Notes under the pieces: generated by a model
The model's input: the letters and a program-made list of their open reading frames with translations, nothing else
Databases searched by the model: none
Told to the model about the DNA's origin: nothing
Assembly: GCA_051294375.1 (NCBI GenBank)
Contig: CM119269.1
Span: 21,127,665 to 21,191,664 of the forward strand
Direction of reading: 5' to 3'
DNA: 64,000 nucleotides
Origin: Paraspadella gotoi
Lineage: Eukaryota > Animalia > Chaetognatha
Shown here: piece by piece, positions 1-64,000 of the stretch
Layout: each line of letters begins with the position of its first letter
How positions within the stretch are numbered: the first letter of the stretch is position 1
Position numbers and translations under genes: made by a program

Positions 1-261
1 ACCAATCATACCTTCTTTCGTATAAATAGTAAATAAAGCATTAATTATCGTAAAATATATATATTTATATTGATATATATAATATATTATATTGGTTGTA
101 CCAATTTCATATATATATTATTGTCAATTTTTTCCGTCATATTCAATAATTGAGTTAGAATAGGTGAGCACGAAACACCGAGATTTACCCTGTATTTCTG
201 GCCAGAAAAAAAAGGAAAAAAAATTGTGGCGTACAAGTACAACGTCGATTCCGGTCCAAAC

Positions 262-2120
262 CTCGTTTTCGAATCGCTGCTTCCTCCTATTTTTGAGCAA
301 CTGCATCCTGAACTCGTTCCGCCCCTTCTCGTTGCTGAACTGCGCCGACAAAACACCCAACACGAGGTTCAGCATGAAGAAACTTCCCACGACGACGAGA
401 GGGAGGAAGAAGAGCCAGTTCCATCGGTTGCCGAGGGCGTCGTCGCACCAGTACATCACGTCCGTCCAGCCCTGAAGGGAGACGGAACAAGAATTCATCG
501 CTTGGCAAAATATACTTACAGATTTACTCTTCGGATATTCCCTTTCCGGACGTCGGTAACGTAATTTAGTGCAACGGTCTAACGGGTCATCTTTGAACCT
601 CAACAAAGAATGGCAATTCCAACCAAAGTGGCATTCGTTATTAGGTTGACAATTCACATTTGTATGAAATTGGTCGACCAATATAAAAATTATCCATTCA
701 TTTAATAAATAAGCTATCTTTAAGGACTCCATCACACTTGCAAGATAATAACATAACAGGTTTCTGCAAGCTTTTAATCAAGCCTCTCTCACAGACTTGT
801 TTATTCACTCCCAGTGAACCTGGCTTCCCTATCAATGAAGTGGTATAATATTTCAAAGAATGTTTCTTTTCTGTATTTATAAAGAATGGTATGGTATTTT
901 TACTCAATGAGTCACCGGGTCACAACTGAAGGTGTTATGCTTATAGACTACATACACGTCAAAAGCTAAGTATTAAGTACGACAAGATTAAAATGCGAGT
1001 AGAACGGACAAAGTGACTGACCGACACAAAAATGATTTATGAAAATGTGAGTAGAATATATATATATACTTATAAAATGTGAGTCGAACGGACAAACTGA
1101 CAGACCGACACAAAAATGACTTATGAAGTTGCACACTGAAAAGCGAGTATTGGGAGATCAGATAAAAACCCTGGAGAAAAAAAGTGCCATATGGAAAGAC
1201 CTCCATGGTGAAGCATTGGAAGACGGTGAGAAGGGCGTTGCCGATGTTGTCGAAGGAGGTGATGCCGAAGTTGGGCCCCGTCCATCCAGGTTGGCAAGAG
1301 GAGATGTTGCGTGGACAGATGTTCGCCCCTGATACGATTACAAGGGAAAACTTTTTTTTTTTAAATTAACTAGAAATTAACTAGAAACAAATAATAGATG
1401 ACTTTTGCTAGGGTGTTTTTATTTTAATAAAAAAAAGTTAATTGTTTTAAGAAAATGTCATCTGGAGTCAACTCTCCTCCTACAATTAAATTATCAATTG
1501 CTCAACATTAGCCCATGAGCTAATCGTTAAACGGTATTTGGTTTCCTTGATTCGCAACATCACCCGATGCCTCGTCGTTGTCGAATTCGCTCATGAAACA
1601 TGGCCGCTCCTCCATCAACTGATTTGAGACGCGACCTTCGAGGATCTTGAAGCATCCTTGATGGAACACCCCCATGTAGGACTCCATGCCCATGATGGCG
1701 AAGATGAGCGTCGCGAAAAGAATCAGCACTCCCACCTGAGGCGGGAAAACAGTACAATACCGGGTCTTTCGAGCAACTGAATTGTAATAAAGAGACGTGT
1801 CTCAATATTATAATATATTATTTAAAAGCTGAAAGCTAAGGACTTTAATATTGGAGTAATGAATGTCAAGACATTAACATACTAAAATGAAAGCTAAAAA
1901 CGTTAGAGAAGAAAAAAAAATTAGAGAAGAAAGGAAAAAATAGAGAAGAAAGGAAAAAATAGAGAAGAAAGGAAAAAATAGAGAAGAAAGAAAAATAGAG
2001 AAGAAAGAAAAATAGAGAAGAAAGAAAGAATAAAAAAGAATAAAAGAATAAAAGAAAGTATGAAAGAATGAATAAATGAATGAATGAAGAGAAAGAAAGA
2101 AAGAAAGAAAGAAAGAATGA

Positions 2121-2188
<68 letters not shown>

Positions 2189-3097
2189 AAAAAAGGAACG
2201 TTGTGCAAGATGGATCGACCTGCGCCAGCGGAATCGTCGCTCTTAAAATAGACGACATGACGACGTGTAACGAAGGAACTCCGCGGATGAGTTTGAAGAG
2301 TCGCAAGACGCGCAAGGCTCTCAGGGTCCGAAGGTTGACGGCGACGAGACCGGGAATGACGCCCATGACGCCGGTGACGACGACGACAAAGTCCAAGACG
2401 TTCCATCCGTTGCGAAGGTAAGATCCGGGATGAAGCAATAAGCCGAGGGCCAATACCTAAAATAACGGATTGCCGATGATTTGAAACCATTTGTCTTTGA
2501 GAATATTACCCACAAAGTTTTACTCTTTCATCCCTAAAACCAACCTTGACGATCAATTCGAAGCAAAAGATGACGAGAAAAACAATCTCCGCCACGTGCA
2601 AAGCCTCAGTCTGTTTCGCCGAAACTTCGTCGTTGTTGGGAAGATGTACCTGAGTAGAAGCGACCAAATTACGAATGGGTGATTGTAAACGTGGAATTAC
2701 TTGGCGGCCGGACAACTAGTAAAAATAAAATAAAATAATAAAAGAACAAAGATTGGCCACGCCTCACCTCTGCCATCATGACGACGCAATTGGCGAGAAT
2801 GGCGGCGAGAATGAGGAACTCGAACCACTTTGAGGCTGCGATTCGATTCGCGACCACGCCCACGCAGTTTACAGGCGAAAAGATGAAGAGCGCCCGCGGC
2901 GGCGCCTCCGTGTTGGACGCTGGGCGCTGCGGCGGCGGCGACGCCGTCAACGCCTCCAACCGACGCGCGAGTCCGATTCCGCGATGCTCGATCTCGGCGC
3001 GCGCCGATTGGGCGAAGGTCGTCGTCGGCGCCGGGTCGCGTTCGAACGCCGGGTGAGTGCCGGTTACCGGGCGGAAGGAGCGAGGGGAGCGTTTCAT
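262..3097 (-). CDS. Cav2: Voltage-gated calcium channel alpha-1 subunit, Cav2 (P/Q/N)-like; N-terminus and domain I, partial (continues beyond window start)
   Basis: Phase-consistent GT-AG exons 3097-2768, 2649-2545, 2456-2220, 1735-~1564, 1328-1201, 471-262. Encode [15 protein letters not shown] (IS1), [17 protein letters not shown]4 [15 protein letters not shown], pore [22 protein letters not shown]|GWTDVMYW (filter Glu) and IS6 [19 protein letters not shown], which is Cav2-type. Confidence 0.93.
1905..2195. repeat. Purine-rich (GAAA)n microsatellite in Cav intron
   Basis: GAAA and AGAGAAGAAAGGAAAAAAT tandem units. Confidence 0.95.
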
Positions 3098-6065
3098 GGT
3101 GAGGGTGGTGTTGTGGGGGCGGGGATAGTTAGATGACCGAGATCAATTGACACAGATGACAAAAAAAGTAATCGAACGTCGCTTTTCAAAAGAAAACGTT
3201 CTGGTGAGGTTCGAGTGAGTTGGATTGTGATCCCAGTCGACGCCCTTGGCCAGCGACCAATGTTGACTGCGACTTCCGCTTCAAATTTTTCTTTTTCTTT
3301 TTCATATTTTCGTGATTCGAATCTCTTTTCGAATCTTTCTCTGGGTCGTCCCTACGTTTAATCGCTCAAAAGTTACGCGATGTTTTTGTTGTTTTTGTGG
3401 CGTCTTTTATTTTGTACGAAAAAGTTAGGGGAGACAATTTTCTGTTAAAACATTCTCTTCTTCCTAACATCACAGGGTCCAACTCGTTTAATTCTAAAAG
3501 AGACGACAAAGAGGTTGTTTGTTTGTTTGTAATCCGGAGATCGTTTATTATCCAGAGATCCAGATAAAAAAAAAAAACATTAAAAACCCAGAAAATACAA
3601 GTACTTAGGATTTCCTTTGACTGATTTGGCAAATGCGGATTTTCGTTGTTTACCTTTTCATTGTGGGTCTGGCAGGCGCCTTTCTATACTTACCGCTCCC
3701 TGGAAAATCTTCGGGGAAAAAAAATTTGAGTGAAAACCAAGTCGACGACGACGACGACAATGGCAACGATGACAGTCACCACTACAATTTAAACGTTTAA
3801 ATCTTTGTTTGGCAAGAAAGCGATCGACAATTAGCGTCGAGATGACATCCCCTCAACACTGTGGTGACTGACATCGAGACAGAAACCAATTAATGAACAT
3901 TAGCGAGGAAAAAAAAAGTTGTGATCGACGGAGCTGGGGGCTGGTTGTCTTTTCGCCTCTTTTCGGTCTCCAGGCGAAACGTTTAAATTGACGAGCTCGG
4001 TCTTGTTGTATCGATTATTATCGATTATTATACGCTCTCTCACTACTCTCTCTCTCTCTCTCTCTCATTTTCTTTTCTCCGCTTTTCAGGGGTCGGACTC
4101 TTGAACGCCTCTGTCGTTTTCTAGACTAACTCGATTGAGTCGTGGGGTGTTTTTATTATTTCATTTCTTTTTAATTTCTTTCTCGCCGCCAGGGTTGTTA
4201 GAACTTCTTCTTTCCTGCGTTTTTCATTTCTTTATCTTCCAAAACGATCTTTCTTTTACGGCGGGAAATTGTTCGAGCATTTCTCGACTTCAAAATCCCC
4301 CGTTTCATTAAATTACTAAAAAATCTTAAGCGGAAAACAGGTTTTTTTTTTAATTATTTTTATTCTTTAGAGACAACATTAATGAGCAAACTGTGAAACA
4401 TAATGATAGAAGGACAATAAATAACTAATCATAAATAATATAAATGTAAAACTACGTAAAATGACACCGCATGCAATGTAATATTTTTTTACCCTGAATT
4501 TTTTCTTTCGATCGTTTTTTTTTTTTGTTTTTATTTTTTTAGTTTTCGTTTTTAGTTGTTTAGTTTTTTTTTTTTTGATTTTATTATTTTTTTTTTCAAG
4601 CTTTTATAGTTATATTTCGGAATCTCGACCGGTTGTCTTTTCCTCTTATCTAACCATCGTCACATTGCTCTTTTATCATTCGTTTTCCCATGTCTCGAGT
4701 TCACCCTTTATCTAATAAACCTATTAAAAAGAAAAAGGGCAACTTTTACTTTCGCTTCAGGGTCGTTCCACGTCGTTTGTACTCTGCCAAATCTCCTCTC
4801 ACTTAAAAAACAAGATACAGCAAAGAAACTCTGATACATAATTGGATTAAAGAAATCCTCTCTATTTTATAACTTAATCCTGCAGCAAATGAAAGCACGA
4901 AATGATTCACGCTTGATAAAAATCCGAACTCCAAAGTTTCCCGCTTTAATTTAATTTTCTTTCTCTTTTTTCTTTTTTTTTTTAAGGGGAAGGAGATATG
5001 ATTAGTTTTATTTAGTAAGGAAACAATTAACAAAGTATCCGAGAATTTTTTTTTTTCAACGCAATGTGCCGAAAAACTACTTTGATTCGGGAAAAAGCGA
5101 TTGAGAGTAATAAAAAAGTTATCAGTAAATATTGCAATCAAAGTTTTTTATTATTCAAAACCCAAACTTATTAGGATGAGTCACGTTTAGCAAAATGCTA
5201 GGTTCAAATACAAACAAGTAACAAAAAGTTCGTTTTAGTGAAGTTCACATAGTTTGTTTTTTTTCTGCGAGAGACAACGAAAATTTTTTACCTTGTTGGC
5301 AGTTATGAAATCTCTAAGATTTGGAAGGATCACAACGAAAGTTTATTTGCATAATCCTAGATTTTAGATTTCATTTTATTATTCTTAACTTAGCCTCAGT
5401 CTTAGGTTCTTATCTTGGAAAGAAATATTGCAAATGAATAAAATTTAAAGGTTACATTTTTGTATTATTAAAAAAATTCAATACAAACAATGTACATAGT
5501 AAAAGATACGTTACGAAAATGCAATTGTGGAATGTATATATGGGAATACATATATATATATATATGGGAAACGGGTGAGAGCGGCGACTCAGGAAATGTA
5601 CCCGATACAGCAACAATTGTATGTGAAAAAAAACTCTTCTATTATAGGTGACTCAGAATAAAACTTTTATTCCAAAACAAAAATTTCATTTTCTACAATT
5701 TTTTTTATTAAATTAAAAATTAAGGAAAGTAGTAATTAAATACTGGGATAAAACTAATTACTGTATAAAAATTTAATTCAGAGATCTTTTTAAGTTTAAT
5801 TTAGGTTTTTTTACTCAGATCTGGTTTCACACCTATTGTTACTTTGTTGCACATTGATAAGCTTCCACTCAAACATGCTTTTGCCAAATCTGGTTGCAAG
5901 CAAACCAGTTGAACCAATAGTTGCGTTCAATGATCGTTAAAAAACAGGATTTACGATTTGTCATTGGGAAACCGGTTCCGTAAATTTTAATGTTTTCATT
6001 CTCCGCACCATCCCTTCCTGATTTACCGAATTTTTTATCCCCTCTTTCTCAACAAAAATTGTAAA

Positions 6066-9000
6066 ATGTTTGCTCCTTCCGTCCGCTCCTTTTCCTTTAT
6101 CTTTTTCGGCGTCGCTTTCGTTGTCGTTGTCGCTAATAATTCAACGGAGTCTACTAACGCGACAACGCCAACGCCCACACCCACGCCCACGCCGTCGCCA
6201 ACGCAGCCCCCTCCTTGCGTTCTCAAGCAATGCTCCCTCAATTCCGACAACTGCACCGAAGTCAATGGTCAGGCGAAATGCAACTGCAAAGCTGGATACG
6301 AAGGGGACAGGTGTTTCGACGCAGAATTGCCAAAATGAGAAACTTTTTTAAAAATTTTACGAGTAGAATAAAAAATTTTATATTGGTTGTACCAATTTCA
6401 TACAATCCTTTGACGGTGTTGTGGCGAATCCTAAGTTCCCGATTCAATCCCCTCACGGTCACGCTGGTTAAAGTGTGATGGTGTCGGCATAAACACGCCA
6501 GTGACATGGGGTGGTCACAGCGAGCCCAAAGCCCTGAGCGCCAGCTGTATTGAGATGCCTCAAACCCCGGTCATCACACTTGTCTCTTCGTTGCCATAGT
6601 GTCACGATTCGTCATTCTCAGCTTACGCCGTAGCAACGGCTAAAGCTGGGTTACAAAACGAACTTCATACTAACTTTAGATCGACTCTCTCCAGCTCTAC
6701 GCGCGGGCGGAATAGAATGGGTGGGCTTAGGGACGAGCACGAAGTTTTTCAGAGCTCTTCTTCGAAAATAAAGCCCTTAAGCAATAAGCATTCCAGGCAT
6801 ATGTGTAATGCGCCGTGATACCTAACAACAAATTAGGCTCGCAAGACAAGAACAAACATCTTGGCTAATTCAAACTAATCCGTTCTGTATGGCACTGCGG
6901 GGCCGGATTGCCGGAAATTCCCGGGACAACTCGGTTGACGGCTCCTCCCACTGGCGCGGTTAAACCAGTTTCGTCACACTTTTCGGATGAAAGCGTGGGA
7001 ACAGTGATCGATCCCTGGCGCTGCTTTTCGAATCCTTTTTTTTTTTTTTTTTTGGTAATTTTTTTTCTTCCTCCGTTTAGATGTGAATTAGACATCAATG
7101 AATGCAATCCTGATCCCTGCAAAAATAGTGGCTCTTGTCAAAATGAAATCGCAAAATATACTTGTAAATGCCCGGACAATATATATGGACGAAACTGCGA
7201 CACCAGTAAGTGTATCAGTAGTCATTTGTAAGGCGAATTGTAAAAGATTAAACCCGATGAATTTTTAGTTGGGTGCGTAGCTAACATATGCAAAGGGCAA
7301 GGAACGTGCAATGAAAATGCTGATGGTAGTTTCAATTGTACATGCAACGAGGCCTTTGAAGGAGAAACTTGCGAGTTCGGTAAGGGATTTTTCTATCACT
7401 GTACTCCCGACGGCAAGATTGGTTAACATATATCACTCCAACACTTTCTTATTGCTGTTAGTCAAGCGTCCGTGTGATAGTCAGCCATGCCACAATAAGG
7501 GCAGCTGCGTAAAGACGGCCCCAGGGAAATTCCAATGTTACTGCGCTTCGCCTTGGGGTGGAACCCAGTGTGAAGCAAGTGAGTCAATGTCAATGACGAA
7601 GTATATTAAACGCATTAAGGGACGAGGTAAAATTTTTTTTAAAAGTTATCAGAAATTCATTTATAGTCCGATTTAATTACTTTTAATCAGAGTTAAATAG
7701 GGTCAAATAGTAAACGAGTTGCATCTGTTACGATCCAATGATGGTAAACAATAAATCCAAGCAAATCAATCAATATCGAGAAATTGGTATAACCAATATA
7801 AAAATTATCCATGTAATTTCTGGTAATTTTTAGAGGAGTGTCCGTTCGGGACGGGAATTATTCGCGTTCTGTATTTGGACAACGTTGAGCCCTTCGTATT
7901 TCGCAAAAAAGACGTGACTGTGAACGATACAGCAACTCTTGATACACTGGATGGATATTGCATCGATCTCTTCCGGTAAAATATTCATTTCAAAACTTTT
8001 TGTCGGGCCAGTCTTTATTTTTCATAGGAGAAAAACTTTTTAAGATATGATATATTTATGTACTACGGCGAAATATAAATAAAACATTTTAGAAGTAAAC
8101 AATAATATTAGTTCTAAACAAGTTGGTGCAAACAATGTCGGATCTGCCCTCGATAATTTAATGATGATCAGATGATAAATTATGATAAATCTTGTAATAT
8201 TTTTTTTAATTTAAATTTTAATATTTCTAATTTTTGGTCATTGATTGATGCAATGAGAGTCATTTATTTATGTTATTATAATCATTTAATGATGCAATTA
8301 TAATCAATAATTGATGGATGCAATGATATTATTTAATAATGCGATAATAACCATTCAATGATAATAATTATCCAATAATGCGATCATGGTCATTAATTGT
8401 TGCGATCATAATTATTTATTGATACGATGATAATCATTCAATGCGATTATTGATGCAATGATAGTGATTTAATGATGCGATAATAGTAGATGCAATGGTA
8501 TTCGATAAATGAAGGACACATCAGAAAGAGAGAGAGAGAGAGAGAGACATAACAAATCATAACAAATTTCTTAATAAATCAATAAAGGAATCTATAAATA
8601 AATCATTCAATCAACTGATCAATCAGTCAATCAATAATTATAACTGAGAGAAAGAGAGAGAGAGAAACTTTAAAATTTAAAAAGAATTCAAATTTTATAA
8701 ATGTGACATTTTTTTTTAACTCTTCCACTCATACGATTCCATGCAAACTTAATATCCAGCTCAATCACACACTTTCCTATATATATTTCATATTTTATAT
8801 TTCATCTCGATCCATCCATCCAATTCAAGTAAATATTATTTTACTTTATTTACTTTACTAATTTCCACTCGGACGATTCCATCGAAACTTTAAATCCAGC
8901 TTGATCATACAGTTTCCTACCGGCACACAAAATTTCATCTCAATTCATCCATATAATCACGAGTAATCACAAGTTTTTTGCTAAGGTGGGATGTACACTA

Positions 9001-12000
9001 AGACAGACAGACAGACTGATGGACGGGCAGACGGACATATTTTTTTTGGGCATAATTTATCATAATTTGATTATTTACCGACAAGCTTTTGGGGTGGGAC
9101 CGACGGACCGACAAAGTGGATTATAGAGTCGGAATCTGCAGACAAACAAATCTGATTAAAAAGAAATCGAAACCAAACGTTTATCGATCCCTGACGGTAT
9201 TATTCAAAAAGCGACTGAAGGTGACATGCTTATAGGCGGAATAAACTTTTTTGCAATGCTCGTCTTCAGGATGGAAATACAGACTTTGTTTTTTTAACAT
9301 ACAGAATAATGATGGAAGACTTAAACTGCCGCAATTACGATCTGAAAGCAGAAAAAGAGGCTGGGATTCATTTAGATGATGACACTTTTACCGGAATCTT
9401 TGGAAAGGTCCATTTCAATTTATTTATCCATGAAATTCCTTTTTTTTTATCTAAAAATTCGTTGTCATTTTGTTTTCAACATACCATTTTAAAATATTCA
9501 GTTGATCAACAACGAAGCGGACATGGCCATCGGCCCTCTCACCATCAACAAAGCCCGGGCGAATAAGGTGGACTTCACGCGGCCCTGGCAAACTCTCGGC
9601 ACAACAGCCCTCATGAAGCGACCCCAGCCTCAGCAGTTTTACTTCCAGTTCCTGCAGCCGTTCGGGTCCAGACTGTGGGGCTCTCTTGCGGGCGCCATGG
9701 TGTTCTCCGCTTTGTGTTATTGGATCATTGTCTTCTTGCAGAACAAACTATTAAGCAGTGAAGAGGAGGTAAGTGGCATCAATCAAGCAGTGACTCAATA
9801 TTCACTTATTCACATATTTTTTTTGTCCAAAATATGATGATAGTTTACATTTGTATGTATCATTTTGGTGGAGATAAACCTGGGTTTCGGGCAATGCTGG
9901 AGAGCTTGTTTGCTCGATTTCAAATTCTCCGCCGCATTGAAAGATAATTACGAAAGATGCGCGCTGATATGCGACGCCGAAATGAGCTCTTCGTCTCCTA
10001 GGCGACGCCCACCCGATGCCAAGCTGCTGTACGGTCGCTCAAAAGACGTCATCCCCGAATTTTTACTTCACGAGCGACGTCACGGTCACCCCTTACTTGC
10101 CGAGAGACAAGGACCGCATACTCTCAATAAGCAAATGATTCTCCGAACTCGGTAAAAAGAATTATGAGCAACTACGTAGAAGCCACAACTAAAAGAGATC
10201 TGCAAACTGAAGGTGGAGGAAGCAAGGGCCGTCACCTACAAGGCACATGCTAAACATGTCGAACCTACAAGGCACATTGCTGATCTCTCGTTCATCCCGT
10301 TCCTAGAGAGAAGCACCATCGCACTCCTCTGCGGAGAACTGCTCGTAACAGCCTCGTGTGACCTTGCACTGGCACAGACGTGGACAACAGCTGCTTGTTT
10401 CAAAGACCTTACATAAGGTTCAGGGGCAAAGCCTTCTTCCGTCATGCCATTTACCGCCAAATTGTGCAGACCTCAACACTGACAAGCTGCAACACCGCCT
10501 CCTATCTACATGCAACGCGGTATTTGCAAAACAAGATACGATGAAGTCATCCACAACTACTCAGAGATCTCCTCCGACCACCCTGGACCCGAGAGAGAGA
10601 GACCTGAAGATCCAATACCACAACTACCAGGCCAAAGTTCAAGACTTCAACAACAATAAGGACAAGTACAGACACGGCGCAACTTACTGAAGCATCAAAA
10701 AGCTCATAGGGAAAATGTCTGACTGGGAATGGTTAACTGACCGCCTGACTCGAATCCCACTGACAGGGTAAGGAGGGTCACAACGCAGGAGAATCAGCCT
10801 CACCCAAAAAAGAAACCGGAGGATCTGGTGATCGCCTCAGAAATGGAATCGCCGTTTCATGATTGGTCGAGGTGGTACCGGAATCGACCAATCAGCGTGC
10901 ACAATCAATGGAACCGTCAAAATAACTTTGGCCTCTGATCCTCTCCTTCAGATATAAATATAAATAAGCTTGTTTCAGTAGAATCGATCTGGACTCCTGC
11001 GTGTCTCACCGTAACTTTTTATCTCAGAATAAATCTCGATTTGATTTCGTCTTAGAAATCCATGAGTTTTTCCTTAAATGATATACTTAAGATATACTTT
11101 ATGATTATATTGGTTGTACCAATTTCTTATCATTTTAAACAAATTTTTAGAAATATCAAAACAGACCCAGAATTAAATTTAAACTCTTTTAAATGATCAA
11201 ATATAGGTCAAAAGAAACCATAATGAAAACAAAATGATAATAAGGAATTGTTTTTCAAATGACATACACATTGTCCAAAAGGAGGACAGAAAATAACGAA
11301 ACAAAATTGCTTAATAATTGTGTTCAGGTCAGATTCCTGGAATGTATTTGGCTGACGGTGACTGGCGTCTTGGGTCAGGGTCATGACCCGATGCCCGAGG
11401 GTCTGCCCATTCGTCTATTCAGCGTCGGATGGTGGATCCTCATCTTCATTGGTACCAATTGCTACGTGGCCAATCTCGCTGCTTTCATGACCGCCAATCA
11501 GATTACCTCCACGGTTAGCGACGTGGACGAATTGGTCAAAACCGACAAAATATGGGGATGGACCGAAACGGGTTGGTTTATAATTAAATTAGAAAATTCT
11601 CGAAACGCCTTTTTACTTGCGGATCTCTCACTATTTATAGGAGCCACTTTCGATTTCTTCGCCGAAACCACGGTTGAGCGAATTAAAAAGTTGCAAACAT
11701 CCGTGGACGCCCGTTGGGGGGGAGGCTCACTCTTTAGAGACGAGTGGGAGGCCCTTAACGCGGTTCAGAATCAATTATCGGTTGGAGGAGAAAAGCAGGA
11801 TTACGTCTATTTCGCCGACAGCCTCGAGCTTCTATATCACGCGCAGAAAAATTGTGATCTCATGGTCATTCCGGAAGTCATCAATGAGGTGCAGAATTCG
11901 CAGGGAAATGTTATTGTCTGGTGGCTCTTTAACCACAGACGCAGCGCCTCAGTGGAACAGAGGACTGAAGTACCATCCTTATTTCGAGCCTTAACGTGGC

Positions 12001-13853
12001 CAATCGGGTGAAGTGAAAGTTTGGAATCAAAATTTAGCAGTTATATCTTGAAAACTATCATATTAGTGAATACTAATCCGTAGTTTTTTTAAATTTTTTT
12101 ACGTATATTGTAGCCCAGTCAGCTCATTTTGTATATAGTACTACCCTAATATAATGTCCAAATTTTAAATTTTTTTTTCAAAATTATAAGAACAGATTCA
12201 GATTCCTCATGAAAAGTTGATAAAAGAAAATATAAATCTTTTTTCGAATATTATGTCATTTAGTAGGTTAAAATTACAAAAAACTATATTTTTAAGCTGG
12301 AAATTAAAAATCGGTATCTTAAATATAGTTTTTTACATTTTTGACCAACTTAATGAAATGATTTTCAAAAAAGAATTCTACTTTTTTATATCAACTTTTT
12401 GCAATGAATCCAAATCCATTCTTAAAAATTAAAAACTTGCATAAAAAATTTTAGCCTATTATATACTTATTTTTATATATAAATATTGCTAAATTTACTA
12501 AAATATTTTTATTAGTTTTTATTTTTATGTTCTATATGCTAAATTTAAATTTTATTATTTTCACATCACTCTAGTGGCCCATGTAGAAAGTGAGATGGGT
12601 GGGTTAGCTCGCCGTCATGCACGGGCCTGTCGCTAGATCCAAAGCTCAGGACTAGTACATGAACAATTAAACATTCTACCTCTCAATCGCCAAGTAGTGA
12701 ATACTGGTGATACCGCACAGGATATGGCGCCCTGTGAAACCAGCAGCTTCAATAGTTTTATTATTTATAGGTTTAATTTTTAAAGTTTCTCCCCGAGTCT
12801 GTTAAATGACTCGTGTATTTTTGACATCCTTTATTCATATTTCTGTTAGGATTAGCGAATAGTGAATTAGTGATTGGTAAATTCTCTTCTTTGTAGTTCG
12901 GATACGGTTTCGCACTAAGACGGGATCCGATCAATGACAATTTAGGAAAGGTAAGTAAAACTAAAACTTGATCCTTTTTCACCCAAGCTTGTGGGGTTAC
13001 ATACAAATTTGGGGGAAAAAACGGTTTTGTAAAATTGAAACTAAATTGAAACTTTATTTGGTGAATATTCTTGGACTATATTTTTATAAATAATACGTGT
13101 GCTAAAGATTAAATATTTTATACATATTATATTTATTTTATTTATTTATTGATTAAATTTACATAACTTTTTTTATCAAATTTCTAAACAGTTGATGAAA
13201 GTTCTCAACGAGGAAATTTTAAAATTGAGCGCCGAAGGTTTTTTCAAATCAGAAAGGAAAAAGTGGTTCAGCGACGAGCACTGTGGCGAACAGGTAAACA
13301 AACTCCTTTGGAGAAAAAAAACGTGCGGGTTGTGTTTTTTATTTCTTTAATATTATAATATTAATTAATATTGGTTCAAAATATTATTATATTACCTATT
13401 AGGTAATAAAATGACAATAAATGCTCTTTTGAAAAATGGTTCCTGAGCATTAAAAATAGTATGAGTTTCTCACATTCACGCATGAAACATTTTCATGTCA
13501 TACGCGCTTTGCAGGGTTGAGGCTCTCAAGTCCCTATAAAAGTATAATTCTATCATAATTTCGCATAGTTTTACTTTTAACATTTTTGAATTTTCTTATC
13601 CGAAGATAAAGAGACATTTGTTTCTTCTTTTTACTTTCTCGAACAACAGTCAGGAGGCGAGACCCACGTCGAAATGTGGGTGAGCGACTTCGCCGGCGTC
13701 TATTTCATTCTCATCGGTTTTCTCGTTATCTCACTGATTTCCCTCGCAATTTTGGCGTTGATCAAAACCTCCGACCTCTCCCGAGGGAACAGCGTTTCTA
13801 GCGACAGCAGTGCCAACAAATGCGAAGAAAAACAAAATAGCAACATCATTTGA
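6066..13853 (+). CDS. Ionotropic glutamate receptor-like channel with N-terminal signal peptide, Thr/Pro stalk and 4 EGF repeats in place of the ATD
   Basis: Exons 6066-6310, 7081-7205, 7269-7379, 7462-7578 (EGF), 7834-7975, 9305-9407, 9502-9768, 11328-11571, 11641-11888, 12897-12950, 13192-13293, 13650-13853; all GT-AG and phase matched. iGluR hallmarks: DGYCIDL, ADMAIGPLTINKAR..VDFTRP, FLQPF..LW (M1), GQG pore loop, CYVANLAAF (M3), FGYGFAL, KKWF...C, FAGVYFIL (M4). Confidence 0.88.
6410..6605 (+). mobile_element. SINE family B copy
   Basis: B-box-like TTCAATCCC then GGTCACGCT..GGCATAAACACGCCAGTGACATG..CGTTGCCATA; matches 50565-50726; relatives at ~15540-15712 and ~6885-7030 (-). Confidence 0.65.
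9862..11062 (+). mobile_element. Possible degenerate LTR-retroelement remnant in iGluR intron 7
   Basis: GC-richer insert; starts CA-TTT-TGGTGGAGAT (PBS-like), broken ORFs, purine tract then TG...CA segment (~10826-11062) with TATA and AATAAA; no matching 5' LTR or RT motifs. Confidence 0.3.
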
Positions 13854-14486
13854 ATCGGAGGCCTCCCTGCAAAATTAAATCAAACGAAGAACGAACCTTT
13901 GAACTTTTTTGAAATGTACACTGCACAGTATCGGCAAAGAATGAATGAATGATAAAAAACTTGTACAAATTATGTACTGTACATTGTTCATATGTTGTTT
14001 ATCAAAACAAGAATACAATTTATTTCTAGCAATTTGTAATTTAGATTCGGCTTTATATATTAATTTAAAAAATCAGAAAATATTACAGAGACAACTGAGC
14101 GAGACAAAGTTAGGGGAAAAAGGCAGAAAGTAAATCATTAGCCCAGCTTTTATCTTCTTTATTAATTAATTCTTTCTGATATTCAAAGATAAACTTAGAA
14201 AAATAAAAATACGCATAAACAGGTTTTTTTTTTCACAACCTTCGAGCTGCGACCATTGGAGCTAAAAGTTATTTAAAGTCTGCTTTCTCTAAAATACTCT
14301 TGGTCATTATGTAATTCGAACAGCCGTGGCTCCTTCGTGAACTCTTTTGATTTTTAAAAGTAGATCGCTTCTACAAGATTCAAATAAAAATCATTTCAGT
14401 TTGTTCTACTCGTATAAACAGTAGACACTGAATAGTGACTAATAATAAAAAATCATTTACAAGGACAACGAGCCTTTTAATTTATT

Positions 14487-16604
14487 ATGTCTATCCTCGA
14501 CTCAGAAAATGAAGAAGTTAAAACATTAAAGCTGATTAGAGAAAGGTTCTCAACTCTTGGATATGCAAGTAAGTTAACTTCGATATTTTGGTAATTATTT
14601 CAAACAAAACTAAGGCTGTGAATTGGAATTCGTGCTGTGAAACATTTTTTCATCAAATCCGATTAACAACTCGTAGTTAAAAGTAAAAACCTTCATTGTA
14701 TGGATTTTTTAATTCTTTGTGTGGATTATTCAAAAAAAAAAAACATAATTTTTAAAAAAGCTAGTGACGTTAAAAGCAGAAAACATATCGCAAGAAAACT
14801 ATATCTTAAATGTTTATCAGTTGGCTCTGGAGTCATTGCAGCAGCAATTTCTGGCTTTCTCCTCCAATGTCGCCAACGAGGATTTCGAAATGTCATCACA
14901 GGTAATTCATTATAAATAGTACACTAAAGTGGGATTTTAACTTGTAGTGCTGTTTAGAATTAGGTCGACACTCCTCTTTATACAGTTATACCAATTTCAT
15001 ACTTAATACGAATCTATTTTCAAGAGTGAAATCAGGGTCGGCGTTGGCTTCCTATTCTTTTATTTAGGGGTTTCTCTTCCTCGCGATATGTTGTTCTACG
15101 GAGGAATTTACTTCGCCGGCGACTTGTCGCAACAATTCCTAAGACGCGGTCCAGATAAAGGCGAGGCGGATGGAATCTTTCGCGGGGTCGATTTCCTTCA
15201 CTCGGCGAGAATTGGACTCGTGACCACCACTTTTTTCGGCCCTGGTTTTCACAAATTGTATCGCTTCATGGATAGGTGAAATTAAAATGACAAGCATTTT
15301 CTTTAGAAACCAGTGTTTGACGTAAAATTTTTACACTCATTCTATATTATTAAGGCCTAATGACAGCATTGATGAAAGAAATTTTAATATCCAGATAGAC
15401 TTATTTCTTTATAATATTAATACCGAATCAACTTTAAAAAATCTTTAAAGCCGCTTTTGCGTTAAAACTTTTTCAGTGATAAACCGAACCAACGTAGTTT
15501 AAATTTAAAGAGTCGCGTGGCAAATTTGCCTCACCGCTGTCCTGCCTCGACTCAATGGCTGAATCATCGAGACTCAACTGTGCGATCCGGGTTCAATCCC
15601 TGCGTATCCAGGGTCTGTCCTAAATGTGACGGAACCGGTTTAAACATGCCAGTTACAGAAGGCGGATGGTGAGATACCCCACGCGGGTATCACTATCTCC
15701 GTTGCCATAGTCACCAATATAAATATAAACACGTAACGTAGCGAATCAACAGACTCGAACCTTCGGCTCTCAATCTCTCAAATTACTTATTTTAGACGAT
15801 GGCCAGGAAGAGATTTCCGCACGGTGGCGTTAAAGGTTTCGCTCGACCAGCTCCTCGGGACAGGAATCGGTCTCGGAGTCTTTTTTACGTCGCTCGCTGT
15901 CCTCGAACAGCACGACGACTACACTGCAGACGTTCGGGCGAAGTACTTCCCCGCTTGGATCAGCGGTGCCATCTTTTGGCCAACAGTTAACATGTTCAAT
16001 TTCAGGTACGTATACAGAGCATCTTAGGCGACTTATGATCGGTCTCTCCCTTTAAACCCGATCAATCGTATGTCGCCTCAATCTGAACGAATGGAGATTA
16101 TAAAAATGTTAGGAACATTAGGATGAATATTCAAAGTCGCATATAAAAAGCATGTTAAGCAGCTAAATTTGAGGCAAAGTGAAAAATAGTCACAAAATAG
16201 GGCAACAAGAAAAATAAAAAGGAGGGGAAAATGGCAACAAAAAAAAAAAAACAAAAAAAAAAAACACAAAACGACATTGATGAATGACGGCTAGGAATTT
16301 TCGGTTAACTGAGTATTAAATTTAAAATTTCGTGTTGTCTTTCTTTCACAAGGGTCCAACAAAGGTCCAACGGGCGTCAAAAGCCTAAGAAAAATACGTC
16401 ATGGCTTTAAAAATAGTTTTTAGACGGGGAAAAATTCTATGGTTGAGAATTGGATTATTTAATTAAAATATTGAAATCATTAATGAACTATAATTTTTTA
16501 TTTGCAGATTTGTTCCATCGCAGTATCGCGTGATTTACATCTCTTGCGCAGCTTTCGTCTGGACAAACTTCTTGTGCTACCTCAGAGATACATATTCCGC
16601 TTAA
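14487..16604 (+). CDS. Mpv17/PMP22 family membrane protein
   Basis: Exons 14487-14568, 14821-14901, 15068-15275, 15796-16005, 16508-16604, phase matched. Motifs GDLSQQ, FFGPGFHKLYRFMD, KVSLDQ, FWPTVNMFNFRFVP..YRV...A.FVW..FL.Y. First two exons less certain. Confidence 0.88.
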
Positions 16605-18175
16605 GCTTTTTCTTGCCTTGAATTCCTAATCGCTTTCGTTGATTTGTTATATGAAAGAAAATGATTGTGAAACTTTTTAACTAAAATTAAATTAAATTAA
16701 CTTGAAAACAAATTTTCCGACTGTCTTATTTGACTCCAGCGACAAGACTATCATTACCGGAATCCAAAATTAAGTGAGCAAAACGGAAAAGCTAATTTGC
16801 CATAACCAATACTGGATACTATCCATATTTTTAAGAATTAATTCATTTGGAAGTGCTAATTGATTATTTTTTTTTAAATATAATTTTTAATAATAATTCA
16901 ATAACAAAAAATCGTAAAAAGTTGGGAGTGGTCTTAAATTAAAGCTTATATTTTGTAGATAATGATATATATATACATTCAAATTGTAAGCATATTCACT
17001 AAAACTGCTAAAAAGCTAAAAAATGTTTAAAAACTTTAATTAGCATTTTAAAAAAATCCTGCCTTGATCGGATATTGCTGGCCTACCCCATTAAGAGCCT
17101 TATGGGTATACTTTAAGAATTTATAGGTTTCAGAGATGGCACTTTTTGTTTCTTTCACATCCTCTCTGGGAAAATGGGGGGAAAAAACCAGACGCTTCTG
17201 TGAGTATTACGTGTAGAGAGGCTAGACGAGAGGCTAAACCAGACGCTTCAGTGAGTGTTACGGTTAGAGAGGCTACTTGAAATTTGCGCTTCTTATTTTC
17301 TCAGAAAGCCTCGCGAACTAACAACTAGTAGCGGATCCTCGATTAAATCTTTCTTTCCATTAGCAGAGTGTCGTCAACCTCGATCTGCCTCACGGCGACG
17401 AACTTAGCGGGAAAAAAAAACTTAAAGGGTCCACTTCTTTTTTTTTTTTAGAAGGAACATTAAAATTTTTATCAGGGAACAAGAACCATTTGTATCATTT
17501 ACATTTCTACTCTTTTATGTAGGCAGGAAATAAATCCTGACTGAGATTAACTCAATAAGTTAAAGTTTAATAAGCCAGTTATCTATTTTTTTTTTCCTGA
17601 CGCTCGTTCTGCGCAAATTAATGGATTCTTTGGGTCAACAACCATTGCCTCTCCTCGGTAAAAAGAAGAACGTGGAGCTGGTTTTGGTAAAAAGCATTTT
17701 CAATATTTAATTTCATTCTCATATTATTTAAAAACAATTTTAAAGCTAGTGATATAAAAATTAAAAATAAAATATAACTAAAAACAAAATGTCTCTTAAA
17801 ATATAATCTTATTTAGAAAGGAAAGACACAGTCGGAAATACATTAAAACACAAACAGCCCAGACCGAATGTGGTAGAATGACTAAAAAAACAGTTAGAAT
17901 GACCGACCAACAAGTTTTATTTCTAGAGTAACGGTTGTTTCCGGGATTTATTGCCATTCGTTACGCGAGCACTGACCCATTCTCGATATGCAAACCTATA
18001 AAAGCGACGTATTTCGCTGTCGTATCGCAAGCAGGATTCCACCGATTTCATTTACTAGTTGGGAGAAATTAAGTCCCTTTCAACCAAGTTACGAGCAGTT
18101 CGTCAAACTTAATGATTAACATTGCGTTTTTTTCAGGATTTAGAAACCGCTCATCTTCCCTGCTTTTGGAAGGTG

Positions 18176-21100
18176 ATGGAAATTCCAATTATTTTTGCGA
18201 TCGTGTTATTGACGGTGGTGACGACGGTGACAACGATACCAACGAATGGACTGCAGTCCAAAGGAAGCGAATCACTACGTCCGCCGATCGACGAGGTTTA
18301 AAAACTAATTTGATTGAATTTCACTATAAAACCAAGAACGGTCCTTTTAAGTTCGTTGCGCCGCAGTAACTTTCTTTTTCACGAGTATTTCCGAGTGACA
18401 CGTGCAGACACATGTCACTAATATTCAGAACTCCTTAATTAATAAAAACTTTATATTTCAATTCCGCGGCACAGTTCTTACAGGATAAATATTTGTTAAA
18501 ATTATGTTATAAATAATTCAGAACGTAATCTACAGTGTATCCCAATGGTACTGTCCGTTAACTTTTACATATCATGCGGAACTGGGTTGTTAAATCATAT
18601 TTAATCTTATATCTTATGTCAAAGAGAAGTTCTCACCATTTACGATACTATATTTCGAATTCAATTTATATATATTTTTCTTTGCAAAATATTCAATTTA
18701 TATGAGTTCTAGTTTTATAATTTTATTTTAAATCAATATAAATTATTCAAATTTTATCTTTGCATAAAATAAGTTTATTAATAAAAAGAAAACAAACCTA
18801 AAAAAAATTTAATTTAAATTAGCAGAAAAATTATTTGATAATTAAATTGCATTATTTGTTATTATGTTATTTATTTTAGACAGTTTAAATATTTGCAACA
18901 ACAATTTTATTATCGAATTTGAGCCGAAACATGTTCGTCCTTTAATAATAAAATTGTTGTTGCAAATATTTAAACAGTCTATATGCTACAAACACAGCAA
19001 AACAGAAAGGATTTACACATAATGTTATTTATTCTATATATTATTATTAAATTAATTAAAAAAGTAATATGAACAAAGTAACTAGATATTTTTTTTAAAA
19101 ATTGTAAAAGCTCTTAAAATATGATTGTTTCTGCAGAAAATGATTTAAAAGATTATTTAATCAATATTTATATGAATATTTATATGAATATTTATTAATA
19201 TACAAAGTAGAAGAGTTTTGTTTTCTTTATACGTTTTTTTATAGGACATGTTTCGACTCTTTATTCGAGTCTTCTTCAGCGCAAATGTGAATTAAATATT
19301 TTAAAAAATATATAAAAAGAATCTTTGAAATAATTTTTCTACCAATAATTTCAGGTATTAACTACACGCGTTTGCTTTGTTCAATTTTTAAAATTTAGGT
19401 ATCCTATAAAACGGTCCCTACTTGAGCATTTATTTGTGATAATAAATAAAAGTTTTTTTTATCTGGTATAGGAGCTTTTATTAACGGACAGAACCTTTGG
19501 GACATACTGTATTATGATTTTCGATTTTAAATAAATAATTTTGCTTTAAAAAAAAATCAATTTTATGATAACTGGAAAATTGTATTTTTCTCCCAAATAT
19601 TTATAATATGATACAAAAAAATATGGTGGACTAAAATCCACCAACCATTCATGAGCGGCCATTGGTGCCGGAGGCAAGTCATTCGCCTCCCAACCCGGTC
19701 CGGGGTTCTAGCCCGGAAGCCGCCTAGTAGTTAAGAGAGACGGGGCGATTAACCCGCCTGTAACACGGTGTTACAGCCTGATCCGAAGCTCAGGGACTGC
19801 TTATATTGAACGATTCTGTCACTAACACATAACAATAATTACTGTCTCTTCAAAAATTTCATTTCATATTCATTATTCATAGGATAACGTTTTATGGTTA
19901 TTAAAGCGAGTTTCGGAACCTTGGAAATCGCTTTCACCTACTTTCAGGCTTCCAGGTATCTTAAACTGTAACAGTTAAAGTGTAACAATACGATAATCAT
20001 TTTATTTTAAGAAACAATATTTTCATTAATAAAACGCTTTAAACACATTTTTTTAACTATTAAATTATTCGTTTTTTAGTATATATTTTTATTATTGGGA
20101 AATTTGAACTATTGCTTCATTATAACTATTTATAATTTTGCGTTAAAGAAACCGCATGAGTAGTTAAATCAATTATTATTAACTATTCTAATAGCTATTA
20201 AATAAAGTTGAAACAAATTTTTGTTTACCTTTTTATCTTATTCTTTACTTTTCTTTTCTACGTAGGAACTAACTACGGCTTAACAAATAATAATTATTAA
20301 TTCGTTAATTAATAATTATTATTTGTTAAGCCGTAGTTAGTTGCTAGTTAGGAAAGAAAAGTAGAGAATAAGATAAAATGGTAAAAAACAATTTTTTAGT
20401 AAGGTTTATTATAGCAAATTCTGATACATACAGATCTGATCCTAAAAAGTTTAAACTTTGAACACATTATTATTTCGCTTGTCTGTGATCCTTTTAACTA
20501 AAATTTGGGTTTATTTGAAAGCCAAGATAAAGATCTTGCAATTCAAGACCTTAAGGCATCTGCAAACCAGTTGAAAAAATTCTGATACATACAGATCTGA
20601 TCCTAAAAAGTTTAAACTTTGAACACATTATTATTTCGCTTGTCTGTGATCCTTTTAACTAAAATTTGGGTTTATTTGAAAGCCAAGATAAAGATCTTGC
20701 AATTCAAGACCTTAAGGCATCTGCAAACCAGTTGAGAAAAAACTAAAGAAAAAAAAATTGTTGCCAGTCGTTCAACAGTGAATTGGCAACTTTTCATAAA
20801 GATAGAACTCCTAGACACTGCCAAAGCCACCTAAAAAAATATGAAAAAATGGGATCGAGGAGCTTGGAAACTCGCTTGACTGCAACATCATCAAAAACGT
20901 CTGGTCAAGGATGATAAAAGACATTTTATAGTACAACGATACAACAATTAATGATATCAAGAAAATTGTAAAACGCATTTGACGGGAGCTGAACCCTGCA
21001 TATTTGCGCATTTTCTCCCTCATCGCATGGAAGAAGTGCTGAAAAATGGTGGTCCAATAATATATTAATTGAGTCCTAAAAATATTATTTTCCTTCAAAT

Positions 21101-21573
21101 AGTAAAATAAAATGTTTTTTTATAACTATTAAACTTTTTTTACCATACATGTTCGTAGGTATAATAAGTTTACTAACTTACAAATTCTACATTTCTATAT
21201 TTTAAAAGTAACTTTACATCTAGGCTTCAGAACATCGCACGTGTTTCCCTACGAGTCCAAATCCTTGGAGGCCAAAACAAGACAATTCGTCGATCCCGAA
21301 CTTAATATCAACGGAGTCGGTAAAATGGAAACCAAAGACAAGCGCGATTTATGGCCGCCACTCAATTTTCTATTATCAGTCGATAAGGCCAGGTTCGTCT
21401 CTAAAAAAGTAAACTTAAAACATAATTTTTTTTAACTACAAGCTTTTTTCGATATTATTAATCTTATTAATTAAAACCGATGTTCAGAAACTTGTGGCAC
21501 TCGAAAAAATGAATATTGAAAAGAGGAGAACCCACGACTTAAATTCCCAGGTTCGACGAGATTTTGCGAATTG
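18176..21573 (+). CDS. Putative secreted prepropeptide (neuropeptide/hormone precursor-like)
   Basis: Exons 18176-18295 (MEIPIIFAIVLLTVVTTVTT signal-like), 19883-19955, 21224-21408 (or -21392), 21488-end; phases match; dibasic KR/KRR sites. Last exon frame is ambiguous. Confidence 0.5.
19245..19279 (-). ncRNA. Minimal hammerhead ribozyme motif (PLE type)
   Basis: Minus strand CTGAAGA-A-GACTC(loop)GAGTC-GAAACATGTC. Confidence 0.7.
19622..19852 (+). mobile_element. tRNA(Gly)-derived SINE family A
   Basis: tRNA-like head GCGGCCA..TTCGCCTCCCAA..GGTTCTAGCCCGG, then hairpins CTGTAACAC/GTGTTACAG and CCTGA/TCAGG; near-identical copies elsewhere in window. Confidence 0.75.
20215..20396. repeat. Imperfect ~180-bp palindrome
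   Basis: AACTAACTACGGCTTAACAAATAATAATTATTAAT mirrored around ~20304, with degenerate outer arms. Confidence 0.8.
20417..20735. repeat. Direct tandem duplication, 2 x ~161 bp
   Basis: AATTCTGATACATACAGATC...GCAAACCAGTTGA repeated head to tail. Confidence 0.9.
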
Positions 21574-22129
21574 ACTGGAAACTCTGATCATAACATTTTA
21601 ATTTCAAACATTGAAGCACAATATCATAGAAGGCGTTGTTCATTAAATTCTTATATGCTCATTGTAATTTATTATTATTATTATGCATTTTGCAACATTT
21701 GAAAAAAACGACAACGTGAGAAATGCGTGAGAAATGTTAACTTTGGTGATCTTTATGATGGTCTCGTCCACAGTCTATTGTTTAACTGTAAAACGTTATT
21801 TTCTACAAATATTATAGATATAACAAACTACGGACATGTTTCGAAAAATCGTTTGTTTATTTACATTCAGAAAAAAGTCAGAGGTGGTTTAATTCTAAAT
21901 GGAACCTTTGGATTCATTCCCTCACGTATGTTTTTGATGAACAAAAGTTTTTTTTTATGAGATTGGGTTTCGAAAATGTATAATGTCGTAAAAAAGGTAC
22001 AAATTAGGCAAAAGCTGTGCGTTCTCAAAACGACTCGATTGTGACGTCAATTCGTTAAAAATCATCATCTTCGTTTTCGTTTCTTCCTCGACCACGTTTC
22101 ATTCGCTGGGGCTTCCGGAACGAACGCTA

Positions 22130-25100
22130 CTGAGCTAATTCCTCGCTGTTGGTGGTCTTCTTTCTTTTTCCTGGCCCTTTCACGCTTTTCTTATTGATTT
22201 GTTCAGAGTTAGTTTCTTCTCTCACCAACTGTTGAAAAAAAAAATATCAGGAAACATCGGTCTTTATTCCATTCCAGCAAATACTTTTTCAGCTCTCCTA
22301 AGCTCAACAGAGTGGAAACGCCAATCTCCTATGTGATAAATCCAAGTATGTCATCCTTCAGAAAAACCTTTCCCCTTGGGGCCACCCCCAGGGGGATGAA
22401 TTTGCTTGCCCCCTGGAACGGCTCTCTCTCCCTCCTATCTCTCTCTCCCTCTCTCTTTCTCTATCTCTTTTCTTTTTTCATCTTTTATTAAAATAAAATA
22501 TAAAAATAAAAATAATATTTTTCAATTCAATTAATCAATCAATGAACCAATAGCTGCGCCAACACCAACTTGCATAATTTGGTTAACTTGCATAATTTAG
22601 TCAAATGACATAATTTAGTCAACTTGCATAATTTGGTTAACCTTCATAATTTGGTAAACTTTCATAATTTGGTAAACTTTTATAATTTGGTAAACTTTTA
22701 TAATTTGGTAAACTTTCATAATTTGGTCAACTTTCATAATTTAGTAAACTTTCATAATTCAATCAACTTGCATAATTTGGTCATGACTTTTTATACTTTT
22801 ACCATTCCAATTCATCTCATCTATCTTTATACATTCATGTGAGCTTCGTTTTATTCATACAAGAATAAATATTAACTTAAATAAAAAAAATATTAATTTT
22901 TTTTTTAATAAAAAAAATGAACTGACCTATGCTCATTGAGAATTTTATTTCTACTCTAAAATAAAAGATATCAAAAAAGAAAAAACTCAGATTGTAGCAA
23001 AATCAAATAGCTAGAAGCTGATTTTTTTGAAAAAATTCAAAATTCGTTTTCTATTTCCAGATCTAAAATTCTCAATGCTCAAAATCTTTTTTCGAAACGC
23101 CATTCAGGTCTCTAACCTGCCAGTCTGCAGATTCGGTGTTATCCTCGCTGCTCTTTGGCTTATTTTTCAGTTTGGAATATTTTCTCAGGAAGATTTGGAT
23201 GTCGGATGAATTGGCCAATTGAGATGAGTGGGCAGACGAAACCTGCTTTAGTGTCCACTCAGCTGGAGGGAATTGGAAAATAAAAAGTAGGCAAAAAGGC
23301 GCAAGAGCTCCTTTTTACCGACCTTTCCTGCTTACAGAGTGTTTCACCCAAATTTGAAAAGTTTTCAGATCTTAATTTACATTTAGGAAAATATGTTGGG
23401 AGGTAAAAAAATAAGATTGTACTACTTTTTGTCAAAATTGGTGCAACACCCTTAGTTCTACCCTCGCCTAAAGGATAAAAAAGCATACCTTGGGCACATT
23501 TTCGTCAATTGCCTAAATCCTAGTGAGCCAATCCACGTCCAAAGGATCTTATTAGTTGCCACATCTTCTAAGGATGATGCAGTAAAAATTTCAGCTCTCC
23601 ATCATGACGAAGGCTCACACTACAGCAGTTACTGTGTGGTGGAGTATAGAGAACAACAGGCTTTAAACATTTAAAATCATTTCTCTTCAGATCTAATATT
23701 TTTTTTATATAATATCATACTAGTAGAAGCCAAGTGTCCTATTTTTTAGAAGGTGTGCCCACATCCTGGTGGATACTTCCTAAAAAAAATACTAAAAACA
23801 TAAATCACTACTGTATATCACTTACTTTTTCAACAGTTTTTAAATCTACAGTGTTAATTGTAACATACTAATTAGTAGTCGTCTTGCAACAGTGAAATAG
23901 ACCCTTAAAATTTTTATAGAGCCGCACTTAAATGTAACTGCAGCAGCTTTTTGACCATATTCTAATGATGCTATTCTACCCTAACTGATCTCACTACTTG
24001 TCCATGTTTTCAATATTAATCTTGTATAAATATTAAATATATATCATGTCTTCGGACCTTTCTACAGCAATCACAATATGCTGGAGAAAGTTTAATCCCC
24101 ACTAAACCATCTCTGAGCCCATAAAGCGCAAGTTGAACATAATCTGTTTAATTTTTTTTATGAATAAAATATTACAAGTGATTATTCTCTTAATTACAGC
24201 CAGATGTGCTCACATCTTTATGGATACTTCCTGTAATAAACTATGAAAATGTACAGTATTATCTATTTCTTAACATTTTTCTACTTTTAGAGTTTAGAAT
24301 AATAAAATTTTTTCCAAGTCATTAAGTTGGTTTTTTTTTCCATCCATGTACAAAATTTGCGATTTCTGTTAATTCAAGGGGTCCTCGTGGCATCATTCTC
24401 TCGCTTTCTCTTTCTATATATATCAGTAGTCGGGCATTGCCTAGGTTCACCCCACCTATAAGCATGACACTTTCAGTTGTGACCCAGTGGCTCATTGAGT
24501 AAAGCCATCAGCTCCTGACCACTAGGTACCGGTTTCAATCACAACCCGGCTGTAATCCGCCTTGGAGGCATGGCAAGCACTCAAGCCTGGTTCCAAGCCC
24601 AGGACCCGTTCCATGTCTGCTAGAGGGGGTTATAGAATTTACGGATAGTCATCTTCTACCCACTTAGCGCCTTATCCACATATCTCTCTCTTTCTCTCTC
24701 TCTGTACCTCTCATTCTCTCTCTCTCTCTCTCTGTCACTTGGAAAGCTTTTATGCGTCTGTTCACTGGATCAATCAATCAATCAATCAATCAAATGAATC
24801 AAAGAAAATCAGAAAAAATTTCACAAAATCAATCAAATCAAATCAAATTAATTGAATCAAACAACCAAATCAAATTAATCAATAAAATCAAATGAATCAA
24901 AGAAAATCTGAAAAAATTTAACCAAATCAATCAAATCAAATTAATTGAATCAAACAATCAAATCAAATTAATCAATAAAATAAAATCAATCAATCAAATC
25001 AATCAAATTTTTCCTTGCTGCATCTTGCAGAAACAAAAAAAAAATTTAAGTTCAACTTGGGCTCAGAGCTGGTTTGTGGGGATGAAACTTTCTCCAGCAT

Positions 25101-28100
25101 ATTATGATAGCTGTAGAAAGGTCTGAAGACATGATATATATTTAATATTTATACTAGATTAACATTGAAAACATGGACAAGTAGTGAGATCAGTTAGGGT
25201 AGAATAGCATCATTAGTTTTTCATAAAATTGAAGAAAATGGTCAAAAAGCTGCTGCAATTGCATTTAAGTGCGGCTCCATGAAAATTTTAAGGGTCTATT
25301 TCACTGTTGCAAGACGACTACTAATTAGTATGTCACAATTAACACTTTAGATTTAAAAACTGTTGAAAAAGTAAGTGATATACAGTAGTGATTAATGTTT
25401 TTAGTATTTTGTACAGGAAGTATCCACCAGGATGTGGGCACACCTTTTAAAAAATAGGACACTTGGCTTCTACTATTATGATATTATATAAAAAAAATAT
25501 TAGCTCTGAAGAGAAATGATTTTATTTTGGGTTTAAATGTTTAAAGCCTGTTGTTCGCTATACTCCATCACACAGTAACTGCTGTAGTGTGAGCCTTCGT
25601 CATGATAGAGAGCTGAAATTTTTACTGCATCATCCTTAGAAGGTGGGGCAACTAATAAGATCCTTTGGACGTGGATTGGCTCACTAGGATTCAGTTAATT
25701 GACGAAAATGTGCCCAAGGTGTGCTTTTTTATCCTTTAGGCGAGGGTAGCACTAAGGGTGTTGCACCAATTTTGACAAAAAGTAGTACAATCTTATTTTT
25801 TTACCTCTCAACATATTTTCCTAGATGTAAATTAAGAACTGAAAACTTTTCAAATTTGGGTACGGTCTGGGCTTCAATTATATTCGTAACGTTTAGAATA
25901 TATAATTCTTCTCTCTCTCTCTAATGTTTACTACATTAGCATTATGAATTAAATATATTTCTCACAAGCCTGTCCATGACGTTTGACGTGCTTTGTCCAA
26001 TTAGCTTGCAGTCGAATCAGACGCTTTTTATTCTTTTGATCAATTAGCTTCCGGCCGGCCGCGACTCGAGCGTCTAACTCTCTCCTGTTGCTTTCCACGA
26101 ATTCGAGAATGAAAATGATACCTGGACATTTTAGGATGAGGAAAGGAGACAATCATGACACATGAGGCAATCTAATTCCTTTAGCCGACCATCAGATTCC
26201 TATCGTATCGTATCATATCGAATCATTATACAATTTTTCGCTACACGCTTCATACATTTAGTTTCCTATTTTATTGTTTCAATGGTCTGATTATTGATTA
26301 ATAAAATACATATTAACGTGAAGATAAGGCGTTAAGTGGGCTGAAGACTGAAGGTACATAAAAGGGGGAGAGGGGAGAAGAAAGGTTTGGAGACCCCGAG
26401 ACCGAACTGAGTTGTGAAGCCGATCTCCAAGAACCAAGACCCTGATCCGTGACTCGGGAGGAGGAGGAGGGGATGACGAGGAGACGTTGAGAGGGGGAAG
26501 AGAAAGGATCTGCGGGAGTGAGAGCCTCTATCCTGTTTAGATTATCAAAAACCAAAATTAACCCAAAAAAATAATAATAAAATAAAAAAAAGCATAAGGT
26601 GAGAGAGAGAGAGAGAGAAGCCAAATCGTTATCGGACGAATCAGCAGCGGCAGCAGCAGAGGCAGCCAGAAAAAAAAAGAAATCAAAAGGCAGCAGCAGA
26701 AGCAGCAGGAGAAAACAGAGAAAAAGAAAGAAAGCCCTTGCAGAGCCAGCTACAGACTCGTTTTTTTTTTCTTGATGAATCAGCCTAGGGAAAAGAGAGA
26801 AAGAGAGCAACATATAATTAAAAGAGAAAAGAGAGAGAGAACGAGACATAAAAATAATAGAGGAAATTTGTTTGCTTTGATAAAACGTAAACAAAACATA
26901 TTTAATAACTGTCCTCACCCAATTTCAAGGACCTCGATGATGAGAAGCTGTATATAAATTTTCAGCTACATACACCCAAATTTAATCATAAAAAAGGCGA
27001 TCGATAAGTTGGAACGCCCCCGCCGCCGCGTTACGAGATCGTTACGTTACGAGATCGTCGCAAACGCAAAGCAATTGCGACGATAAAAAATTGAATTTGC
27101 AATAAATAATTTGAATTAATATTATAAACATCACAGAAGAATGAAACCCGGAAACAGAGGAAAGGATTAAGAAAGAGGATTCCGGAAGAGGAAGAAGATT
27201 CTGGAATGATTTCGAACGGGATTTTGGAAGTAAAGGAACAATAGTTTCCGGAAGAGGAAAAGAAGGTTCCAGAAGAGGAAGAGGAGGATTCCGGAAGAGG
27301 AATCTAAATTAAGAGGAACCTAAATTAATGAAACAAGTAATTTTGCAATTTTCATACAAAATAATAATTTGGAAATACATACTTAGAACTTACTACATAC
27401 CCTCAGAAAGAGAGAAGATGGTCTCATAAAAAACGTCTTCCATCTCCATATCAGAACAACTAGCAGAATTCATTACAGAACAGCTCTCTTTAGTCATATT
27501 CAATTCGCTGTATCCTAAACGTAAATACAAAAAAGAGTCGCGTATCCTTGTTAATACTTCTCATTTCAGTAATTCCCATTGTACTAGGGACCAACTCCGG
27601 AGATAATATAAAATTTCGACTATTAGCAAAGTTTTTTTAATTGTCTTGACTAAATATTTAAGCAATCATTTTCCAAAAAAAATTACATTATACATCTTGA
27701 TTAATACATTAATTATTACTTGTCTTTTTTCACATAAATTTTTTTTTAATCTTAAAAAACTGATAAAATAATCAAAAGATGATGATGATAACGATTTTTT
27801 TTACTTTTTCTAATTTTTGACTCACTTATCATTAAAATATTTAAAAAAGAATTATACTTTGTGTAGATGACTTTTTATGGTCTTAAAATTTAAAAATTAT
27901 CAAAAATAGTTTGGCCTTTCCTATCTATAAATAAATATTAAAAAAATAATTATTTGGGTATTGAGCCATATAAGAAATGTTTTGTTCATTGAAAGTATAC
28001 TCAAAAATGTATAAATTTTCGTTTGAGCATGTAATCATTCTAAATTTTTGACTCACCCCTAATTGTACTCTATGGATACCAATCACCTTGCGATTTCCGT

Positions 28101-28264
28101 ATATGGACCTTGCCCGAAATATTGCGCGACAGCTGTTCCGTTTCGGACAAATCGATCCGCGCTCGCGAGTTGTTCTCCTTCGAGGGATTCCCTTTAAACT
28201 CGCTGGAGTCGATGAAGATGTCGGGAGACACGTTGCTTCGACCCACAGCATTAAAGTTTTTCAT
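22130..28264 (-). CDS. Hypothetical multi-exon protein, uncharacterised
   Basis: Coding-like islands with plausible splice sites at ~28264-28087, ~27514-27401, ~26120-25965, ~22328-22285, ~22229-22130; basic/coiled segments (ARVAAGRKLIDQKNKKRLIRLQANW); no recognisable domain, phases not fully resolved. Confidence 0.3.
22567..22785. repeat. 18-bp minisatellite (AACTTKCATAATTTGGTH)
   Basis: About 12 units; same motif at ~61062-61215 and ~62190-62335. Confidence 0.9.
23346..25861. mobile_element. Foldback/long-TIR element, arms ~790 bp
   Basis: ~23346-24140 is the near reverse complement of ~25048-25861 (mirror ORFs MLFYPLGEG... on both strands); no TSD identified. Confidence 0.8.
24455..24678 (+). 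mobile_element. SINE-like repeat family C in foldback centre
   Basis: CTATAAGCAT.ACAC.TTCAGTTGTGACCC..GCTCATTGAGTA also at ~901-947 (-); related copy ~59390-59600. Confidence 0.5.
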
Positions 28265-29549
28265 TTCTTGCCGACGAAACCCAAAATTTAAATGAATTAC
28301 GTTTAGCGTAGAAAAATCTATAGACGTTTATAGGTCAATTTTCATACGCTCGTCTGTCATCCGGCCACATCCATATTGTGTGTTATAAATATTTAAGTGA
28401 GTCAGTGTCTAATAATAAACCAGGATATATTTCAAAGGCGATTAAGAATAATACTTTACTTTAGTTAAGGTTAGCACTGAGTTCAAGCCCGGTGGCCGAG
28501 TAAAAAACAGGATCGGTCCATCCAATGCGTTACGCCGCAGTGACTTTCTTTTCACACGTATTTCCCTGTGATCACCTGACTACATGACTATGAAATTTAT
28601 GTAAAACAAACGTCTTATGGTTGATCACCACTGTGCAAAGTTTTATTTCAAACTATCAGACATTACGCAAAATATGCCGCATTTGCTTTGCGATTACATG
28701 AAAGTAGTTTAGCGTGGAGACGAGACGAAACAAGTACATGGTGACAATTTTACAAGCGCCGGTAAAAAAACGCTGTCATTTGCAAACCCATGAAGATTTT
28801 TTCAATGTTAGATATGAATTTAAAAGTAAAAACCCAACCTATTTATATATGCATATATTTATATATTTATCAGAATCTACTTTGATATGCCTCAGCAATG
28901 ATAGCAGGAAGATGGATTTGAAAATCGTCTCTAATTTTTAAACTCATTTTTTTAGATTTGTTTTTTTCTCTTACTTACAGTAAGTTTTTTAAAAAAACTT
29001 GAAATAAAATAATATTAATATTATTATCTTCAGAAAGCCATTTCAAATTTAAAAAAAATGACGTACTTACGAATACTATAGTATAAAATTAAACCGGCCC
29101 AGCTTTAATTTAATTAGGATAATCAAAAACGGGACATCTTTCCAAAAATCAGTAGCTGGAGGGTAAATTTAAGATTTTTATCAAACTGTGATTGGCTATC
29201 TTAAATTTTTTTTCTCAGGCTCTTTCAAGTTTCATGATACTTATATATATAAAAATATTTTATTTTATAATAATTTAAACTGGTCATATATTTAAAAAAG
29301 ATATTTAAAATTTTTGATAATTCATTTTTGACTCTCTTAATTGAAACAAGGCTGGGCAGCTTAATTTTTATGTAAGAGCTTTCATAAATATATCATTCTT
29401 TTCATATTTTTAAGGGCTTTCTGAGGATATTAATATTGTTAATATCTTAATAAATACTTTATTTAAAAAAGTGCTAAAAGTTAAAAAAAAATTGAATTTA
29501 AAAATAGTGATTGGAAAATGAAACCCGATTTTAAAAGTCAACTTTCTCC

Positions 29550-29784
29550 TATGGTGGACTAAAATCCACCAACCGTTCATCAGTGTCCATTGTTGCCGGA
29601 GGCAAGACAACCGCCTCCCAACCCAAAAGGTCCAAGGTTCTAGCCCGGTGGTCACCTAGCAGTTAAGAGGGAAGGGGCGCTTAACCCGCCTGTAACACGG
29701 TGTTACAGCCTGATCCGAAGCTCAGGGACTGCTTATATTGAACGGTTCAGTCTCTAACAAATAATAATCATTACTGTCTCTTCA
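29550..29784 (+). mobile_element. SINE family A copy
   Basis: High identity to 19622-19852. Confidence 0.75.
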
Positions 29785-30352
29785 GTACCTAAATAAAATA
29801 ATCAAAGCATATAGAACACGACAATAAAGAGTAATTATCCAAATCTTTATTTAAACACTCAAAAGAATTACAAAAATCAGAGTAAATTCAGAAATATACT
29901 AAAAAAATATTGAATATCAATGAAAGGACTGAATATTAACGAACGACGTAAGAGACAATGATGAAATGATGAAATGATATCCAAGACGATAAATCCTTGT
30001 GACAAAGTAAAGTTCGAACTCAGATATCACGATTCGCGAGTCTGGATCTAACAGTCACGTCATGTCATGTCATATCATGTCACAAGAAATAAATGTGATA
30101 AGGCAGTCACTGCTGTGCATCACATTTGAATTACTGTTCTTGTTTCTGTCTTAACAAATGAGCAACTAACTATAGGCGAATTATGAGCATTTTTAACGTA
30201 AGTGGGACAGACCGACAGACAGACATACCTACGGACGGAGCGACCGACCGACCGACCGACCGACCGAAGAGTGACTTATAGAGTTGCTCCGCGAGCTCTC
30301 GCGGCGCAACTAAATAAAAAAAGCGAAATAGAGAGAGAGACCGCGCAATTAC

Positions 30353-32371
30353 CTGAAGACGTTTCATTGTGGCGCTGATTCAATTGATCACTCTTCTCCA
30401 ATAAGGGATGTGACGGACTGCTACGTCGGTCAGTATTCACTATTATGCTACCCCTTCCGTCCATGTTAATGCTTCTGGATCCTGTGATATGGTTTTGATT
30501 GTAAATATAAATGGCAAACAAAAGCACTTGACCATTTCCCATTGACCAATTGACCATTCAGAATTGAACCCCGTAGAGACAGCTCTGTCAACAGTAATTA
30601 ATGAACTAGGACACAGCACATATCACCAATCAGATCACCATCAACGCCCAATACCTGGCCTAGCGAAAAAAGAGCTATTGATACACAAATTCTTGATTCC
30701 CACTTCGTCTTCTCTGACCCGATGAAAGCTGGTTCCGTGGAGGAACTCGGAGGCGGATTTCGCCAATACAGGATGAAGGAACTTGACCTCGTCGGAAAAG
30801 GCGAATCGCGCGAACCTCGATAGCAGGTCAGTGTGGGAACGCATCATGTATAGGTTCATCATTCATGCTTCTTGACAGTTTATAAAAGCTTAAAAATGAC
30901 TCAAGTTTTAACAATTTAATATATTCAATAATATAATTTCATTTTAATTATTTAAAACTGAAAAAATATTCGTGTATTATTGTACTCTAGAAATGAAGGG
31001 AGCATCGAAAGAATCTGCCCTGCTTTTCTATAAATTTCTTTCCTCGCCTGTGTTTTGACAAAATCGTGGACATGTCGTAAGCGTTAAATAGCACGCATTC
31101 GCTCATTCCCTCCAAGGTGTCCATTTTGGTTGCCACAATTAGAAATGGTTTGTCCTTAACCTGGTCAATGGATTCTCTGATGTCTTTGTCTTATTAAACC
31201 TCGAGGCTAAATTTTACACTAGCCGAATTGAAAACATCCTCAGAAGACTTTGACCATTCCCCCCTGCAATGTTTTTTTATTATTTGAATATTTGTCTTAC
31301 GTAAAAAAGCATCGTTCAACAAAAACCCATTTCTATTAAAAAAAACATTCAAGTATTAAGTTTCTTGTTAGCCATTTTTGTTTAAGGTCAAGATTGGGTT
31401 CCTTTTCATCCTTTTTCAATAGCCACAAGTTATTTATAAACAAGAATTTCAATTAAATGGCCATATAGGTAAATGGAATGAATTGCGGCTCTGACATCAC
31501 CTCCGGGTGATTTAGCGTATCTAAAAGAAGTTTCGCCGTCAAAAGTACGTTCTTTTTATTTGTGGAATCGATGACGAAGATGAAGGCGTGCATTTCGCTG
31601 TAAAAGTTATCCCACTCGGGGATAAGCTCCTCAGAACCTCCGATATCGTGAAAAAGAACCTGTTGAATAGAAGATGAGAGTACAAGGACGCTAAACAGTG
31701 TTCAATAAGTCGCGGTACGCACTATCTCATTTAATTTTTCAAAATTTTTTGCATCTTTTCTTAGGAATTCCAAAAACGAGTCATTCAAACGACGAACCTT
31801 TTTCCGTAACGCTTTTATCTTTCTTAGCTTATTTTTGTCGACTGACAGACAGATACAGAAAAGCGACTAAAAATCATTTTACATTCATTCGTGACATTCG
31901 TACTATGTAGTGACTGGGACCAACAAAAAGATTGGCAGAAAAGTAGATAAGAAATAAGTCAGGAATAAGGCATCGATCAAAGTCTAGGTCTACAAGAATC
32001 GATGGGCAAATTATAAAGAATAATTTGAATTAATTCGATTATGAATATGATATAATTTTAAAATTGATTATCTTCAACCTTGTATCCATTGATCCTCGCT
32101 TTTTTTAGACTGATGCCAAGCGTTCGAATCACAGGGTTCTTTTTCGTAGATTCTCCCGTGACTTGCCTGATTCAAGGCAACGTGTAGCTAAGAATTCTCT
32201 TCTAGAGGTCACACCAGGCTTGCATTTGCTTGCCTGAGCAGGCACGTCTTTCCCGAGGAGAAAGGCCCAATGATGAAGACGTTGCATTGCGATTTTGTTG
32301 AATTGCCTTTCGATGCTCGAGCTCTTAGGCTTGGCGTTTTCGGACTTGACCTTGCCGAAGCAGAAAGACAT
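30353..32371 (-). CDS. ARL13: ARF-like small GTPase, ARL13-like, divergent; N- and C-termini uncertain
   Basis: P-loop IIGPFSSGKT (exon ending 32234), exon 32166-32079 (RTLGIS, switch I), 31659-31501 (HDIGGS..W.NFYSE.HAFIFVIDS...LNHPE), 31160-31048 (KPFLIVATKMD). Missing catalytic Gln after DxGG and the HP..K.KP segment match ARL13. Confidence 0.75.
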
Positions 32372-33106
32372 TCCCTCTTTCACAAATTAACGAATGGGTC
32401 AGAGGGGAAAAGTGTCTGATTTAAAAATGTAAATTAGTAGTAAATTAGTTCATCAGCTTTGTTATTTCGTTTCTGGCAATGTTCAGTCGTCACCTGCGCG
32501 GTGAACCTGTTTACGTTCACTAAAGCCTCCTGATGTGTGAAATTCCTATATACTAATAGCCTTTGACTTTGTTTCAGAGTTTTGAGAGCGCGGTGGAACT
32601 TAAAAAGAGACCGAAGTTGACTAAAATCTGTGGGTAACGCGAATTTTTGGCGCTTTTAGATTTTTGATGTCATTTTCTTATTGAATTTGAGCGAAGGGCA
32701 GAGATAAACCGCATCGGCGCAATATCAGATAAAATTGAAAGAAAACGAAGGCGAAAATGAACAAAAATATAGTATCTAAAATTAAAGCTATAAGAATAAT
32801 AAAATATTTTATTGTCTGATGAAAATGTTTACCTCTTTAACTTTGACTTTAATCAAACACGAAGGAGAAGTTTACCCCCCCCCCATTTACCCATGCAAAT
32901 CATGCGACTGTGCCATGTTTTATCTATAAGAACGCATTATTACTCACTTTATATATGGTATGCACCATTCACATGGCACAAGAACTCACGGACGAAAGTT
33001 GGTTGGAGGGACGGACTGACCGATAAAACGAGGCACTCACTAAATCATCAAAGAAATGAACTTATATACGGATTGGCCGGACAACTGACTATTAGTCTAG
33101 ACTATT

Positions 33107-33161
33107 AGTGGGGCATTTAGTTCGTGATTAGTCAGACTAATCACGAACTAAATGCCCCACT
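33107..33161. repeat. Perfect hairpin, 27-bp arms
   Basis: AGTGGGGCATTTAGTTCGTGATTAGTC-A-GACTAATCACGAACTAAATGCCCCACT. Confidence 0.9.
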
Positions 33162-33733
33162 CCTGCTGATCAAACAAAAGATCGACGGTAAAGAATCACT
33201 ATTGCCAAGTAATATCACTCTCACTCCTCTCCTCTCATCCTTCCTACAATAACGACCATCAAATTAAAAAATTCATGATTGTAAACTGTTTACGTTCACC
33301 AAATCTACATGGTGACAATTTTACAAGCGCCGGTAGAAATACGCTGTCATTTTCAAACCAGTGGTTATTTCATTGATTTTATGACATTATATAGTACTTG
33401 GATATTATAAAATAGCTTCCGTGTGTTTAACTATGTATTTCACGATCGTTAATAAACACAATAACAATATTTATACCGGACTTCTCTAGTTTGTGACCTG
33501 TTCCGCCTTCATGATCACGTTCGAAGAAGCAATGAAAACGAGATAAGAGATGCTCTGCTTAAAACTGATCTTATATCAGGTTCAGGATTGAGCGAGCTCT
33601 TCAGCTTGCAATCTTCCGACTTCGAACCTTTCTACCTTTCAATTAAAATTCGCGAACGCAAACCAGTAATATTTAAATAATTTACGAAATATAATAGTAA
33701 ATATAAATAAATATAAATATAATAGTTTACGAA

Positions 33734-35290
33734 ATGGCAACAACTAAAGAAGTTTTTTTGCCCTCGTCATCCTCGTCCACGTCGACGCCAAGACCGCCTT
33801 CCGGCCCCGTCGCCCGCCACCCTCCTCTCGACGGGGGTTGGGGTTGGGCCGTGGTCGTCGGGTGCTGTCTCTTTCACATCTGCATGGCGGGGATCCACAA
33901 GAGTTTCGGGGTTCTCCTCGTCGGATTCATCGAACGATTTCCTGACGCCTCCGTCGCCGCCATCTCAGGATTCGGCGCCGTCGCTTTTTCGCTCATCCAC
34001 ATAGCGGCGCCCATTGCGACTTTTCTAATCCGCCGCGGGGCCAACTGCAGAACTACGGTATTAAGCGCCGGTGCTTTGATGGCGTCTGGATGTTTCGCGA
34101 GCGCCTTTGTGACCAACGTAGCCGGGCTCTACTTTACTTTCGGCGCGTTCGTGGGCGTCGGTCTGGGCATGGGCTACACTTCTGGAATGGTCATGGTCGG
34201 AACGTATTTTGAAAAGCGCCGCGGCCTGGCAATGGGAATGGCGACAGCTGGTAGCGGCGTCGGTGGCCTCGTTCTTGCGCCAGTCTGGAGACGACTCTTC
34301 GATGAGTACGGCTACAGGTGGACGTTGCTGATGGTTGGCGCCGTGATGCTGCACGTATGCCTAGTTGGGTCTCTATACAGACCGATCGAAGACAATTACC
34401 CCGAGAAAAGATCTTCGCATGATGTGTCCAAGCATCGAAAATCAGTTTCAGTAGACGTTTCAAAATCAACCTCGGGAGCGGTCGAATGCCTCCGTCGTCT
34501 CGGCTTTGACGTCACTATTATAAAAGAAGCCAAGTTCACGCTCTACCTCTTGGCTTTCAATTTAACTGCACCGGCCATGATCGGCTCGTGGGCGATGACG
34601 CAGCCGCTCGCCATTTCTACCGGGATTTCGTCCAACGACGCCGCCCTTCTCGTCTCCGTCAACAGCGTATGCGACGTTTTGGGTAGAGTTGGAGCCGGCG
34701 TCTTCAGCGACGTTCACGCGGTCAAGGTAGTCGCCGCTTTATCTTATATGTATCACCTAATAAGTAAAAACTAATATTCCTAAAAGATTTATAGTAAAAA
34801 CCGGCGTTGTCTCGCTAAATTTGTTTGGTCAGCGTCATCGCCCTCTCATCCTGGCCGGTCTCGCTCTCCTTCACGGTCTCGCGGACATTGCGGTCATTGC
34901 AGTGTCTTCCTTTGTCGGATTCGCCGTTTACAGCGTCGTCTACGGTCTTCTTAACGGATCCGTCATCGCCTCCCGAGCAATCGTCTTGCAGGTGGGGGCG
35001 TCTGAGAATTAAGTCTTATCCCGACACCATTCTCTTACATCCTTTTCTCCCTGACCCATTTCCCCCAGGACATTATGGGCGGAGAGAATTTGGCCAACAC
35101 TTTCGGTCTTTTCAACTTTTTGACTGGATTCGGTCTTTTCGCCGTTCCGTTGATTTCGGCGGTGCTGGCCGACACTTTCGCCTCCTATCGGGCGCCGTTT
35201 GTTTTTAACGGCACCATCGTAATCATCGCCGCCGCATTCCTCGCTGGGACGGCGCTCATTCATCGATCACATATCGAGAACCATCGTTAA
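33734..35290 (+). CDS. SLC16: Monocarboxylate transporter (SLC16/MCT, MFS)
   Basis: Exons 33734-34726, 34833-34991, 35069-35290; signature PPLDGGWGWAVV, YFEKRRGLAMG, YGYRWTLL, GRV..G. Confidence 0.94.
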
Positions 35291-35587
35291 ATTTTTTTCC
35301 TAAAATTTATTCAACTACAATGAATCCTTTGAACGACTAAGAACCAGACTAATGGTTAATTATTGACTATCAAAATGCTCAAAGGATTAAGATTTCACTC
35401 TCCGTTGTAATTATTTGAAATCCTTAATTATTCGGTATTAATAATTCTACCTCTCATTAAAGTGATAAAAATTAATAAAAACCGAATTTATAATAAAAAT
35501 AAAAATTTTAAAAATGAATAAGAGGAAGTAATCTTAAAAAAGACGTTAAGGCTAACTAAAACTATCCTTCAATCATAATATACGTTT

Positions 35588-35708
35588 TGAAGAGACAGAA
35601 ATGATTGTTAAGTGTTAGTGACAGAACCGTTCAATATAAGCAATCCCTGAGCTTCGGATCAGGCTGTAACACCGTGTTACAGGCGGGTTAAGCGCCCCGT
35701 CCCTCTTA
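35588..35708 (-). mobile_element. SINE family A, 3' fragment
   Basis: Reverse complement of the 3' half; a 5' fragment lies at 44810-44851. Confidence 0.7.
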
Positions 35709-36150
35709 GACTGGAGAAAAAAAACTACTTTTTTACTTTTTAAAAAATGTTTTGACGAGCAACAGTTACAGCTAAAATTGATAAATTATAGTTAATTAGA
35801 CTCGCATAAGGTCAGAAGATGCCTTGTACATCATTTTAATTCCATAGGTACAGTTTCCCTCTTGATTCAAAATCTGACATACACCACCGAACTAGGGAAA
35901 AAAGGCAAACAAATATATTTTTGTGAAAAAATAATTATTTAGCTTCACTATATGCAACTGAAAAACTAAAGAAAAAAATTTAAAACTTACCCCCAAAAAA
36001 ACTTTGGGGTCAAATATTAACATTCACATCGACAGTTTTAATTGTATTCCCATAGATGATATGAATTTATTTTACCAAATTTATATTAATTTGGTCCAAA
36101 ATTCTGGTCACAAAAAAACACGATCTCATTTAAAAATATGAACGCTTAGA

Positions 36151-36310
36151 TTCAAAGTCAACTTGTTAAGTGGCAAGAATTCGGCTTTATCTAAAGATAA
36201 AATGAAACAAAGATTAACAATCTTTTACAGTTCTAATAGAACTGTAATCTTTGTTTCATTTTATCTTGAGATAAAGCCGAATTCTTGCCACTTAACATGT
36301 TGACTTTGAA
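36151..36310. repeat. Near-perfect ~160-bp palindrome (MITE-like)
   Basis: TTCAAAGTCAAC..TTAAGTGGCAAGAATTCGGCTTTATCT / AGATAAAGCCGAATTCTTGCCACTTAA..GTTGACTTTGAA. Confidence 0.85.
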
Positions 36311-36454
36311 TAATATTCTTCGCTTCACGCGAGAGATAAATAAATCCCTAACAACAAAGAAATTCGACTCAGAAAATAAATTCATGTTGCGGGATCTCTC
36401 CATGTTGACCCCGACAGTCCTACTTTTCGCCTCGTCGTTTTTTCAACTTTTTAA

Positions 36455-39400
36455 ATGGGATACCCAATACTCTTTAGACTTACTTCCTTGTCTTTGATAG
36501 TACTTACGGTAATATGTTGGGCCTATCAGGTTAGTAAACAATTGAAAAAAATACCTACCCATTGTAAATTAAAGAATACAAATAAAAGAATTCAAAACAA
36601 CAACGGTAATTTTTTTATATCAACAGAGCATGCTGGTCAAATTGACCAAAGTATTCGACGCTGCGTGGATCCTATGGTGCGTAGTGACAGTGTCATTCGT
36701 CGTCTTCCTAACTTTGTTACTCATTGGAGGCCGCAGCCCTCTCGGACCCAGTCATCTTTCAAAAAAGGTCCAACTTGAATTATGATCAATATAAATAGTT
36801 AAATACGCTTGATTTGAGCCAACAGTGAGATGCCCCCTCCCAATGGCCATCACAGGCAACTCGGCTGATGCCATACGGTAAAGATATCCTTTCGCAAAAA
36901 AAGATCGTGAAAGTTGATGTGGTTGTCATCGCCAAAATATATTGATAATAGAAGAAAGGAAAGAAAACAAGTTTGAGCAAACAAAGATGTGGAGCCGGAG
37001 CTAGAATTTTTATCTGGCCGGAGCCGAAAAAAAAATTTTGACCGGAGCTAGAGCTGGAACCGGAGCCGAAATAAAAATGCTAGTCTCCAGCTCCATAAAA
37101 ATAAAATAAGATTGTAATTATTAAATTTAAAAAAATATTAAAAAATAAATAAAATAATGATTTTTTTAATTGATATAATATCATAAATAAGATTAAGTAA
37201 ATAATAACAACGCAGAGAATGGATTGTCGAGTAGCTTGTCATTCTTGGCTTCTCCGCCTTTTCTTCTGATTGACCAATTGTAAGAAGCCCCCTCCTCGTC
37301 GACCTCAAAGAATCCACTTAGCGTCCACAAACGTTTATTATTTTGGAGAAGAGTCCCGTTTCAGAGCAGAATCCGGAATGACCGGGAAAGAGAGAAAGAG
37401 ACGAACGTCGATATCTCATATATAAAAGAGCATCTGAGTTGTAGATGGTAGTCCGGACTTTAAACAATATACTGTAAAAGTTACCATACTAGTTTTTTTT
37501 CCTTCATGGTACATTATATGCTTGAAAGGAATAACCACAGGTCGGACTAAGTGATAGACAAAAAGCCTTGGCTCAGATCAGGGTAAGGGAAGGTACTGGC
37601 CAGGAATAATGGGATTATAATTTATCCTTCCCACTCACCCTGAATAAACCCCAATAAAAACCCTAACCCTAATTAATTTGTCTTACCTACGATCTTATGT
37701 TATTTCCAGCAAGCCACTTTTTTTGCTCTTACCTTTTTTGCTGGAACCTTAACCCTAGTATTTTCAGATTCAGATCCATCCATCCAATCACGAGTAAATT
37801 GGAGTTTTTTGCTAACGGGGGACGGACTGGCGGATGAACAGACAGACGGACGGACGGACTTCGTTTTTTTGCTTAATTTATTATAATTCGAGGTTCTGAT
37901 ATGATAATAATTATTTACCGACAAGATTTTGGGGTGGGACCGACGGACCGACTGATAAGCAGATCCGACTAAAAAACAGAAGCCTTGCAACGAAAATTTG
38001 AAATTTGTGCTTAATGAAAGCTAAAGCAAGCGGTTCCTAAAGAAATCTCTGTTAGTCACGAATGCATTCGTGACTCTATATAATAATATTTGTCTGTCGG
38101 TCCGTCTCTCAATAAAATAAGAAGTATATATTTTTATAAAAAAGTAGTTATCATGGAAATCATATCCAATGAATAAGCAATAAGGAGGAAAATTTCAAAA
38201 GACCTGAAAAAGTTATGTCATTCAAGGAATTTTCTGAATCTCGTAAGTCGTAACCAGTAATGAATTGATACGTTAAGATAACAATAATGAACTTGATATG
38301 CAGAGGAACGTTCTAATAGGACCTCCGACCTGGGTCATATTTTACTGTAGCTGACCGAGTTTCCCCAGCATTTTTGATAATTCTTCTCTCAAATTTGTCG
38401 TTGATACAGTTTTATAGGTTGCCTGAGTTTGATCATCTTTATAGTCGGTACGAAGAAATGACTGTAAAATTTTTAATCGTTCAAATATTTAATTAGATGC
38501 GATGGGTTTTGGTGGTGGAGCCTTGCTTTGAAGTCCTCGGTTACGGATGCGTTTTTTATGCGATGCAAAATGTTCCTTTAGGTTAGTTATCAATCGATAA
38601 TTATCGTCCCCAGATTATATTGATTATTGAGATCTCGCTTTACAGGAGATGCAGTGACGATCTGGGACATGGACGTCATCTGGACGGCGATATTGTTCTC
38701 GATCATTCAGCGTAGATGTCTCAGCCCGATTCACATTGGATGCATTGTCGTCGCAGCCGTCGGTATCGTCTTAGTCTGTCAGCCAGAGTTCATATTCCAG
38801 GGAACTCACAGCGCGGTTTACGACGGTACGTCGTGTGTTAAAGAGCATATTTTTTTTATTATTTAAAGCCTAATAAGTTTGTTGAAATTTTGGCGCCAGG
38901 ATTTCCCAACTTAAGCCTCGGTTATGGAACGGCTTTCGCATGTTCGATCTGCTTCACTTTCATGTTTGTTTTCGTAGCTTTACTTCAGGATGCCGGTGTT
39001 CACTGGTAAACTCACTCATACTCATTCTTTTTTCATCGAATGTATTCGTCGCGTACGACAAATATGAAAACCATTTTTAAGATTTTTTCTCGCGTAAGAG
39101 AATTTAAATTCTTTACCGGTTTTTTGACGAAATAAGGACCGTAATAGAGTTCAACTTCGTTCCACTGGGATTCGTGATCTTGCCATTTTTCACTTGGATG
39201 GTTAATGATTGGACGCCTCCGCAAAACGTGACGTCGCAAAACTGGATCGCGGCTCTCGTCATCGCCTTATTGGATATCTTGGCCAGACTGTGCACCACGT
39301 TCGCATTACAGGTAAATAATATTGGGTTATATAAAAATGAAAAAAATAAAAGTCTAATTCACCGAAGTAACTCAGGTCGAGGCCCCTCCTCTCGTGGCGC

Positions 39401-40371
39401 TAACCGCATCGCTGGAGATTCCCTTTTCTTATCTCTTCGCTTATATTTTTGCCGGAGAAAGCCCAAATTATCTCACCGCCATTGGCGCCACGCTCATCTT
39501 TCTCTGCGTTTTGACTATGGGGGGCAAGGTAACTCAAAGTCTATATAATCTATATATATATATATATAGTCTATATAATCATCAGATATACCAACAAGAA
39601 TGGAAATTCCAATATGTGTTGCGCCGCAGTAGCTTTCTCATCTCTTCCGTGTATCTTCGACACGCGCTGCATTGGAATCTCGTATTTTATTCTTTATACG
39701 GGTTACTTTCACTTTCGCCGACCGGGGATAGGGAGGGGTTAGGGTTAAGGGTGATTTTGGGGTGGTTACTGATTAGGGTTAGGAGGGTTTAGGGTTAGGG
39801 TAATTAGGTAATATTTTTTTAAAAAAATAAGTATTGTTAAATAGTTCGAAAATTTAGGCCTTTATACAATAATATATATATAATATACTATATATACTTT
39901 ATACTAATTATATTTATAGTTTTCTTTAAAAACAAAAGGTAAGACTCGCAGTTGCTGAGTTTTGAGGTTCTATTCCTATTTTAACAAAAGAGCATCCAAC
40001 TAACGTAAGACAGATATTTTAAGTCAATAATATTTATGAAAAAACTTATTGGTGCAAATTAGTTAAAATGTAACCATCCCCTTGTAAGCAATAATTTTTA
40101 GCCGGACTGTATAGTCCCGATTAAACAAACCATACTTAACGATTAAGTTTATTAATAGACAGACATTGAACATCAACTCATGCATGAGCGAATGACTGAA
40201 AACGAAAATTTAAATCCGCAGGATTTTTGGGATGAGAGGAATCGATCGAAAGGGTTGGAGACGGATCCGCTGCTGCCTTCCGAGAACTCCAACGTTGAGT
40301 CTACGCAAAGGCGGCGTTCCTTTGCAGGAAGAAGGGTCATCTCCCCGGACAATTCAATCGATGTTGCTTGA
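36455..40371 (+). CDS. SLC35G/EamA (DMT superfamily) transporter-like protein
   Basis: Approximate exons 36455-36529, 36626-36768, 38497-38581, 38647-38826, 38900-39006, ~39148-39311, 39376-39528, ~40160-40371; motifs YAMQNVPLGDAVTI, GIVLVCQPEFIF, FALQVEA...VAL..SLEIPFSY, GE.P......GA.LI. Confidence 0.82.
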
Positions 40372-40738
40372 CATTAATTGGTGGTTTAGGGTTAGGGGTG
40401 GTTAGGGTTAAGAGGATTTAGGGTTAGGGTAATTAGTAAGGCGGGCCAAAATTGATCACTTTTTATCATTAGGAGTTCTGGAATGTAAAATTCATTTGTC
40501 CATTATATATTTAATCAATATTTACTATCATTTTTTTAACTAGTGAAGCACAGTATAACATTTAAGCATTTAAATATTTGTCAATGCATAGGCGATAAAA
40601 AAATTTTAAGAACGGATTCAGATAAAACTATAAAAAGTCATTTAAAAAAAATTTATGATTTATAACAATATGATAATTTTTAATTTGGAGAAAAACAATT
40701 ATTATTTGTTTTTGTCAACGAATTTTATTTGATATTAA

Positions 40739-40775
40739 GACATGTTTCGACTCCTGAGTTTAGAATTTTCATCAG
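40739..40775 (-). ncRNA. Degenerate hammerhead ribozyme motif (PLE type)
   Basis: Minus strand CTGATGA...GAGTC-GAAACATGTC, imperfect stem II, followed by the family AATAAAA-TCGTTG tail. Confidence 0.5.
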
Positions 40776-41858
40776 TTTTAAATACTTCTATGTTATTAAC
40801 TTTACATAAAAGCTTATATTTTTTTAAATTTCATTATCTCAGTTTTTACCTTGTTCCACCTTAATAATTAAATAATATTTTTTTTTAAATAAAAATTACA
40901 TTTGGATAATTCTCCTATAGATTGAATAATTTCAAAAATGAATTAATGTGTATAAATTTTATCAAAATCGGTTAAGTGGTTTAAAAGCTATGATTTTTCA
41001 AACTTAAATATTCAAAATCAAAAAGGGAAAATCGTCATTCATCATATTTTTTAATAACTTTGAAATTATTATTTAAGGATTTGTGACAATCCAATTATCC
41101 AGCTATCCTTCCGGATATCCCATATAATTTTCTTATATTTTTAATATATTATAATGAACATAAAAAAGATTAATCTTAAATGAATCAAATTTTTTGACGC
41201 TTAGCTTTGCTGTGGAGTACTTTATTTAAAAAAAATTATGCTAAACTCTTCATATTTTGATATATTTTAATTTACTTTTAAATTAAAAAAAAATCCAAAC
41301 ATACAGGGTGATTTTCAAAGGCTGATATAAAGAGGCGCGTTTTCTTTTTTTGAACATAACTGTACTTTTGAAACGGTTCATGGAGTTAACAAGAGTTAAC
41401 CAGACAGAGAGACTTCATTGAAATCTTGCTACTTCAATGTGCATATTAATAAAAATCTCGAAAGAAGCAAAATATTCAAACGTTGTTCGTAAAATGTCAA
41501 GTTTTAACTGCCGCATGGATCGCTTTCAGTCCTCTCTATTCCCTAAGATTACGAGAAAAAAACAAAACGACAATACCTTTATTTTGAAGTTGGTTATCAA
41601 TTTTTCCCTATGCGGTTACGGAAATCTTTGTTTTTGCCACGACTTTCAATTCGTCCGATATCTATTGATTTTCTGCACTATTTTAGCCATCAACAGCTCA
41701 ATAAGTTTTTGTGTAATGAAAAATAGGCCTCTAATTAATGTTTAAACGAATACTGCAATTAGCTTCTTGATATCAACACATTAACAATTCAACGTTATGT
41801 ACATATGTAGTACTTTTACTTTCATTCGCATAAGTGGAAAAATGTTTATTTTCGCGTG

Positions 41859-43570
41859 CTACGTGAAAGCAATAATAGCGACGGCGACTGTTAGAAGTAC
41901 GGAAGACCGAGTCCTAGTTTTCGATGAGCGTGATCTCCCTTTGGGAGCGACCTCGTTTTCCAGCGAACTCGGTTTCGTCGTCTTTGTTTTCGGTGTCGTT
42001 TCTTTAATCGTCGTCTCTGTGGCCATCGTCGTCATTCTCGACGTCTTTGCATCGTCGACGTCGGTGGAATTTAAAGTGACAGAAGTCCCATTCGCGATAG
42101 TAATTGCTAGGTATTACAAATAAATTCAAATGAATTTGAGAAAATTATTTACGATTGTCATCCCGTACGTACTTGTTAACGTGCTCTTGGTTGAGCTTGA
42201 GGTTGAGATCGCGGTCACGTTGACCAGAAAAACGATCTGCCGTTTTTCTCCATCTTCATTTTGTACGACGTCGCAGGCGTAGATCCCCGCGTGTCGTCGC
42301 TCGACCGGGACGATTTTGAAAGTCACCGAGGGCCGAGTCCCAGTTGTTCGACCCACGATTAGCCCCTGTTGGACAATAGGCATTAGGCAACGGAGGGTTA
42401 AAAACTAGTAAAGCCAAAATTTTAAAAGACGATTTCCCAACGTTCATTTATCTTGATACCGAGTATTTTGGAGAAAAATTCTTGATGTCTGTCCCGAGAG
42501 CGATGATCTTCCAAGTTTGGCTCTTAACGTGGAATTCTTGAAGGCGTGGTTCTTCTCCTTCGCATTCCATTCGAAGGGTCTCGCCCTCGGCGGCAACCAG
42601 GTCTTTGACTGTAATACAAAAAAAAAAGTTTTTTGTTGAACAGCGGTTAAATATGAGTAGCCATCGATCGAGATTATTGATCCTCACTAGAGTAGGTCGA
42701 GTTACTAAAAACATCAACGGGTTCTGTAGTTGTAGACGCGGCGCTGCTGGAAATCACAGTAGAGGTGGCGTTGATTTCAACTGTGGCTGAGGAGCTGTAC
42801 TCGACACGAACGTTGAAAATTTGCTTCACAAGGAGACCGTCCGAGTCGCATGAGTATCTGCCGGTGTGAGACGGAGTGACCGGCTCAATTTTGTAAGAGA
42901 ACGTCCTATTGTCAGCTGAGACTTTCACCATAAGGTCCTAATAATATAAAGGAAAAGTCCCACAATAATTACAAAATGAAACTATATATTTTATAAATAA
43001 CATGTATTTTCTTCCTTTTTCTGATTTACATAAATAAATAGTATATGCCTAATTGACCAATAAAATATATAATCAATTAGTGCGATGCGATAATCGTTTC
43101 TTTTTTGTTGTTTTTAGTTTTAGAGAAAGCAAAGTATTTTTAAAATTATTACAACGATTTTTATTTTAATTAAGACTTCAAGACTTCAAGCCTTCATCAG
43201 CATTTGACATTCAGTAAAAAAAGTTGGAAAACTTTTACCCCGTCTCTCTCTTTCTCTCTCTCTCATACTCTTCTTTTACACAAACTTTTTACTGAATGTC
43301 AAAGGCTGATGAAGGCTTGAAGTCAACAAGCCGAAACATGTCCATCTCTTAATTAAAATAAAAATCGTTGTAATAATTTGAAAAATACTTTGCTTTCTCT
43401 ATAATCAATTAGAAAAACCAAGAAATTACCGCGAAAAGCTGGGAGTAAGATACGATGTTAATGCCCCTAGCGACGATTTCATTTTCTTTCTTGAAGACAG
43501 GAATAAACAATGGGGAATTGCGGCAGTCGAAAATGAGTGGCGAACCCGGAAGAGCCAAAATATCAGTCAC
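41859..43570 (-). CDS. Two Ig-like domains, Thr/Ser-rich stalk and C-terminal hydrophobic (GPI-signal-like) tail; own first exon not found
   Basis: Approximate exons 43570-43431, 42937-42688, 42608-42460, 42366-42172, 42106-41859; Ig Cys pairs LIFDC...HTGRYSC and LRMEC...HAGIYAC; ends SSVLLTVAVAIIAFT*. Confidence 0.8.
43306..43342 (+). ncRNA. Minimal type I hammerhead ribozyme motif (Penelope-like element type)
   Basis: CTGATGA-A-GGCTTG(aagtcaa)CAAGCC-GAAAC-ATGTC; palindromic ACATGT stem III, GUC cleavage triplet. Confidence 0.75.
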
Positions 43571-44856
43571 TAGAGCCATCGGATAAGAAAGATTGTATTT
43601 ATTTACTGATTTTTTAGAAATTATCATTTCTTTTTTCGTTGTATATATACGAAATCGTTTTGTTTATCACAACTAAGTTAAGCTTTGGTTTTGAGACTTC
43701 AGTAACAACGGAGCAACCTTGATAAAATTTGATAGAATTTGGTTCGCACTACTTTTAAAGCTCCAGATTTTTTCTTCGGGAGAAACCGGCAAGTTACTGT
43801 GATTCAATTTTCTGGATGCGGATTCCGCATTGAGGAATTTATGAAAAGTTAAAGAAAGATGGTGCTAATCAGATTATATTATGAAATTGGTACAACCAAT
43901 ATAAAAATTATCCATTCATTTAACAAATAAGCTATCTTGCCCCTGACTTTGGACAGGCTTTGGTGGTTTAAGGCCTCCATCACTCTTTCAAGATAATGAC
44001 ATAGCAGGTCCCTGCAAGCTTTCAATCAAGACTCTGTCACAGTCTTGTTTATTCACTCCCAGAGTACCTGGCTTCCCTATCAATGAATTGGAAAATATTT
44101 CAAAGAATGTTTCAATTGTATGAAAAGACCACTCCCTTAATTATATTATATATAATATTATATCATTTAAAAGCATGTTCATAAAAAGTGGGTGCTAGAC
44201 TGCTAGTGCTACAACGATTTCTTTGGTTGGTTGGTCCGTCACTCTCCTGGTAACTACACAAATATAAACTATACGCACTTTAAAAGTTGTTTGCTTATTT
44301 ATTATTCGAATTATGCCGGATTAACCATCTGATCACGTCACCATATTTTTAAGTGGTCATGTCAGTGTAGAAGCATGAAACATACTACATATTTGATAGC
44401 ATTTTCAGGTGACCACGTGACTGCACAAGTTCGAACCATAAGAATATTACGCATGTCATGCTTTTTACCAAGTCACTACCCAAGTTATAAGTAGAAAAAC
44501 AGACAGACCGACCAAAAAGTTACTGATAGAGTTGCTCCAAAACTACAAATAAAAATCTTTGAACCAAAGCATTGAAATTCATTTTCAATTTTTTTAAATA
44601 AATTAGACTACAATAATAAAAAAAACTGTATAATGTAAACTTTCCAGCTCTTTCTGGACTAAATTCGCGCCTTTCTTACGCGAGAACCTTTGATTGTAGT
44701 TTAAATTAAAACAAACTACATTTTCAGAAAGAATCTGCTTGATCTTAGCTTTCGTTAGATACTAATAATGGCAAAAGTGACGGCAAAATGTCGTAATTTT
44801 TGTCCCACCAATGGCCGCTGATGAACGGTTGGTGGATTTTAGTCCACCATACACCA

Positions 44857-47800
44857 TTATTTTATCGCTAAACATATCAATGCTACAGCACAAGGCTCAA
44901 TAGAGCTGCGCGCAGTTGCAAAAGAGCCATCAGCGAGAGTGATCAAGGCTAATTATGATTGTAATGAATGAAATCGGTTCTTGAAACATTATTTTATATT
45001 GATACCAATTTCTGTGAAAAAATAATCAGTTTTACTACTTCAAAATCAAATGAATTATCGAAAATAGTCCAGAAAGAGCGCGAAAACCAGATAAAATCAA
45101 ACAACGAACCAATCGGTTTGCTGGTGACAAAAGGCCGCTCTGTGACTACAGGAAGAAGACGTTCCTTTAACTCCTCTATCGTGTAGTTGTTAAGAAGGAT
45201 CCCCCTAAAGGAGTCTATGCAAAGAAGATACAAGTTCTCCTTCTGAGTGCAGATGGACGTGTCCGAAGGACATACTTCATATTCGCAGTTATTAGCCTCT
45301 GGAGAGAATTTATGTATAGTGAAAATAATGTTTGCAGGGAATCGAACTTTCGGACTGACCATATTCGCATTTGCTGCCAATAAAACCCGGACGACATTCG
45401 CAACGTGGCGTGGAGTTACGTGCCATCGACGCCACGCATGATCCCCCATTTTCGCATCGTGTTGTGGCACAGACTGAGAATTGATTTTTTTACTCAGACG
45501 TCAATTATGTATAATGTATTAATATGGGTTTACCAGAGTTAGCGTTTTCACATCGCAATCCAGAAAATCCGATGGGACATAGGCACTGAAACGATGCAAG
45601 TCCATCCTGACGGTATCGTGATATGTATATAGTTAAAAACAGAATTCTTTTAGTTGGATTTACTTATCGCAATTTCCGACTCTAAATATAATTTAATTCA
45701 CTTTGTCGGTTAGAGCTCCCAGAAATACCATGCATTTTTGAAAGTTCCTGATACCTGCAAAGTTTCTTGTGCCAAAATTAGTGGAGAAAACGAATTTCGC
45801 AATAAAAAATTTCTTTGAATGCTCTTGATGGATTTTCCACGCCAGTTTTTGCGTCGTACCACTTCCGGTTTTAAAAATATAGGATTTTTGGAAAAAAATG
45901 AGCTGTTATTCAGCCAGCATACTTAAATTAATCAAAATAAAGTTATTAATAACCTTATTACTAAATTTTTTGTTGTGGTTTTTAAATAAGGTTAAAAAAT
46001 TATTATTAAGAAAGACTTCAAATTAGAAATTATTAGTTTTTTAAGCCAAATCGTCCCTGACCAAATTACTCTATAAATTCTAATAAGATTGTATAAGGAG
46101 TATGATTTGGTTATACAAATAGAACTCTCTAAGGGATTTTAAATATTTAATCCTTTAGCCAAGATATTGCCTTTAAAGGTTTACCAAATGATACAAAAAG
46201 AAAGTAGCGAATTAGATAAAAAAAAGCGCCTTTGTGGCTAGCAAGCCTCCCACTCAACCTTAACCCTAAACCTCTCTCCCAACCAAAACCTTAGTCTAGG
46301 CCTTCATTTGCAAGCCTCAAATCTTAATATCCCTAGTACAAGCCTTTCTAAGCTAGCTAACAACAAAATTATCATTTGGCCAGGTTACCATGATTAAGTA
46401 TTGTGATTTTGCAATTTGGACAGGCTAAGAAAAGGACAGGAAGCTTGGGTTAGAGTTAGGGAAGGTACTGGGGAAGGAAATTAAGAATTAAAGTTTAGCC
46501 TTATTGATGGCCAGGAGGCAGGGATGCCTGAGTTGAGGCTCAGAGGTGAACCTCAGACTGAGGTGAGGGTTGGTGGAGAGTCTCTGGAGTGATGCAGGGT
46601 TAGGGTTCTGGCATGATATAAAACAGGAGGCCTAGGTTAGGGTTAAGGCTAAGGATGTGGCTCTCTGCAGATGTCACCAGCCAGGGAAACTGGTGAGGGT
46701 TTGGATCAGGGACCAGTTTGGGGTTAAGGTTGAGCAGGAAGTACACGAGCATGGGTTAAGGTTAGGGGAAAGGCTGCTCGGGTAAGACAAAAAGCCCACG
46801 TTAGGGTTAGGGCTAAGGTTAGGTTAGATATCCCTAGCCAGGGAAACTGATTAAGATTAAGGTTTTGTTTAGGGCCCGGTTTAGGGTAAGGGTTGAGTGA
46901 GAGGCTTGCTAGCTGCAAAGGCCAAGTCGCCTTCCATGTAATTCGCTACTTTCTTTTTGCATCACTTGGTAAACTTTTTAAAAGCCAATATCTTGGTTTA
47001 AAGATTAAAGATTTAAACAGTTCTATTTGTTTAATCAGATTGTAAAATTTTATTAAAATTAGTAAAATAGTTTGGTCAGGGCCGATTTGGCTTAAAAGAA
47101 TTATGGATTTTTAACTTGACGCCTTTTGTAATAATATTTTTATAACCTTATTTATAAACCCAAATAAAAAATATAATATTAAGGTTATTGGTAACTTTAT
47201 TTTGATTAATTTAAGTATGCTGGCTGAATAACAGCTTATTTATTTCAAAAAATCATGAATTTTTAAAACCGGAAGTGGTTCAACGTAAAAACTGGCGTGG
47301 AAAATCCATAATGAGCAACCAGGAAAATTTTTTATTGTGATATTCGTTTTCTCCACTAAATTTGGCACAAGAAACTTTGCAGGTATCAGGAACTTTCATA
47401 AATGTATATTTCTGGGACCTCTATTGTCGGTAAATCATTTAGATTATCATAGAATGTGGAATTATAAAATGTTATACAAACAAATCGATGTATGTCTAAT
47501 TGTCCATTAGTTCGACGTGAGAGTAATAAAATTGTATAAAATTTAAATTGGTAACATTATTTTTAAATTTTATACATTAGTGGGCCCTAGTAAGCTATAT
47601 TCATTTAAAGTAATAAGTATATAATAGGTTAGATTTTAAAATACAAATTTTTTAATTCCAAATTGATAAAAGAAGGTATAATTTTTCTTTAACAATTCCT
47701 TCATTCAATTAGTTAAAAATGCAAAAAAACATTTAAAATACCAATTTTTAATTTAATTTTTAGTATAAACTTTTAATAAGGAATCTGAATCTGTTTTCAG

Positions 47801-50800
47801 AATTAAAAAAAAAATTAAATTTTAACATAACTTATGTCATAAGGGATCTGCTTACAGCAGATTCCGCCTCTATAATTCACTTTGTCGGTCCGTCGGTCCG
47901 CCCCCCCAATTTTGTCAGGCATTCACTTATATCATGTCAGAACATCGAATTATGATAAATTATGCAAAAAAATGATGTCCGAACGTATGTCTGTCTGTCC
48001 ATCCGTCCGTCCCACCTTAGCAAAAAACACCAATTACTCGTGATTTGATGGATGGATTGGAATGAAATTTTGTGTGTGGGTATGAAAGTGTGTGATTGAG
48101 CTGGAAATCAAGTTTCGATGGAATCATCCGAGTGGAAATGAGTTAAAATGGAAAAAACAAAAAAATATATTTCACTATTTGAACACCAATAACTCATAAG
48201 TGAATGGGGTGATTGATTTCAAATTTTGTACGTGGGTAGGAAAGTATGTGATTGAGCAGGAAATAAAGTTACCACATACAACATTCATTCCAATCCATCC
48301 ATCCATAAGGTGGGACGGATGGACGGACATCGTTTTTTTTCTTTGCATAATTTATCATAATTCGATGTTCTGATATGATTTAAGTGGATGCCCGACAAGA
48401 TTGGGGGGACTTTTAACCCACTTAATAAAATAATTTTTGAAAATGATTTATATTTTCTTTTATCAACTTTTGACGAGGAATTCAAATCTGCAATCAAAAT
48501 TAAGAAAAGCCTATTTTGAAATTTTTCGATTTTATAAGGATAGTACTATATATAAATATAGCCTACTGCAAAAATTAAAAAACATAAAATTTAATTTTTA
48601 CAAATTAATGTTCACTGATGGTATGTTGTTCATAATTGACTTTTAGAATTTTCGTAAGTAACTTTCACTACGCATTATTATAGAGTAAAAAAAACAATCT
48701 ATTTCACTATTTGATTATGTTTTTTTATTTTTATATTAAATGTAAATTCAAGGTGCATTAATTAATTATTAATAAATAAGTAATTAATTAATTATTAATT
48801 ATTTGTAATTAATTAATTAATTTTGTGATCGAGATTGCTGTTTTGTGAATGAGAGGCGAGACAAAGTGGAAAACGATTTTGGCACGAATAAAAAAATTAA
48901 TATTAATTAAATAATATTAATTAATTAATTAATTAATGATCGTGGGAATATCCGGCATTGTTTGCTCAAACTTGTTTTAAAGATGTTTAAATTTTCGTTT
49001 GAGCAGGTGCTTGATTCAAATTTCTTCCTCTCACGAGCTCAAACACTTATAAAATTGTCAATGCCATATCGTCAATTCCATATTGTTAATTCCCTATCGT
49101 CTTCTAATGATTGTCAATCACTGTAATTGTAAAGAAAGATAAAACAGAAATAAACGATGCGATGCTGAAGGTTGCTGGTTTGATGATTTAGATTTTTTGT
49201 TAATTCGTTTTAAAAATTAATTATACAAAGTGGATTATAGAGTCGGGATTTGCTAATAAGCAGACCCGACTAAAAATATTGTAAGATTCATATATTGACT
49301 TATCATCTAAGAAGGTAAGCAGCGTAGACAGATCAGACATTGTTTGTTCAAACTAGTTTAGGGGGTGTGTGTGTGTTAGTCTATATCCTGTTAGACCTGA
49401 ATGCAGGTGGCACCGTTGAAACATGGGCTCGGGTTGCATTGGTCCTGCTTCCGATCACACCTAGGACCCACATAACCGGGAACGCAGGAGCAGGTGAAAA
49501 AACCGGGACTGACCTTAAAAGAAGTGAAAGTTATCAAAAAACCACAAGAGACATTAGTAAAACTGTATAAGAATTAAAACAATTATAAGTCTTGGCAACA
49601 GCCAGGAGAGCTGATTTGAATTCCTCGTTAAAAGTTGAAGGAAGAAATTATGAATCAATTTTAAAAATGTTTTTCATTACATATTTTAATAAATTATAGG
49701 TAAAAATATTTTTAAAAAAGAGTTAAATTTCTTTTTATCAACTTTTTATGACCAATCCAAATCCGCAAAGAAATATTACAAACAACGACGACTACGGTCA
49801 AAAGAAGCAGAAACGAATTAACATTTCGCCCAAGTCGGGCATTCGCCCGTCTGGCGAGATAAAAAACTATTTGAAAATTTTAACATTCATAGGTTAAGTA
49901 CTATGTGTATTTACACACTTCATATTACTATTTTTATCTATTTTATCTTTTCATTTCCTGGTCCATTTCCTGCGATAATATAGTGTTATTTATTAGAACA
50001 AATGTTGTTCATTCCTCACTTTTAGAATTTCTTCGTTGGTTTTTCATGCATACAATATAAAATATACATAGGAACAAAATACGAATTCTCAAAACGAGAA
50101 AGAAAAAAAAAAGACAAATTGAAAAAACGACAAAGAGACGTCGAGAACCTTTGAGCCACGGAAAATTTGCGGAATGCCAAGACTGACGTTTCTATAAGCA
50201 CGGAGATTTGCTTAATTTATAAAAAAAAAAAAAAAAAAAAAACACTGAAAAAAGGTCTTTTGGATTTTTTTTACACAAAAAAATGCGTCCGTGGGTTTTT
50301 ATCATGGCGGCGTTGGCTACATCTTGTATAACGAAGGTGGCTATGGTGCCTTTGACTCCGCTTCACCGCGTCTGTCCTTACGTTTCACCAGTTCAACCCT
50401 GCTTGGGTGGCCCAAGGTTATGCGAATCAAATGATCAGGTGATCCACAAAGTGTCTCTTTGGTTCAAAGGCAACCCAGAATAACTCAGTGAGGTAACACT
50501 TATGCATAGCTTGGTGAAACTCAGCTCGTCCCATTGGCTTGGACAGCTAAGTACTCGTTTACCAACCGTGAGTTCCGGGTTCAATCCCATCACGGTCACG
50601 CTATGATGGTGTCGGCATAAACACGCCAGTGACATGAGGTGGTCACTGCAGATCCAAAGCCCTGAGCGCCAGCTGTCGGGAGATGCCTCACACCCCAGGC
50701 ATCACACATGACCCTCCGTTGCCATAATATTATCTTTTAATATATAGTGTACAAACGGGAGTCGATGCTGCGATCAACAATGTCTCGGAAAGGCGTGCGT

Positions 50801-53800
50801 TCCTGAGAGAGATTTATTGGACGACATAACAACGTTGGGTAATTGCCCAGACCCACGAGATTATCAATATGCGATATGCGATCATTATGAGTGTGACCGA
50901 GACGCTCATTGCAAACGTAAATAGAGCCAATATTGTTCTTAACTTTATTAAAAAGCGAAAATTTTTAAAATGACTTTATTTACTTTATATACTTGACCCA
51001 ATTTCGCTTCTAGGCGGAAACTACACATTAAAGTGTTGTAAGGTGGAAACTTGCTCAGCATTGTGCATAGATACAATGAATGATGTATGACCAAATAATG
51101 TGAAAATGGAAAATGGACAAGATTAAATAAACGAATTTTGTGGAAAAGCACTTACCTGAGTGCACGTGGCGTTGTTCTGACATGGATTCTTGTCGCATTC
51201 GTTCTCTTCTCTTTCGCATCTAATACAAGAAAATAAATGACAAACAATTGTCAAGAACTTTTATATTTAAATCGCCTCATCGTCTTGTGTAGTTAGTCAT
51301 GTTCAAATATTTGCTAGTTTCTCTTTTAGTTTGGCCTTCTCACAAGGTAATGATAAAAAAGCGAGTATAATTTAAATTGTTTTCATGAAATTATAAAACA
51401 TTTTATGAAAATTACAAAATTATTTGATTCGATTTCAAAATATTTAACATTCATGTTCACGACTTTATTTAGATTTTTTAATTTAGGATATTAACAATAA
51501 AACAATTCGTTGATAAAAACAAATAAATTGTTTTTTTTCTCCTAAATTTCAAAACGCAACGAAATTGATAGTTTATACACAAATATTTTTTAATTAATTT
51601 TTGTTATTTCTATTCTTTCTCCTTCTCATTTGCCCTAAATTTTTAAATCTAGTACATCAATCAAGTCATTATTGAATATTTATCAGTTGATTGAATGATT
51701 GATTGATAGATTCTTTTATTGATTTATTAAGGAATTTGTTATTTGTTAGGTCTCTCTCTCTCTCTCTCGCATCATTGATCGATTATCATTGCATTTCACT
51801 ATTATTGCATCAATAAATCGTTATCATTGCATTAATAAAAATTTATATCAGGTTTTATTAATGCAATGATAAAAATTTTTTGATGCGATAATAGTGAAAT
51901 GCAATGATAATCAATCAATGATGCGAGAGAGAGAGACCTAACAAATAACGGATTCCTTAATAAATCAATAAAAGAATCTATCAATCAATCATTCAATCAA
52001 CTGATAAATCAGTCAATCACTTTAACTAAGAGAGAGAGAAATAAAAAGAATTCATATAAATGTGACCTGGGTTTCTTTCCATTAAAACTCGGAATCTGCT
52101 GTAATTAGATCAGGATAAAAATGAGGTGGTGATTTATTTTGTGACTAGAATCTGTTCCCACCAAACTACACAATCGATTGACGATCGATTGATTGATATT
52201 AGTAATTGATTATTGATGCGATAATAACCAATTATTGATGCGATGATAACCAAATGATTGATGCGATGATAGTCATTCATTGATAAGATGATAATCATTC
52301 ATTGATGCGATGATAGTCATTCATTGATGCGATGATAGTCATTCATTGATCTGATGATAATCATTCATTGATGCGATGATAGTCATTCATTGCTGCAATG
52401 ATAGTCATTCATTGCTGCGATGATAGTCATTCATTGCTGCGATGATAGTCATTCATTGATGCGATGATAGTCATTCATTGACGCGATGAGTAAATAAATC
52501 AAAAAACAAATGCATGTATGAGTGAGAGAGAGAGAGAGAGAAAGAGAGAGAAAAAAGAGAGATAGAGAAAAAAGATAGAGAGAGGCTGGACAGCCGAATC
52601 AGAAGAAGCAGCGACGGAAAAAAAGAGAGAGAGACAGAGAGAGAGCGAGATATAATTAAAAGAGAGAGAGAGAGAGAGCTGGACAGCTGAAATCGATATT
52701 AGATATTTGATATTATAAGACGTTTGAATTATTTTCTACAGCGATTTTATTGTATTGTATTACAATAAAATCGTTGTAGAAAATAATTCAAACGTCTTCT
52801 AAAAAAAATTATTTACTAATTATAAATTTACTAGACAAAGCTATTCAAATTAGGTTGCCAGTGGTTTAAAAAAAATTGAATAATTTTTTTCTACGTTATC
52901 TACTCAGTATTATTAACGTTGTTTAGTGCATATCACGAAACGAACGAGCAGGGTTTGTTACACTTGCCTGTCGCCAGTAAATGTTGGAAGGCAGACGCAT
53001 TTGTAGCCCATCACTAGATCGACACAAACCCCATCGTTAAGACAAGGCGACGAATTGCACTCATCTATCTCTGGAATTACACAAATTGTAATTGCTTCAA
53101 ATATGTATGTATTTAGAGAAAAGACAGTTTTATTTGTTACAAACAGCGATTTTTAATATAAATAGCGGACATGTTTCAGCTTTTATTTTAATAATAATAT
53201 ATTAAATTTCGAAACATGTCCGCTATTTATATTAAAAATTGTTGTTAAATAAATAAAACTTTGTTTTCTCTAAACTCAAAACGCAATGAAAAGAAAGTCA
53301 AAACACAATGTCTACAAATATTCATGTAAAATGTATGCTTCGAGGTATTTTTTTTTGTTTAGCTTTCAAACATACCTTTTTGACAGTGGACTATAATCGA
53401 AATAAAACAAGTGGGGAAATGAATTGAAATATATTAATAAAAATAATAAGAATTGTGATCTGCAAATCATTAAATCGATCGTATTAAACTTACTGCCTTC
53501 GTAACCTATTGGACAACTGCACTCGTAATTTCCTGGTTGCGTCATGTTGCAAATTCCGTCGTTGAGACAAACGGCTTCACGACTTTCACATGGATTCAAA
53601 ACTGAAAAAAAAACAAGATCGGTTCAAACAATGTATTTTCACATGTATTACTCGTTACATGATATGACGCGACACGACATGACTACAATAACTTTCTTAG
53701 CCTGTGTATTTATGACACGCACTGAATCAGAATTCCGTCTTTTATTCTTTATAGTTTAGGATTTCCTAAAGGCGGCACTAGCAGTCCCTTAGATTTGAGG

Positions 53801-55541
53801 TTATGAATTATGTGCATTTTTAACTTAAGTGGGATAGACCGACGGACAGACCGACCGACGGACAGACCGACCGAAAAGTGACTAAAAGGTTTAGGAAGAG
53901 ATGTCGCGTCGGCAATTTTAAAGAAAGACCAGTGGCCGCGCCAATACAACTAAACTAATGTTTCAGGATAAAGGAAAAAAAATTTGAACAAAATTAATCT
54001 GGAGCTCATTGATTAGTAATTTGTATTAAAAAATTGGTTATTATAAAATAAAAGTTAAACCAAATTTCTTTACAATTTTTATCAGCATTACACACTTTGC
54101 TCGCAAAGTTTTCCCGTGTAGCCACTAGTACAGCTGCAGTGAAATCCAGGAGGGCGGACCTCTTGGCAAAATCCATTGTTTTCACAGGGATCTAAGGCAA
54201 AATAATTGAACGTAATAGGAAGGCGAATGACAATAAAAAAAGAGAAAAACCACTACTGTATAAACTTTAGCGGAAAAACTTATCTCGCACCAGAAGCGCA
54301 TTCGTTGATATCACGCTCGCAAAAGAGTCCTTCATATCCCTGCGCGCAGGCACAGGTGACGCTATCAGTGCCGTCGAAACAAGTGGCGCCGTTCCGACAT
54401 GGGGCAGGAATCGTAGAACAAGATGTGAGCGCTGAAAAAGAAGACGAGAATTCGATTTTAACCTCTTTTGTAGATGAGAAAAAAGAATTACTTTATAATC
54501 GACAACGATAGTTTATTATACTTCTTTTGTTTAACTAAAATATTATTTTTAGGTTTACGAAACCCGAGGATTTTGGCTTCGGTTATAAAATAAGTATTCT
54601 TAATAATAGGGTAAAACATTTTTGTGTATAAGAGACTACGGCAATCCAGAACCCAATCTATTTCTATCGTTATCTCTCTGACCATTATTCACCGTATTTT
54701 ATTTAATTACTGTACTAATTTAGCTTCATAAAAACTCCGAACGTAGTCATTAATGCGTCGTCAATATAAATAATAATCTGTCACTTTATTCGGTTATAAT
54801 AAAAAGAAATTTACAGTTTTTTTTCATTCATTGATATTTGATATACCATTTGTAATTCTCAGGTTGTGAGAATTTCTCTCTTCACTCCGACGTGAAATTT
54901 AGCGCCTGAGTCATAACTTTCAAGAAAGACAAGACGAGAACGAGAAAAAAAAAAGAAGGCACAAAAAATGAATGTCTTCCGAGTACGTTGCCTTCTGGAA
55001 TCTTGATTTTTTTTTCACTTCAATCTCTCCGGGTCCCAATTTTGATAATCATGATACAATCAGGATAATTACTTCACGCAAACCTACGCCGAGTGCAGTT
55101 TCCAGCGGGACCCCATCCGGGCTTGCAACCAAGAACGCCCTCAGAAGAACATTGGAAGTTTCCGTATTCGGTGCAGAATGTTTCGCAGCCTACGCCATAA
55201 TAATCTTTAGCGCAGAACAACTGGAAAAATAGAAATAATCGAAACGTTGATGTTGAGAGAAATCTCGCCAAGATGCTTGCTTACTTACTCACCCGGATTC
55301 TTAGTCTTAACTGGGTGTAGCTGTCGATGATGCTCGGAGGAAAAACTGTGATGAAGTTGGCCGAAGATTCATCCTTTGCCAATGGAATCAACGCTCCGTC
55401 GAATTGGTAGAAGTCCACCAAATCATTCCCTTTTTTTATCGTTTCTACCGTTTAAAGAATAAATAATTAATTATAAAATAAATTTAATAAACATTTACTT
55501 TAGTAATTCTTTGAGGAAAGAAAGAAAGAAAGAAAGAAAAA

Positions 55542-55637
<96 letters not shown>

Positions 55638-56303
55638 AAAAAAAAGGAAAAAAGGGAAAAAAAGAAAAAAGGGAAAAAAAGAAAAAAAAGAAGAAAAAAA
55701 GAAAAATATTTAATATTTTTTTGGTAAGTATAATATACTATAAAGTTAGGATTTTTACCTTTCGAATCATCGTCGTAAACAGCGATTTTAAGACCGAACT
55801 TTGCTTCTCTTGGAAAACTTGTCCCAGGCTAAGAACATAATTTGATTTATAAAGAACAATAACAAAATTTTATACTGGTTGTAAAAATTTTATATGAGAA
55901 AAAATATTTGTTGCCCCGTTTACCTGAAGAATAGATCCAGGAATATAAAATTGAAAAGGATTGGTTAAGTTGGACTCCTTGTTGAGAATGTCGCCAACTT
56001 TCCATGAAATATCGTTATCACCCTAAAAAGTAAAATGCGTATCAAGATGAAGAGAATTTATGCAATAGCTTTTCAAGCTATGCATACATACATATAGATT
56101 CAAACCTGCACAATAGTTTGATAAAAGCCATAAGAGCAATTTTGCGGATTAAGAAAAGGTTTATTGACGGCGCAGAAAATGAAATACGTCTCGCAAGGGT
56201 CTTGGCGATCGTCGTTGTCGCATAGGATGCTCGTCGCCGTCTGTCGGTATGGGTTGATGAAGCGTGACAGCAGCACCTCCAGGACCGCGTCAGATGTGAC
56301 CTC
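44857..56303 (-). CDS. Delta/Serrate-like Notch-ligand family protein (MNNL/C2, DSL, 7 EGF repeats); first exon and terminal exon uncertain
   Basis: Phase-matched exons 56303-56106, 56022-55924, 55828-55759, 55444-55293 (MNNL: [24 protein letters not shown]), 55220-55088 (DSL: [19 protein letters not shown]...G...CKPGWG...C), EGF exons 54431-54291, 54191-54096, 53601-53494, 53390-53376, 53070-52968, 51219-51156, 49513-49397, 45606-45534, 45473-45360, then 45298-45110 and a possible last exon 44948-44857. Confidence 0.85.
45711..47423. mobile_element. Non-autonomous hAT-like DNA transposon with ~530-bp terminal inverted arms
   Basis: Termini TAGAG...CTCTA; 8-bp TSD TTGTCGGT (45703-45710 and 47424-47431); arms ~45711-46245 and ~46895-47423; centre with degenerate TTAGGG-like repeats; no transposase. 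Confidence 0.8.
47845..48412. mobile_element. DINE-1/Helentron-like non-autonomous repeat
   Basis: CTCTATAATTCACTTTGTCGGTCCGTCGG end plus (CCGT/CTGT)n tract; homologous pieces at ~8720-9150, ~37765-37975, ~62405-62830; shorter relatives at ~1000-1125, ~30175-30315, ~53805-53885. Confidence 0.55.
50283..51090 (+). CDS. Secreted double WAP (four-disulfide core) domain protein, nested antisense in an intron of the Delta-like gene
   Basis: Exons 50283-50438, 50748-50916, 51014-51090, phase matched; signal peptide [15 protein letters not shown]; two CP-x-C-x-C-xxD-xC-x-CC-x-C-x-C arrays. Confidence 0.85.
50500..50726 (+). mobile_element. SINE family B copy inside WAP gene intron
   Basis: GGGTTCAATCCC B box and body shared with 6410-6605. 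Confidence 0.65.
51655..52020. repeat. Inverted repeat, ~180-bp arms
   Basis: TTTATCAGTTGATTGAATGATTGATTGATAGATTC... mirrored at 51960-52010; right arm resembles ~8525-8660. Confidence 0.8.
52205..52490. repeat. 22-bp minisatellite (GATGCGATGATAGTCATTCATT)
   Basis: Tandem units; degenerate relative at ~8220-8505. Confidence 0.88.
55514..55705. repeat. (GAAA)n microsatellite
   Basis: Direct sequence. Confidence 0.95.
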
Positions 56304-58606
56304 CTGTCATAATATTAACGTAGACTATTGTAGGATGTCAATGTCATTCTTTAACTGTTAGATTTAGTATATGATTAAGGGCTAACAACTATTGACAAAA
56401 ATCGATACCATTCTGCTTTAAGCACATGTTGAAGGACAGTAGTTAAAAACTCTTTATAAGAAAACATTTTGAATCACTAAGCAGTTTTAGATAACCGATA
56501 AATAAATAATATCCATATTACACTGACGAATAAAAATTTGGAAAAAAAACAACAGTAAAACATACATTCTTTTTTATATGTTTTATATGTCTTTTTTTCC
56601 TATCCCTCTCATCAGGATGATGTATCAGTGAGGAATCCTGGCCTGGGAGCTTTTTCGGAGTGCTGGTATTGATTCTTCCTCGGTCGGCTCAAAAGGGGTG
56701 AAAGGATGAGATACCCCAGAAACGGGAGAGGCTGCATCCCCAGCAGCAACAGCAGCAGCAGAGGCTGTAAAATTTTGTCCTAATCAAGAACGCGCATCTT
56801 GCGGAGGGAGAAGAGCGAAAGGAGAGGCAGCAGTGGGAGTGCGTTGCAGATAGGGGGAAGGAGGATTTTTTTCAATGCCAGTTGAGACGCCCGGCCCGAA
56901 ATTCATCCAAAATAAGGACTTATTTGAACTCAACTTTACTAAAACAACCGCAAAATTTTAAATAAAATTTTCGTAACTATTAAAATTACTTTAGGCTATT
57001 ACCTTTGTTTTCATTTATACTAATCAATTAATCATGCTTTTATTACCAAAGGTTAAGCTCAAAGAATGCAATAAAATAAATAAATTATTTATTTAAAATA
57101 TTAATGGATGCAGAAAGGGGGGATTGATAGATGGAAAGAGAAGAGTCGAAAGACTGGCCTCCATCCTATCAAAAAGCTCCCGAGTGGTGCGGTGGCCGAG
57201 GGCTGCAGCGAAAGAGGAGGAGGGGGGATAGAGGAAGAGCGCGGCCAGCGAAAGAGAAAACCTCTCGCTTTGCAGCCACCATCTGCCTCCACACACCGCC
57301 GCCTCCATGCCAGCCGTTGCCCCGTTAATGACGTCACCCCACTTTATCCCGATGTGCGCCTCGCTCGGTCCACGGAAGCGGCACATAACGAGAGACCCGA
57401 GACCCCCCTCCCGCAAGGGTGATCCGAGTTATCTGAACGCTGAATATACCCCCCCTCCTAAGTACAAATGAAGTTATTATGATCGTGTCGTGTGAGGAAC
57501 AATAGTGAGAAACAAGTTATGCATGGATCTTTTTTCTTGTTTTCACTTTATTGTTTTTATGACATTCGCAAAAACCTTTGCAAGACATTAATAAATATAC
57601 GCCACTCAAGCTTAATGAAATATATTTTTGGTAATACACAAAAGCCTATTTTTTAAATTAAAGCTTTATATATCGTTTGAAGTGTTTTAATATTTGCTCA
57701 ATCTTTATAGTCATGTGAAAAAAAAGCGACACTTTATATTATCTTCCCGAATATTAAATTTTTTTAAAAAAATTCAAAAATAAATTAATTTTTTTTAAAA
57801 ATGAAGAGTTTGGTATAAATTTTATAAAAATCAAGCGATCTGTATGGGAGCAATAATTTTTTTTTAAATAAAGTACTCTACAGCAAAGTAAAACTTAAAA
57901 AAAAAATCATTTCTTAAACTACTTAACCGATTATGATAAAATTTATAAACATTGATTCATTTCTTAAAAAACTTAATTTTTAAAAAAAATTATGGAATGT
58001 CCGGTATTTGAAGTTATAAAGTAGCGCATTTTTTTTTCTATATCGAAGAATGAAACTTCTGTATATAAATGCTTAAACAAGGTCGGTTTTTGTTAATCAA
58101 CAATTTCTACGATCCCCATTTTCGTCAATTCAATTTCAAGTTTAACTCCACTTTCCATACAAGGCCCACTAGGCTTGCGTTCCCCAACTATTATTCACCT
58201 TTTAGAGAGAAATATCAGAAAATGACTATTTTGAATTCGGGTCGAGTAAAGAATAAATTGGATTGTAAAGTTTAGTTTAGGGGACTAAACCCTCTGCTTT
58301 GCCTGACAGATGCCCAAGAGCCTATTTTCCCTAAAACCATCTGTCTCCCTTTTATAGAGCTCAACACGCGCTTCCACCTTTTGCCTTTTAAATTCACCAC
58401 CACCGAAATCCGCGGCCGAATCCATTTTGAGCCACACGCACGCACGCCACACGTTCTCCTCTCCTCCACCTCCTTTTTTTGCCATCTTTCTGCTCAGCTC
58501 TAACTCGCTCCCTTTCTCTCATATCGTTATCCTCCAACTCCACACCCGCTCTACCACATCCTCCTCCTCATCTTCGTGCTACTGATTTCGCCGAGCAACC
58601 TCTCCC

Positions 58607-58655
<49 letters not shown>

Positions 58656-60296
58656 GGGGCTCAGTCTTTCTGTTTCCCCTCCTCCTCCCCCGAGTCTTTA
58701 CCAATCTTGGAGAAAAATGAAGAATTGAGATTTTTATGGATAATGGGACTTTCCTCACTTATTTCTTTCAAGCGTCGCGAAAGAACTTATAAATCGACTA
58801 GAAAGAGGCGACAAAAGAAATTCGAGGAGAAAAGCAGGAAATGGTCGTAACGACGTAAGGTACATGAATAATTTTTTTAGTATTTTAATTTTTATGCATA
58901 CATGTGGTCAAACTATTCGAAGTGCTTACTTCCTAGAAGAAACCCCAGAAGTGAATTCTAATCAGTAGTACTGCACCGATGATTATTCAGGATTCATTAC
59001 GTCATGCAGGGAATGACGTAGATGGAACCAAAAGTTTTTGTTCCACTATAACGTTTTTCCGACTCGAGTATTTGAAAAAGGTTTCTCGCTTTCATCCTTT
59101 TGTTTGCAGAGGTTTGGCGTCGACGATCGGGAACCTCTATCTTGTTAGCTTGAGCCGACTTCGACTCAAACACGATTTAATTTTACCTACTTTTTTGACT
59201 AAATAATTTTAACAATTCTATCAAACAGTTATTGCTTCTTATCTTATAAAACATTTTATACTGATGAGAACTAAAGCTGAACGAAAAAGCCAAAAATAAT
59301 AACTGCAAATTAATCATCACGATATATAATCGCAATAAGTTAATATCTTTTTGAACTTTTAAAAATAGAAAAGGGAAATTGTAATGAAGCGGGTTCACAG
59401 ACGCAAAAACTTGGTCCCTGAAGTCGTGTCCCAGGCGCTCATTTAGTAAAGCAAGTTACCGGGTTCATTCCATCCCAGTACCTAAAGTACAGACAACGTG
59501 AGGAAGGCCCTAAACCGCCTACAGTCCAGGACATATTCCATAGCAGCTAGAAGATGTAGAAGTTACGGATTCTAATCGTCAGCTTACTTAAAGCGCCTTT
59601 TCTCTAAACAAGAAATGGCAAGTTCAAGGCGTTGCGCCGCTTTGCCTATTTCGTGGATGCATTTCCCGATGATCACGTGACTACACAAGTGTGAAATATA
59701 TGCTCATTACTTCTCTGTTAGGTTTTAAGCAAAACAATCAAATATGCGCGGATGAAGACTCGTAAAAATAGTAGAAGAAACATGTCCATTGTCCGATTAC
59801 ATAAAAAAAAAAGTTGTAACAAAAAAAAAATATTTTTCTCTAAATCATAAAATACAGGAGTCATAGAATAGATTTGGGGAGCACGAGATTGGTGAGAGGT
59901 AAGAGTTAGCGATTCGGGAAAGAGTAACGGTTGTTAATAATTTATAACCATTTTAATTTTATTATAATAGAAAATTCAAAAAGGCTGAAATGGAAATTTA
60001 ACGGAAAAATATTGAAAAATATAGTTTTCAGTGATATTTTTTTCTTTTTAAATACAAATAATCAAATACAAATAAATACAAATTAATAAATACAAATAAA
60101 TTAAATACAACTAAACGACTTTCAATTACACGGAGTGAAATGAAAAGAGTTGTTAAAACTCTTAACTGACTGACTGTGATTAATACTTGAACTCATTGTG
60201 AAAAAAATTTAGACAAATATTTTAATTTCTTTTACATTCATTAGTTAGTATGTCTTCGGAGCATGCAAAAAAAAATCTTATTAATATATTTCAAGG

Positions 60297-60518
60297 TATG
60301 GTGGACTAAAATCCACCAACCGTTCATCAGCGGCCATTGGTGCCGGAGGCAAGTCATTCGCCTCCCAATCCAAAGGTCTGGGGTTTTAGCCCGGTGGCCG
60401 CCTCGCAGTTAAGAGGGACGGGGCGCGTAACACGCCTGTAACACGGTGTTACAGCCTGATCCGAAGCTCAGGGACTGCTGATATTGAACGGTTCTGTCAC
60501 TAATTACTGTCTCTTCAA
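60297..60518 (+). mobile_element. SINE family A copy
   Basis: High identity to 19622-19852; intact acceptor-like stem GCGGCCA/TGGCCGC. Confidence 0.75.
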
Positions 60519-60665
60519 AGGTTTAGTTAGGCAACAGGCTCTTGGCAGATCAGTGTTCTTTTTCAATTTTTTTTTAAAGCTGAAATTTTTATTTTCTAAA
60601 AAAATTAACTAGAACAAAGTTTTTGAAAAAGAATTGTAACAACGATTTTATTTCATAGGGAAACG

Positions 60666-60699
60666 GACATGTTTCGGCTCACATACGAGCCTTCTTCAG
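60666..60699 (-). ncRNA. Minimal hammerhead ribozyme motif (PLE type)
   Basis: Minus strand gcg-CTGAAGA-A-GGCTC(gtatgt)GAGCC-GAAACATGTC-cgt; short stem I gcg/cgt. Confidence 0.75.
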
Positions 60700-61214
60700 C
60701 GCCAATTCAATTTGTTTTTCTATAAATTTTAACTAGAAAAACTATAAAATAAAAAAGGCTGTCATTGTGGTTGTGAAAAAGCTTTTGACATTCAGATTGC
60801 TCAGACATATACTCCAATGTCTATATCTGTAGGATGAACCAAAATTTTCAAACATTTCATTTTTTTTTCATAACAAGTTTGAGCAAACAACGTCGGATCT
60901 GCCTATGATAACTAAGCGGTAATAAGCTAATCCGATGATAAGTCATAGTAATTTTTTCTGACTCTCAATTTATGATCATAACAAATCAAAACAGACTTTT
61001 TAATAAATCTATGAAAAAATCTATAAATCAATTGCTCTATCAATCAGTAGCTGTGCCAATACCAACTTGTATATTTTGGTTAACTTTCATAATTTAATCA
61101 ACTTGTAAAATTAAATCAACTTCCATAATTTGGTTAACTGACATAATTTGGTCATCTTGCATAATTTGGTCAAAAGGCATAATTTGGTCAATTGGCATAA
61201 TATAATTTCATAAT

Positions 61215-62186
61215 TTCATAAAAATCAGCTCCTTGTATTTTGATGCTAGTGCGGAGTACAATAAGTATTCCCCGATCTAAATACTTAAGGGAGTGGTCTT
61301 TTCATACAATTGAAACATTCTTTGAAATATTTTCCACTTCATTGATAGGGAAGCCAGGTACTCTGGGAGTGAATAAACAGGACTGTGAGAGAGTCTTGAT
61401 TGAAAGCTTGCAGGGACCTGCTATGTCATTATCTTGTAAGAGTGATGGAGGCCTTAAACCACCAAAGCCTGTCCAAAGTCAGGGGCAAGATAGCTTATTT
61501 ATTAAATGAATGGATAATTTTTATATTGGTTGTACCAATTTCATAAAATTCAGCTCCTTGTATTTTGATGCTAGTGCGGAGTACAATAAGTATTCCCCGA
61601 TCTAATACTTAAGGGATGGTCTTTTCATACAATGAATCATTCTTTGAAATATTTTCCACTTCATTGATAGGGAAGCCAGGTACTCTGGGAGTGAATAAAC
61701 AGGACTGTGAGAGAGTCTTGATTGAAAGCTTGCAGGGACCTGCTATGTCATTATCTTGTAAGAGTGATGGAGGCCTTAAACCACCAAAGCCTGTCCAAAG
61801 TCAGGGGCAAGATACTTATTTATTAAATGAATGGATAATTTTTATATTGGTTGTACCAATTTCATAAAATTCAGCTCCTTGTATTTTGATGCTAGTGCGG
61901 AGTACAATAAGTATTCCCGATCTAATACTTAAGGGAGTGGTCTTTTCATACAATTGAAACATTCTTTGAAATATTTTCCACTTCATTGATAGGGAAGCCA
62001 GGTACTCTGGGAGTGAATAAACAGGACTGTGAGAGAGTCTTGATTGAAAGCTTGCAGGGACCTGCTTTGTCATTATCTTGTAAGGTGATGGAGGCCTTAA
62101 ACCACCAAAGCCTGTCCAAAGTCAGGGGCAAGATAGCTTATTTATTAAATGAATGGATAATTTTTATATTGGTTGTACCAATTCAT
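61215..62186 (+). repeat. Tandem array of three ~322-bp units
   Basis: Three near-identical units each ending TATATTGGTTGTACCAATTTCATA; dispersed partial copies at ~662-862 (-) and ~43880-44140 (-). Confidence 0.92.
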
Positions 62187-64000
62187 TAATCAACTGGTAT
62201 ATTTTTTTCAACTTGCAAAATGTGGTCAACTGGCATAATTTAATCAACTGGCATAATTTAGTAAATTTTCATAATTTAATCAACTTCCATTATTTGGTCA
62301 ACTGCATAATTTGGTAAACTGGCATAATTTGGTTGGTCAATCAATCAATCAATCAATCAGAGAGAGATAGAAAGAAACTTGAAATAAATGTATCTTTTGA
62401 TTTTCTCTTTTCCACTCCTACAATTCCATAAAAAAATTATATCCAGCTTAATCACATACTTTCCTAGCCACACACAAAATTTCATTTCAATTTATCTATC
62501 CAATTTTTAATAAATATTATAATTATGAATAAATATAAGTAAAAATACTTCAAGTAAATAAGACTTTTGTTTTTTCCATTTAAGCTCGCACGTTTCCATC
62601 GAAACTTTATATCCTACGCACTTTCCTTCCGACACCAAATTTCATTGCACTCCATCCATCCAATCACGAGTAATTTGAGTTTAATGCTAAGGGGCGACGA
62701 ACGGACTTTTCTTTTAACAAAATTTATCATAATTCAATGTTCTGAGGTGATGAAAATGATTTACCGACAAGATTTCGGGGTGGGCCCGACGGACCGACAA
62801 AGTGAATTATAGAGTCGGAAACTGCTGATAAAAATAAATCTTATAATAGGATGATAATTCAAATTGTTGATAATTGATGATAATTCTTATAATTCAATTG
62901 CCTAAAAAAATTTTTTTTTTGAAATTCGACCAAGCCATTGATGAGCACATAACTAAGAAAATAAGAAAGAAAATAAGCAAGCTGGACTACAAGGAGTTGG
63001 AAAATAAAAAAACGTCAGCGATTTTTTTACTAGGGTACAAAATCTGAAGTTGCTTTAACAAATAATTTAGTCACAGTATTTGAAATATTTGAAATATTTG
63101 AAATACTCCAAAAATTAGCTGATCTTACCTTAAGTAGCAACGACCAAGCTATAAAGATGAAATATTGTGGCAAGTACTTCCGAGTTGAAATAAACATTAT
63201 TAAAATATTTATATATTGTTACATTAAGAATTCAAATTTTGATTGTATTTTTATTTTTGGTTTCGCGTCAAGGAACGGCTCAAAACTGAATACCTCTTAT
63301 TTGCGCAAAGAAAGTAAAATAAGAAAAACACGGCAAGGGAACCTCACCGAGGAAAAGAGGAAGGTGAGGAAAATAGTTCTGGGATGGGAGGGATACGCTG
63401 GGGAGCGGTCGGTTGCCGGTGAATATAAGGGAAGAGGAAAGAAACTGCTCTGCTTTTTTCGTCAAATCGAATATGAAATCGATTATAAAATGAAACTAAT
63501 TACCTAGCTTAATCAAAAAGAATAAATATTTTTCAAAATATCTATAGTCTAGATTCCTTTAATTCTTGTATTTTTTTTTTTAGATTAAAACTATTCTTTA
63601 TCTTATATCTTATATCGCAACTAGCCATGACCCAAAAAGCAATTTCGCATTTTTTTCGTGCATAAAAGGATTTAAATAGAATTAATGAATTATGTTTACG
63701 ATAGAGACTATCGTAACTATCATTAACGATTAAAAAAAAAAACAATATTCCAAGTACAACTAAAATTAAAAGTTTAAGAGACGAAAGTGTTAAAGGACAA
63801 AGACCTAAAAATTAATTGTGATATTTTTACCAACAATGCTTTCGAAATCATAAGCCCATAAAAATACTACGTAATAATATGCCATTTTTTATTAAAAAAA
63901 GTTTTTAATTAATATTTTTAGTCGTTTAAATTCAAGGTTTGCAACAGAGTATAAGACCGAGTATAAGAAAACAAAATATTTAAACTCTCAAATTATGTTT

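What the first reader, a model, noticed from the sequence alone, without database searches (positions are those of the whole stretch)
6066..13853. EGF-repeat ionotropic glutamate receptor: ATD replaced by a mucin-like stalk and four EGF modules
Seen: the fourth EGF exon ends GAA GCA A|gt (7578) and the next exon starts ag|AG GAG TGT (7834), joining ...TQCEA-K-ECPFGTGIIRVL..DGYCIDLFR in frame; only 255 nt separate them. The EGF exons have no stop or TM of their own and the LBD exons have no signal peptide or ATG of their own, so one gene is the simplest reading. Established: animal iGluRs carry a ~400-aa LIVBP-like ATD, and most insect IRs have only a short N-terminus. EGF2 has the calcium-binding consensus DINEC. 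Inference: a ligand-gated channel with Notch/adhesion-type EGF repeats could be tethered trans-synaptically or to matrix, or modulated by a protein or mechanical input. I do not know a described receptor with this architecture, but cannot search for one.
Basis: partly seen in the sequence, partly recalled or inferred. Interest (0 to 1): 0.9.

Follow-up and report, generated by a model that had tools for sequence, protein, structure and literature searches.

The report
Glutamate-receptor channel with EGF-repeat arm
An unidentified invertebrate animal has a spliced gene for a glutamate-receptor-type ion-channel subunit whose usual outermost domain is replaced by four Notch-like EGF repeats, which likely tether a glutamate-gated channel to a neighbouring cell or the matrix, a design I found neither among its nearest database relatives nor in the papers searched.

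Summary
Twelve GT-AG exons (6066-13853) give an open 653-aa protein: signal peptide, 27-aa Thr/Pro tail, four EGF repeats, S1, M1, pore loop, M3, S2, M4, short tail; no ATD. One contig of a public run (X1, RNA by guess) carries the 7578/7834 splice with 118 letters on its short side, runs from an in-frame upstream stop into S2, and matches at 100%. So it is one spliced gene, on one run's evidence. It keeps R485, D705, G653, T655 and Y732 (glutamate-type pocket), a pore loop with Gly at Q/R/N, and a near-canonical M3 gate. It has lost Y450, T617 and two M4 residues that AMPA homotetramers need, so it may need partner subunits. Nearest iGluRs are about 27-30% identical; none of the best 150 carries EGF; the subfamily is unresolved. 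ATD-less iGluRs are known; EGF in the ATD's place was not found in the papers searched, but no full domain-architecture search was possible. The 'stalk' is a short distal tail. Channel activity and the tether role are inferred. Verdict: new variant of a known family, one gene, one species.

The parts
5980..6065 (+). 5' untranslated leader, with in-frame TAA at 5988-5990
   Evidence: Covered by X1 record 1 from 5980; stop in frame with ATG 6066
6066..6310 (+). Exon 1 coding part: ATG, probable signal peptide (aa 1-23), Thr/Pro-rich tail (aa 24-50, three N-glycosylation sequons), EGF1 cysteines 1-5
   Evidence: (EGF_3 E 7e-5, below cut-off)
7081..7205 (+). Exon 2: sixth Cys of EGF1, then EGF2 (calcium-binding type: DINEC, beta-hydroxylation consensus, O-fucose consensus)
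   Evidence: Pfam EGF 26.3 bits, above cut-off; best PDB matches Notch1 and Delta-like 1 EGFs; motifs
7269..7379 (+). Exon 3: EGF3, symmetric phase 1-1 module, O-fucose consensus
   Evidence: Pfam EGF_2 24.0 bits, above cut-off; phases; joints
7462..7578 (+). Exon 4: EGF4, symmetric phase 1-1 module, O-glucose and O-fucose consensus
   Evidence: Pfam EGF 22.2 bits, above cut-off; single-sequence model pLDDT 80 with EGF-like hairpins; motifs
7579..7833 (+). Intron 4 (255 nt, phase 1): the EGF/ligand-binding-domain joint
   Evidence: GT..AG joint in X1 record 1, 118 letters on the short side; stops in the exon-5 frame inside the intron
7834..7975 (+). Exon 5: start of S1 of the ligand-binding domain
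   Evidence: Pfam Lig_chan-Glu_bd weak, E 0.074; aligns to iGluR S1 start
9305..9407 (+). Exon 6: S1 (position 450 is Ala, not aromatic)
9502..9768 (+). Exon 7: S1 with P478, T480, R485; pre-M1 and M1
   Evidence: Pfam Lig_chan-Glu_bd 41.8 bits; PDB GluN1 E 3e-11
11328..11571 (+). Exon 8: M2 pore loop (Gly at Q/R/N, Asp at +4), M3 gate (Val at 617), start of S2
   Evidence: Pfam Lig_chan 61 bits on the ORF holding exons 8-9; PDB GluK2 E 4e-10
11641..11888 (+). Exon 9: S2 with A654, T655, D705 and the first conserved disulfide Cys (G653 codon spans intron 8)
12897..12950 (+). Exon 10: S2 with Y732
13192..13293 (+). Exon 11: end of S2 with the second conserved disulfide Cys
13650..13853 (+). Exon 12 coding part: M4 and about 30-residue cytoplasmic tail, TGA at 13851-13853
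   Evidence: Hydropathy peak 3.07; X1 record 4
13854..13985 (+). 3' untranslated region as far as the contig matches
   Evidence: X1 record 4 covers 13645-13985

Best explanation
This spliced gene encodes an ionotropic-glutamate-receptor subunit in which four EGF repeats stand where the amino-terminal domain normally is; it likely works as an amino-acid-gated (probably glutamate-gated) cation-channel subunit, probably together with partner subunits, and its EGF arm likely anchors the channel to a protein on a facing cell or in the matrix. Shown: exon structure, splicing, domain order, absence of an ATD. Inferred step 1: the clamshell closes on glutamate (R485, D705, G653, T655, Y732 kept) and pulls the M3 gate open on a pore loop with Gly at Q/R/N and Asp at +4, which would give a cation current with weaker polyamine block. 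Inferred step 2: it needs partners, because the ATD and the M4 Gly and Glu that AMPA homotetramers need are gone. Inferred step 3: the EGF arm (one calcium-binding, three with O-fucose consensus) takes over the ATD's job of binding extracellular partners and fixes where the channel sits. Inferred origin: shuffling of phase-1 EGF exons onto the phase-1 intron in front of S1, long enough ago for the four repeats to diverge to about one-third identity.
For: Splicing across EGF4/S1 in one contig that runs from the leader into S2. All channel elements present in order and aligned to 70 iGluR cores; 35 of 47 near-invariant columns kept, including R485, W578, G588, P593, Y616, A618, N619, L620, A622 (numbers are GluA2 positions assigned by motif, from recall). 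Passages of PMC6307864: R485 plus an acid at 705 fix the amino-acid backbone, and G653/T655 mark glutamate binders. Passages of PMC12226733: S653G, I655T, F732Y switch a placozoan receptor to glutamate; most Mnemiopsis epsilon receptors have Gly at Q/R/N; Gly is expected to weaken polyamine block; +4 Asp matters. M4: Phe and Leu stand where 65 of 70 relatives have Gly and Glu; passages of PMC5460951 show that G823A or E834 changes cut GluA2 tetramers. ATDs bind N-cadherin and pentraxins and organise synapses (PMC4576161 passages). EGF2 matches Notch1 and Delta-like 1 repeats best and fits the C3-x-N-x4-Y-x-C4 hydroxylation consensus (PMC8405936 passages). ATD-less subunits exist: IR76b in a solved complex (bioRxiv 10.64898/2026.09.30.755715 passages), amphioxus P0061 and P0095. 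Phase 1-1 EGF exons; EGF-EGF identities 7-12 of 25-33 aligned residues.
Against: No current, ligand, partner or site of expression was measured. The protein is the most divergent row in its set: 35 of 47 conserved columns against 37-47 for the others, though those columns were defined on the others. Position 450 is Ala (Tyr or Phe in 53 of 70), 617 is Val (Thr in 66 of 70), and the LBD dimer-face acids 486 and 755 are Ala. The IR structure paper warns that kept binding residues can be structural only. No orthologue was found, so constraint on the EGF arm across species is not shown. EGF repeats often serve as spacers or folding modules without a partner (recalled). The RNA support is one run whose RNA status is a guess by the tool.
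Confidence: 0.45

Rival explanations
1. It is a divergent chemosensory, IR-tuning-like subunit on a ciliated or surface cell. The EGF arm only replaces the ATD as a folding, trafficking or spacer module and binds nothing outside the receptor.
For: Long branch, no ATD and eroded dimer and M4 faces are what co-receptor-dependent tuning IRs show. A clade with IR76b or with the IR8a/25a group is not rejected (AU p 0.20 and 0.36). It lacks the co-receptor S2 insert seen in P0046. O-glycosylation of EGFs promotes surface delivery (PMC8405936 passage).
Against: The free trees never joined it to the IR rows. Its best blastp scores over the core are to AMPA/kainate-type proteins. Whether the host is a protostome, the group that has IRs, is not known. 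A calcium-binding EGF is more than a spacer needs.
Confidence: 0.22
2. It no longer conducts. It is a GluD-like or co-receptor-like structural subunit or adhesion molecule that uses the EGF arm to link cells, with ligand binding at most tuning that link.
For: Losses at Y450, T617, the W before the S1 helix, E486, E755 and two M4 residues. GluD receptors work as trans-synaptic organisers (abstract of PMC11295041 in listing). IR co-receptors keep binding residues without gating.
Against: The pore loop and M3 core are still well kept (W578, Q587, G588, D590, P593, A618-A622), as are five pocket residues typical of glutamate binders.
Confidence: 0.18
3. The EGF arm is a gating tether: binding to matrix or to a facing cell, or pull on it, opens or primes the channel, so the receptor reports contact or force together with glutamate.
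For: EGF4 ends only about 12 residues before the first strand of S1, so the arm sits directly on the D1 lobe. Cerebellin plus neurexin were reported to permit GluD channel activity (abstract of PMC8694607 in listing).
Against: No functional data. The arm joins D1, whereas the gate is pulled by D2 (recalled). Another listed paper disputes direct GluD channel activity (PMC11295041 title and abstract).
Confidence: 0.1
4. The joined form is an accident: read-through splicing of a small EGF gene into a decaying iGluR gene, or a recent neutral fusion.
For: One run only; no orthologue. Unspliced exon 1 would also end in a complete EGF followed by a stop at 6336-6338.
Against: The joined contig is unbranched from the leader to exon 10 at one depth, while a minor intron-retaining contig (depth 3.7) did break the graph at exon 10. 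The LBD exons have no start of their own. All 24 EGF cysteines and the 653-codon frame are intact, and the repeats are old.
Confidence: 0.05

Closest known systems
AMPA/kainate/delta/phi (AKDF) iGluR subunits, e.g. Lingula GluA-like P0083, nematode GLR-1-like P0097, vertebrate GluK2
   Same: S1-M1-M2-M3-S2-M4 core; R485, G653, T655, Y732; +4 Asp; best overall scores
   Different: No ATD; four EGFs instead; only 27-30% identity; Asp705, Ala450, Gly at Q/R/N, Val617; M4 Gly and Glu lost; M1-M2 loop 12 residues against a median of 23
Epsilon iGluRs (ctenophore P0149, in a cluster with a Bolinopsis protein; Trichoplax P0067)
   Same: Gly at Q/R/N as in P0149 and most Mnemiopsis epsilons; Asp705; grouped with them under LG+G4
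   Different: Epsilons have an ATD and an insertion in the M1-M2 loop; this has neither; the grouping vanished under the mixture model
ATD-less iGluR relatives: insect IR76b and tuning IRs, amphioxus P0061/P0095, Oscarella GluAkdf10/11, protist receptors; vertebrate kainate-binding proteins and GluR0 (last two recalled)
   Same: Signal peptide followed by a ligand-binding domain with no full ATD
   Different: They have a short N-terminus or half an ATD, not a foreign adhesion-type module
GluD1/GluD2 with cerebellin and neurexin
   Same: Working model: an iGluR whose outermost domain links it across a cleft (abstracts in listings)
   Different: GluD uses an ATD and a secreted bridge; here an EGF arm would do it; no sequence evidence of delta membership
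Notch/Delta/Crumbs-type EGF repeats
   Same: Six-cysteine repeats, one calcium-binding, O-fucose and O-glucose consensus sites, phase-1 exons; best PDB matches Notch1 and Dll1
   Different: Only four repeats; no DSL, LNR or other Notch-pathway domain was seen; attached to a channel

Membership tests
Ionotropic glutamate receptor superfamily | Split S1/S2 clamshell ligand-binding domain | tested here: met
   Pfam PF10613 41.8 bits and PF00497 27.3 bits, above cut-off; alignment
Ionotropic glutamate receptor superfamily | M1, re-entrant M2, M3, M4 | tested here: met
   Pfam PF00060 61 bits; hydropathy; PDB GluK2 alignment
Ionotropic glutamate receptor superfamily | SYTANLAAF-type gate in M3 | tested here: met
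   7 of 9 positions as in the consensus; Cys615 and Val617 differ
Ionotropic glutamate receptor superfamily | Arg485 and acidic 705 for the amino-acid backbone | tested here: met
   Arg300 and Asp511 of the model; criterion from PMC6307864
Ionotropic glutamate receptor superfamily | Tetrameric, ligand-gated cation current | not testable with these tools
   Needs expression and recording
AKDF subfamily (AMPA, kainate, delta, phi) | LIVBP-like ATD of about 400 residues | tested here: not met
   No ANF_receptor hit; 199 residues before the LBD exon, all assigned; in-frame stop upstream in the contig. Some amphioxus and sponge members also lack it
AKDF subfamily (AMPA, kainate, delta, phi) | Clade membership on an LBD/TM tree | tested here: inconclusive
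   Outside in the free trees; clade with AMPA+kainate not rejected, AU p 0.28; with ATD-less amphioxus pair p 0.29
Epsilon subfamily | Insertion in the M1-M2 loop (PMC6307864) | tested here: not met
   Loop is the shortest of 71 rows, 12 residues
Epsilon subfamily | Clade membership | tested here: inconclusive
   Near P0149 and P0067 under LG+G4, unsupported under C20 with a long-branch warning; only two epsilon-type rows; no AU test run for this group
IR co-receptors (IR8a/IR25a) | Full ATD and the S2 'beam' insert | tested here: not met
   No ATD; no insert where P0046 has one
Tuning or secondary IRs | Clade with protostome IRs and dependence on IR8a/IR25a | tested here: inconclusive
   AU p 0.20 with two IR76b rows; host phylum unknown; dependence not testable
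NMDA and Lambda subfamilies | Clade membership; Asn at Q/R/N for NMDA | not tested
   No NMDA or Lambda sequence was in the tree. Exon 7 alone scores best on GluN1 (46 bits vs 41 for GluA2), but Q/R/N is Gly, not Asn
Calcium-binding EGF (EGF2) | D/N-x-D/N-E/Q before Cys1 and C3-x-D/N-x4-F/Y-x-C4 | tested here: met
   Both patterns at residues 86 and 101; second pattern as in PMC8405936; first pattern recalled

The most novel reading that the evidence does not exclude
A contact- or force-sensitive glutamate receptor: the four-EGF arm, stiffened by calcium and O-glycans, grips a Notch-pathway-like or matrix partner across the gap and is wired straight to the clamshell, so one polypeptide is both the adhesion molecule and the ligand-gated channel, and it may mark a lineage-wide family of iGluRs with shuffled adhesion modules.
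Probability: 0.12. Interest if true: 0.92.

Novelty: new variant of a known kind. Interest (0 to 1): 0.68.

Why it matters
The ATD is treated as a fixed part of animal synaptic iGluRs, lost or halved in some branches but, as far as I could find, not swapped for another module. A spliced natural receptor with EGF repeats in that slot is a ready-made test of what the ATD layer is for: assembly, allostery or extracellular anchoring. It would show that the anchoring role, which GluD receptors fill with an ATD plus cerebellin, can be rebuilt by exon shuffling inside the channel gene. Its weight is limited by being one gene in one unidentified species, with no orthologue and no functional data.

Tried and rejected
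No whole genome is held, so paralogues could not be sought outside the window; none lies inside it. No holder on record as RNA was listed; X1 is a guess. Word-index homologue searches with the exon 8-9 ORF and with exon 7, longer proteins only, gave 0 of 1728 and 0 of 38 candidates, which is weak evidence. The metagenome scan with exon 7 found no relative among 263 pattern matches. ESM Atlas gave only generic Lig_chan or Lig_chan-Glu_bd fragment clusters, none showing an EGF family; it covers only clusters of 50 or more. A composite EGF-plus-LBD alignment was built as a possible architecture query, but MAFFT stacked the EGFs on S1, so it was not searched. Host identification failed: a neighbouring MFS transporter has named relatives of at most 37% identity, a neighbouring channel exon is Cav2-like by a small margin, Rfam found nothing. 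Trees did not fix the subfamily. The EGF gene at about 45-54.5 kb is not a recent donor: best identities 12 of 27 to 13 of 33 over six open stretches, and only one weak DNA match, E 0.02. A 27-letter loose end of the 3' contig has no match in the window. Earlier-findings look-ups found no like case. The spliced protein could not be folded or modelled as a tetramer, since those tools take only unbroken stretches; only EGF4 was folded. Rejected: 'stalk' (the Thr/Pro stretch is distal), assembly misjoin (an independent spliced contig crosses the joint), a C-terminal PDZ motif (position -2 is Asn; by eye).
Full report
Observation. I rebuilt the gene from the sequence. Twelve exons (6066-6310, 7081-7205, 7269-7379, 7462-7578, 7834-7975, 9305-9407, 9502-9768, 11328-11571, 11641-11888, 12897-12950, 13192-13293, 13650-13853) have GT..AG at all 11 introns and give 653 codons and a stop. 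The order is signal peptide (about 1-23, by hydropathy and eye), Thr/Pro tail (24-50), EGF1-4 (51-197), S1, M1, M2, M3, S2, M4 and a tail of about 30 residues. Pfam on 10 pieces finds EGF families on all four repeats (three above cut-off), PF10613, PF00497 and PF00060 above cut-off, and no ANF_receptor.

Is it one transcript? One public run holds the stretch (X1, Logan contigs, 'RNA?' by guess, 0.39 of sampled words). At 100% identity it shows 10 GT..AG joints that match the model, and intron 1 follows from adjacent record positions. Record 1 (1716 nt, depth 36.9) runs from 5980 through signal peptide, four EGFs, S1, M1-M3 and into exon 10. It crosses 7578/7834 with 118 letters on the short side and includes an in-frame stop 26 codons before the ATG, so nothing coding lies upstream in this form. 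Record 4 (depth 35.4) carries the last two joints. The two meet in exon 10, where a minor intron-retaining contig (depth 3.7) ends; the joint into exon 10 has 30 letters on its short side, one under the tool's bar. The neighbouring gene is also spliced in X1, which fits RNA. Limits: one run, one study; contigs drop rare isoforms and do not phase whole molecules.

Relatives. HMMER over 1.84 billion representatives with the exon 8-9 stretch gave 405 hits at E 0.001; the best 150 are 26-41% identical. Over the whole core the top scores are 27-30% identical, to a nematode GLR-1-like and a Lingula GluA-like protein. None of the 150 matches the EGF part by blastp or an EGF cysteine pattern. Pfam on 60 of the 150 found EGF in 0 of 60 and ANF_receptor in 42 of 60 by my count. 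Signal-peptide-bearing ATD-less iGluRs do occur: amphioxus P0061 and P0095, Oscarella GluAkdf10 and 11 (supplement table of PMC6307864), IR76b and protist receptors. These checks sample near relatives; they are not an architecture search of all proteins. The host is an animal without annotated proteins that I could reach; its phylum is unknown.

Placement. FastTree and IQ-TREE LG+G4 put the core outside the AKDF and IR8a/25a sets, beside a ctenophore and a Trichoplax receptor and one unnamed protein. With the C20 mixture model (22 rows, 415 columns) no supported clade holds it and long branches meet. AU tests reject none of four placements: AMPA+kainate p 0.28, IR8a/25a 0.36, IR76b 0.20, ATD-less amphioxus pair 0.29. 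No NMDA or Lambda row was available. Rows were those covering most of the core (70 of 150), then subsets chosen by me; labels of unnamed rows are mine. Subfamily: unresolved.

Pocket, pore and assembly faces (GluA2 numbers assigned by motif, from recall; counts over 70 aligned relatives). Kept: P478, T480, R485, G653, T655, D705, Y732 and the S2 disulfide pair. PMC6307864 (passages) reads R485 plus acid 705 as amino-acid binding and G653/T655 as glutamate; PMC12226733 (abstract and passages) switched a receptor to glutamate by installing G653, T655 and Y732. Against: position 450 is Ala where 53 of 70 have Tyr or Phe. The pore has Gly at Q/R/N (3 of 70; most Mnemiopsis epsilons) and Asp at +4. 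M3 keeps 7 of 9 gate positions but has Val at 617 (Thr in 66 of 70). In M4, Phe and Leu replace a Gly and a Glu found in 65 of 70; by spacing these are GluA2 G823 and E834, whose changes cut homotetramers (PMC5460951 passages). Positions 486 and 755 of the LBD dimer face are Ala. In all, 35 of 47 near-invariant columns are kept, the lowest of the set, though the columns were defined without it.

The EGF arm. All 24 cysteines are present. EGF2 has both calcium-binding patterns; EGF2-4 fit the O-fucose consensus and EGF4 the O-glucose consensus (the hydroxylation pattern is from PMC8405936; the two glycan patterns are recalled, the passages of PMC9234238 did not spell them out). EGF2 matches Notch1 and Delta-like 1 repeats best in the PDB. 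Exons 3 and 4 are symmetric phase 1-1 modules and the joint to S1 is phase 1, the pattern expected of exon shuffling (recalled). The repeats share only 7-12 identities in 25-33 aligned residues, so the arm is not a fresh duplication, and it is not a recent copy of the EGF gene 31-41 kb away. At roughly 3 nm a repeat (recalled) the arm could reach about 12 nm beyond the clamshell.

Mechanism. I commit to a glutamate-gated cation-channel subunit, probably heteromeric, whose EGF arm anchors it to an extracellular partner, as ATDs do with N-cadherin, pentraxins and, for GluD, cerebellin-neurexin (PMC4576161 passages; abstracts). My odds by step: architecture real 0.95; part of a conducting channel 0.6-0.7; EGF arm binds an outside partner 0.6; jointly about 0.45. 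Rivals: sensory IR-like subunit with a spacer or folding arm (0.22), non-conducting organiser (0.18), tether-gated channel (0.10), accidental fusion (0.05).

Literature. Eight full-text searches aimed at the architecture or the family listed nothing whose title or abstract start describes an EGF-bearing iGluR; most papers were seen as listings only. Passage searches for EGF in PMC6307864, PMC12226733, the IR cryo-EM preprint, the Clytia preprint and PMC6543705 showed only EGFP or unrelated uses where passages were displayed (the five 'egf' hits in PMC12226733 were counted but not displayed). Twelve common EGF motif strings gave no hit in the supplements of PMC12226733, including a 4-MB iGluR sequence file; that file is cut, long sequences are visible only for about their first 400 residues, and control motifs were found. 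One PDF was unreadable and one too large. The library lacks most subscription papers and preprint supplements were closed, so a mention in a genome paper's tables cannot be excluded.

Verdict. The feature is real and spliced. It is a member of the iGluR superfamily by every sequence test run, fails the ATD criterion of the classical subfamilies, and works most likely as a tethered glutamate-gated channel subunit. New variant of a known kind; interest 0.68.

Noticed in passing
window 6066-6338 (+): If intron 1 (weak donor, GTGTTT) is not spliced, exon 1 reads on to a sixth Cys and a stop, giving a 90-residue secreted peptide with one complete EGF; an AATAAA follows at 6367-6372 inside a repeat. 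No contig support was seen.
   Followed up: partly
window 13985: The 3' contig of X1 leaves the window sequence here with 27 unmatched letters that have no match in the window: a distant 3' exon, an allele or a contig-end artefact.
   Followed up: partly
window 12547-12924: A low-depth contig retains the end of intron 9 and runs into exon 10 (depth 3.7), probably pre-mRNA or a minor isoform.
   Followed up: no
window about 120-3140 (-): Exons of a high-voltage-activated calcium channel alpha-1 subunit, Cav2-like by a small margin (Cav2.2 90 bits, Cav1.2 85), head to head with the receptor gene about 3 kb away.
   Followed up: partly
window about 45300-54500 (-), with Ig-like open stretches at 42126-42753 (-): A separate gene with many EGF repeats, possibly continuing into Ig-like domains; not a recent donor of the receptor's EGFs.
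   Followed up: partly
window 14568-16030 (+): A small spliced membrane-protein gene that looks MPV17/PXMP2-like by eye (recalled); two of its joints appear in X1.
   Followed up: no
window 33734-35290 (+): Monocarboxylate-transporter-like MFS gene (SLC16 type); best hit an unnamed ENA fragment at 49%.
   Followed up: partly
protein P0001 (Branchiostoma floridae model BRAFLDRAFT_83648), residues about 22-40: A stretch ahead of an ATD-less LBD resembles the tail of an EGF repeat by eye, but Pfam finds no EGF and the related P0095 starts with a plain signal peptide; probably a gene-model artefact, worth a look at the amphioxus locus.
   Followed up: partly
model residues 202 and 255 (exons 5 and 6): Two extra cysteines near the start of S1 could pair and pin the EGF4 linker to the D1 lobe; speculation, not modelled.
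   Followed up: no
introns 1, 4, 5, 9 (e.g. 6368-6406, 7780-7812, 8833-9139, 12174-12435): Dispersed repeats shared with the rest of the window, including a short element near 7780-7812 inside the EGF/LBD intron and a 260-nt inverted repeat in intron 9.
   Followed up: no
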